DNA of 64,000 bases from Eledone cirrhosa. Its lineage: Eukaryota. Below the pieces are notes generated by a model. It saw only the letters and a list, made by a program, of their open reading frames with translations, did no database searches and was not told the DNA's origin. Both the position numbers and the translations under genes were made by a program. Positions within the stretch are counted from its first letter, which is position 1; each line of letters starts with the position of its first letter. Where the stretch lies: assembly GCA_964016885.1 (NCBI GenBank), contig OZ024747.1:61938001-62002000 (forward strand), written 5' to 3'. Shown piece by piece: positions 1 through 64,000 of this stretch.

Positions 1-3000
1 TAGCTGTGTTGGTACAGAGGGTAGCTGTGTTGGTATAGAGGGTAGCTGTGCTGGTATAGAGGGTAGCTGTGTTGGTACAGAGGGTAGCTGTGTTGGTATA
101 GAGGGTAGCTGTGTTGGTACAGAGGGTAGCTGTGTTGGTACAGAGGGTAGCTGTGTTGGTATAGAGGGTAGCTGTGTTGGTACAGAGGGTAGCTGTGTTG
201 GTATAGAGGGTAGCTGTGTTGGTATAGAGGGTAGCTGTGTTGGTATAGAGGGTAGCTGTGTTGGTATAGAGGGTAGCTGTGTTGGTATAGAGGGTAGCTG
301 TGTTGGTATAGAGGGTAGCTGTGTTGGTATAGAGGGTAGCTGTGTTGGTACAGAGGGTAGCTGTGTTGGTATAGAGGGTAGCTGTGTTGGTATAGAGGGT
401 AGCTGTGCTGGTATAGAGGGTAGCTGTGCTGGTATAGAGGGTAGCTGTGTTGGTATAGAGGGTAGCTGTGTTGGTATAGAGGGTAGCTGTGTTGGTATAG
501 AGGGTAGCTGTGTTGGTATAGAGGGTAGCTGTGTTGGTATAGAGGGTAGCTGTGCTGGTACAGAGGGTAGCTGTGTTGGTATAGAGGGTAGCTGTGTTGG
601 TATAGAGGGTAGCTGTGTTGGTATAGAGGGTAGCTGTGTTGGTATAGAGGGTAGCTGTGCTGGTATAGAGGGTAGCTGTGTTGGTATAGAGGGTAGCTGT
701 GTTGGTATAGAGGGTAGCTGTGTTGGTATAGAGGGTAGCTGTGTTGGTATAGAGGGTAGCTGTGTTGGTATAGAGGGTAGCTGTGTTGGTATAGAGGGTA
801 GCTGTGCTGGTACAGAGGGTAGCTGTGTTGGTATAGAGGGTAGCTGTGTTGGTATAGAGGGTAGCTGTGCTGGTATAGAGGGTAGCTGTGCTGGTATAGA
901 GGGTAGCTGTGCTGGTATAGAGGGTAGCTGTGTTGGTATAGAGGGTAGCTGTGCTGGTACAGAGGGTAGCTGTGTTGGTATAGAGGGTAGCTGTGTTGGT
1001 ATAGAGGGTAGCTGTGTTGGTATAGAGGGTAGCTGTGCTGGTACAGAGGGTAGCTGTGTTGGTATAGAGGGTAGCTGTGTTGGTATAGAGGGTAGCTGTG
1101 TTGGTATAGAGGGTAGCTGTGTTGGTATAGAGGGTAGCTGTGTTGGTATAGAGGGTAGCTGTGTTGGTATAGAGGGTAGCTGTGTTGGTATAGAGGGTAG
1201 CTGTGTTGGTATATAGGGTAGCTGTGTTGGTATAGAGGGTAGCTGTGTTGGTATAGAGGGTAGCTGTGCTGGTATAGAGGGTAGCTGTGTTGGTATAGAG
1301 GGTAGCTGTGTTGGTATAGAGGGTAGCTGTGTTGGTATAGAGGGTAGCTGTGTTGGTATAGAGGGTAGCTGTGTTGGTATAGAGGGTAGCTGTGCTGGTA
1401 TAGAGGGTAGCTGTGTTGGTATAGAGGGTAGCTGTGCTGGTATAGAGGGTAGCTGTGTTGGTATAGAGGGTAGCTGTGTTGGTATAGAGGGTAGCTGTGT
1501 TGGTATAGAGGGTAGCTGTGTTGGTATAGAGGGTAGCTGTGCTGGTATAGAGGGTAGCTGTGTTGGTATAGAGGGTAGCTGTGTTGGTATAGAGGGTAGC
1601 TGTGTTGGTATAGAGGGTAGCTGTGTTGGTATAGAGGGTAGCTGTGTTGGTATAGAGGGTAGCTGTGCTGGTATAGAGGGTAGCTGTGTTGGTATAGAGG
1701 GTAGCTGTGCTGGTATAGAGGGTAGCTGTGTTGGTATAGAGGGTAGCTGTGTTGGTATAGAGGGTAGCTGTGTTGGTATAGAGGGTAGCTGTGTTGGTAT
1801 AGAGGGTAGCTGTGTTGGTATAGAGGGTAGCTGTGCTGGTATAGAGGGTAGCTGTGTTGGTATAGAGGGTAGCTGTGTTGGTATAGAGGGTAGCTGTGTT
1901 GGTATAGAGGGTAGCTGTGTTGGTATAGAGGGTAGCTGTGTTGGTATAGAGGGTAGCTGTGCTGGTATAGAGGGTAGCTGTGCTGGTATAGAGGGTAGCT
2001 GTGCTGGTATAGAGGGTAGCTGTGCTGGTATAGAGGGTAGCTGTGTTGGTATAGAGGGTAGCTGTGTTGGTATAGAGGGTAGCTGTGTTGGTATAGAGGG
2101 TAGCTGTGCTGGTATAGAGGGTAGCTGTGCTGGTACAGAGGGTAGCTGTGCTGGTACAGAGGGTAGCTGTGCTGGTATAGAGGGTAGCTGTGCTGGTATA
2201 GAGGGTAGCTGTGTTGGTACAGAGGGTAGCTGTGTTGGTATAGAGGGTAGCTGTGTTGGTACAGAGGGTAGCTGTGTTGGTATAGAGGGTAGCTGTGTTG
2301 GTATAGAGGGTAGCTGTGCTGGTATAGAGGGTAGCTGTGCTGGTATAGAGGGTAGCTGTGTTGGTATAGAGGGTAGCTGTGTTGGTATAGAGGGTAGCTG
2401 TGTTGGTATAGAGGGTAGCTGTGTTGGTATAGAGGGTAGCTGTGTTGGTACAGAGGGTAGCTGTGCTGGTATAGAGGGTAGCTGTGTTGGTATAGAGGGT
2501 AGCTGTGTTGGTATAGAGGGTAGCTGTGTTGGTATAGAGGGTAGCTGTGTTGGTATAGAGGGTAGCTGTGCTGGTATAGAGGGTAGCTGTGTTGGTATAG
2601 AGGGTAGCTGTGTTGGTATAGAGGGTAGCTGTGCTGGTATAGAGGGTAGCTGTGCTGGTATAGAGGGTAGCTGTGTTGGTATAGAGGGTAGCTGTGCTGG
2701 TATAGAGGGTAGCTGTGTTGGTATAGAGGGTAGCTGTGTTGGTATAGAGGGTAGCTGTGTTGGTATAGAGGGTAGCTGTGCTGGTATAGAGGGTAGCTGT
2801 GTTGGTATAGAGGGTAGCTGTGTTGGTATAGAGGGTAGCTGTGTTGGTATAGAGGGTAGCTGTGTTGGTATAGAGGGTAGCTGTGTTGGTATAGAGGGTA
2901 GCTGTGTTGGTATAGAGGGTAGCTGTGCTGGTATAGAGGGTAGCTGTGTTGGTATAGAGGGTAGCTGTGTTGGTATAGAGGGTAGCTGTGCTGGTATAGA

Positions 3001-6000
3001 GGGTAGCTGTGTTGGTATAGAGGGTAGCTGTGTTGGTATAGAGGGTAGCTGTGTTGGTATAGAGGGTAGCTGTGTTGGTATAGAGGGTAGCTGTGCTGGT
3101 ATAGAGGGTAGCTGTGTTGGTACAGAGGGTAGCTGTGTTGGTATAGAGGGTAGCTGTGTTGGTATAGAGGGTAGCTGTGTTGGTATAGAGGGTAGCTGTG
3201 CTGGTATAGAGGGTAGCTGTGCTGGTATAGAGGGTAGCTGTGCTGGTACAGAGGGTAGCTGTGTTGGTATAGAGGGTAGCTGTGTTGGTATAGAGGGTAG
3301 CTGTGTTGGTATAGAGGGTAGCTGTGTTGGTATAGAGGGTAGCTGTGCTGGTATAGAGGGTAGCTGTGTTGGTATAGAGGGTAGCTGTGTTGGTACAGAG
3401 GGTAGCTGTGTTGGTACAGAGGGTAGCTGTGTTGGTATAGAGGGTAGCTGTGCTGGTATAGAGGGTAGCTGTGTTGGTATAGAGGGTAGCTGTGTTGGTA
3501 TAGAGGGTAGCTGTGCTGGTATAGAGGGTAGCTGTGTTGGTACAGAGGGTAGCTGTGTTGGTATAGAGGGTAGCTGTGTTGGTATAGAGGGTAGCTGTGT
3601 TGGTATAGAGGGTAGCTGTGCTGGTATAGAGGGTAGCTGTGTTGGTATAGAGGGTAGCTGTGCTGGTACAGAGGGTAGCTGTGTTGGTATAGAGGGTAGC
3701 TGTGTTGGTATAGAGGGTAGCTGTGTTGGTATAGAGGGTAGCTGTGTTGGTATAGAGGGTAGCTGTGCTGGTATAGAGGGTAGCTGTGTTGGTATAGAGG
3801 GTAGCTGTGTTGGTATAGAGGGTAGCTGTGTTGGTACAGAGGGTAGCTGTGTTGGTATAGAGGGTAGCTGTGCTGGTATAGAGGGTAGCTGTGTTGGTAT
3901 AGAGGGTAGCTGTGTTGGTATAGAGGGTAGCTGTGCTGGTACAGAGGGTAGGTGTGTTGGTATAGAGGGTAGCTGTGTTGGTATAGAGGGTAGCTGTGCT
4001 GGTATAGAGGGTAGCTGTGCTGGTACAGAGGGTAGCTGTGTTGGTATAGAGGGTAGCTGTGTTGGTATAGAGGGTAGCTGTGCTGGTATAGAGGGTAGCT
4101 GTGTTGGTATAGAGGGTAGCTGTGTTGGTACAGAGGGTAGCTGTGTTGGTATAGAGGGTAGCTGTGCTGGTATAGAGGGTAGCTGTGTTGGTATAGAGGG
4201 TAGCTGTGCTGGTATAGAGGGTAGCTGTGTTGGTATAGAGGGTAGCTGTGTTGGTACAGAGGGTAGCTGTGTTGGTATAGAGGGTAGCTGTGCTGGTATA
4301 GAGGGTAGCTGTGTTGGTATAGAGGGTAGCTGTGCTGGTATAGAGGGTAGCTGTGTTGGTATAGAGGGTAGCTGTGTTGGTACAGAGGGTAGCTGTGTTG
4401 GTATAGAGGGTAGCTGTGCTGGTATAGAGGGTAGCTGTGTTGGTATAGAGGGTAGCTGTGCTGGTATAGAGGGTAGCTGTGTTGGTATAGAGGGTAGCTG
4501 TGTTGGTATAGAGGGTAGCTGTGTTGGTATAGAGGGTAGCTGTGTTGGTATAGAGGGTAGCTGTGTTGGTATAGAGGGTAGCTGTGTTGGTATAGAGGGT
4601 AGCTGTGTTGGTACAGAGGGTAGCTGTGTTGGTATAGAGGGTAGCTGTGCTGGTATAGAGGGTAGCTGTGTTGGTATAGAGGGTAGCTGTGCTGGTATAG
4701 AGGGTAGCTGTGTTGGTATAGAGGGTAGCTGTGTTGGTACAGAGGGTAGCTGTGTTGGTATAGAGGGTAGCTGTGCTGGTATAGAGGGTAGCTGTGTTGG
4801 TATAGAGGGTAGCTGTGCTGGTATAGAGGGTAGCTGTGTTGGTATAGAGGGTAGCTGTGTTGGTACAGAGGGTAGCTGTGTTGGTATAGAGGGTAGCTGT
4901 GCTGGTATAGAGGGTAGCTGTGTTGGTATAGAGGGTAGCTGTGCTGGTATAGAGGGTAGCTGTGTTGGTATAGAGGGTAGCTGTGTTGGTATAGAGGGTA
5001 GCTGTGTTGGTATAGAGGGTAGCTGTGTTGGTATAGAGGGTAGCTGTGTTGGTATAGAGGGTAGCTGTGTTGGTACAGAGGGTAGCTGTGTTGGTATAGA
5101 GGGTAGCTGTGCTGGTACAGAGGGTAGCTGTGCTGGTATAGAGGGTAGCTGTGTTGGTATAGAGGGTAGCTGTGTTGGTATAGAGGGTAGCTGTGTTGGT
5201 ATAGAGGGTAGCTGTGTTGGTACAGAGGGTAGCTGTGTTGGTATAGAGGGTAGCTGTGCTGGTATAGAGGGTAGCTGTGTTGGTATAGAGGGTAGCTGTG
5301 CTGGTATAGAGGGTAGCTGTGCTGGTATAGAGGGTAGCTGTGCTGGTATAGAGGGTAGCTGTGCTGGTATAGAGGGTAGCTGTGCTGGTATAGAGGGTAG
5401 CTGTGCTGGTATAGAGGGTAGCTGTGTTGGTATAGAGGGTAGCTGTGTTGGTATAGAGGGTAGCTGTGTTGGTATAGAGGGTAGCTGTGTTGGTATAGAG
5501 GGTAGCTGTGCTGGTATAGAGGGTAGCTGTGTTGGTATAGAGGGTAGCTGTGCTGGTATAGAGGGTAGCTGTGCTGGTATAGAGGGTAGCTGTGCTGGTA
5601 TAGAGGGTAGCTGTGTTGGTATAGAGGGTAGCTGTGTTGGTATAGAGGGTAGCTGTGTTGGTATAGAGGGTAGCTGTGTTGGTATAGAGGGTAGCTGTGC
5701 TGGTATAGAGGGTAGCTGTGTTGGTATAGAGGGTAGCTGTGCTGGTATAGAGGGTAGCTGTGCTGGTATAGAGGGTAGCTGTGCTGGTATAGAGGGTAGC
5801 TGTGCTGGTATAGAGGGTAGCTGTGTTGGTATAGAGGGTAGCTGTGTTGGTATAGAGGGTAGCTGTGTTGGTATAGAGGGTAGCTGTGTTGGTATAGAGG
5901 GTAGCTGTGCTGGTATAGAGGGTAGCTGTGTTGGTATAGAGGGTAGCTGTGTTGGTATAGAGGGTAGCTGTGCTGGTATAGAGGGTAGCTGTGTTGGTAT

Positions 6001-9000
6001 AGAGGGTAGCTGTGCTGGTATAGAGGGTAGCTGTGCTGGTATAGAGGGTAGCTGTGTTGGTATAGAGGGTAGCTGTGTTGGTATAGAGGGTAGCTGTGTT
6101 GGTATAGAGGGTAGCTGTGTTGGTACAGAGGGTAGCTGTGTTGGTATAGAGGGTAGCTGTGTTGGTATAGAGGGTAGCTGTGTTGGTATAGAGGGTAGCT
6201 GTGTTGGTATAGAGGGTAGCTGTGTTGGTATAGAGGGTAGCTGTGTTGGTATAGAGGGTAGCTGTGTTGGTATAGAGGGTAGCTGTGTTGGTATAGAGGG
6301 TAGCTGTGCTGGTATAGAGGGTAGCTGTGTTGGTATAGAGGGTAGCTGTGCTGGTATAGAGGGTAGCTGTGTTGGTATAGAGGGTAGCTGTGTTGGTATA
6401 GAGGGTAGCTGTGCTGGTATAGAGGGTAGCTGTGTTGGTATAGAGGGTAGCTGTGCTGGTATAGAGGGTAGCTGTGTTGGTATAGAGGGTAGCTGTGTTG
6501 GTATAGAGGGTAGCTGTGTTGGTATAGAGGGTAGCTGTGTTGGTATAGAGGGTAGCTGTGCTGGTATAGAGGGTAGCTGTGCTGGTATAGAGGGTAGCTG
6601 TGCTGGTATAGAGGGTAGCTGTGCTGGTATAGAGGGTAGCTGTGTTGGTACAGAGGGTAGCTGTGTTGGTACAGAGGGTAGCTGTGTTGGTATAGAGGGT
6701 AGCTGTGTTGGTATAGAGGGTAGCTGTGTTGGTATAGAGGGTAGCTGTGCTGGTATAGAGGGTAGCTGTGTTGGTACAGAGGGTAGCTGTGTTGGTACAG
6801 AGGGTAGCTGTGTTGGTATAGAGGGTAGCTGTGTTGGTATAGAGGGTAGCTGTGCTGGTATAGAGGGTAGCTGTGCTGGTATAGAGGGTAGCTGTGTTGG
6901 TATAGAGGGTAGCTGTGCTGGTATAGAGGGTAGCTGTGCTGGTATAGAGGGTAGCTGTGCTGGTATAGAGGGTAGCTGTGCTGGTATAGAGGGTAGCTGT
7001 GTTGGTATAGAGGGTAGCTGTGCTGGTATAGAGGGTAGCTGTGCTGGTATAGAGGGTAGCTGTGCTGGTATAGAGGGTAGCTGTGCTGGTATAGAGGGTA
7101 GCTGTGCTGGTATAGAGGGTAGCTGTGTTGGTATAGAGGGTAGCTGTGCTGGTATAGAGGGTAGCTGTGCTGGTATAGAGGGTAGCTGTGCTGGTATAGA
7201 GGGTAGCTGTGTTGGTATAGAGGGTAGCTGTGCTGGTATAGAGGGTAGCTGTATTGGTATAGAGGGTAGCTGTGTTGGTATAGAGGGTAGCTGTGTTGGT
7301 ATAGAGGGTAGCTGTGCTGGTATAGAGGGTAGCTGTGCTGGTATAGAGGGTAGCTGTGTTGGTATAGAGGGTAGCTGTGTTGGTATAGAGGGTAGCTGTG
7401 TTGGTATAGAGGGTAGCTGTGCTGGTATAGAGGGTAGCTGTGCTGGTATAGAGGGTAGCTGTGTTGGTATAGAGGGTAGCTGTGCTGGTATAGAGGGTAG
7501 CTGTGCTGGTATAGAGGGTAGCTGTGCTGGTATAGAGGGTAGCTGTGTTGGTATAGAGGGTAGCTGTGCTGGTATAGAGGGTAGCTGTATTGGTATAGAG
7601 GGTAGCTGTGCTGGTATAGAGGGTAGCTGTGCTGGTATAGAGGGTAGCTGTGCTGGTATAGAGGGTAGCTGTGTTGGTATAGAGGGTAGCTGAGTTGGTA
7701 TAGAGGGTAGCAGTGTTGGTATAGAGGGTAGCTGTGTTGGTATAGAGGGTAGCTGTGTTGGTACAGAGGGTAGCTGTGTTGGTATAGAGGGTAGCTGTGT
7801 TGGTACAGAGGGTAGCTGTGTTGGTACAGAGGGTAGCTGTGCTGGTATAGAGGGTAGCTGTGCTGGTATAGAGGGTAGCTGTGCTGGTATAGAGGGTAGC
7901 TGTGTTGGTATAGAGGGTAGCTGTGTTGGTATAGAGGGTAGCTGTGCTGGTATAGAGGGTAGCTGTGTTGGTACAGAGGGTAGCTGTGCTGGTATAGAGG
8001 GTAGCTGTGTTGGTATAGAGGGTAGCTGTGCTGGTATAGAGGGTAGCTGTGCTGGTATAGAGGGTAGCTGTGTTGGTATAGAGGGTAGCTGTGTTGGTAT
8101 AGAGGGTAGCAGTGTTGGTATAGAGGGTAGCTGTGTTGGTATAGAGGGTAGCTGTGTTGGTACAGAGGGTAGCTGTGTTGGTATAGAGGGTAGCTGTGTT
8201 GGTACAGAGGGTAGCTGTGTTGGTATAGAGGGTAGCTGTGTTGGTATAGAGGGTAGCTGTGTTGGTACAGAGGGTAGCTGTGTTGGTACAGAGGGTAGCT
8301 GTGTTGGTATAGAGGGTAGCTGTGCTGGTATAGAGGGTAGCTGTGTTGGTATAGAGGGTAGCTGTGTTGGTATAGAGGGTAGCTGTGCTGGTATAGAGGG
8401 TAGCTGTGTTGGTATAGAGGGTAGCTGTGCTGGTATAGAGGGTAGCTGTGTTGGTATAGAGGGTAGCTGTGTTGGTATAGAGGGTAGCTGTGTTGGTATA
8501 GAGGGTAGCTGTGTTGGTATAGAGGGTAGCTGTGTTGGTATAGAGGGTAGCAGTGTTGGTATAGAGGGTAGCAGTGTTGGTATAGAGGGTAGCTGTGTTG
8601 GTATAGACGGTAGCTGTGTTGGTATAGAGGGTAGCTGTGTTGGTATAGAGGGTAGCTGTGTTGGTATAGAGGGTAGCTGTGTTGGTATAGAGGGTAGCTG
8701 TGTTGGTATAGAGGGTAGCTGTGCTGGTATAGAGGGTAGCTGTGCTGGTATAGAGGGTAGCTGTGCTGGTATAGAGGGTAGCTGTGTTGGTATAGAGGGT
8801 AGCTGTGTTGGTATAGAGGGTAGCTGTGCTGGTATAGAGGGTAGCTGTATTGGTATAGAGGGTAGCTGTGTTGGTATAGAGGGTAGCTGTGTTGGTATAG
8901 AGGGTAGCAGTGTTGGTATAGAGGGTAGCTGTGTTGGTATAGACGGTAGCTGTGTTGGTATAGAGGGTAGCTGTGTTGGTACAGAGGGTAGCTGTGTTGG

Positions 9001-12000
9001 TACAGAGGGTAGCTGTGTTGGTACAGAGGGTAGCTGTGTTGGTATAGAGGGTAGCTGTGTTGGTATAGAGGGTAGCTGTGTTGGTATAGAGGGTAGCTGT
9101 GTTGGTATAGAGGGTAGCTGTGTTGGTACAGAGGGTAGCTGTGTTGGTATAGAGGGTAGCTGTGTTGGTACAGAGGGTAGCTGTGTTGGTATAGAGGGTA
9201 GCTGTGTTGGTACAGAGGGTAGCTGTGTTGGTATAGAGGGTAGCTGTGTTGGTATAGAGGGTAGCTGTGTTGGTATAGAGGGTAGCTGTGTTGGTATAGA
9301 GGGTAGCTGTGCTGGTATAGAGGGTAGCTGTGTTGGTATAGAGGGTAGCTGTGCTGGTACAGAGGGTAGCTGTGTTGGTATAGAGGGTAGCTGTGTTGGT
9401 ATAGAGGGTAGCTGTGCTGGTACAGAGGGTAGCTGTGTTGGTATAGAGGGTAGCTGTGTTGGTATAGAGGGTAGCTGTGCTGGTATAGAGGGTAGCTGTG
9501 TTGGTATAGAGGGTAGCTGTGTTGGTATAGAGGGTAGCTGTGTTGGTACAGAGGGTAGCTGTGCTGGTATAGAGGGTAGCTGTGTTGGTATAGAGGGTAG
9601 CTGTGTTGGTATAGAGGGTAGCTGTGCTGGTATAGAGGGTAGCTGTGCTGGTATAGAGGGTAGCTGTGTTGGTATAGAGGGTAGCTGTGTTGGTATAGAG
9701 GGTAGCTGTGTTGGTATAGAGGGTAGCTGTGTTGGTATAGAGGGTAGCTGTGTTGGTACAGAGGGTAGCTGTGTTGGTATAGAGGGTAGCTGTGTTGGTA
9801 CAGAGGGTAGCTGTGTTGGTACAGAGGGTAGCTGTGTTGGTACAGAGGGTAGCTGTGTTGGTATAGAGGGTAGCTGTGTTGGTATAGAGGGTAGCTGTGT
9901 TGGTATAGAGGGTAGCTGTGTTGGTATAGAGGGTAGCTGTGTTGGTACAGAGGGTAGCTGTGTTGGTATAGAGGGTAGCTGTGTTGGTACAGAGGGTAGC
10001 TGTGTTGGTATAGAGGGTAGCTGTGTTGGTACAGAGGGTAGCTGTGTTGGTATAGAGGGTAGCTGTGTTGGTATAGAGGGTAGCTGTGTTGGTATAGAGG
10101 GTAGCTGTGTTGGTATAGAGGGTAGCTGTGCTGGTATAGAGGGTAGCTGTGTTGGTATAGAGGGTAGCTGTGCTGGTACAGAGGGTAGCTGTGTTGGTAT
10201 AGAGGGTAGCTGTGTTGGTATAGAGGGTAGCTGTGCTGGTACAGAGGGTAGCTGTGTTGGTATAGAGGGTAGCTGTGTTGGTATAGAGGGTAGCTGTGCT
10301 GGTATAGAGGGTAGCTGTGTTGGTATAGAGGGTAGCTGTGTTGGTATAGAGGGTAGCTGTGTTGGTACAGAGGGTAGCTGTGCTGGTATAGAGGGTAGCT
10401 GTGTTGGTATAGAGGGTAGCTGTGTTGGTATAGAGGGTAGCTGTGCTGGTATAGAGGGTAGCTGTGCTGGTATAGAGGGTAGCTGTGTTGGTATAGAGGG
10501 TAGCTGTGTTGGTATAGAGGGTAGCTGTGTTGGTATAGAGGGTAGCTGTGTTGGTATAGAGGGTAGCTGTGTTGGTATAGAGGGTAGCTGTGTTGGTACA
10601 GAGGGTAGCTGTGTTGGTACAGAGGGTAGCTGTGTTGGTATAGAGGGTAGCTGTGTTGGTATAGAGGGTAGCTGTGTTGGTACAGAGGGTAGCTGTGTTG
10701 GTATAGAGGGTAGCTGTGTTGGTATAGAGGGTAGCTGTGTTGGTATAGAGGGTAGCTGTGTTGGTATAGAGGGTAGCTGTGTTGGTATAGAGGGTAGCTG
10801 TGTTGGTATAGAGGGTAGCTGTGTTGGTACAGAGGGTAGCTGTGTTGGTACAGAGGGTAGCTGTGTTGGTACAGAGGGTAGCTGTGTTGGTATAGAGGGT
10901 AGCTGTGTTGGTATAGAGGGTAGCTGTGTTGGTACAGAGGGTAGCTGTGTTGGTATAGAGGGTAGCTGTGTTGGTATAGAGGGTAGCTGTGTTGGTATAG
11001 AGGGTAGCTGTGTTGGTATAGAGGGTAGCTGTGTTGGTACAGAGGGTAGCTGTGTTGGTACAGAGGGTAGCTGTGTTGGTATAGAGGGTAGCTGTGTTGG
11101 TATAGAGGGTAGCTGTGTTGGTATAGAGGGTAGCTGTGTTGGTATAGAGGGTAGCTGTGTTGGTACAGAGGGTAGCTGTGTTGGTACAGAGGGTAGCTGT
11201 GTTGGTATAGAGGGTAGCTGTGTTGGTACAGAGGGTAGCTGTGTTGGTATAGAGGGTACCTGTGTTGGTACAGAGGGTAGCTGTGTTGGTACAGAGGGTA
11301 GCTGTGTTGGTATAGAGGGTAGCTGTGTTGGTACAGAGGGTAGCTGTGTTGGTACAGAGGGTAGCTGTGTTGGTACAGAGGGTAGCTGTGTTGGTACAGA
11401 GGGTAGCTGTGTTGGTATAGAGGGTAGCTGTGTTGGTATAGAGGGTAGCTGTGTTGGTATAGAGGGTAGCTGTGTTGGTATAGAGGGTAGCTGTGTTGGT
11501 ATAGAGGGTAGCTGTGTTGGTATAGAGGGTAGCTGAGTTGGTACAGAGGGTAGCTGTGTTGGTATAGAGGGTAGCTGTGCTGGTATAGAGGGTAGCTGTG
11601 TTGGTATAGAGGGTAGCTGTGCTGGTATAGAGGGTAGCTGTGTTGGTATAGAGGATTGCTGTGCTGGTATAGAGGGTAGCTGTGTTGGTACAGAGGGTAG
11701 CTGTGTTGGTATAGAGGGTAGCTGTGTTGGTATAGAGGGTAGCTGTGTTGGTATAGAGGGTAGCTGTGTTGGTATAGAGGGTAGCTGTGTTGGTATAGAG
11801 GGTAGCTGTGTTGGTATAGAGGGTAGCTGAGTTGGTATAGAGGGTAGCTGAGTTGGTATAGAGGGTAGCTGAGTTGGTATAGAGGGTAGCTGTGTTGGTA
11901 CAGAGGGTAGCAGTGTTGGTATAGAGGGTAGCTGTGTTGGTACAGAGGGTAGCTGTGTTGGTATAGAGGGTAGCTGTGTTGGTATAGAGGGTAGCTGTGT

Positions 12001-13284
12001 TGGTATAGAGGGTAGCTGTGTTGGTATAGAGGGTAGCTGTGTTGGTATAGAGGGTAGCTGTGTTGGTACAGAGGGTAGCTGAGTTGGTATAGAGGGTAGC
12101 TGTGTTGGTATAGAGGGTAGCTGTGTTGGTATAGAGGGTAGCTGTGTTGGTATAGAGGGTAGCTGTGTTGGTATAGAGGGTAGCTGTGTTGGTATAGAGG
12201 GTAGCTGTGTTGGTATAGAGGGTAGCTGTGTTGGTATAGAGGATTGCTGTGTTGGTATAGAGGGTAGCTGTGTTGGTATAGAGGGTAGCTGTGTTGGTAC
12301 AGAGGGTAGCTGAGTTGGTACAGAGGGTAGCTGTGTTGGTATAGAGGGTAGCTGTGTTGGTATAGAGGGTAGCTGTGTTGGTATAGAGGGTAGCTGTGCT
12401 GGTATAGAGGGTAGCTGAGTTGGTATAGAGGGTAGCTGTGTTGGTACAGAGGGTAGCTGTGTTGGTACAGAGGGTAGCTGTGTTGGTATAGAGGGTAGCT
12501 GTGTTGGTATAGAGGGTAGCTGTGTTGGTATAGAGGATTGCTGTGTTGGTATAGAGGGTAGCTGTGTTGGTACAGAGGGTAGCTGTGTTGGTACAGAGGG
12601 TAGCTGTGTTGGTATAGAGGGTAGCTGTGCTGGTATATAGGGTAGCTGTGTTGGTATAGAGGGTAGCTGTGTTGGTATAGAGGGTAGCTGAGTTGGTACA
12701 GAGGGTAGCTGTGTTGGTATAGAGGGTAGCTGTGTTGGTATAGAGGGTAGCTGTGTTGGTATAGAGGGTAGCTGTGTTGGTATAGAGGATTGCTGTGTTG
12801 GTATAGAGGGTAGCTGTGTTGGTATAGAGGGTAGCTGTGTTGGTACAGAGAGTAGCTGAGTTGGTACAGAGGGTAGCTGTGTTGGTATAGAGGGTAGCTG
12901 TGTTGGTATAGAGGGTAGCTGTGTTGGTATAGAGGGTAGCTGTGCTGGTATAGAGGGTAGCTGAGTTGGTATAGAGGGTAGCTGTGTTGGTACAGAGGGT
13001 AGCTGTGTTGGTACAGAGGGTAGCTGTGTTGGTATAGAGGGTAGCTGTGTTGGTATAGAGGGTAGCTGAGTTGGTATAGAGGGTAGCTGTGTTTGTATAG
13101 ACGGTAGCTGTGTTTGTATAGACGGTAGCTGTGTCGGTATAGAGGGTAGCTGTGCTGGTATAGAGGGTAGCTGTGCTGGTATAGAGGGTAGCTGTGTTGG
13201 TATAGAGGGTAGCTGTGTTGGTATAGAGGATAGCTGTGTTGGTATAGAGGGTAGCTGTGTTGGTATAGAGGATAGCTGTGTTGG
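1..13284. repeat. 21-bp minisatellite GGGTAGCTGTG(T/C)TGGTA(T/C)AGA, ~632 units, runs off the window start
   Basis: Period of 21 is held in register from base 1 to at least 13021 (620 x 21). Two common T/C variant sites; rarer variants accumulate toward the right edge. Confidence 0.99.
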
Positions 13285-13961
13285 TTTGCATATCAAAGTT
13301 ACCTTGGTGCAAGTAATTGGAATTGAAAAGTTATACATACAGGTATTAAATTAAAACATTCTAACCATCCTAAGACTAAAAACGCCGAGCTGAGGGTACA
13401 AATAAATTGCTACAGCCATCGCTGGTGGGAGAACAGGGCAATAGCCTCTTTGCAACCCATTAAATCTGGTCCTACAAGTAATATCCATGTTTTAACTACC
13501 ATACAATATCACACTTCATATAGTGGTATTATTATACAATCTGTCCTTTACTTAAACATCTGAGTTTCTTGTTTATGCATTCTAATACTATACATTCACA
13601 GAATTAAGCTTACCTCATTGTTTTCCTTCTCCCTAGACTTTCTTCATTCTCTACTCTCAGGTCCCAAATAATATGGAGGTTTGGAATAAACAGCGGGCGT
13701 GTGGGGGATAAACGGGGCATTGGGGAAATTGATAATTGTATAGTGTACATTTGTAAATATGGGATTTTATTTTTCGTCATATATAATGTCTTTTAAATGT
13801 AAAATAAAATTATTAGATTCTCCAGCTGCTGTATCAATATGAATCACTTACAATAAAATTTTGCCGGAGATAAATTAGCAAAATCTGGGGAGTTATTCAA
13901 GACCTGAGAGTACATGTAATATCCATGTTTTAAAACCATACAATATCACTTTATACAGTAT

Positions 13962-14165
13962 TGGTGGATTGGCAGTATCGGTAGAGGGTCGGATGCCATG
14001 CTTTGCAACAAAGAGTTACAGCCCTTTATGGTCTGAGTTCAAATCCCGCCGAGGTTAACTTTGCCTTTCATCATTACGTGGTCGATAAAATAAAGTACGA
14101 GTAGTACTGGGATAATTGCTGGGAAAATTGCTGGCCTTGTGCCAAAAATAGAAACAATTATTATT
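13962..14165 (+). mobile_element. tRNA-derived SINE family A (ATT tail)
   Basis: Head GGTGGATTGGCAGTATCGGTAGAG, B-box-like GAGTTCAAATCC, body CCGAGGTTAACTTTGCCTTTCATC...GTCGATAAAATAAAGTAC, end GGCCTTGTGCCAAAA + (ATT)n. Many homologous copies in the window. Confidence 0.85.
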
Positions 14166-14435
14166 ATACTATCTGTCCTTTACTCAAATAGAGAGTCTCT
14201 GTGTTACAAGAAGAGTTAACAACTCACTAAACTTTTTCAACTCTGTTATTACTTTGGCTACTTTGTATTAGAAACAGCCACCTTCAGTGCTGATTAAGTC
14301 TCCTAACTTATAGAAACTACCTTCACTGCTCATTAGGTCACCCAACTAATAGAAGCTATCAGCTCCTTCTAGGCATTTAAAGGAATATATATTTCATGTG
14401 CATTCCTACTGCCAACTGCTCCTGTGTATCTACAC

Positions 14436-14650
14436 AAACACATATATATATATACACACACAAATATATATATACACACAAAAATATATATATATACACA
14501 CACAAAAATATATATATATACACACACACACACAAATATATATATACACACACATATATATGCACAAACACACGCATAAATATGTGTGAGCATGTATGTG
14601 CATAATATATTTATATATATACATAATGTATATATAATCTGTTTATATAT
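14436..14650. repeat. (TA)n/(CA)n compound microsatellite
   Basis: Direct reading. Confidence 0.95.
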
Positions 14651-14914
14651 AGCTGTCAATAGCAATTTAGCCTAGTTAACTCCGGCTGTAATCCCATCAG
14701 CAGACTTCCACTCTAAGAATCTACAGACTTCTTGGAAATAATATTGATTTACAGAATGTGAACATAGAATACCTGTCCAGTGTCCACCAATGTCCATCAA
14801 TTTAAACTTACAAATCAATGTTGGTCATTTTATAGTTATTGGCCAATGCAAATGAATAGGAAATAAAGAAAAAAAGCTAAATACAGAACTATATCTATAT
14901 CATGTACATAATAG

Positions 14915-15325
14915 AATGACCAGTACATGGAATCCTTGGGTACACTATCTCCTTGCAGTTTTTAACCTTTTTTGACACTGAACCACCCAAAACTGCCTCT
15001 AGCCCTATGATATAAAACCACATCATCATCATCATCCAACTGCAGTAGCAGACCAGTTCATTGAATCCCAGGGTACTTTATCTCCTTGCAGTCTTTAACC
15101 CTTTTTAACACTGAACAGCCCAAGACTGCTCTTGGCCCTATGATATAAAACCATATCATCATCATCATCATATACCATTTCACTGCAGTAGCAGACCAGT
15201 CCATGGAATCCCTGGGTACTTTATCTCCTTGTAGTTTTTAACCCTTTTTAACACTGAACAGCCCAAGACTGCTTCTGGCTATGATATAAAACCACATTAT
15301 CATCATCATCATTCCATGCAGTAGC
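14915..15325. repeat. Three diverged tandem copies of a ~130-bp unit
   Basis: GACCAGT..ATGGAATCC..GGGTAC...TTAACC(C)TTTT..ACACTGAAC...TATGATATAAAACCAC + (ATC)n recurs three times. Confidence 0.85.
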
Positions 15326-15427
15326 AGAGAGTCATAATCCTCTTCCGTCCACTGTAGCTTTCATAATCAGTTATGGTCCCATTGTTGGGTGATTAGCCTT
15401 GTTGATTGTTCAACTACAGTTGTAGAT

Positions 15428-15468
15428 GACCCGACCCGACCCGACCCGACCCGACCCGACCCGACCCA
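15428..15468. repeat. (GACCC)n pentanucleotide microsatellite
   Basis: About 8 tandem units. Confidence 0.9.
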
Positions 15469-16454
15469 ACTCCTCCCCTCCTCCTCCTCATTCCTCCATT
15501 GCAGGCTCCATGATCAGTTATAGTCCCATGTTTGGGTGATTATTCCTGGACATTGCTAAGATTTTAATCCCTAGTTACCAGAACAAATGCTACAAGGCAT
15601 CACCAGCCCCAGATAAGATGTGGAGGAGTGCTTGAGAGAGACCCACAATAATCCGCTCAGGAACCCAGCTCTGGGCACTAACCAACTGATTAATGTAATT
15701 AAAACACCCAAGGAATCTCTCACAATTCCACCAATCCACTCCCATGGCCCGGTATTGTATTTTATTGACTCCAAAGGATAAAGAGTAAAGTTGACCATTG
15801 TAGGGTTTGAACTCAGGGCACAGAGAACTAAACCAAATAGCACGAGATATTCTATTAGATCTTCTAATGATTATCTCTTCTTTTCAACTTACCCTTTATC
15901 ATTTACATTACTCTATATTCGTAGTAAAGGCTTTATCTCACATAATTATCTCTCGGAATCTCAAGTCTACGAGATTTTGATGATGTTATTGTTTATTTTA
16001 AGAATGATATCTTAACGTTAGTGTGAGCTGCTGGTTACAGCCAGTTTCAAAAAGGGCAGATAATTCTGGTCAGATACAACCAGTTTAAATGTTAAAGGGT
16101 TAAAGTCTTCCATTATAATTCAATGTAAGAATATTTTGCCTTAGATATGTCTTGTGGTATAGTGGTTAAGCTGTTTGTGTTTGACTCCTGATCATAAAGT
16201 TTGTGGATTCAATTCATGGACCAGGTGGCAAATAGTTTTCTTGAACAAGATGATTTATTTCATGCTGTTTTTCATGATAGGACTGGTATCTGGGAAGCTC
16301 TAATGAGATACAACCTCATAGGAGCCCAGCAAAATTGCAGAAGTGTGAGCTGAGCTATAAATTTAATTTTTTTCTTTGCTTTCCATTTCAATAAAAGAGA
16401 TTTATTTTACTTAAGTTCCTCCATATTCTTCATTATTTCTGAAGTCAATTAAAT

Positions 16455-16716
16455 TACAGCTCCGATACTATGGGCATGTGGTTAGAATGACTCAAGAAAG
16501 AATTGCTGGACAGATTTTACAAGCAAAACCAACCAGCAGGAGACCCAGAGGTAGACTCCGAGCAAGATGGTTGGATAACAACCATCAACTTGGCTGGACT
16601 CGTTTGGAGATCCAGCCAGATCTGTTGGAGACGGTTGCTTTTGACAGGATCTGTTGGAAGGAGTGTTTGAGGACTCTGCCCCAACAACTCTCTCAGGAAT
16701 AAGTGGAGGAAGAAGA
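16455..16716 (+). mobile_element. RTE-clade LINE 3' fragment
   Basis: Translates QLRYYGHVVRM...PTSRRPRGRLRARWLD, the typical RTE C-terminal motif; ends in (GAA)n. Confidence 0.75.
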
Positions 16717-16888
16717 AAAATTAAAATACGTAGTACATTTCTACAATAACACAGTCAGGAGAGAGTTAATTAAAACTGATTAAGAAAACATTTTTTCTTT
16801 TTTTTCATTTTAATTAGAAAAGTAAAAATGAAGTAAAAGAAATCAGTAAAAATAAAAAAAATAAAAAGACAAGAAAAGCCAATCTCAC

Positions 16889-16973
16889 CTATTGCTCTCA
16901 AGAATCGTATCAAATCTCTGGCAACATCCCATTGGCTGTTGTCCAAGGCAGCATCCAGAAGGAGGGTGGCATG
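16889..16973 (-). CDS. RIC1: RIC1 (RAB6A-GEF complex partner 1) internal exon, 85 bp
   Basis: tttgacag|CAT...ATA G|gtgaga. Encodes HATLLLDAALDNSQWDVARDLIRFLRAI, matching recalled human RIC1 [29 protein letters not shown]; follows the 35280-35366 exon in phase 0. Confidence 0.93.
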
Positions 16974-17014
16974 CTGTCAAAAGAGAAGACAATGGTGATA
17001 AAGGAGGAAAAACT

Positions 17015-17305
17015 GGTGATGGTAGTGGTGGTGGTTATGGTGGAGTTGGCATTACTGATGGTGGTGGTGGTGGAGTTGGCATTACTGATGGTGGTGGAGT
17101 TGGCATTAGTGATGGTGGTGGGAGGAATGGTGGTCACAATATTGGTTGTGGTTATGATGGCGGTGATGTTGGTGATGATGATGATAGTAGTGATGGCAAT
17201 AGGTGTGGTAGTGATAATGGTGATAATGGTAATGGTAGTATGACTGTAGTGGTGGTGATGATGACAATAGTGATTGAGATGATGATGATTATAGTGATGA
17301 TAGTA
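17015..17305. repeat. (GGT/GAT)n degenerate trinucleotide tract
   Basis: Direct reading. Confidence 0.85.
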
Positions 17306-17470
17306 ATATATATAATATTACACACCCCCAATCTTCAAAATAGGCACCACCACTCCTACTTCATAGTTGGTTCAGTGCAAATCAGACTAGGACACATTAG
17401 ATAGAAAGGTGGGGGAGGGGGCAAGAGAGGGAAAGTAAGGTTGGGATTAATGGAAGTTTGGACACATTAA

Positions 17471-17690
17471 CCCTTTAGCATTTACATTACTCTATATTTA
17501 TTATTATATTTTCACGGTAAACACTTTATTTCACATACTATCTCACGTAATATCGAAACTAAGAGATTTTAATATTATTTATTTTGAAAACAATACCTTA
17601 ATATCTGTATGAGTGGCTGGCTATAGCCAGTTTGAACAGAAAGGGGTGAGAAAATTCTGGCCGGATATGGCTGGTTTAAATGCTAAAGGG
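17471..17690. mobile_element. piggyBac-like MITE, 220 bp
   Basis: TIRs CCCTTTAGCATTTA / TAAATGCTAAAGGG flanked by TTAA on both sides; at least 8 related copies in the window. Confidence 0.88.
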
Positions 17691-17769
17691 TTAACTAGAA
17701 GAAATAAAGAGTGGAGGGGTAGAGGAGAGAGAGATGGAGAGAGACAGAGAAAGATAAAGGACATCATAT

Positions 17770-18452
17770 TTCTATAGTGCCAGTTATTGAGGTCAGTTGA
17801 CCAAAGATTGTGTGGTCTGAGAGAGAAAAGACCACACCATATATCTATAGTGCCAGTTGGTGAGGTCAGGTGACCAAAGACAGTGTGGTCTGAGAGACAA
17901 AAGACCACACCATATATCTATAATGCCAGTTGACCAAATATAGTGTGGTCTGAGAGACAAAAGACCACACCATGTATCTTTAGTGCCAGTTTACCAAAGA
18001 TAGTGTGGTCTGAGAGACAAAAGACCACACCATGTATCTTTAGTGCCAGTTGACCAAATATAGTGTGGTCTGAGAGACAAAAGACCACACCATGTATCTT
18101 TAGTGCCAGTTGACCAAAGATAGTGTGGTCTGAGAGACAAAAGACCACACCATGTATCTTTAGTGCCAGTTGACCAAAGATAGTGTGGTCTGAGAGACAA
18201 AAGACCACACCATGTATCTTTAGTGCCAGTTGACCAAAGATAGTGTGGTCTGAGAGACAAAAGACCACACCATGTATCTTTAGTGCCAGTTTACCAAAGA
18301 TAGTGTGGTCTGAGAGACAAAAGACCACACCATGTATCTTTAGTGCCAGTTGACCAAAGATAGTGTGGTCTGAGAGACAAAAGACCACACCATGTATCTT
18401 TAGTGCCAGTTGACCAAAGATAGTGTGGTCTGAGAGAGAAAAGACCACACTA
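17770..18452. repeat. 60-bp minisatellite (~9 units, plus two ~72-bp edge units) with internal inverted repeats
   Basis: Unit TAGTGTGGTCTGAGAGACAAAAGACCACACCATGTATCTTTAGTGCCAGTTGACCAAAGA repeats line for line from 17941 to 18450. Confidence 0.97.
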
Positions 18453-18793
18453 TCTGGAATGGAAGTTATCAATAAGATTGATTACAGAAAAGTTCATCTA
18501 TTGGCAACAGATCAATATATTGGACTTATCCCATGGAGTCACTTGTGGTTATTTGGTGCTGGTGGTGCCACTAGTAGAATGGAGTGGAGTTGATAGACAT
18601 GATGAAGGAGGAAGACATATTGGAGGTGTACTAGATGAAATTAGTGGAGTTTGTATATTGGAAAATGGGAGCATGTGTTTATACACACATACTCACACAC
18701 TATATCATTATATGTATGTATGATCATCATCATCGTTTAACATCCATCTTCAACGCTAGCATAGGTTAGACAGTATATGTGTGTGTGTGTATA

Positions 18794-18841
<48 letters not shown>

Positions 18842-18845
<4 letters not shown>

Positions 18846-18977
18846 AAAAAGTATGACCCCAACGGCAGAGCTCAAGCCGTTTCGACGGCTTTTTCCTACT
18901 TCCCACTCTACTACCCTAAGTATTGAGTACTCTGGTGCGTTATGGTCCATTTGGTTCCTTACCACAATTCCTTTGTT
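18842..18977. mobile_element. Unclassified hairpin-ended short element, copy 1 (one arm partly deleted)
   Basis: Homologous to 32122-32284 (inverted) and 42731-42906; (TA)n on both sides. Confidence 0.7.
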
Positions 18978-18991
18978 ATATATATATATAA

Positions 18992-19370
18992 AGGCGCATG
19001 GCTTAGTGGTTAGAGCATTGGCCTTGCAATCGAAAGGTTGTGAGTTCAATTCTCGGACCGGGTGATGTGTTGTTCCCTTGAGCAAGACACTTTATTTCAC
19101 ATTGCTCCAGTGCACTCAGCTGTAGAAATGAGATGATAGGGACCCCATTCCACTACAAAGTGGTCGTGGAGGCGCCACGGCAAAAAAGCACCCAGCACTC
19201 ACTGTAAATGAGGTTGGTGTTAGGAAGGGCATCCAGCTGTAGAAATCAAGCCAGAATCAGTTCCCGTACGAGCAAGACAAGGTCAGCCGACCAGACACTG
19301 CCCACAACAGGACAACCCGTCTAACCCATGCTAGCATGGAAGAACGGACGTAAAACGGTGATGATGATGA
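18992..19370 (+). mobile_element. Full-length tRNA-derived SINE family B with RTE-derived 3' tail
   Basis: A box TGGCTTAGTGG, B box GAGTTCAATTC, central CCCTTGAGCAAGACACTTTATTTCAC, tail GGTTGGTGTTAGGAAGGGCATCCAGC...CCCATGCTAGCATGGAAG..GGACGT + (GAT)n. Confidence 0.88.
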
Positions 19371-19452
19371 TATATATATATATATATATGTCCCAAGGCT
19401 CTGATACCATCAACACTATACACACAGAGCTGGCATATCTAAGAACTGACTA

Positions 19453-19508
19453 ACTGCCTGATGAGGTCATAGCCATTCAATGGCTATCATCGAAATATAT
19501 ATAGCAGT
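19453..19508 (+). ncRNA. Minimal type I hammerhead ribozyme (Penelope-like pLTR type)
   Basis: Stem I ACUGC/GCAGU, core CUGAUGA, stem II GGU-C-AUAGCCAU(UCA)AUGGCUAU-C-AUC, GAAA, palindromic UAUAUA, UA cleavage site; AATAAA at 19510. Confidence 0.85.
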
Positions 19509-19556
19509 AAATAAAGGATTATGAGTTCATGCAAGTGACTTATGTTTCGCCACTAT

Positions 19557-19591
<35 letters not shown>

Positions 19592-20598
19592 CCTATTTTT
19601 TTTCATTAATGTTAGTAATATTATATAACCTCATCAGAATATATATTGGCCACATGTTTCAGACATCTTATTAAAATGTTACCTTCATATTTACAAAACT
19701 GGAGTAGCAGATATCGAACGATACAAGATGAGATGTAAACAACAGTTTCAAAATATCAATGTTTTTAATTCTAACTAAACAAGGAAACAAAAACACAACA
19801 AAAACACAAAGAAATGTTGTTGTGAAATGAAAATATATGAAGTTTAGATACGATGAACATGTTCTAATGAAGAATGAAACTTGAAAAATGCAGTTTTCTA
19901 ACATGTTAAAGTTATCAAAGGAAACATTTAGATGAAAGGGACTTAGAAAGCAAAGCAAAGCAAAGCAAAGCAAAGTAAATAATAATAATAATAAATAAAG
20001 TAAAATCCAGAAAAATATTTTACAAAACAGAATTATGAAATCAATCTCTCTCTCTCTCTCACTCAGCAAAAGTAAGATTTTTCTTTGACATTTCTGCCAA
20101 GACACAGGTGCCTTTATGTGATTTTTGAAGTATGGTAATCAAGCAAAAATATGAATCATTTCAAACACGGTTGTTAATAAAAATCAAATAAACTAACAAA
20201 TAGAGAGTTATTAAATCATCAACTCCTGTAACAACAACAAAGAATCTACAAGTGTTTTCTTTTCGGTTCCAATAAATTCTTATAGATTCTCAAGTTATTT
20301 TATTTCATCAAAACTTGTTTATTGCATTGTATTTATTATATTTTGTTTATAATGATTTTCTTCTTTAATTCCATTTTTTTTTTTGTTTTTTTGACAAACC
20401 AACATTTTTATTGAGTTGAATGGTTCTTCAATTTTTCAAATTCATAATATCATATTTTGTAATTATTAGGTGGTTGACAATCTGGGAGCATAGTCAAGTT
20501 TTACCAGTGTCTGCACTTGTCCATTGCACATCAAGATGAAACCACAGTCTGAACAATGGAACAACCTGCTTAAGAAATTAGCATACATGTGCCCTTAA

Positions 20599-20983
20599 CC
20601 CTTTAACATTTACATCACTCTATATTTACTATTGTATTTTGAGCGTAAACACTTTTGATATTATTTATTTTGAGAACAATACCCTAACTTCAGTATGAGC
20701 AGCCAGTTACAACTGGTTTGAATAGAAAGAGGTGAGAGAATTCTGACTGGATACGACTGGTTTAACCCTTTAGCATTTACATTACTCTATATATACTATT
20801 GTATTTTCACGGTAAACACTTAACCTCACATAATTATCTCACATAATATCGAACCTACGAGATTTTGATATTGATTTTGAGAACAATACCTTAACATCAG
20901 TATGAGTGGCCAGTTACGGCCAGTTTGAAAAGAAAGAGGTGAGAGAATTCTAGCCAGATACGGCCGGTGTAAATGCTAAAGGG
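20599..20983. mobile_element. Two nested piggyBac-like MITEs (inner copy 20766-20983)
   Basis: TTAA-CCCTTTA at 20595 and 20762; inner copy closes with GCTAAAGGG-TTAA at 20983. Confidence 0.82.
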
Positions 20984-21039
20984 TTAATGTAGGTTTCCTA
21001 GAGATCCGTGGCAGTTTGAAATTTTACAGAAACAACTTT

Positions 21040-21165
21040 TTCTAGCACTGCTAACTGAATGAAGGTGAAATAGAGTGTCTTATTCAAGCACACAATGTAC
21101 TGTGGGGAATTAAACTCACAACCTTATGATCCTGTGAGCCCAAAACCCTAACCACTGAGCCATGT
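21040..21165 (-). mobile_element. SINE family B head fragment
   Basis: Reverse complement reads CATGGCTCAGTGGTTAGGG...GTGAGTTTAATTCC...TTGAATAAGACACT. Confidence 0.65.
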
Positions 21166-21789
21166 GTATGCCATAACAGGAGGATTAATTCTTTAAAACT
21201 AAAAAAAGTTTCTGGATCTGAAGAGAAGATCTAATTCTTGGAATGTGTATTTAGCTCTGTGTTTACATGTGTGCATGTGTTTATAGTTGTGTGCTTCTAA
21301 CTGTGTATATATATATGTGCATATCTGTGTGTGTGGGCATATGTGTGTAAATGCATGTATGTGCACATGTGCACCAGTGCATATGTGTACATATATGTGT
21401 GTGTGTGGGGGGGTGGGGGTGGGCATGTGTGCAGGTATGATGTGCATGTGTATACATGTCTGCATATGCACGTATGTAGTACTTGTGTGTATATATGTGC
21501 ATACTTTGTGAATGAGTGCGTGTGTGTGATGTATGGAGGTATATTTTGTACTTTAGATGATAGTCTAGCAGGGGGACTGCTGAGTGGAATACGTGAAAGA
21601 AGAAACATACTTGCTTTCATGGACAGTTAAACTGACTTGAAGGTCTCTAGGGCTTCAGAAGTTTTGGGAGGTGTTATATGGGGGAGGTGTTGTATTGGGG
21701 GGAGTTATCATGCAAAGCTGTTTATATAGATCACAAAACCTTCAATCATAATTTTATATAGGAATATTTGTTAAGTTATATTGCAAATA

Positions 21790-21995
21790 ATGGTTTCTGA
21801 TTTACGTACAAGGCCAACAATTTTGAGGGAGGAGAAAGCCAATTAAATCCACTAAAGCATTACTGGTACTTTATTTTATCGACCCCGCAAGGATGAAAGG
21901 CAAAGCTAACCTTAGCAGGATTTGAACTCAGATCGTGAAAGGTGTAACTGTATGCTATAAAGCATGTTGTCTGACGCTCTACCAATTTGCAAATC
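21790..21995 (-). mobile_element. SINE family A
   Basis: ACAAGGCC...GGTACTTTATTTTATCGACCCC..AGGATGAAAGGCAAAG..ATTTGAACTCAG. Confidence 0.8.
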
Positions 21996-22508
21996 ATAGG
22001 TTGATACAGCTTGGTACCCAAGATGTCACAACTTATTGTTTTTCCAACTGAGTGAACTGGAGTAACATTAAATAAAGTGTCTTGCTCAAGGATACTATGC
22101 ACTGACTGATCTGATAATGAAACTCACAAACTCATTATTATGAGCCCAATGCTGTAACCATTAAGCCATGCAGGTTAAATGCCTCGGTATTAATCCTGGC
22201 TCACTATGCTCTAATTTCAAAGCCTGCTGAGGTCAACTTTGCCTTTTATCTTTTCAAGGTCGATAAATAAAGTAATAGTCCAGTAGCGGGGGATAGCCCT
22301 CTCTCTTTCTCTCAGCTGATTGCTTCCAGAGAAAGCAACAGTGTTCACACCTGAGGAGGGATGGACATCAACAGATGTGAAATGCCCCAAGACACACAGT
22401 GTGACAGTGTGCAAGGACATAAGGGTCCATTCCTTTTCCTCCAATTATCTCAACAATAACACTTGCTCATAAAAAGAAACAAAAGAAAAAACAAAGCACC
22501 AAAAACTG

Positions 22509-23265
22509 ATGATTGTGGTGGTGATTGTGATGGTGGTGATGGTGGTTGTGGTGATGATTGTGGTGGTGGTGATGATTGTGGTGGTGGTGATGATTGTGGT
22601 GGTGGTGATGATTGTGGTGGTGGTGATGATTGTGGTGGTGGTGGTGGTGATTGTGGTGTTGATGGTGGTGGTGATTGTGGTGTTTATGGTGGTGATGATT
22701 GTGGTGGTGGTGGTGGTGGTGGTGATGGTGGTGGTGGTGTTGATGGTGGTGGTGGTGGTTGTGGTGGTGGTGATGGTGGTGGTGGTGATGGTTGTGGTGG
22801 TGGTGGTGATGGTGGTGGTGGTGGTGGTGGTGGTGGTGGTGGTGGTGGTGGTGGTGTTCTTGGTTTGAAACAAAAAAGAAATCAATATAAAAATTGTTGC
22901 GAGTGTATTTTTGTAGAGTGTGTCTGGTAGATAAGTAAATTTGGGTTTCCCTGAAGGGAGGAATGTAAGAACTGAATAAAGGAGAGGGTGGTTGTGGTGT
23001 GAAGTGTGAGTTGTGGTGTGAGGTGAGAGGTTGTAGTATGAAGTGGTGGTGGTGTTGTGGTACTGAAATGGTGGTGGTGTGTGATGGCGTTGGTGGTGGT
23101 GTGTGATGGTGGTGGTGTGTGATGGTGGTGGTGGTGGTGAGGTGGTGTGTGTTGCTGAGATGGGGTGAGATGGTGGTGGGGTGAGATGGTGGTGGTGTGT
23201 GGTGGTGGTGAGGTGGTGTGTGTTGCTGAGATGGGGTGAGGTGGTGGTGGTGTGTGGTGGTGGTG
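22509..23265. repeat. (GGT/GAT/TGT)n compound trinucleotide tracts
   Basis: Direct reading. Confidence 0.92.
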
Positions 23266-23374
23266 AGCTAATGTTATTTTGATGTGTCAGACAAGTGTGA
23301 TGTGGAAGAGATTTATGCAAACTATTTACTCTCTTCGGCTACAGACCTAACAACATCAATGTAATATCTTATGA

Positions 23375-24172
23375 TGCAGCAACAACAACACCAGCAGCTA
23401 CAACACCAGCAACAACAACACCAGCAACAACAACACCAGCAGCTACAACACCAGCAACAACAACACCAGCAGCAGCAGCAACAACACCAGCAGCTACAAC
23501 ACCAGCAACAACAACACCAGCAGCAGCAACAACAACACCAGCAACAACAGCAACAACAACACCAGCAGCTACAACACCAGCAACAACAACAACAACAACA
23601 CCACCACCAGCAACAACAACAACACCAGCAACACCAACAACACCACCAACAGCAACAACAACAACACCAGCAGCTACAACACCAGCAACAACAACACCAG
23701 CAGCAGCAGCAACAACAGCACCAACAACACCAGCAGCAACAACAACAGCAACACACCAACACCAACACCAACAACACCACCAGCAACAAGAACAACACCA
23801 ACAGCAACAACACCAACACCAACAACAGCAGCAACACCACCAGCAACAACACCAACACCAGCAGCAACAACAACAGCAACACACCAACACCAACAACACC
23901 AACACCACCACCAACAACACCAACACCACCAGCAACAAGAACAACACCAACAACACCAACACCAACAACAGCAGCAACACCACCAGCAACAACACCAACA
24001 CCAACACCAGCAGCAACAACAACAGCAACACACCAACACCAACAACACCAACACCAACACCACCAGCAACAACAACAACACCAACACCACCAGCAACAAC
24101 AACACCACCAACACCAACAACAACAACAGCAACAACAACAACACCGGCAACAAGAATAACACCAACAACAGC
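23375..24172. repeat. (CAA/CAG/CAC)n compound trinucleotide tract
   Basis: Direct reading; source of the poly-Q, poly-C and poly-L pseudo-ORFs. Confidence 0.93.
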
Positions 24173-24260
24173 AGTGTCTCTAAATAGCCTGACACAGCTA
24201 AAAGAGAAACCATCCAACCAGAAAACTGCAGAGAATTAACCAATGGAAAATGGTTTAACT

Positions 24261-24675
24261 TGGGGGGGGGGGGGGGGGGGCAAAGATATAGACAGGCAGA
24301 GATAGGCAAAGAGAAAGATAGAGAGCTAGAGATGGAGAGGGGGGGGGGGCAAAGAGATAGAGAGAGAGGAATAAAGTAGAGAGGTACAGATATATATAGA
24401 AATAGGCAGAGAGAGAAGCAAAGAGAAATGTAGTGAGAGACACAGACAGGGAGGTAGAGATATAGAGAGATAGAGGCAGAGAGAGAGCAAAGAGGGAGAG
24501 AGAAATAAAGAAAGAAATGTAAAGCTATATAGAGAGAGGAAGAGAGATAAGCAGAGAAAGGTAGAGATATAGAAAGAGGAGCAAAGAGAGAGAGAAAGGC
24601 AGAGATATATAGAGAGAGGTAGAGAGAGATAAGCAAAGAGAAAGGTAGAGATATAGATAGATAGATAGGAGGGGG
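24261..24675. repeat. Poly-G plus (GA)-rich purine tract
   Basis: Direct reading. Confidence 0.85.
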
Positions 24676-24949
24676 ATCACCTGACTTTTTCTTTCCCCAT
24701 CATTTCCAAGCAATTTGACATCTTAATAATTTGACTATAAATCACATTTTTCACTATTTTTAAGCAGACAATAATTTATAAGAAAATAAGAATGTGTCCT
24801 ACCCAAATAACAACAATAACAACAAAAAAGCAATAAATAATGATTCTGTCATTTCTAGGATTTGAAGGACACAAAAAAAACAAGAAAAAACAAAAGAATA
24901 AGAAATGCCGAAAAATTGCTAATTAAGTAGAATGGCTTTTCTTTAACAT

Positions 24950-25610
24950 TTAAAGTCCTGTACCTCATGAAAACATTAGCAAAGCATTCTTGAAAAATAC
25001 AAAACAGCATCATGGCTGTATCACATGAAAAATGTGTCTTTAATACTGTAAATTTTCACACTGATCAGTTGAGTACTAAAGATACTATCAACAAGGGTAT
25101 TAATCAGCCACATGAGACCACACTAAAAGGACATTCTTGAAAGAATACAAGACAGCATTATGACTGTGTCACATGAACAATTTGTGCAATGATCAGTCGA
25201 GTAACAAAGATACTATCAACATTTGAATTAATACGCCACTTGAGATCACACTAAAAGGACATCCTTGACAAATACAAAACAGCATTATGATTACATCTCA
25301 TTAAAAATTAAAGTCTTTACTCAAGTTTACTGCAAAGTTCATGATTTATACATAAGTAAATATACTATAAACATTTGAAATAACAAACTACATGAAACCA
25401 CATGAACAAGATATCCATAAAAAGCAAAAATAAAAAAACAACCTTATGATTACATCACATGAAAAATTGAAGTCTTTACTGTAAATTTTCACAATGACCT
25501 GTCCACTCAAAGATATCATTAGCTTTTAAATTAACAAAGCAGATGAAACCACATTAGCAAGGTATTCTAGGACAGTACAATACAGCACTGTGACTGCATT
25601 AAAAAAACCA
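24950..25610. repeat. About five diverged tandem ~125-bp units
   Basis: Recurrent AAAGATACTATCAAC, CCACATGAGACCACA, ATTCTTGA..AATACAA.ACAGCA and TCACATGAA motifs; relatives at 39660-39760 and 40150-40440. Confidence 0.7.
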
Positions 25611-25620
25611 AAGTTTTTAA

Positions 25621-25800
25621 CCCATTAGCATTTACATTATATATACTGTTGTATTTTTGAGTAAAGGCTATATCTTACATAATTATCTCACATAATATTG
25701 AATCTTCAAGATTTTGATGTTATTTTGAGAACAATACCTTAATGTCAGTATGAGCAGCCAGTTATGGCCAGTTTGAACAGAAAGAAGTGGGAGAATAGGT
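25621..25800. mobile_element. piggyBac-like MITE, degenerate
   Basis: TTAACCCATTAGCATTTACATTA start; body homologous to 17471-17690. Confidence 0.7.
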
Positions 25801-25929
25801 TAAGCATATTATTTGAGACATTAAAAAGCAGTAGCTAGTTATTAGTAAAAGAGTCAACTAGACTGGTATAATACAAGTTTATCATCATCATCATCACCAC
25901 AATTATCACAATCATTATAAACATCATCA

Positions 25930-26140
25930 TAACAATTTCTGATTTAGGTACAAGGCCAGTAATTTTAGGGGAAGGGATAAGCCAATTATATCAACCTCAG
26001 TATGTAACTGGTACTTTATTTTACTGACATCAGGAAGATAAAAGGCAAATTTGACTTTGGCAGGATTTGACTTAGAACGTAAAGAGCCATAAGTAAAGAC
26101 TGTAAAACAGGTTGTCAGATGCTCTACCAATTCTGCCACT
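25930..26140 (-). mobile_element. SINE family A
   Basis: Same diagnostic motifs in reverse orientation. Confidence 0.75.
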
Positions 26141-26377
26141 AGCACAATAACAACAATTATAACAATCATTCATGTTTTTTCTTACCTAAAAAGAAAACAT
26201 TTTGCAACAGCAATAATAGATTCAAACTTTCTCTACAATTCTACTAGCCCCCCCCCCCCCCCCCCCCCCAACCTACTAGCCCACACCACCCCACCCCTTG
26301 TACTCATTATCAAACCAATTCTATAATTAATAAAATTTTGAGTAAACAATGAGAGTAGACAAAAGAACTAAAGAGAA

Positions 26378-26578
26378 TATATACATACACTTATACACAC
26401 ACATATATATACACACTCACATACATACACTCACACACACATATATATATATATATATACATTTATACATGTACACACATATACATATATATACACATAC
26501 ATATACATATGTATATGCACACATAAATATATATATACACATACATATACATATATATATGCATATGTACATTTACAC

Positions 26579-26609
<31 letters not shown>

Positions 26610-26676
26610 CATACGTATATATATATATATATATACATATGTACATATGTATGTGTATGTACATGTGTACATATGT

Positions 26677-26709
<33 letters not shown>

Positions 26710-27125
26710 AATATGTACACATATACATATACATATGTACACATATACATACATATATACATATGTACACATATACATATGTACACATATACATATGTAC
26801 ACATATACATACATATATATATATATATACATATGTACACATATACATATATATATATATACATACATATGTATGTACACATACATATATATATATACAT
26901 ATATATATATACATATGTACATATATACATATACATATGTACATATATACATACATATGTACACATATACATACATATATACATATGTACACATATACAT
27001 ACATATATACATATACATATGTACACATATACATATATATATATGTATATATACATATATATGTATACATATGTACAAGTACACAGATACATATATATAT
27101 ATATATATATACATATGTACATGAT

Positions 27126-27156
<31 letters not shown>

Positions 27157-27225
27157 CATATGTAGACACCTATACATACACATACATACACACACGCACA
27201 CATACACACACACACACATGTATAT
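26378..27225. repeat. TA/CA compound microsatellite with recurring CATATGTACA motif
   Basis: Direct reading. Confidence 0.95.
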
Positions 27226-27349
27226 CAAAGAATTAAAAGAAAAAAGAATAAAGAAAAAGCCAAAAACCAACAAATAGTAAAATAAAATCAATATAGAATA
27301 AAAAGCAGGAACAAGACATTTGTAGATGTTGAGTTTTTATATTGTAGTG

Positions 27350-27517
27350 TTTGGAGACACTGGAGAGGCTGGTTTGGAGACATTGGAGAGGCTGGTTTGG
27401 AGACATTGGAGAGGCTGGTTTGGAGACATTGGAGAGGCTGGTTTGGAGACATTGGAGAGGCTGGTTTGGAGACATTGGAGAGGCTGGTTTGGAGACATTG
27501 GCGAGGCTGGTTTGGAA
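27350..27517. repeat. 23-bp minisatellite TTTGGAGACATTGGAGAGGCTGG, ~7 units
   Basis: Near-perfect tandem copies. Confidence 0.95.
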
Positions 27518-27562
27518 ATATGTGAAACTTTGAATATAGTTGTTTTGTAACAATAGTATCAC

Positions 27563-27950
27563 TGAGGGAGAGAGGTAGAGAGGAGGGCTAGGGGGGTAGA
27601 GAGAGAGGGGGAGGTTTAGAGAGGGGAGAGGAGGGTAGAGAGAGAGAAGAGGTAGAGAGAGAGAGGTGCAGAGAAAGAGGTGCAGATAGAGAGGTGCAGA
27701 GAGAGGGGAAGAGAGTGTGGGTGTAAGGGTGAGAGGGAGATGGGCCTATGAGAAAGAGAGAGAGGGTGTATGAGAAAGAAAGAAATACACAGACACAGAA
27801 CATAGAAGTTATGTAACAAGAGATACGAGGAGAGAGAGAGATGACGGAAGAGAGAGAGAGATGAGGGAAGAGAGAGAGAGAGAGAGATGAGGGAAGAGAG
27901 AGAGATGAGGGAAGAGAGAGAGAGATGAGGGAAGAGATACGAGATGAAAA
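27563..27950. repeat. (GA)-rich purine tract
   Basis: Direct reading. Confidence 0.85.
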
Positions 27951-28104
27951 ATGAAACGGCAATGTTGTACATCAATAGAGAAGAGAAGAGAAATGTTTGG
28001 CAAGAAATGAAAAATCAGAGAAAAAAATATTTTGATTGTCTTTGAGAAGAACTGACCAAAGTTGATTGTTTTGTTGGAATTGGAGAGGATTAACTTCTAG
28101 AACA

Positions 28105-28399
28105 TGTTGTTGTTGTTGCAATGGTGGTGGTGGTGTAGTGGTGGTTGTTGTGGTGGTGATGGTGTGGTGGTTGTGGTGTGGTGGTGATGGTGTGGTGGTT
28201 GTGGTATGGTGGTGGTTGTTGTTGTGATGGTGGTGGTGGTGTGGTGGTGGTGGTGGTGTGGTGGTGGTTGTGCTGTGGTGGTGATGGTGTGGTGGTTGTT
28301 GTTGTGATGGTGGTGGTGTGGAGGTTGTGGTGGTGGTGTGGAGATTGTGGTGGTGGTTGTTGTTGTGGTGGTGGTGTAAAAACAATAGTAAAACAGTAG

Positions 28400-28447
<48 letters not shown>

Positions 28448-28493
28448 TCATTAGGTATGTGTGTGTGTATGTGTGAAAGAACATTACTTTCTA

Positions 28494-28530
<37 letters not shown>
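28105..28530. repeat. (GGT/GTT)n, (GT)n and (GA)n microsatellites
   Basis: Direct reading. Confidence 0.9.
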
Positions 28531-28532
<2 letters not shown>

Positions 28533-30377
28533 ATTAGTTTGTGTTAGTATATGTGTGTGCGTGAATGTGTGAAAGAACATTAGTTATCTCTGTGTGTAAG
28601 TGTGAGTGTAAGAACATTAGTTATCTGTGTGGATGTATGTTTGTAAGTGTGTATGAACATTAGTTGTGCGTGTGTGAGGGACAGAGAGAGAGAGAATAGT
28701 TGTGTTTGTGTGAGAACATACTGTGTGTGTGTTTTTGTCATGAATTCGATTTCAAAATATATAATTCAAAATACATATATAGATATATTGCACAAATACA
28801 CATATGCACACACATATGCACATAAAGATACACATTCATACACGGAGTCACACATATGAACACAGAGTCGTACACGCACACACAGTTGTACATGCACAAC
28901 AAGTCACACACAAACACTCAAACGTAACAACCAAATTCCATCCAGACATTAAAATAGGAAGGGCATGTTCTAAAAACTGCCCCATTATGAAGAGATAGTG
29001 GAGAGGACTAAAATTTACCAAAGGAATGTTTAATCAATTATTTCTGTAGCAATGGTCTATTGCAATAAACAGATAAACAGAGATAGTAACATTGATTTAC
29101 ATTGAAATATTAGTTTAACGCTTTAATAACCATATTTTTAATTAAATACATCATCATCATTTAACCTCTTCATGGCCACTTTTCTTATGAAATACACTCC
29201 ATTTCAATTAATTAATGAAGAATTTCGAGGGCTTTACTAAAATGAGTAATTATTTCATTACTAAGATAGTAACTTGATGTAAGTTTCTTATATAAAATTA
29301 TGCTGGAAGATTTTTATTTAAATTAGAAACCTTTAAAATGGGTGGTTTTATTTTGTAGAACCAGAGCCGGTTTTGGCCAGGTTGGTAACTAAATGGTTAA
29401 AGTTCATTTTCCTGCTAACAATAATTGGACATGTCGTCACAGACTAGACCAATACTCAAGTGGAGCTATTGACTATTCAGACAGACAAAAAAATTAAATT
29501 TACAACCCACCATTGCTAACAGGGGAGATGGACGTTAAATGATGATGATGATGACAATTATGCAAGTTTAGTTGGCCTCCTACAGGGTTTTATTCATTAG
29601 ATTTTTTGTTTTAATGATAGCCCCTCCCCGGCCTGCCATGGAAAGCAATGTGAAATAAAGTGAATCAAAAACTAACCACTATGCAATGCATCCTCACTTG
29701 TTTCAATTAATTGTGAAAATAATGAAGAAGTCAGTAACATAACTAGCTTTTTCATTATTATGTCGATGTTTAATAACATAACTGAAAGAAAGATTTGTAT
29801 TGTTGAACCAGAAGCAGTCTTAGATGGCTTAGTATGAAAAGGGTTAACATGGTTTAATTAATGTGGTTAAAGGTATCATTAATGTATGTTTCATTTTCAT
29901 GGATGAACGCATCAAAATGTCCATGCATTGATGGTTATAGGAGCAGTCATTGCTTTTATTGACTGTGTAATTACATTGAGTTCCATGCACTGTTAGCCAC
30001 TGTAGAGTAGCATGGTATCAAATAGGATTACCACTGAAACTAGTCAAGCTGATAAAGTCTTCATTATTCCAGCAGATTGACCAAAGTCAGATCAAAAAGA
30101 AGGGAGAGTGAGAGAGAGAAATATCTGTGCCAGAAACTGGTGTTCACTAGGATTGTGCATCTTCGTCATGCCTGATTAATTATGTAATCAATTGGGAAGT
30201 GTCCATTACACTTTCTTTAGAAATAATACACAGATCTTGATGATGTTCTACTGGGTTCATCTCACACTGATCTCCAGATCACGTTGGATATACATGTGGA
30301 GGCTTTTAGTTGGATCAGTCAGAAAGTCAATGCAGCCAAAATTTAACCCTTTTGATACCAAACGGATCCTTGTTTTC

Positions 30378-30765
30378 ATCATCATCGATCAACATCCATT
30401 TTCCAAGCTAGCATGGGTTAGACAAGTTGTCCCGTTGTGAAACAGCCAGGTTGGAGGACTGTGTTTTGCTCACACAGAACTGATTTTGACTTGGTTTCTA
30501 CAGCCCTTCCTAACGCCAACCACATTTACAGTGTGTACTGGGTGCTTTTTGTCGTGATACCTACACGACTATATTACAGTGTGGACCAGGCACTTTTTGT
30601 CGTGACACCTGCATGACCACTTTACAATGTGTACAGGGTGCTTTTTATTGTGACTCCTACATGACCACTTTACAGTGTGAGCTGGGCACTTTTTGTTGTG
30701 TCATCAACCTGACCACTTTAGAGTGTGATCTGCGTGCTTTTTATTGTGACACCTAACAACCACTA
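30378..30765 (-). mobile_element. RTE/SINE-B 3' tail with ~5 internal ~50-bp repeats, inserted in a TTAA MITE (30347-30984)
   Basis: (CAT)n, CCAAGCTAGCATGGGTTAGAC, CCCTTCCTAACGCCAACC, then repeated ACCACTTTACAGTGTG..GGGTGCTTTTT. Outer TTAACCCTTTTGATACC ... GGTAATGAAAGGGTTAA. Confidence 0.7.
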
Positions 30766-32121
30766 TGTTACAAAACCGTTTGCTTTAAAATGTTTATATT
30801 TATCTAAACCTCTTCCATCATAATTATATGTAGGAACCTTTGTTAGGTAAAACTTCAAACAGCAGCTTAATGAGAAATTTAGTTATGTCACTAAATCTCT
30901 CCAAATCTCTTGATTATTTAAAAATTTAATTGAAAATCATAGGCAGTGTTTGTTAATTTTATTCGAATTATGGTAATGAAAGGGTTAAGGTATTTTCAGC
31001 TGACTTTCAACAATAAAAGGTAGAGATTTTTTTGCTACTAACTGGTTAAAACCAGAAACCAGCCTTGATTTTATAGTACAAAACTGGTTTAATGTGTTTA
31101 TATTTATCTAAAAACATTCTATCATAATTTTATGTAAATACTTTTGTTAAGTCACATTCCAAACACTAGATAAATTATGAGAAATTTATGCTTTGAACAC
31201 CAGTTTTATAATGAGAAAGTTATATCACTAAATTCCTTCATATTCTTGATTATTTTCAAAATCATTTGAAAAATCATAGGCAGTGCCTTTTGTTAAAAAT
31301 ATGGTAATGAAAGGGTTAACCCAAGAGAGGATGTCTTTGACAAACTGTTAATCTATACAAACTATTCTCAAAATCCATACAAAGAGGCAAATGTTCAAGT
31401 ATGCACCATTCTTATTGCATTCTATGAAAATTGGTCCCTAAGAACTGAAGCCTTCCATTGTTTATTGTTGATAACAGAATACACGAAGAGAATATTGTTT
31501 GATTAGCCCTTCCAGGACTAATGAAATACATTGTTTCAATTAATTAATGAAGAATTTTGAAGAATTTTACTAAAAATATTAAATTATTTCATTATGTTAA
31601 GATAGCATGGTTGTTATAAAAAAAAAAATCATGTTGGAAAATTTTAATTTAAATAGGAACACTTCATTAGAAATATGGTAACAAAATCAGCACTGGTTCT
31701 AACGAAAGAAAAATCACCTATTTTAAACAAGTTCCTATTTAAATTAAAATCTTTCAACATAATCTATATTGTAAAAGAGAAACATTTTTCCCTCTGTTTG
31801 TTCATCAACATATGTATAAGAAAGAAAAAGGGGAGGAGTGAAGAGTTGTTGGGAGAGAAACAGTGAGAAAGAGAGAGTGTGTATGTGAAAGATAGGTGAA
31901 TTGTTTAAGACGTGAGAATGATAGTGATGACAGACTTTAAAAAAAGACTTTCACTATAATGACAGGTTGTTGTTGCTGTTGTTGAGAGGGGAATACAGTG
32001 AGAGAAAGTGAGTGTGTGTGTGTGTGTATTCAACATATAGATATGGTAACACAGACTTCAAAAAATGACCATGACATTTGTCTATCAGATGTTCATGTGT
32101 GTGTACACAGCAACACATATA

Positions 32122-32284
32122 TATCAGATAGGATGTGGTAAAAAACAGCTAGACCATAACCCACCAGAGTACTCGATACTTGGAGTAGTAGAGTGGGTAA
32201 TATGAAAAGATTCAGGACCCCGACGGCTGAGCTCCAGCTGTCGAAACAGCCGGAGCTCAGCCATCGGGGCTGAATCTTTTCATA
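32122..32284. mobile_element. Unclassified hairpin-ended short element, copy 2 (inverted relative to copies 1 and 3)
   Basis: About 85-bp palindrome at 32201-32284, TATGAAAAGATTCAG...CTGAATCTTTTCATA; TA repeats on both sides. Confidence 0.75.
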
Positions 32285-35279
32285 TATATAATACATATAG
32301 TTACTTTTCTGGTTGCTTGTGTGTGTATGTGTGTGTATTTTAACCAGCAGCGGCAGCATAGTGACAGGTTTTTACTAGTTTTATATAAGAACCACATGTT
32401 AAGTTACTATCATAGTAATGAAATAATAGTTTTAGTAAATCTCTCAAAATTCATTAGTTAATTAAAATAGAACTTTTTAGTATGGTATGGTCCCATAACT
32501 CCTGATAGAGTCATAGGGACACTGTATTGACATACAGCATTTCCTGGGCATTTTATGCCAGGTCCAAGTATAGCCAATTTCTTCCAGAGAAGGATAGAAA
32601 GTGAGAGAGAGAAAGTGAGAGAGAGAAAGTGAGAAAGAAATATAGAGGAAGAATCGAACCCAGTACTAGACTGGTACTTTTTTTTTTTATCGACCTCGAA
32701 AGGATCAAAAGCAAAGTTGAGCTCAGCAAGATTTAAACTTAATGGGCAGAGAGCTGGAACGAATACTATATTCTATCTGACGTTCTAATCACCTCCGATT
32801 TGCCTCCTTGAAAAAGAGTGTATTTCATTAGAAATGCAGCTATGAAAGGTTTCAGAGATGCAATCTCTAATTAAGATTTGAAACTTTTCATATAGCAGGA
32901 TTATTCTTTAACTCTTTTCATAGCAAATTGCCTGAAACCCTCCTTGGTGCTATGATACAGTACTGTTTGATTCCTAACAAAATCTTCCATCATAATTTTA
33001 TGTAAGAACCTTTGTTAAATTATGTTCCAAACACCAGCTTAATAATAAGAAAGTTGGTTATATTACTAAATCCCTTTAAATTTCTAATTATTTTCAAAAT
33101 TATGTGTAAATCATCTTTCATTAGAAATATGCTAATAAAAAGCTTAACCCTCCTACAGTAAGTCACTCATCTGAGAAGTAGGAGTGAAATTAGTTAAGTT
33201 GTGTGGTTTACTAAAGACCACATTATAATTGCTGAAGTAAAGACTGAACTCATAACTATATGATCAGCAATTATTTCAACACCTTAAACTCACATTAACT
33301 TATTGAATATCATCCAGTTGTATGATGGTATCTAAGCCAAGTGTTATTTCTAAACATTTAATTTGATAGGAGAGGCCAATAAACAATTCGCCTGGAAAAA
33401 GTTTGGCAGCCATATTGAACAGAACAATAATGTTACAATACACCTTGCTAGAGAATCACCTCTAACTTTACTGTTTTAACAACTAACAAATAGAAACACA
33501 GCCTGAAGCTGTCCACTGGTTTCTCTACTGAAGTTTCAGCTTTATTGTGCTCTCAATATTTATCAAGATCATTCCAGAATTAGTTGCTTCACTGATTTAA
33601 CAATTTCACTTGGTCTTTTAAACTGGTTTATATATTCAAACAGAAGGCTTGCTACTTTGATGATAAGTTTGTCATATTGCTTCTTAAATAACTTATGTGA
33701 ATGGCCTCCCACTGTTGGTCATTGAAACAATTCTATACTATTGGCTTGTGTTCAAAGGTTAAGCCATTCTTAGAATAGTGGAGGTCTGTTTATCTCCCAT
33801 CTCTTGTAGACTTTGGAAGACATCTTGGAAAACAAACCTGATGATAATCTAGTATTCTATAGTATAGAACACTATAATAATGGAAGTTCTTTGTCTTTTG
33901 TCTCTTTCAAAAGGTTAATTTCATAGGTTAACATTAGTGATGATTTGTTTGAGGAAGTTAATTCGCAAAAGACTAGTATCCTATCCAAGAAAAAAAAATT
34001 AAATTTACAGCTCACACCTATGCAGGTTTAACTGGTCTTCTATGAAGTTGCATCTCATAGGAGATTTCTCAGGGGTCACTGTGCTATCATGAAAAGCAGC
34101 ATGAAATGAATCATCTGGCTTCAAAACACAATACACCACCTGATCAAGGAATTGAACTCATAGCATTATGATTTGTCAGTCTAGCACAAAACCACTAGGC
34201 TATGAGACTTCAAATCCTATCCACGAAGGTATACACTATCATCAGATCTAGAAAGCAAAGACAGGCTGCATTTGTGAGTTATAATCAAATCAAGAAAGAC
34301 GCCATTGGTGATTATAAAACCTGTTATGGGGACCACAAGGCTTACACCTTTAGTTGTTGTTAATCAAATCATTCAATAATTTAAATTCAATATTTAACCC
34401 TTTTATGACCATATTTGTAATGAAATACATCACCATCTTCCTTTAATGTCTATTATCCCTGCTAGCAATGGTTGGTTACTGTGTGTTGATTAATTAATGA
34501 AGAATTTGGAAAGATTTAATAAAACCATGTTACAAATACCATCTTAATGATGAATTGATATAACATAAAAGGTTCTTCTAACAAATAATATTGAAAGGTT
34601 TTAATTTGTATTGTAAACCTTTGAAATGGGTGGTTTTGTTTCATAGGACCAGAAGCAGTTTTGAACAGACTGGTATTAACCCTTTTGATACCAACCTGTC
34701 CAAAACTGCCCTTCTTTCTTTCTATGAAACAAACATTCTAAAGTGTGCCTACTTAAATTAAAACAGTTTAACATACTTTTATAAGGAATCATTGTTATAT
34801 AACAAATATAATCTTAATGAAATTATAATTTTACTAAATCTTTTCCAAATTCATTATTAGTTAAATAAATTATAAAGTATTTCATTAGAAATATGGTAAG
34901 GAAGAGAAGGTAATTTATAGTATAAAATAAATTTAGAAGAAAGAATAAAAGCAATGCCCACCCCACCCCAAATAAATAAATAAATATCAATGCTGGAAGT
35001 TTAATGGAAATGTAAAGATATTTGGATTGAAGTTCCACCTAGGATGGTGTTATCTACATTGCAAAGAGGAGGAACACTGAATGAGACAAGCATTAATGAA
35101 TGAATGGGTGAGATAAGGAAGAATGAATGAATGAGTGAGTGAGATAAGGAAGAATGATTGAATGAAGCAAGAACGAGTGAATGAAATAAGAATGAATAAA
35201 ATAAGAATGAATAAAATAAGAATGAATAAAATAAGAATTTAAAATGGAAAAAAAAAAAATATATATAAAGCGAACTCAC

Positions 35280-35366
35280 CTGACGTGAGACAGATGGCTT
35301 CTCCAAGTTTTGTAAAATGATCAAATAAGATGCTGCAGTTTGTAATCTGCCACTGGCTAAACAATC
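35280..35366 (-). CDS. RIC1: RIC1 internal exon, 87 bp
   Basis: ttggcag|GAT...CAG|gtgagt. Encodes [29 protein letters not shown], matching recalled human RIC1 [29 protein letters not shown]; phase 0-0. Confidence 0.95.
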
Positions 35367-35854
35367 CTGCCAATAAAAGAGAAAAACATGGATAAAAGCA
35401 CACCCACAAATGCACAATAAAAACAGTATTTGTAATCTTAACTCAGCAGTTGGTCATTAAAGATTTACAAAAATTGACAAAGCCTAAAGGAACATTTTAT
35501 ATGGAAGTAAAAGACAAGAAACTATTTCACAGAGTTTTGCATATATTCAGCATTACTGCAGGTACTACTGCTGTTTCTTTTCTAATGTTTCTCACCTCTA
35601 GATATGCTGTTAAAATGATTCCACACATAAAACATTAATACAGGTCTGATATAGCTGAAAGGTTAGCTGCTGGTTACCCAGTTACTAGGTATACTCTTCT
35701 AGAAGTTACAGCTTTTTCTCATGAAAATACAATATAACATGAAAAGTAAACATGCAGCCCATCTAATGAACATATAGAACATCAGCTTATTAATCACAAA
35801 GAAACATATTAATGGCATGTTTGCAAACGGGCAGCATTTCAAACATTTAATGTT

Positions 35855-36015
35855 GGATAGCTGCAGGTGTGAGCTTCACGAACTGGCGGTGGTTCTTCCA
35901 ACATGTCTCCCTCACCATCCTCCAGGGAAACGCCTTCTCTATTCTGTCTGCCAGGGCCATGGGGGCAGCCAGCACATGGGCTCCCATTTGCTTGTAATCG
36001 TGAGAGATAGGGAGA
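35855..36015 (+). mobile_element. CRE-like (RLE) non-LTR retrotransposon 3' fragment
   Basis: Encodes WFFQHVSLTILQGNAFSILSA; homologous to 61545-61695. Confidence 0.65.
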
Positions 36016-36543
36016 GCCAATCCTACACACTCACGCATCCATGACATAAAAAGGAATAGGTCACCCTTAGATTCACATCTCTGTATAAAATAGAAATAAA
36101 AGAGATGTGTGCCAATAACAAATCAGTCTATGAAACTACTAATTCCTTGAAATTCCATTAAAGCTGTGAAGTATATATATATATATATATATATATGCGC
36201 GCGTGCGTGCGTGCATGTGTGTGTGTGTACGCATATATGTAAGTAAAAGTAATAACAAAAATATCCAAATAAACGGCACAGTACCTGGAAGAAATATATT
36301 AGTTTAATGCTTGAAATAGCAGAAAGAGAGTCTTAATGTTTCAGACACTAGTCTTTCATCATATATATACTAGGGTTGAGTGAAGAGCCTATAACTCTGT
36401 AGTTTCTCCTGTATAATTACAGTTCAAACAAAGCTAATCTCACTAATAATCACTTCACTGTCTTCAAATATAAAAACATAGATTTCTTTTACATATTTGT
36501 CTTTGTAATCTAATTTTTTTTGCTACATTTTTAAATGCGTGTC

Positions 36544-36626
<83 letters not shown>

Positions 36627-37175
36627 TGGTAGCTAAGATGCTTCCAGAGGCGGTATGCCGGTTGAGCACTCTATGCTCTTACAGAGCAGAGTATAGTACA
36701 ATAGAAAACAAAAAAAAATCACTGATGCATCTGAACTCAATTTATTGTGTGTTACAATTGTTTCGCCGGCGGACAGCTCGAGACGTGATCATTATGTGGA
36801 TCTGTCTGATTCTGGATCCGCAGGTTCGATGGACACGTCTAATGATTTCGGAGCATATTCTCTCACTGAAATTTTGCATCTAATAACTGCATATACACAT
36901 GTACAGATACAAAGCATGTACACATGCACACATACAACTCAAAACATACACATCCACACATACAATAACATCCATATCTACACATGCATTGTGAAATTAT
37001 AAAACCAGAACATATATATATATACATATATACATATATACACATACATATATATATATATACACACATACATATATATATACACACACATATATATATA
37101 CATACACATATATATATACATACACATACATATATATATATATACATACACATACATATATATATATACATACAT

Positions 37176-37214
<39 letters not shown>

Positions 37215-37385
37215 CACATGTATATATACATACACATACATATTTATATATATATACATACATCATCATCATCGTTTAACGTCTATCTTCCACGCTAGCA
37301 TGGGTTTAGACGTATATACATATATACATACATACATACATATATATTTACATACATACATATATATTTACATACATACATACAT

Positions 37386-37839
37386 GGTGGCTGCCAACTC
37401 GTTTTCGAGTACGGCCACTACTTTATATCCATATAGGAGAACCCCTACCGATGCGCTGAACGAGTGTGACTTTTTAGTCCAGCCAGCGACTTGAAAACTC
37501 TGGTACAAACACTACACCTGTGACAATTATTGACACATAGTGCAGGGCCCATGGTACCATGTGACGACAAGTGCAGAGAGATCTCCAGTTATAAAGCAAT
37601 GCTTGTGCCGTGAAGCTTTTATAGTGAGCAAAGGCACTGCACAAAGTCAGTCCCACTCTCTTAACCAAGATGATATTTACCAAAAAGAAGAACAAGTCAA
37701 CATCATTGGATACCATCAGGGTTGCAGGTGTTATATCAGAGTTTTCCTTCTCCTAGAATTCTGCCTTGACAGATGCTAAGGGGTCATCTCTCCCGGTGAT
37801 TTTGGATGTCCATTGACTCTTAAGAGCTCCTTTGCCCTT
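37386..37839 (-). mobile_element. Internally deleted (bipartite) RTE-derived element in (TACA)n
   Basis: 5' part has RTE 5'UTR-like CTAGGAGAAGGAAAACTCTGA; 3' part encodes C2H2 [22 protein letters not shown] then stop; (ATGT)n tail. Confidence 0.65.
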
Positions 37840-37951
37840 TACATACATACATATATATTTACATACATACATACATACATATATATTTACATACATACAT
37901 ACATACATATATATTTACATACATACATACATATATATACCTATATATACA

Positions 37952-38019
<68 letters not shown>

Positions 38020-38144
38020 AATATTTTACTTTGATAGATAATTTCAGCTTACATTAGGAAGTAAAGAAATGAGGGGAAAAACTAAGAAAAGTAATTTCCA
38101 ACAAAGTCTGGTTATTTGGAGACATTTACAACAGTAACTATGTC

Positions 38145-38750
38145 AAAACATACATACACATACATAGACATATACACACACATACATAGACATATACACA
38201 CATACATAGACATATAGATACATACACACACATACATAGACATATACATACATACACATTCTCTCTGATGTACAGGCACACTTTCTCCCTGTGACGTACA
38301 CAATCTCTCTCTCTGACGCACACACAGAAACACACACACACACTTTCTGATACACATGTACATACACACACACACACACACTTTCTGATACACATGTACA
38401 TACACATGTATATACACACACACACTTTCTGACACACGTGTACATACACATACACACATGTATATACACACACACACTTTCTGACACACATGTACATACA
38501 CACACACTTTTTGATACACATGTACATACACACACACTTTCTGATACACATGTACATACACACACATGTACAAACACACACTCTCTGACATACACATGTA
38601 CATACACACTCTGACACACACATGTACATACACTCTCTGACACACACATGTACATACACACACTCTGACACACACATGTACACAGAGACACACTGACACA
38701 CACATGTACATACGCACACTGCCACACACATATACACACAGACAGACACG
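38145..38750. repeat. CA-rich compound minisatellite (CTGACACACATGTACATACACAC-like)
   Basis: Direct reading. Confidence 0.9.
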
Positions 38751-38907
38751 ATGAAAATATGAAAAGAAAAAATGTAGAAACTGATAAAACAAATAAAACA
38801 AACAACTAGAAGAAAAAAAAATGTCTGCATAGAATTTAGAAAAAATTCTTCATAAGTTTAGAACTAAAAATGACCAAAACTTTGAAAATACTTTTATATT
38901 GTTAAAC

Positions 38908-38957
<50 letters not shown>

Positions 38958-39108
38958 TTTATATATACACACATTTATATATACACATACACACACATAT
39001 ATATGTATGTATTTACATACATGCATATAAAGCTATAAGCATAAATATATACAATTAGACATATGTATATACATAGAGACATGCGTATATATGTGTGTGT
39101 GTGTATAG

Positions 39109-39144
<36 letters not shown>

Positions 39145-39762
39145 TCATATATATATATATATATAATGTACATATATTCATATATATATATATATATATA
39201 TAATGTACATATATTCATATATATATATATATATAATGTACATATATTCATATATATACATATATATAATGTACATATATTCATATATATACATATATAT
39301 AATGTACATATATTCATATATATATATATAATATATATATAATATATATATTTGTCTACATGAATATAGATGTATATTTTTTGTTCATAATTTATAGAGT
39401 GTAACGATGTTGGTGAATGCCTCGTTAGAACTCATCTAATTAGGAACTGTCAAAAGCTGTAACTAAATGACGCCTCAGTTAAGTAACGAGGAAGAGAAGC
39501 TACAGGAAATTCTAGTGTAGAAGAATCTGTAGACTATAAACATCGAAGAACATGGCAATGAAATGCAAGTTAAAACTCAACAGAATATATTATTTTATAT
39601 ACATACATTTTTTTTTATTGATATAATAGAATATGAAAATAAAATTGATTGAGAATTCTAAAACTAACAGTGACTAAATTAACACATCCTGTACCACATG
39701 AGACCACATTAGCAAGACAGTCTTGAAAAGTACAAAAGAGCACTACATTTATATCACATTAA

Positions 39763-40104
39763 CCCTTTAGCATTTAAACCAACCGTATCCAGCCAGAATT
39801 CTCTCATCTCTTTCTGTTCAAACCAGCTGTAACTGGCCAATCATACTGATGTTAAGGTATTGTTCTAAAATAAATAATTGTTTCTACTTTAGGCACAAAG
39901 CCAGCAATTACCCAGTGCATTACTAGTACTTTATTTTATCGACCCCGAAAGGATGAAAGGCAAAGTCAACCTCGGCGGGACTTGAACTCAGATCGTAAAG
40001 GGACGTAACTATGCTGGAAAGCATGGCGTCTGACCCTCTACCGATACTGCCAATCCACCGTGTGAGATATTATGTGTGATAAAGCCATTACCATGAAAAT
40101 ACAC

Positions 40105-40110
<6 letters not shown>
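39763..40110 (-). mobile_element. piggyBac-like MITE interrupted by a family A SINE (39875-40060)
   Basis: TTAACCCTTTAGCATTTAAACC start; MITE body resumes at GTGAGATATTATG after the SINE. Confidence 0.72.
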
Positions 40111-40139
<29 letters not shown>

Positions 40140-40449
40140 TAGATGTTAAAATCTTTACTCTAATAATGATATTTCTACAATAATCTGTCCAATAGTAAAG
40201 ATACTATAAATATTTAAATTAACAGACCACATTAGCAATGCAGTCATAAAAGGTACAAAACACCGAAATGTTTATAGTATCTTTAGTAGTGGACAGATGG
40301 CTGTGAAAATTTGAAGTATTTGAGTAAAGACATTAAGTTTTGATGTTATGCATTCATTGTGCTATTTTGTACTGTTCAAGAATCTTTTGCTAATGCGGTT
40401 TCATGTGGTTTGTTAATTAAAATGTTTATAGTATCATTTCTAGTGTCTG

Positions 40450-41622
40450 TCCATAACAGACACAAATACACAGTTACTATAGATGTGTAACACTGCAGGG
40501 TCCATAACAGACACAAATACACAGTTATTATAGATGTGTAACACTACAGGGTCCATAACAGACACAGATACACAGTTATTATAGATGTGTAACACAGCTG
40601 TATCAATAACAGACACAAATACACAGTTACTATAGATGTGTAACACTACAGGGTCCATAACAGACACAAATACACAGTTATTATAGATGTGTAACACTAC
40701 AAGGTCCTTAACAGACACAAATACACAGTTATTATAGATGTGTAACACTACAGGGTCCATAACAGACACAAATACACAGTTATTATAGATGTGTAACACT
40801 ACAAGGTCCATAACAGACACAAATACACAGTTATTATAGATGTGTAACACTACAGGGTCCATAACAGACACAAATACACAGTTATTATAGATGTGTAACA
40901 TTACAGGGTCCATAACAGACACAAATACACAGTTACTATAGATGTGTAACATTACAGGGTCCATAACAGACACAAATACACAGTTATTATAGATGTGTAA
41001 CACTACAGGGTCCATAACAGACACAAATACACAGTTATTATAGATGTGTAACACTACAGAGTCCATAACAGACACAAATACACAGTTATTATAGATGTGT
41101 AACACTACAGGGTCCATAACAGACACAAATACACAGTTACTATAGATGTGTAACACTACAGGGTCCATAACAGACACAAATACACAGTTATTATAGATGT
41201 GTAACACTACAGGGTCCATAACAGACACAGATACACAGTTATTATAGATGTGTAACACTACAGGGTCCATAACAGACACAAATACACAGTTACTATAGAT
41301 GTGTAACACTACAGGGTCCATAACAGACACAAATACACAGTTACTATAGATGTGTAACACTACAGGGTCCATAACAGACACAGATACACAGTTATTATAG
41401 ATGTGTAACACTACAGGGTCCATAACAGACACAAATACACAGTTATTATAGATGTGTAACACTACAGGGTCCATAACAGACACAGATACACAGTTATTAT
41501 AGATGTGTAACACTACAGGGTCCATAACAGACACAAATACACAGTTATTATAGATGTGTAACACTACAGGGTCCATAACAGACACAAATACACAGTTACA
41601 ATGTAACACTACAGGGTCCATA
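40450..41622. repeat. 51-bp minisatellite, ~23 units
   Basis: Unit GGGTCCATAACAGACACAAATACACAGTTATTATAGATGTGTAACACTACA; one extra diverged unit at 41870-41915. Confidence 0.98.
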
Positions 41623-41624
41623 AG

Positions 41625-41865
41625 TCTGACTCAAGCCAAGAGGCTTCGGCCAGTGTTTATCACAGTTTTGTGGCATGAAGATGACAGTCCATCACAGGGT
41701 TAAATCCCCAGCTATTGCTGGTACTCATTTTCTGCTGAGTATACTGGAGCAACGTGAAATGAAGTGTTTTGCTCAAGAACACAACAGGAAACCCAGCCCA
41801 GGAATGACACCCACGACATAATGATTGTAAGTCCAACACCCTTACCACTAGGCCATGCATCTCCA
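41625..41865 (-). mobile_element. tRNA-derived SINE (family B-like head and core)
   Basis: Reverse complement: GCATGGCCTAGTGGTAAGGGTGTTGGACTTAC...TGTGTTCTTGAGCAAAACACTTCATTTCACGTTGCTCCAG. Confidence 0.75.
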
Positions 41866-42730
41866 CAGAGGGTCCATAACAGATACAAATACACAGCTAT
41901 TATAGACATGTAACATTTGATAATTCACAAGATCCACAGGTACACAGTTAATATGCTTGTGTGGCATATATATATATATAGCTGTGTGTATGTATATATA
42001 TATGTGTCTGTGTGTGAGTATGTGTATATATTTTATATATATATATATATGTGTGTATGTATATGTGTATGTATATATGTAAATATGTGTATGTATATAT
42101 ACATATATACATACATATATACATACATATATTTACATATATTTACATACATATATTTACATATATATATATATATATATATATACATACATATATTTAC
42201 ATATATATATATATATATATATAAGTAAATATATATATTTACATATCTACATGTGTGTGTGTGTTAATGATTCAAATAAAACTGGTTTGAAGAGGATGCA
42301 CATAAAATGAAATTTTCACAATGCATTTGAAATATTCATGAGTCTGATGTTTAAATATGATGTAGTTTGTATGTTGTTGTTGTTATATATGTTATTGTCA
42401 TATTGTTATCAATGTTTTCATTGAAAGGCACTCCATACCTTTTTTTTTTCTAACAAGCTCTGAAGAACAAATGAAATAAATGTGAAATTGTAAAGGTTTT
42501 TAAATTAATGACGCCATAACATTTACAGCTTTCATTTCACTACAACATTCCATGTTTTTAGCATCTATTTGCAGTACATATATCATCCATATCTCTACAC
42601 CTATCTCTTTGTTACATAACATACAAGAAGGTGTGTGGCTTAGTGGTTAGACTATTGAACTGATGATCATATGCTTGTGGATTGTCTAAGTTCTTGCACT
42701 ATATATATATATATACATATATATGTATAT

Positions 42731-42906
42731 ATATGAAAAAATTCAGGACCCCGACAGCTGAGCTTTAGCCGTTTCAACACAGCTAAATCCGTTTGGAGCT
42801 CAGCTGTCAGGGTCCTGAATTTTTTCATATTACCCTCTCTACTACCCCAAGTATCAAGTAGTCTGGTGAGTAATAGTCTAACTGGTTTTTACTGCCTACA
42901 TTCTGA
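42731..42906. mobile_element. Unclassified hairpin-ended short element, copy 3
   Basis: Palindrome ATATGAAAAAATTCAGGACCC...GGGTCCTGAATTTTTTCATAT (42731-42830) plus a unique tail; TA repeats on both sides. Confidence 0.75.
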
Positions 42907-42925
42907 TATATATATATTTCGCAGG

Positions 42926-43593
42926 GCGATAAAAATAGACGGTAGCCACGTAGTAGGCAGACCCAGAAAAACCTGGGACGACTTGATAAATTCCGACCTC
43001 ACACACTTACACCTCTCCAAGACAATGTCACTGGACCGAGATCTTTGGCGCTACACAGTTATACAGAAGACCCACCTTGCCTAAGTACAAAGCGAAACCT
43101 ACAGTCAGTAGGCACCTCTAACAAAATACACCCCCGTCCCACTACCCCCACCCCATCCACACCACACCCTTAAATGTGAAGTTATATTGGTACCACAACA
43201 TCCAGTCCGAAACAAATGAGGTCATGTAGGTGTCACAACAAAAAAAAAACACAGTCCACGCTGTAATGTGGCCATGTAGGTAACATGGTAAAAACCTCCC
43301 AGTCCACACTGTAAACGTCGTTGGTGTTGGGAAGGGCACCCAGCCGTAGAAAACCTGCCAGATGTGTAGGTGTCACAACAATAAAACACAGTCCACGCTG
43401 TAATGTGGCCGTGTAGGTAACACGGTAAAAACCTCCCAGTCCACACTGTAAACGTGGTTGGTGTTAGGAAGGGCATCCAGCCTAGAAAACCCGCCAGACG
43501 GTCCTGAGCAAGACAACCAATCTTGCCTCAAGTGGGACAATTCCCATCCATCTAGCGTGGAAAATGGACATTAAACGATGATGATGATGATGA
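42926..43593 (+). mobile_element. 5'-truncated RTE LINE (same family as 47200-49465)
   Basis: Near-identical to 48925-49460 (IKIDGSHVVGRPRKTWDDLINSDL plus 3'UTR and (GAT)n), with a ~120-bp internal duplication in the UTR. Confidence 0.9.
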
Positions 43594-43865
43594 TATATAT
43601 ATATATATATATATATAGTTCAAGGAAATGACAAAACAGTGGTACAAAAAGTCTTAGTTTATTACTTTATATGGAAAAGGGGAAATAAAGTTTGACGTGT
43701 CAGGCTTTAGCCTTTCTTCAGGAGTACAAAAAAAAAAAGAGAGAGATGATCACAAAGGATAGATACAGAAAATAAAAGGTAGTCTGTAGTGAAAAAAAAA
43801 AATGAGAGTAGACAAGACAAACCGTTAGGGAGTCTTAGAATGCAATATGATATATGTATGTATAA

Positions 43866-43907
<42 letters not shown>

Positions 43908-44426
43908 AAACACACATGCACAGAACTTTCTGGGAGGTCAGTAACCCTGCTTTAGAACTGATTCGGTCTGTGAAGATGTATCCAACCCAGGCTAGCAGTA
44001 AAAGTGGACATTAAATTATGATGATGATGATAATGACCATCATCATCATTGTTTAATGTCCATTTCTCCATGCTATCATGAGTTAGACAAGTTCTCTGGT
44101 TGCGAGACAAATCAGATCAGATGACCATGTCTTGCTCATACAGAACTGATTCTGGCTTGGGTTCTACAGCTGCAAATATTCTGTATTTTATGTTAGAAGG
44201 TCAATGATATTCTTTAGTTACATTTATTATATACTCCACTATTGCTGCTCCCTCTTTTTTACTGTTTAGTCAGGTAGGGAAAGGCTCTGTCCAGGGCCCC
44301 TTTCAGTCTCTAAGACTGATGGAAGCGTGGAAGGAAAGTATCACAAAACTGGAGATATGATGAGAAAGCTTGCAACGGAGGGGACATTGATGAATGCACC
44401 CAAGGACCATGTGGTGATGGTGTTAA

Positions 44427-44631
44427 CCCTTTTGCATTTACATTACTCTATATTTACTATTGTATTTTCACAGAAAACACTTTATCTCACATAATATTGA
44501 ATGTATGAGATTTTGATATTTATTTTGAGAACAATACCTTAATGTCAGTATAAGCAGCCAGTTACGTCCGGTTTGAAAAGAAGGAAGTTTGAAAATTCTG
44601 GCCAGATATGGTCGGTTTAGATGTGAAAGGG
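44427..44631. mobile_element. piggyBac-like MITE
   Basis: TTAA-CCCTTTTGCATTTAC ... GAAAGGG-TTAA. Confidence 0.82.
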
Positions 44632-45722
44632 TTAAACCAGCCAACAGATTGCAGAAGCAAAGCCTTCCCACCATTAACTATCAAAGGAAATAATGTAATG
44701 AAGTAGAATAAATTAAATAACTAATAAATACGTAGGGATCGGGAAGAAATAAGTACCCACTTTGACTCTGGAGGCTCAGCTGACAGATTAAGTCTACAAC
44801 TCAAATAGGCCATAGTAGGATTTCAACTCAAGATGCAGAGAGCCAGAACAATTCCACAAATCTGTCCCCTACAATGGACTGCTATTCTATCAATTACCCA
44901 CCCCACCCCTCCTGGAAGGCCAAAGGTCAGAGAGCAAAGTTCACTTTGGTATTTGAACACAGAGATCTAGAGTAAATGCCACAAGAAATGTGCTACGTTT
45001 TAACAATTCTGCCAATATGGTGTGCGTGGAGTGAGAAGATATAGAGAAACAACAAATATTGATGTGTGTGTGTGTACGCGCATGTTCATATGTGTGTGCG
45101 CATGTGTGTTGGAATGGGGGGGGGGGGGCAAAGACTAATACACCCCCCGTCCACACACACACTGAGCAATAAAGGTTCAAAAGTGAAACAAATTAATAAA
45201 ATAAAAAATCATTCAGTTTTGAAGTACAGTTAATTAATTTTAGTTTTTTAAAACAAATATTCATCAGTTATTTAATTTTTTTTTTTTTTAAAGATATAAT
45301 TGATTGGTTTATTTCTGAAGAAATATTGGCTGTTTGTTTTAATGTTGCCCAAGAAATAACAGTCGAGTGGTTTAATGATTGAACTAATATTGGTCAATTG
45401 GCTTCCTTCATATTCCATAGCCATCAATACACACTGTTCATAACTTAAGTACTGTAGTCATAATCAACTTTTAACTCTTCATCTGCCAAACACTCGATGT
45501 TCTGACCTTTGACCCAGAGAACCAACTAACTTATGACACTACCAGAATAGAAATTAACACATTTAAAACCAAACTGCCTATTATTACCCCTAGGTTCTAT
45601 GGTACATAGCTGTTAATTTTGAAGTGTTTATATTTATATATATATATATGTGTGTGTAAAAGGTAAACAGAAATAACAACACAATCGGTACAACGCTTGA
45701 TATAGTAGGAAGAGGATCTTAA

Positions 45723-45758
<36 letters not shown>

Positions 45759-45767
45759 TGTGTGTGT

Positions 45768-46000
45768 ATCATCATCATCATCATCCTCGTTTAACGTCCA
45801 CTTTCCACGCTAGCATGGGTTAGATGGGAGTTGTCCCACTTGAGGCAAGGTTGGTCGGGTGACCGTGTCTCGCTCATATAGGACTATCTGGCTGGTTTTC
45901 TACGGCTGGATGCCCTTCCTAACACCAACCACATTTACAGTGTGGAACTGGGAACTTTTTACCGTGTTACCTACACGGCCACATTACAGCGTGGACTGTG
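45768..46000 (-). mobile_element. RTE 3'UTR fragment
   Basis: Reverse complement of 49240-49460. Confidence 0.8.
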
Positions 46001-46354
46001 TATATATATATATATTTAAACTTGCATCATAACACTTTTGAAACCAAACTGCTATTGCTACCCTCAGATTATATGATACATAGATGTTTATTTAAAGTGT
46101 TTATCATCATCATCATCGTTTAACATCCATCTTCCACGCTAGCATGAGTTAGACGGTTTTGTTCCATTTGATGCAGGAATGGTCGGTAGACCATATAAAA
46201 GAAAAACTTCAATCATAATTTTATTTAAGAATCTTTGTTATGTGCTAAACTCCAACTTAAATATGAGAAAGTTATTTTAAATCCTTACAAATTCTTATTT
46301 TTAAAATCAACTGAATATCATAGGCAGTGTCTTTCGTTAGGAATATTGAAATTA

Positions 46355-46612
46355 TTATCATCATCGTTAAACGTCCATTTTCCATGCTAGCATGGATTAG
46401 ACGGGTTGTCAGGTGACCATGTCTTGCTCATACAAAACTGTTTCTGGCCTAGTTTCTATGGCTGGAAGCCCTTCCTAATGCCAACCACACTTACAGTGTG
46501 TGCTGAGTGCTTTTTGTCGTGATACCAACATGACCACTTTATAGTGTGGGCTGGGTATTTTTTGTCATGATACCTACACGACCACTTTACAGTGTGTACC
46601 GGGTGCTTTTTG
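46355..46612 (-). mobile_element. RTE/SINE-B 3' tail fragment
   Basis: AACGTCCATTTCCATGCTAGCATGG...CCCTTCCTAATGCCAACC. Confidence 0.75.
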
Positions 46613-47012
46613 TAGAAGAAGAAGAAAAAGAAGAAGAGCAGCAGCAGCAACAGTTTCATTGAACAAATCAGGTAAAACAGTGATTGTCGATACCAATGAA
46701 AATCCAACACACAAAACTGATAAGTTCTTTTTTTTTTTTTTAAAGTTAAAATTAATAAAACATTTCAAAATAGGCTAAAATTAAAGGTAAAAAAAACCCT
46801 CATAAAAATACTCTCTTAAAAAAATATATCCTGACCATCATTATTTGAATAGAAAAATATATTGTGTATGATAAGATCGTAAATGTGATTATATATAATA
46901 GATTTTCATCAAATTATATTGATATATTGATAATCAGGAAGAGGAAACTATAAAAGGAAGTTTTGTCATAACAGAAATGTAAAGTTTGTTTTATGTATGT
47001 GTGACTATATAT

Positions 47013-47053
<41 letters not shown>

Positions 47054-47199
47054 CACACATACACATACATACACATGTGTGTGTCTTTATATACATATAT
47101 AAAAATGTATGTGTGAGTATATATATATATATTTATATTTATATATATATATATATATATGAATGTGTGTATGTACACACACACACACACCTATGTATG

Positions 47200-49465
47200 G
47201 CATCTGGAAGAAAGTGATAATGGCTTGGAAAATATGAGAAGGTAGTTGACTTTGTTGAATGGTAGAATAAGAGAGAAGTTAATACTTTCAATGATGTTGT
47301 CGTGGAGAAGTGTGTCCTTAATGATGATGGTGTACTTGCCATCACTGACGCTGATAAGAAGGTAGCTTGGAAGTGTCACTACGAAAGGCTACTAAATGAG
47401 AATAAATGGGAGAAAGACAGTCTCCCCCACATCGATCCAATCGAGGGACCAGCAGTGCAAGTTGAAGGTAGTATAATAAGTAAGGCGATCAAAGATATGA
47501 AGACGGGTAAGGCGGCTGGGCCTTCGGAAATAGTTGCTGAAATGCTGAAAGCATCTGGAATGGTGGGACACACTATGGTCACCCGGATAGTAAACCAAGT
47601 CATACAGAATGGGGTCATTCTGAAGGACTGGCGTAGCAGCATCATCGTTAACTGCTACAAGGGTAAAGGAGATGCCCTAGATAGGGGAAGCTATAGAGGC
47701 ATTAAATTAATTGACCAGGTCATGAAGGTCACAGAAAAAGTAATAGCGCAACTAATCAGAGAGCGAATTGATCTAGATGAAATGCAGTTCGGGTTTGTGT
47801 CAGGTAAAAGTACCACAGACGCTCTTTTCATTGTACGACAACTACAGGAGAAGTACCTAGCTAAAAGTAAACCTCTATACTTAGCTTTTGTTGACTTTAA
47901 GAAAGCCTTTGATAGAGTCGCACGCCCCATTATCTGGTGGGCTCTCAGAAAACTAAGTGTTGATGAATGGCTTGTGAGAGCTATACAAGCCATGTATAAA
48001 GAAACAGTCAGCAAGGTTAGAATTAACAACGAATATAATGAAGAGTTTAGCGTAAAAGTTGGTGTTCATCAGGGCTCCGTCCTTAGTCCCCTCCTATTTA
48101 TTATTGCCCTTCAGGCTATAACAGAGGAGTTCAAGACCGGCTGCCCATGGGAACTCCTATACGCAGATGATCTAACGCTCATAGCTGAATCAATGGCTGA
48201 AATAGAGAAGAAATTCCAAACATGGAAGCATGGCCTAGAATCAACCTGTCTAAGACTAAAGTTCTAGTATGTAGGAAGGAAAATAGGGCACTGGTTCCAT
48301 CTGGGAAATGGCCATGCTCAGTATGTAGGAAAGGAGTAGGCAGAAACTCAATTTTATCTCCCAAATGCAAAGTATGGGTGCATAAAAGATGTAGTGGGAT
48401 CACAGGTAAGCTAACTAAGAATATAGATGTGGCCGGTGCTCAGGTGCAATAAGTAGCAGCAAGTGCCCACAGAATACTAGCTCATTCCATTGCACAGATG
48501 GTTCTATAGAAATAGTGGACACCTTCCATTACCTGGGTGACAAAATCAGCAGTGGTGGAGGGTGTTCTGAAAGTACAGTAGCTAGAGTAGATGGAAAAAG
48601 TTCAGAGAGCTTATACCACTATTGGCCGCTAAAGGTTTCTCTCTAAAAATGAAAGGCAGGCTGTATGATGCCTGCATACGAACAACAATGTTGCATGGCA
48701 GTGAGACCTGGGCATTGTGTGCAGAGGATATACGCAGACTGGAGAGGAACGAAGCTTGCATGCTCCGTTGGATGTGTAATAGTAATATTGAACGGCAAAG
48801 CATAAATGAACTAAGGGAGAAATTAGGAATAAGAGGGATCAGATGTTGTTTACTCGAGAGAAGACTACGTTGGTATGGTCACGTGATGCGCATGAAAGAC
48901 GACAGCTGTATAAAAAAGTGCAGCGCGATAAAAATAGACGATAGCCACAGAGTAGGCAGACCCAGAAAAACCTGGGACGACTTGATAAATTCCGACCTCA
49001 CACACACCTCTCCAAATCAATGTCACTGGACCGAGATCTTTGGCGCTACACAGTAATACAGAAGACCCGCCTTGCCTAAGTACAAAGCGAAACCTACAAT
49101 CAGTAGGCACCTCTTAACAAAAATACACCCCCATCCCACTACCCCCACCCCATCCCTTTCAATGTAAAGTTATGTTGGTACCACAACATCCAGTCCGAAA
49201 TAAATGAGGTCGTGTAGGTGTCACAACAAAAAAACACACAGTCCACGCTGTAATGTGGCCGTGTAGGTAACACGGTAAAAACCTCCCAGTTCCACACTGT
49301 AAACGTGGTTGGTGTTAGGAAGGGCATCCAGCCGTAGAAAACCCGCCAGACAGTCCTATGCGAGCAAGACAACCAATCTTGCCTTAAGTGGGAAAATTCC
49401 CGTCCAAACCCATGCAAGCGTGGAAGATGGACGTTAAACGATGATGATGATGATGATGATGATGT
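47200..49465 (+). mobile_element. RTE-clade LINE, 5'-truncated, RT with frameshifts
   Basis: RT motifs YRGIKL, QFGF, AFVDFKKAFD, GVHQGSVLSPLLF, LLYADD; Cys/His insert PCSVC..CKVWVHKRC; RLRWYGHVMR, GRPRKTW; 3'UTR ending in (GAT)n. Confidence 0.95.
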
Positions 49466-49729
49466 CACATCTAAGGATGCTTTTATTAAAGTGTTTGTAG
49501 TTGAATGAACATCTCTAGCAATGATTAATATGTGAAGAAGTAGACTTGTGTCTTTTATTAAACTTATATTAATACCCAGTGAATACCTGATTATTTTGAA
49601 AATTCACTGACAAACAATAGGTAGTCAATTCTTGTGAGAAATAGGGTCAGAAAAAGTTGAGATTTGTTTAAGTTACTGACACAAAAGGCTTTAGATTAAA
49701 TCTTCCATTTAGAACTTTCATCTATATAT

Positions 49730-50224
49730 AATTGTTTCTACATTTGGCACAAGGCCAGCAATTATCACAGTGCATTACTGGTACTTTATGTTATCGACCC
49801 TGTAAGGATGAAAGGCAAAGTTAACCTCGGCAGGATTTGAATTCAGATCGTAAAGGGACGTAACTATGCTTCAAAGCATGGCGTCCGACCCTCTACCAAT
49901 ACTGCCAATCCACCGCCCTTATAATTGTTTCTAGTTTTGGCACAAGGCCAGCAATTACCCAGTACATTACTGGTACTTTATTTTATCGACCTCTGTATGG
50001 ATGAAAGGCAAAGCAAAATTATCTATATATAATAATTCTTTCAACTTTTGGCACAAGGCCAGCAATTATCCCAGTGTATTACTGGTACTTTATTTTATCG
50101 ACCCCGTAAGGATGAAAGGCAAAGTTAACCTCGGCGGGATTTGAACTCAGGCCATAAAGGGCCGTAACTCTTTCCTGCAAAGCATGGCCTCCGACCCTCT
50201 ACCGATACAGCCAATCCACCGCCC
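49730..50224 (-). mobile_element. Three stacked family A SINEs (49730-49918, 49922-50015, 50037-50224)
   Basis: Three GGCACAAGGCCAGCAATTA ends; third copy has 17-bp TSD TATCTATATATAATAAT (50020-50036 / 50225-50241). Confidence 0.88.
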
Positions 50225-50290
50225 TATCTATATATAATAATGAATTAGAAGGCCACATGATATAATTTCATCACAATCTATTTATTACAT

Positions 50291-51238
50291 GGGAAATGGG
50301 CGACTGGCACATCGAATGTGCTCAGGCGCTCACAGTCCTCTGGCAAACGGACCCGGCGATCAGTGGAGACTCCACTTCGACATTCTATAGAGGGTTGGTC
50401 CGCAGCAAGTGCGATGACACGCTCGGAGAAACTCTAGGTGTAGAGGAGGACGAACTGGCCAGTCTGTTCGGTAAGATCTTCCACCCGGGACCAATAGACA
50501 ACTTCCAAAAGTCCCTGGCCTGGCAGTGCTACCGAGGAGCTCTACCAGTTAGAGACAAGTTCTACAGACACGGGCGCCCGGGTATAGACCCTTCGAAATA
50601 GATCTGTCCAAGATGCGTGCGTGATGAGGAAACCGTCGCGCATGCATTTGTACACTGCCCGGGCATTACCGACCTGTGGGGCTATGTAGAACGACTATTG
50701 TCGCGGGTGGGACCAATCCAGTTGACCACCGAGTCCATTGTCATGATCAAACCGCCACCCTCCTTCAAAAATGAGGGAGAGGCGGTTTTCCTATGTGTTA
50801 TGGCTATGGTGAAAGAGGTTGAAAGGGCTGAGGTCAGACACCTTTCTCTCCGGCGAGCAACTAATTCGTTTTTTCAAATATCATTTTAGAAGAAGAATCA
50901 GGATGGAGAGAGAGGTGCTGTACCCCAGCAAATTTGATAAAAGGTGGGTGAATGTGGCAAAGATGGCCCGAGTGGTTGGGCCTTCTCTCTATATAAGCCT
51001 GTAGGTTGAGGAAAAAGAGGAAGAGAGGAAGGGAGTACTCACTCTTGGTGCTCTTGGAGATGAGGGTTGTACATTTTTTCGTAGTGTGTACAACCCCTGT
51101 GTAACACCTCCCCGCTATTGGGGATATCAATTGTTATTTGTTATTTTATTAATAGTTTCATTTTCATATACCTGTATGTAAACTCCCCATTTGTATTTGT
51201 CCCCTTCTTTTGTGCCCTTGTGGCTAATAAAGAAAATT
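50291..51238 (+). mobile_element. L1/Tx1-clade LINE, 5'-truncated, with 16-bp TSD
   Basis: zf-RVT-like KSLAWQCYRGALPVRD..CPRC..EETVAHAFVHC; AATAAA near the end; TSD AATCTATTTATTACAT at 50275-50290 and 51239-51254. Confidence 0.88.
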
Positions 51239-51464
51239 AATCTATTTATTACATAATCCTGTGATGTGTATTTTGATGGCATCTGTTATGTAAGAATCAG
51301 ACATGATCTCATCAGACAGTACATTACTTATCTAATCATTAGTGATATGATTATCTATCTGATATACCAGTTGGTGGGTGTAGATGTTTCCTTACCACTG
51401 AGCTAGCATATATATATATATATTAATTCAAAATATTAATAAATATAGACATTCATGTAATCAA

Positions 51465-51536
51465 ATATATTTTATTATATATATTTCGGCGGTACTGTGC
51501 TGTTTCCTCAGTACGTCCTCATCAGATAAAATATAT
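51465..51536 (-). ncRNA. Minimal type I hammerhead ribozyme (Penelope-like pLTR type)
   Basis: Minus strand: 11-bp stem I AUAUAUUUUAU/AUAAAAUAUAU, CUGAUGA, stem II GG..GUACUG/CAGUAC..CC, GAAA, palindromic UAUAUA, UA site. Confidence 0.85.
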
Positions 51537-51592
51537 AAATTGATGTATGACATACCTCAACTGTGCTGGTGGTTCAATTCCAGTCTTGGCAG

Positions 51593-51650
<58 letters not shown>

Positions 51651-51651
51651 G

Positions 51652-52330
51652 CAGTAGACCCTTGCACTACAAGTGCCCCATTGTACAAGTAATTTGCTGT
51701 ATGAGCCAAGGCTCGTGCATATTTTTGTCTTGTAGTACGAGTAGAAATCTGCAATACGAGCGAGTTTCATAAAAGTGACCACACTAGTTGGCGCTGAGCT
51801 CACACAGGCTCTCCCAACAAGTGCACCATCTACTTGCTCAGTAAACGTGTTTATCTCGTTGTGGCAGCATCCCTATTGTTTTCCCAATTTTTTTTTTTTT
51901 TTTTTTTTTTTTTTAGTAGTGTACGTTTTTTGCTATTATTTTATAATATTTCATGGAAAAGATTGGTTCCCCAGTGGAGGACATTGTAGCAGAGACAGCT
52001 ATCTCTACAAGTGACATAAAGGCAGTGATGGTAAAGTGGCAGGATGTTTCTGAATTTGTAGAAAAAAAAATCATCCTGAAAAAGTATCTAGAGGTTGTGC
52101 AGCTGCTTTATTTAATGTCACTGCTCCGACGCATTTTTGTAACATTTTGAAAGGCAAGAAAAGCAGACTTCTCTTTCTATAATTCTAAGTGAGAGAGAAA
52201 ATGCCAGAAATTATTCTTCCTGAAGTCTTAATAGAAAACAATAAGCTTCCTCCTCCATCGTCTTCCTTGTGCACAAATCATCCCATCTTTAAGGTAATTA
52301 AACTAATAAAACCAGTTTACATATTTCTTT
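51652..52330 (+). mobile_element. Tigger/pogo-like DNA transposon remnant, internally deleted
   Basis: Starts CAGTAGACCCTTG (Tigger-like terminus); frameshifted ISTSDIKAVMVKWQDVSEFVEKK-HPEKV..ALFN..THFCNILKG resembles a Tigger transposase C-terminus. Confidence 0.62.
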
Positions 52331-52547
52331 CGCATTCTTTTTTATTATGCTTTTATCATGCCACCAACACTACCACTTTACAGTGTGTACTGGGTACATT
52401 TTATCATGCCACCAAAACTAACACTTTACAGAGTGTACATGGTGTATTTTATGTTGAATATAAGTGGTTTCCTAAAAAAATTGGAATGTTAGGAATGCTG
52501 AGTTTTGAAAAAATTCAATGTAAGTCTAATATAAAATTTGGGAACAT

Positions 52548-52732
52548 GCATATCTGGCCTCTTTCTGTTGAAACAGGCTGTAACCAGCTATTCATACTTA
52601 TGTTAAGGTATTGTTCTCAAAATAAGAATTATCAAAATCTCATAGATTCAGTAATATGTGAGATAATTATGCAAAGTAAAGTATTTACCATGAAAATACA
52701 ATGGTAATTATGGAGAAATGTAAATGCTAAAT
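52548..52732. mobile_element. piggyBac-like MITE, degenerate, inverted
   Basis: Reverse-complement homology to 17471-17690; ends TGTAAATGCTAAA. Confidence 0.65.
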
Positions 52733-53274
52733 CTGTTTGTGTATTAATGTAATCACAAGTAGTTGTATTAGATTGTGTGAGAGCATGTGTATCTGTGAGT
52801 GACTGAGTATGCATGTGTGTTAATGAATGTGAATGTATGCAGGTGTGTGTGTGTGTATCTATGTATAGATTTATGTACATGAGTGCATATGAATAAAATA
52901 GAGTTTACAGCCAGGTAAATATAGATAAGCATGTGTATATAACTGTAGCTCAATTAGGTGATCATTACTAATATTGATAAGTAAAATAAATTATTAATGA
53001 AAGAAATTGATTAGTATGGCTGATAATAAAAATAATAAGGAGGATTGTAATGAGGTGGTGGGGTGGGGGGATGAGATTTAATAATAATGATAAAGGTATT
53101 TGCAAACTTTCTCAATTGTTTACAGATAGTATATCACAGATTGAAAAAAGTAGAAACAGGCAAGAGAGAGAAGAGAGGGAGGGCGGGGGCGAGAGAAAGC
53201 AATTAGTTAATCATAATAATCAGGATTGTGATATATAAGTGTGTGTATATGTATATACATAAGTGTGTGTATAT

Positions 53275-54843
53275 AATAATAATAATAATGAAATTATTGT
53301 GTAAAGTGCTCAGGTGCACTACAACTCGTCAATATAGTACATAGAATAATACACAAATGCCAGGGAAGTACATGTTTGTATGTGTTAGCTGTAGTGTTGG
53401 CGGATCTCGGGAAGCATGGAGGCCTTAAAGGATGCAGTGTCTCGACAGCTAACAACTGATGCAGGTAGTTTGTTCCATGCTTCAGCAACTCTGAGCGTGA
53501 AAAAATGTTTCCGAAAGTCATGGGAACTGTGCTGTTTTCTTACTTTGTAGGCATGTCCACGTGTGTTAGACACATGGAAATCGAAAAGGCACTCAGGGTT
53601 GTTGTTGGCAACATGGTTAACAATTTTGTGGGTGTTTACCAAGTCAGTTGCCAGGCGTCGGAGCTTCAATGAATCCATGCCCAGGGAAGCAAGGCGCTCA
53701 GAGTATGGTAGATGCCTGATGGAGGGTATTCGCTTGGTTGCACGTCTCTGAACAGTTTCCAGGCGGTCAATGTCCTGAGCAAGATAGGGGTTCCAGACTG
53801 GTGATGCAAATTCTAAGTGTGGTCGCACCATAGCTGTATACAGCCTTAAATAGATATCTGGAGAGCGGCTGACAAAGGTCTTGCTGAGTGATGCTAAGAC
53901 ACCCTTGGCCCTCTTGACAATTTTAGAGACGTGCCTCGTCCAACGCAAATCGCTGCTGACCGTAATGCCCAGGTCACGTTCACAGGAAGACTTCTTGATA
54001 TTAGTGCTGTGGAGGGAGTATGTGGACGCTGGGTTTTTACTCCCAAAATGCATGGTGGTGCACTTGTCCACAGCTAGCTTGAGTTGCCAGTCTGAGATCC
54101 ACTGTTGCATTGTGTCCAGGTCAGACTGCAAGCAAGATCTATAGTGTTCAGGATCTGTCCTTTTTATCTCAAGGTACAGCTTGATGTCGTCTGCGTACTT
54201 TAGTACTGTGGCATTCCTTAAGTTGGCATCTATGTCATTAATATATGCCACAAACAAAAGGGGGCCAAGAACAGATCCCTGAGGTACACCAGATGACATC
54301 TCATATGGTGAGGAATGTTGTCCCAGAACCGTGACTACCTCTCTTCGACTGAGAATGAAGGACTTCAACCAGTTAAAAAGATCATCCTTCACACCCATTG
54401 CAGAGAGTTTTGCCATAAGCCTTTTGTGTGGCACAGAATTGAAGGCCTTCGCAAAGTCAAGGTAAACAACATCCACCCATGAGCCGCCATCAGTGATCCG
54501 GGTGATGTCCTCAAGAAACTCTATAAGTTGATCACAGCAGCTGGAGTTGGGGATAAATCCAAATTGCGAGGGCCGGATAAGACTGTGAGAGCTCCAGAAG
54601 TTCCAAAGTGTTTCTCTGACACAGGATTCCATCAGTTTGGCGATGCAACTAGTAAGACTGACTGGACGATAGTTCACAGGTGATGTGCGGTCACCCTTTT
54701 TGAACAGAGGAATTACACTGGCAGTTTTCCACTGTTCTGGAGTAGCACTGTTGTTCAGACAGAATTGGAAGAAGCGTGATAACTGGTGTAGAAGGAAGTA
54801 CCCACCACGTTTAAGAAGCAGGCACGTAACACCATCAAGACCA
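53275..54843 (-). mobile_element. CR1-clade LINE, 5'-truncated, uninterrupted RT ORF (~485 codons)
   Basis: NYRPVSLTS, QFGF, VDVVYLDFAKAF, SGVPQGSVLGPLLF, KYADD, VRPHLEFASPVW, TRGH..K, FFTLRV..WNKLP; (ATT)n tail. Confidence 0.96.
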
Positions 54844-54949
54844 TATACATATGTGTGTGTGTGTACATTATAATACATACCTAGTTTTTTATACATACCC
54901 ACATAAATTCACACATACACATACATACATACATACATACATACATACA

Positions 54950-54982
<33 letters not shown>

Positions 54983-54984
54983 CA

Positions 54985-55930
54985 TCATCATCATTGCAAT
55001 CGCTTGTCAGATCCAGATGTGTGACGCTCGGTTATGGTTTTTCAAGCCTGTTAGAAACTTGCACTCCTTCGCACACTGACAACAACTATGGATCTCCCTG
55101 GCCTCAGGTCCTCCATCAGGTTGCCTGTGAACCTTCACAACACCGTGGAGATCATAGTTCACTGGTTCTCTTTCAAACATGGCTGTGACTGTGGCTCCTG
55201 AGACAAGATTTGCTGAAGCAAATCTTTCCACACTCAGGGCACACTAATTCAATGGAGGCACCAATTGTTTCGAGAGATACACCAGGGCATTGCTTATGCA
55301 CATCCCGTTTGATCTTCTCGTGCTCTATGCATCTATCCTCAAAATTATGGACCCTCATTCATCATTCCATGCCAAGTTTCTCTTTCAAGAGCTTCTATCT
55401 CCCAGTCAGCCAACATCAAACCAGTTTTTTTCAATGAGTCCTTTACACAATCTTTGAATTGGAGCTTTGGTTTATGAGGTCTCTTACTTTTACAAAGCTC
55501 GCCATACAAAAGATGTTTTGGGATTTGATCATCCTCCATTCTGCAGAGGTGTCCAGTCCATCGCAAACGTTGTTGGTGGATGATACTTTCAATGCTCCGA
55601 CATTCACTTCTCACAAGGACCTCAACCTCACTCACATGCATCTGCCACTTGATATTGAGCATCTTTCTGAGACACTGCTGGTGAAATCGTTCCATGCCTT
55701 ACACGCATACATCAATGCTGACAGTACACATGCGGCATTCATTATCACCTTGGTCTTCATTGTGATTCCTTGCCTGGACCAAAGACAGTCGCTGAGCCTT
55801 CCAAATGACATACTTGCTTTGCTAACATGCAGACCAACTTCTGCATCCAGAGAGCAGGTCACACTCAGAGTACTCCGCAAATACACAAATCAGGTTGATA
55901 TATGATGACAGTCACCTTCAGACTGATTGT
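54985..55930 (-). mobile_element. Degenerate RTE (BovB-like) LINE 3' part
   Basis: Frameshifted YLRSTLS, RFHQQCLRKMLNIKW, RLRWTGHLCRM..PKHLLYGEL; two C2H2 fingers (CPECGK..H, CCQC..H); (GAT)n tail. Confidence 0.85.
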
Positions 55931-56174
55931 CAGTCCCAAAACACTGCACGCATTGGAAAAAGAATCCATTCATACGCACACATTCATATATCTATACATA
56001 TCTATAATATATATATATATATTTATGTGTGTGTATATATATATATACATATATATGCGTGTGCATGTGTGTGTGTGTATATATATATTTATTAAAATAA
56101 CAGATTAAAGTTTAAGCAAAGAATCGCTGCTTTCACCCTTAACAGGATCTTCTGAAACTAACAAAGTCAATCTG

Positions 56175-56204
<30 letters not shown>

Positions 56205-56240
<36 letters not shown>

Positions 56241-56526
56241 AATTATTGTGTACAGTGCTCAGGTGCATGTATAGTACATAGAATAATGTACAAATGTCAG
56301 GAAAATGAACAGTGTACGAGTCATGATATAATAATAATAACAATAATGAAATATTGTGTACAGTGCCCAGGTGCACCACAACTCATCAAAAAAGTGCATG
56401 TACAGTACATAGGGCAATGCACAAACATCAGTAAAATGAACAGTGCACGAGTCATGATACACACATGTGTGCATGTGTATGGAAGGGGTACATCAGGTGT
56501 AGTTTTGGCGTATTTCGGGAAGCATA
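56205..56526 (-). mobile_element. CR1 3' end fragments (partly duplicated)
   Basis: Homologous to 53275-53417 (AATTATTGTGTA.AGTGCTCAGGTGCA...GTAGT.TTGGCG.AT.TCGGGAAGCAT). Confidence 0.75.
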
Positions 56527-56739
56527 TATATTCATACGTGTATATATATACACACACACATATCTACAGAGGTAGATACACATGTAGGCTTAGTAAAATC
56601 CCCAATCAGAAACCTTATTAATATCTGTTATAGAGGTGAAAGTAGTTAAAGTTGGTCAAACAACTTTACTGACAATTATAACTGAAGATACAGCTGAGTG
56701 ATAACAGCACTGGAACAGAAGTGAATGATGAAAAGAACA

Positions 56740-57629
56740 ACACATACACGTGCCTCTGTGTGTATGTGTGTGTATGTGTGTGCATGTATATGTGAGCATA
56801 TATACATATATGTACATGCATATACATACATACATACATACATTTACATACACATAAATATACATATATATACATACACATGTGTACATACATACATACA
56901 TATACATACACATAAATATACATATATATATATATACATTCACATGTGTACATACATACATACATTTACATGCACATAAATATACATATATATATACATA
57001 CACATGTGTACATACATACATATATTTACATACACATAAATATACATATATATACATACATACACATGTGTACATACATACATACATTTACATACACATA
57101 AATATACATATATATACATACACGTGTACATACATACATACACATAAATATACATATATATATACATACACATGTGTACATAATACATACATACATTTAC
57201 ATACACATAAATATACATATATATATATACACATACACGTGTACATACATACATACATTTACATACACATAAATATATATATATATATATACATACACAT
57301 GTGTACATACATACATACATATACATACACATAAATATACATATATATATATATATACATACACATGTGTACATACATACATACATTTACATACACAAAT
57401 ATACATATTATACATACACGTGTACATACATACATTTACATACACATAAATATACATATATATATACATACACGTGTACATACATACATACATTTACATA
57501 CACATAAATATACATATATATATACATACACGTGTACATACATACACCCACATATATATATACACACATACATATACCCACATATATATATATACACATA
57601 TATATATGTAAACATAGATGTGTATATAA

Positions 57630-57680
<51 letters not shown>

Positions 57681-58079
57681 TATATTTATAGGTATGTACA
57701 TACATATATACATATATATACACACATATGTGTATGTATGTATATATATATATAGTACAGTAACTTAGTACAAACAGAAAATTTAGGTAGAAACTAAGGT
57801 GTTTTGCACAGACCAAATCACCAGAGTATAACACACACACACACACAGACATGGACACACAGCCATGGACACACACATAGACTAGTGGGGTATTACAGAG
57901 AAACACATACACATATTGACATACAAACATCCTCACATGCACACACAGTATCACTACCAATTACTAACATGCATACATACATATATACATACATACACAC
58001 ACATTGATGTTCACACCCATACTCACAAGCATGCACATTAATTGAAGTATACACACACACACATATATATATGTACAGA

Positions 58080-58141
<62 letters not shown>

Positions 58142-58560
58142 TGCACATGCATGCACAGCATCGCAGCAAATTACAAACACGCACATATATATATATATAC
58201 AGACTTTCAGACACACACACACACATATGCATGCACATTAGTTGGAAAAACACACACACAGCATTGCAGCAAATTAGAAAAACACACACACACACACACA
58301 TACACACGCATGCACATTAATAGGAGTACACACATATACACACACACATTTACATGCATGCACATTAGTAGGCATACACATGTATACACATACAGCAAAT
58401 TACAAACATATATACACACTGACTTTCACACACACACATTTACATGCATGCACACTAGTAGGTGTACACACATATGCACACATGTAGAGAAGAGTAAGAG
58501 AGAGAGAGAGAGAAAGAGAGAGACAGAGAGAGAAAGAGAGAGACAGACAGAGAAAGAGAG
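56740..58560. repeat. Long TA/CA/TACA compound microsatellite region
   Basis: Direct reading. Confidence 0.93.
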
Positions 58561-58848
58561 ACTGGTTAGTGATTAGCTTCAATAAAACTGAAAGTAGGTC
58601 CTTGTGTTAGCACAATTTGGTTCCTTTCATGTTATTCAGAGAATGGGTGTAAGTGTGTGAGGGGAGGGGAGAGGGCAGGAGGTGGTGGGGAGGGGGTAGA
58701 AGGAGGTGTGGTTGAAGGAGACGAAGGAGGGTGAGGGGGGAGAAAACAGAATGGAAGATGAATAAAACCACTTAACTGAAAAATTCTACAATAAAATTCC
58801 TTCAGTAAATTTATATCTCAAAGTAGTTTTCTTGAGCAAGGGAACAAC

Positions 58849-58937
58849 TGTAGTGGTAGTAGTAGTAGTAATAGTAGTAGTAGTGGTAGTAGTAATGGTG
58901 GTAGTAGTAGTAGTAGTGGTAGTAATAGTAGTAGTAA

Positions 58938-58969
<32 letters not shown>

Positions 58970-59140
58970 ATGGTAGTAGTAATGGTAGTAGTAGTAGTAA
59001 CAATAGCAATAATGTTAATATCAATAATAATAATAATAATAATAGTGGTAATAATAATTCCTATAATGAAAGTATTAATAATGATTTCTAATTTTATAAC
59101 AGTAATAGTAATAATTCCATTAATAATAGGTTTAATAATC
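58849..59140. repeat. (GTA)n/(ATA)n trinucleotide tract
   Basis: Direct reading. Confidence 0.9.
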
Positions 59141-59141
59141 A

Positions 59142-59330
59142 TAATTGTTTCTATGTTTGGCACAAGGCCAGCAATTATCCAGTACATTACTGGTACTTTA
59201 TTTTATCGACCCCGTAAGGATGAAAGGCAAAGTTAACCTCGGCGGGATTTGAACTCAGATCATAAAGGGACGTAACTATGCTTCAAAGCATGGCCTCCGA
59301 CTCTCTACCGATACTGCCAATCCACCGCCC
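59142..59330 (-). mobile_element. SINE family A, full length
   Basis: Near-identical to 49730-49918. Confidence 0.88.
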
Positions 59331-59933
59331 TATCTATATATAATAATGAATTAGAAGGCCACATGATACTCCACCATTATTGTAATCTCAAATGGATGCT
59401 AAATGAATTAGCCAGACTTTACAGTAAAACAAAAATACACAATGACAACATATAAAATACACAACTTCAAAAAGTGACAAAGAAATATATTTACTATGAA
59501 TGTTGGAGTTCTGATGCAACTAGAAAATTATTATAAAATATCTACAGTAGGACTACAAAAAGATGTTGTGAAGAATAATTAAAACCGATACAAATAGCCA
59601 GAAAACCTAGACAAAACTGTTGTTTTCTGTCTTCAAAGAAGCTAAGAAATACAAAACAGAGACTAATTTGACAGACAAATTTGAAAAGAAAAAAGAAACA
59701 ACAGAAATTGTAAAAGAGGAATATTAACCTTATTGATACAAAACCACCCAGAACTGCCCCTTGCTTTTATGATACAAACCCGTTTCTATCAAATTGTTTA
59801 TCATCATCATTTTTTTGTCAACTTTTCTACACTGCCTTCGGTTGGATGAGACTTTTTGTAGCAATGTTTTTCAGCTGGATGCCATTTTAGTTTGTTTCTT
59901 ATGCCATGAAAGGATATGGTGCATCTATTTTAA

Positions 59934-60141
59934 CCCTTTGGCATTCACATTACTCTATATTTACTATTGTATTTTCATGATAAAGGCTTTATCTCACATA
60001 ATATCGAATCTATGAGATTTTGATAACATTTATTTTGAGATCAATACCTTAACGTCGGTATGAGCAGCCGGTTATGACCAGTTTGAACAGAAAGAAGTGA
60101 TAGAAATCTGGCCAGATATGGCCAGTTTAAATGCTAAAGGG
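59934..60141. mobile_element. piggyBac-like MITE
   Basis: TTAA-CCCTTTGGCATT ... AATGCTAAAGGG-TTAA. Confidence 0.85.
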
Positions 60142-60799
60142 TTAAACCAGGCAACAGCTTTACATCATAATTTTAACCAAGAACCTTTGTTATTTTTTAA
60201 TAATGAGAAAGTTATATTACTAAATTTCTCCATTATTCTCAAAATTACTTGAAAGGGTAATACTTGAAAACAGAGTTAAATGTAAAAAATAATGTAATAA
60301 ACATCACTACTCTAGCTGTCCTCGAAATAGGTTATGGTTATATTCCCAACTAGATGTTATGTTAAGTAGCAAAACCAAATGGAAAAAAGAAAATACTTGA
60401 AAATAGCTGCCTTTAGAATACACCATTTAAAATCTGACATAAATTACATTTACTCCAAAGAGGTTAGGAGGAGGGAGGGGGGGGGTATACAACTAGAAAA
60501 CTTATACAATTTCCACTGTAGAAATACAAAAATATTTAGTGAAGTGTAATGGAGAGTTAAAACAAAGAAATAAGAAAGAAAAAAAAGAAACTACTGTTCT
60601 GTCTTCAAAGAAACCAACAAATATAAAACAGATTCTAAAATAAGAGACACTTGACAGAAATTGTGAAATTGAAAAATTAATCCTTTAGTTGCCAACCTGG
60701 CCAAAACCTGCTTTTGTTCTATGAAATAAAACCACTTATTTTAAAAGTTTCCAGTTTAAATTAAAATCTTCCACCATAATGTTATATAATAACCTCACA

Positions 60800-61132
60800 T
60801 TAAGTTACTATTTTATTTACAAAATAATAATTTTAGTAAATCCATCAAAATTCTTCATTAATTAATTAAAATAGTGTTTATTTTATTAGAAATATGGTCA
60901 TGATTGGGTTAAGTTACTATCTTACTAATGAAATAATAATTTTAGTAAATCTCTCAAAATTCTTCATTAATTAATTAAAATAGTGTTTATTTTATTAGAA
61001 ATGTGGTCATTAAAGGGTTAAGTTACTATCTTACTAATGAAATAATAATTTTAGTAAATCTCTCAAAATTCTTCATTAATTAATTAAAATAGTGTTTATT
61101 TTATTAGAAATATGGTCATTAAAGGGTTAAGC
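60800..61132. repeat. Three tandem ~110-bp units ending in a MITE-like AAAGGGTTAA terminus
   Basis: TAAGTTACTAT...AAATAATAATTTTAGTAAAT...GGTCAT..GGGTTAA recurs three times. Confidence 0.85.
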
Positions 61133-61354
61133 TAAAAATGGAGCAACAGAAAGCAATAACAATAGTAGCCATCCCCTAAATAGTCAATACAAAGAAATAT
61201 CACAGCAGTGGTTGTGGTGAGTCTTTTAGTCATGAAGTTGAAACGAAAGGATTCTTTCAGTTACAAAGCTGAAACTAAAGGACTCTTTACTGCAGTAACT
61301 ACCAAAAACATGTAATGAGGACAGAATATATTAAGCAACTAAAGAAACAATTAA

Positions 61355-61700
61355 TCACATTCACTTCTCCAGTGGCAATCTGGTGCAGTCTGAGACTATT
61401 CCAGGCTCTGCTGCACTTCAGGCATGAGAAAGGTAAACTCTCCAAATATCAGTTGCTCTTCAACAGGTTTACAGTTGAGCCTGTAACAGTGGAGACTTCT
61501 GGTGTTCTTGGCCCTAGGACCACCTCCCTACATGGAGTTGACTACCCGCAGGTGTGAGCCTCGTGAGCTGGAATGACTCTTCCAACACATCTACCTTACC
61601 GTCCTCTGGGGAAACACCTTCTCTATTCTGTCTGCCAGGAAGGCAAGACAGCCAGCACATGGGGTCCCATTTGTGTGGGTTCCCATAGAGAGAGATGGGG
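61355..61700 (+). mobile_element. CRE-like (RLE) non-LTR retrotransposon 3' fragment
   Basis: PGSAALQA.E/KLSKYQLLFNRFTVEPVTVETSGVLGP..EPRELE.LFQHIYLTVLWGNTFSILSA follows the CRE C-terminal pattern K..KY..L...F.P..VET.G..G...FQR.S..V.RGNA. Confidence 0.72.
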
Positions 61701-61878
61701 TGAGTGAGAGAGACGGAGGCAGTGAGTGAAAGACAGTGAACATCAATGCACACACGCACATCTAATTCTAAGTATTTATCACATTGCATCTGGTTGCTGA
61801 GTCTTAGCCAAGACAGAATACATCTAAAGGTATGGCAGAATTGAGTGTTTTCATACATTCAAATTATGCCAATATAAT

Positions 61879-61981
61879 TGTTTCTACTTTAGGCACAAAG
61901 CCATTACTGGTACTTTATTTTATCGACACCGTAAGGAGGAAAGACAAAGTTAACCTCGGTGGGATTTGAACTCCCGAGGTT
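61879..61981 (-). mobile_element. 5'-truncated SINE A with 18-bp TSD
   Basis: AAATTATGCCAATATAAT at 61861-61878 and 61982-61999. Confidence 0.8.
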
Positions 61982-62227
61982 AAATTATGCCAATATAATG
62001 AAATACTAACAGAAAAGTGGTGGCATAAACATAGACCAGTAAAAAGTTTCAGAGAATGACAAAATGACAAGACTCTTGAATATGCCAATAGGACAATCCA
62101 CACACACAGGGATATCAAAGCTAATCTGTTGGAAATTGTTGTCTAAAGAGACCTGCAGAAAAGAAAGTGTTTCTTAAGCATACAATAAAGATGAGATTAC
62201 TGTATAATAATAATAATATTATCATTA

Positions 62228-62392
62228 TTATTGGAACACTTCAAAAGGCATGCTTGCTGGGAACAACAAGAACCCTCCGATACGTCCTGAATATCTGAGG
62301 CTGCAGGTAGTGGCTTGATATTCATTTCCTAAACTTTCCAGTTAAATAACATCAATGACTGAGACTCAAAGAACAATAATAATAATAATAAT
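62228..62392 (+). mobile_element. R4/Dong-like non-LTR retrotransposon extreme 3' end
   Basis: IIGTLQKACLLGTTRTLRYVLNI-stop resembles the LQK..LLGT.RILR.VL terminus; (TAA)n tail. Confidence 0.62.
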
Positions 62393-63112
62393 GGTTTCTG
62401 ATTTAGGCACAAGGCCAACAATTTTAGGGGAGGGAAAAGTTGAATAAATCAACCCCAGTGAGTTACTGGTATTTTATTTTATTGACCCCCATAAGGATGA
62501 AAGACAAAGCTAATCCAAGCAAGATTTCAACTCAGAATGTAAAGGGCCGTAACTGTGCTGCAAAGCATGGTGTCTGACGCTCTACCGATTCTGCCACTCC
62601 ACTGCCTTAATAATAATAATAATAATAATGGTGATTTCTACAATAGGCACAAGGCCAACAATTTTAGGGGAGGCGAAAGGCGATTAAATCGACCCCAATG
62701 AATTATTGGTGTAAAGATGAAAGGCAAAGCTAACCTCAATGGGATTTGAACTCAGAACATAAATAAGAGGAACAAGTTCCTCAGAGCATTTTACCCAAAG
62801 CTCAAACATTCTGCCAATTCACCACTTATAATAATAATAATTGTTTCTACTTTTGGCACAAGGCCAGCAATTACCCAGTGTATTACTGGTACTTTATTTT
62901 ATCAACCCCATAAGGATGAAAGGCAAAGTTAACCTCGATAATAATAATAATGTAGGCACAAGGTCAACAATTTTAGTGGGGAGGGAAAGTCAATTTCATT
63001 AACCCAGTATCTGACTGTTTTTTTTATTTTATTGAGCCCAGATTAATGAAGGGCAAAGTTGACCTCAGCGCTATTTGAACTCACAATGTAAAGAGACATA
63101 ACTAAAGGCTAA
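62393..63112 (-). mobile_element. Cluster of four family A SINEs separated by (TAA)n
   Basis: Four GGCACAAGG(C/T)C ends at about 62406, 62647, 62855 and 62955. Confidence 0.82.
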
Positions 63113-63719
63113 TAATAATTTATCATGAATTGTAACATTGTGCCAGAAAGATCAAAGGGAAGTTGTTTAAGAAGACAAAAGATTAAACATAAAGACATTG
63201 CTTAGTCAGCTTCATAAAGTCTCGGGATAGTTGTTGTTGTCATTGTTGTTGCTGTTGCTGCTGCTGTTATTGCTGTTGTTGTCATTGTCAGTGTTGTTCG
63301 TGGTGGTGGTGGTGGTGGTGGTGTTTTTAACCAAAGTGTGTCACATAGTTTGGAATCTGACATTTACCAGATACAATAACGATTTAATTGAGAACGTGCA
63401 TATGCTTAAGTATGCAAGCCTGCAAGTGTGTGTGAGGGTATATGTTTGAATTTGTATGCATGTATGTGTATGTGTGTAGGGTACATGTATTAAAACCATA
63501 ACTGTGCTCCTGTTTTATCTGCTTTTCCATTAAGGACTTTACATATTTCCCTTCTAATTCTTTATATTTATAAAGTTTGTAGCTTCATCAATATATCCCC
63601 AAACTTTCCCAATCTTATCTTCTCAATATAGTTATTAATAGTGCTTATTAATATAATTTATTTTTATCAGCCCTAGAAAAAAGGCAAAGTTAATCTCAGA
63701 AAGATTTTGATAGCATAAA

Positions 63720-64000
63720 GAGCCACAACAAATAGAGCAAGGCATTTTTATTTAGTGTATCAGACAAAATACTGTGTGATGTTGATCTAGCTCTTTACAT
63801 TCTGAATTCAAATCCCACCAATGTCAACTTTGACCCAGCTCTCTCCATTCTGAGTTCAAATCCTACCAATGTCAACTTTGATCCAACTCTTTACATTCTG
63901 AGTTCAAATTCCACTAACGTCAACTTTACCTTTCATCTTTCTGGAGTTGAAAACATATACTGGGATAAACATGACTTACCTCTACTCCCAAATTACTGGC
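63720..64000 (+). mobile_element. SINE A with triplicated ~48-bp B-box segment, truncated by window end
   Basis: CATTCTGA(A/G)TTCAAAT.C.AC.AA.GTCAACTTT occurs three times in tandem. Confidence 0.75.

What the first reader, a model, noticed from the sequence alone, without database searches (positions are those of the whole stretch)
51424..51594. Second intact minimal hammerhead, on the RIC1 sense strand
Seen: perfect 11-bp stem I, CUGAUGA, stem II, GAAA, UAUAUA palindrome and UA site, in a ~170-bp island bounded by (TA)n. Stems I and II are unrelated to the 19453 ribozyme but the core and palindrome are identical, so structure rather than sequence is conserved. Inference: a second family of short TA-embedded ribozyme elements. 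If RIC1 extends over this site, it could cut the pre-mRNA intron (predicted between 51476 and 51475), and the shared palindrome could allow cross-family dimers.
Basis: partly seen in the sequence, partly recalled or inferred. Interest (0 to 1): 0.75.

Follow-up and report, generated by a model that had tools for sequence, protein, structure and literature searches.

The report
Solo hammerhead end of octopus retroelement
This is the 171-base ribozyme-shaped end piece of a common Penelope-like jumping gene, one of hundreds of near-identical copies in an octopus-type genome, and it sits in an intron of the RIC1 gene, where it is predicted not to cut the host RNA on its own.

Summary
The motif is real: 11-bp stem I, CUGAUGA, stem II, GAAA, UAUAUA, UA site (cut 51476/51475), with no like hit in 200 shuffles. 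It is not a stand-alone ribozyme element. The 171-bp island is the pseudo-LTR of a new Hydra-clade Penelope-like retroelement: longer copies read RT, C-terminal endonuclease, 1.1-kb UTR, this unit; 31 of 40 endonuclease-picked loci carry it downstream (control 7 of 152). It lies sense in a 59.3-kb RIC1 intron. Cutting RIC1 is unlikely: stem III cannot form in a monomer, a published minimal PLE hammerhead was inactive singly, this copy has a stem II mutation, and the RIC1 introns scanned hold 8 sense and 7 antisense motifs. A mixed dimer with the 19453 motif fails: that motif is antisense, and double hammerheads swap stem I, which does not match. Short copies share one 5' start, some with an extra G, so they were likely copied from capped, uncut RNA. 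Side results: a C·C mismatch in stem II shared by seven families, and roughly 150,000-390,000 motifs genome-wide. The scan reported similar elements on other DNA before. Ordinary: new family of a known clade.

The parts
51424..51593 (-). Solo pseudo-LTR (pLTR) of a Hydra-clade Penelope-like element, short form without the 93-bp tail
   Evidence: 96-100% identical copies genome-wide; same unit ends RT-EN-UTR copies and precedes tail and ORF start in L093
51588..51593 (-). Fixed 5' start of short copies; inferred transcription start (capped RNA end)
   Evidence: 10 of 21 UTR-less copies start at unit positions 2-7; extra G in 4 of 16 TA-flanked copies; inference
51526..51536 (-). Hammerhead stem I, 5' arm (11 nt)
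51519..51525 (-). Catalytic core CUGAUGA
51488..51518 (-). Stem II: G10.1-C11.1, G-C, A·G (mutated; A-U in the family), C·C mismatch (51515/51491), 6-bp helix, 11-nt loop
51484..51487 (-). Catalytic core GAAA
51477..51484 (-). A15.1-UAUAUA-U16.1: 8-nt palindrome; stem III only in a dimer
   Evidence: monomer pair probability 0.002; 8 of 8 bp in dimer model
51475..51476 (-). Predicted cleavage site after A17
   Evidence: standard hammerhead numbering applied to the sequence; cleavage not tested
51465..51475 (-). Hammerhead stem I, 3' arm (11 nt)
51594..51647 (.). (TA)27 target array on the element's 5' side
51408..51423 (.). (AT)8 target array on the element's 3' side
35367..64000 (-). Part of the 59,326-nt RIC1 intron that holds the element (continues to G000:C7:62032692)
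   Evidence: exons for residues 865-912 and 913-941 of an octopus RIC1 protein flank it, with GT/AG sites
35280..35366 (-). RIC1 exon (residues 913-941)
19390..19556 (+). The 19453 motif: 167-bp unit of a second family, antisense in the next RIC1 intron; probably also a Hydra pLTR

Best explanation
The island is a solo pseudo-LTR of a TA-targeting, Hydra-clade Penelope-like retroelement, likely reverse-transcribed from a capped, uncut element RNA into a (TA)n tract of a RIC1 intron, and its minimal hammerhead is predicted to cut only as a dimer and so to leave RIC1 RNA largely uncut. Shown: the family is a repeat; its long copies run pLTR, 93-bp tail, ORF (RT then endonuclease), 1.1-kb UTR, pLTR; the site is a sense intron position. 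Inferred: the element RNA starts at the A at 51593; the element's endonuclease nicks (TA)n; RT primes at one of two fixed ends (unit end or tail end) and here ran to the RNA's 5' end through the unbroken ribozyme site. Inferred from literature and folding: in the element's own tandem transcripts two hammerheads pair through the 8-nt palindrome and swap stem I, which allows slow cleavage to unit length; a lone intron copy has no close partner.
For: Repeat: 1377 first-look candidates, 40 scored, 46 matches at 96-100%; 201 exact matches to a 35-nt core stretch, 0 for the reversed control. Link to ORF: L087 has RT pieces, endonuclease, UTR, unit in order; 31 of 40 loci picked by endonuclease alone carry the unit downstream on the same strand, 2 on the opposite strand, 17 have an inverted copy upstream; control 7 of 152 tile-strands. 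Hydra motifs CxCX5C, CxxC, CxH, DKT match the clade description. Tail leads into the ORF start in L093. Fixed 5' start: 14 of 22 and 10 of 21 UTR-less copies, two partly overlapping sets; base before the start is C in 56 of 57 UTR-linked copies but G in 10 of 29 UTR-less ones. Penelope transcripts start inside the upstream pseudo-LTR (PMC2377424, passages). Monomer stem III probability 0.002; homodimer favoured by 6.2 kcal/mol; a single minimal PLE hammerhead showed no cleavage, dimers low cleavage (PMC4209133). 8 sense and 7 antisense motifs in 254 kb around RIC1.
Against: No intact ORF of this family was seen; all long copies examined are broken. Pfam does not recognise the proteins (best RVT_1 E = 0.044, below cut-off; no endonuclease hit), so the clade call rests on motifs compared by eye with published sequences, not a tree. 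The RWK motif reads WWR in the one copy that covers it. The unit is about 3.8 kb, longer than the clade's usual 3 kb. The cap reading is modest: 4 of the 10 Gs can come from an inverted arm, only 4 of 16 TA-flanked copies show G, and the window copy has none. 5 of 21 UTR-less copies start at 101-116, near the cut site, which cleavage could explain. The orientation count is one gene, n = 15. Nothing here measures RNA or cleavage.
Confidence: 0.82

Rival explanations
1. The copy cuts the RIC1 pre-mRNA in vivo, as a monomer helped by a protein or as a dimer with a compatible partner, and tunes RIC1 output.
For: Sense orientation in a RIC1 intron; core intact; dimers with other sense copies in the same gene (window-relative -11418 and -44876) keep 8 of 8 stem III pairs and 8-10 stem I pairs and are favoured by 2.7 and 4.6 kcal/mol; Cervera and De la Pena suggest host factors may help.
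Against: Those partners lie 63-96 kb away in other introns; the only other sense motif in this intron has a non-matching 2-nt insert; stem II mutation; no sense depletion; with the TA flanks stem I pairing drops to about 0.3; a slow hammerhead cut in an intron did not block splicing in mammalian cells (as summarised in PMC2995048, passages).
Confidence: 0.07
2. The 171-bp unit is a self-propagating non-autonomous element (SINE- or retrozyme-like) derived from the pLTR and copied from its own short or circular RNA.
For: Most copies lack the UTR (22 of 30; 21 of 30) and share a 5' start; retrozymes are reported to derive from pLTRs (Li et al. 2026, part 1 and passages).
Against: No head-to-tail array among the 30 best loci; no circular permutation seen; solo and ORF-linked copies share the same subfamily variants; 11 of 30 copies carry the tail, which is the ORF's 5' leader. 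Whether solo copies are themselves transcribed is open.
Confidence: 0.15
3. Solo units are left by recombination between the two direct pLTRs of a full-length insertion, as with solo LTRs.
For: L093 has two direct pLTRs around an ORF; recombination would also give a fixed start.
Against: Head-to-head pairs with both arms starting at position 2 and untemplated bases at the joint (L296/L297) are not recombination products; direct-pLTR copies look rare (2 of 40) against many solos.
Confidence: 0.06
4. Mixed dimers form with the 19453 family through the shared palindrome.
For: The palindromes pair at 8 of 8.
Against: Swapped stem I gives 1 and 0 pairs and the dimer costs 9.5 kcal/mol over two monomers; the 19453 copy is antisense to RIC1.
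Confidence: 0.02

Closest known systems
Hydra clade of C-terminal-endonuclease Penelope-like elements, including Hydra-1_Obim (Craig et al. 2021, PMC8557442; passages, section 11, supplement part 2 and search passages seen)
   Same: RT then endonuclease; CxCX5C linker, CxxC and CxH, DKT; (TA)n targets; hammerhead about 100 nt from the 3' end; inverted upstream pLTR; tail at one end only.
   Different: A different family from Hydra-1_Obim: unrelated hammerhead stems and a diverged RT (by eye). Longer unit (about 3.8 kb), 93-bp tail rather than 30-40 bp, perfect even palindrome, long stem II with C·C. Far more abundant here than the paper's few families suggest.
Minimal PLE hammerheads (Cervera and De la Pena 2014, PMC4209133; parts 1-2 of 4 read)
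   Same: Type I core in a pLTR, G10.1-C11.1, long helix II, palindromic helix III, mostly solo copies from truncated elements, dimer model.
   Different: No extra base between positions 9 and 10.1; stem I is long (8-11 bp, not 4-5); C·C mismatch not mentioned in the parts read; estimated motif load 150,000-390,000 against about 4,000 and 9,000 in their richest vertebrates (different descriptors).
Metazoan non-LTR retrozymes (Cervera and de la Pena 2020, PMC7229834, search listing only; Li et al. 2026, 10.64898/2026.07.22.740005, part 1 of 5 and passages)
   Same: Short non-coding unit with a type I hammerhead, related to pLTRs, many dispersed monomers, often in introns.
   Different: No head-to-tail arrays seen; the unit is still attached to a coding element; no circular RNA evidence.
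Domesticated intronic hammerheads of amniotes, such as RECK (named in PMC6155905, passages)
   Same: Type I hammerhead on the sense strand of a long intron.
   Different: Those are, from recall, single-copy and deeply conserved; this is a young member of a repeat family with a private mutation and no stable stem III.

Membership tests
Hydra-clade PLE | Single ORF, RT followed by C-terminal GIY-YIG-type endonuclease | tested here: met
   Order seen in L087, L092, L093, L096; ORFs are broken; Pfam gave no hit over cut-off
Hydra-clade PLE | CxCX5C linker before the endonuclease | tested here: met
   Present in L092, L093, L096; first C mutated in L087
Hydra-clade PLE | No CCHH; CxxC and CxH around the conserved E and N | tested here: met
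   CNLC and CLH in L087 and L096, read by eye
Hydra-clade PLE | DKG modified to DKT | tested here: met
   L093; mutated in L087
Hydra-clade PLE | N-terminal RWK motif | tested here: inconclusive
   The matching place reads WWRAFHF in L093, the one decayed copy examined
Hydra-clade PLE | Insertion into (TA)n | tested here: met
   26 of 37 3' ends run into TA, 10 into the tail
Hydra-clade PLE | Hammerhead in the 3' pLTR, sense to the ORF | tested here: met
   31 of 40 endonuclease-picked loci
Hydra-clade PLE | Generally under 3 kb (typical, not diagnostic) | tested here: not met
   pLTR to pLTR is about 3.8 kb in L093
Hydra-clade PLE | RT groups with Hydra in a phylogeny | not tested
   Reference proteins were not available to the script box; compared by eye
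Minimal PLE hammerhead | Conserved core, G10.1-C11.1, UH site | tested here: met
Minimal PLE hammerhead | Palindromic 15.2-16.2/loop 3, no stable monomer stem III | tested here: met
Minimal PLE hammerhead | Extra base between positions 9 and 10.1 (common, not universal) | tested here: not met
   G10.1 follows A9 directly
Minimal PLE hammerhead | Self-cleavage as a dimer | not testable with these tools
   Needs in vitro assay
Non-LTR retrozyme | Head-to-tail tandem units, each with a hammerhead | tested here: not met
   None in the 30 best loci; second copies are inverted
Non-LTR retrozyme | No linked coding sequence | tested here: not met
Non-LTR retrozyme | Abundant circular RNA | not testable with these tools
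   No RNA run was available

The most novel reading that the evidence does not exclude
This octopus-type genome carries a few hundred thousand minimal hammerheads, and several families share the same UAUAUA palindrome, a UUUUAU/AUAAAA-type stem I and a C·C-marked stem II, so they can complete each other as mixed dimers. Long pre-mRNAs such as RIC1, with eight sense motifs, would then be cut at sites like 51476 whenever a compatible partner is supplied in cis or by element RNA in trans: a transposon-seeded, genome-wide intron-cutting network.
Probability: 0.07. Interest if true: 0.7.

Novelty: new member of a known kind. Interest (0 to 1): 0.22.

Why it matters
As it stands this is an ordinary insertion: a new family of a clade already described in octopus, with a ribozyme type already described in such elements. 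Its value is as material for an open question, what PLE hammerheads do in vivo. Short copies that span the cut site and end at a fixed, possibly capped, start imply that the copied RNA was uncut. The many families with different palindromes and stems give a natural test set for the dimer model, including the prediction that partners need matching stem I as well as matching palindromes. The shared C·C mismatch is a candidate tertiary or protein contact.

Tried and rejected
Rfam scan: nothing at gathering thresholds. Naiad clade: considered first, rejected because the endonuclease is C-terminal and motifs fit Hydra. Pfam on six ORF pieces: no hit over cut-off. Protein database search with an RT piece: 7 hits, 37-50% identical, none informatively named. 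Expression: no RNA holder listed; laying three runs of unknown kind only showed repeat depth and the 51490 variant. Hand-picked alignment A1: two of 23 rows had wrong coordinates, not used for counts. Homology of the two units outside the ribozyme: not significant (127 and 315 of 1000 shuffles as good); their tails align better than 500 of 500 shuffles but narrowly (66 vs max 62). Linking the 19453 family to an ORF: L043 and L050/L153 are separated from ORFs by TA tracts and were rejected; L195 has an endonuclease 1.06 kb upstream and five other copies share 170-410 bp of that upstream sequence, so the link rests on one locus. Pile-up of 5' ends exactly at the cut site: not seen; five ends at 101-116 can be TA microhomology. 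Other CUGAUGA hits at 51315 and 19637 lack GAAA. Literature: no paper with hammerhead + C-C mismatch + stem II + retrotransposon; hammerhead ribozyme + octopus gave only Craig 2021 as relevant; a 2026 O. vulgaris repeat annotation has no 'hammerhead' or 'Hydra' in its main text. The library lacks most subscription papers; Repbase and Dfam were not searchable; supplements of the 2014 paper and of bioRxiv preprints were not seen and may show the C·C layout or this family.

Full report
Observation. The minus strand at 51536-51465 reads stem I (11 bp), CUGAUGA, a 31-nt stem II domain, GAAA, UAUAUA, UA and the other stem I arm. The predicted cut is between 51476 and 51475. My descriptor finds only this and the 19458 motif in the non-satellite part of the window; 200 dinucleotide shuffles give 0.05 hits on average and none with an 8-bp stem I. 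The folded 72-mer has stems I and II but no stem III (z = -2.3). Rfam gives no match. The copy differs from its family at two sites: 51569, and 51490, where 25 of 27 near copies have U and this one G, which breaks the third stem II pair (also seen).

A repeat, and the end of a coding element. The island is a dispersed repeat: 1377 first-look candidates, of which 40 were scored, giving 46 matches at 96-100%; a 35-nt core stretch has 201 exact matches. Several top copies extend upstream into a shared AT-rich sequence. Searching with it led to copies such as L087, which read RT fragments, an endonuclease, about 1.1 kb of UTR and then this unit. To test the link without bias I searched with the endonuclease alone (151 matches, 150 listed) and fetched 40 of them, hand-picked across 68-88% identity with a preference for top hits and long frames. 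31 of 40 have the unit downstream on the same strand, 0.9-2.2 kb after the endonuclease; 2 have it downstream on the other strand; 17 have an inverted copy upstream; 37 have it somewhere. In neighbouring unselected DNA 7 of 152 tile-strands of 2.5 kb have it. L093 shows the full plan: unit, 93-bp tail, short leader, ORF start, RT, endonuclease, UTR, unit again about 3.8 kb on. The tail is therefore the ORF's 5' leader. All long copies examined are broken.

Clade. Craig et al. 2021 (PMC8557442; passages, section 11, supplement part 2 and search passages) define the Hydra clade by a C-terminal endonuclease without CCHH, a CxCX5C linker, CxxC and CxH, DKT, RWK, (TA)n targets and hammerheads, and list Hydra-1_Obim from Octopus bimaculoides. 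Our family shows the linker, CxxC, CxH and DKT; RWK is altered in the one copy covering it; 26 of 37 3' ends run into TA and 10 into the tail. Its hammerhead stems are unlike those of Hydra-1_Obim, so it is a new family. Pfam did not recognise the proteins and I built no tree, so the clade call rests on motifs.

Host context. The RIC1 domain maps 31-49 kb right of the window on the minus strand. An octopus RIC1 protein maps exon by exon at 79-100% identity from window-equivalent 163280 to -70193 (residues 614-1416; the 5' half was not fetched). The element sits in the 59,326-nt intron between the exons for residues 865-912 and 913-941, about 43 kb from the donor and 16 kb from the acceptor, on the sense strand. 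The 19453 motif is in the next intron, antisense.

How the copy arose (inferred). Among the first 30 of 201 copies picked by the core, 22 lack the UTR and 14 of these begin at unit positions 1-8. Among the first 30 of 151 picked by the 3' end, 21 lack the UTR, 10 begin at 2-7 and 5 at 101-116, while only 4 are truncated within the 1.1-kb UTR; the sets overlap and some rows are two arms of one insertion. So there is a fixed 5' start. By eye, 4 of those Gs can come from an inverted arm, 2 lie in an untemplated spacer and 4 stand between (TA)n and the start, out of 16 TA-flanked copies; the window copy has no G. Penelope transcripts start in the upstream pseudo-LTR from an internal promoter (PMC2377424, passages). 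The simplest reading is reverse transcription from the unit's 3' end to the capped 5' end of an RNA that was not cut at the hammerhead. Ends fall at two fixed places 93 bp apart, with the tail on one arm of head-to-head pairs, as described for PLEs.

Does it cut? In a monomer A15.1-U16.1 pairs with probability 0.002. Cervera and De la Pena (PMC4209133; parts 1-2 of 4) found no cleavage for a single minimal PLE hammerhead and low cleavage for dimers. In a double hammerhead the palindromes pair and stem I is exchanged between partners (geometry from established knowledge of the Forster model). Modelled that way, a homodimer is favoured by 6.2 kcal/mol, mixes with three other families or subfamilies by 2.7-4.6, and the mix with the 19453 motif is disfavoured by 9.5 with only 1 and 0 stem I pairs. 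The 254 kb around RIC1 hold 15 motifs, all inside the gene, 8 sense and 7 antisense; the only other sense motif in this intron has a non-matching insert; compatible sense copies lie 63 kb or more away. With its TA flanks stem I pairs only about 30% of the time. Slow hammerhead cuts inside introns did not stop splicing in mammalian cells (second-hand, PMC2995048 passages). No RNA data could be examined. Cutting of RIC1 RNA is unlikely but not excluded.

The 19453 family. It is a separate repeat (773 candidates, 40 scored). Six of about 40 copies share an upstream sequence, one (L195) has a Hydra-type endonuclease 1.06 kb upstream, and one head-to-head pair has a tail resembling ours. It is probably another Hydra pLTR; the ORF link rests on one locus, and the units are not significantly alike outside the ribozyme.

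Background. In 40 tiles of 10 kb at round coordinates the descriptor finds 35 motifs in 18 tiles, against 1 in reversed sequence; bootstrap gives 0.5-1.3 per 10 kb, or about 150,000-390,000 motifs (not insertions) in 3.0 Gb. 18 of the 35 have a perfect palindrome, 7 a wobble one, 10 none; 14 are TATATA-type. Clustering 378 hits from all loci held (biased to the two families) gave 27 clusters; all 7 distinct families with a TATATA-type insert and at least two hits have 3 bp, C·C, then a longer helix in stem II (one of them with weak pairing in the first 3 bp) although the neighbouring pairs differ; the TGCGCA family has C·U; five families with 2-4-nt inserts lack it. Relatedness may explain part of this. 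One paper search found no description.

Verdict. Observation confirmed; interpretation partly supported. A new family of a known clade with a known ribozyme type, in a genome where such ends occur about every 12 kb. Interest 0.22.

Noticed in passing
L201-L240 (40 unselected 10-kb tiles): Minimal hammerheads occur at about 0.9 per 10 kb, implying 150,000-390,000 in the genome, far above the 4,000-9,000 published for the richest vertebrates (different descriptor).
   Followed up: partly
window 51515/51491 and 19468/19488; other families: Stem II layout 3 bp, C·C, longer helix is shared by seven TATATA-type families whose stem sequences differ; absent from families with 2-4-nt inserts.
   Followed up: partly
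L153:2046-4088, L195:227-2413, L093:7399-8499: A young Hydra-type family with open frames of 681-729 aa, 99.5% identical over the RT; my pattern found no canonical hammerhead in 2.6 kb downstream in L153 or L093.
   Followed up: partly
L256 and L126: Two copies end at unit position 119-120, the predicted cut site; a later insertion into the TA palindrome explains this as well as cleavage.
   Followed up: no
L296/L297, L244/L245, L246/L247, L008/L028: Head-to-head pairs of short units, one arm with the 93-bp tail and one without, some with untemplated bases at the joint.
   Followed up: partly
window 1-13285: 21-bp satellite, about 633 copies, 96% matches, inside a RIC1 intron.
   Followed up: no
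window 47266-49056 (+) and 53385-54908 (-): Reverse-transcriptase-like frames of 333 + 156 aa and 507 aa; they look like RTE and CR1/L2 LINE pieces (labels from recall, not tested).
   Followed up: no
window 51315 (-) and 19637 (-): CUGAUGAG cores without a following GAAA close to both ribozymes; chance or decayed copies.
   Followed up: no
window 51518-51511 (-): The start of stem II is one mismatch from the RGACGTGY downstream promoter element reported for Penelope, but lies about 75 nt from the inferred start, too far for a usual DPE.
   Followed up: no
G000: 151 matches to this endonuclease among 150 scored candidates, at 68% identity or more: Hydra-clade elements are abundant here, in many subfamilies.
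   Followed up: partly
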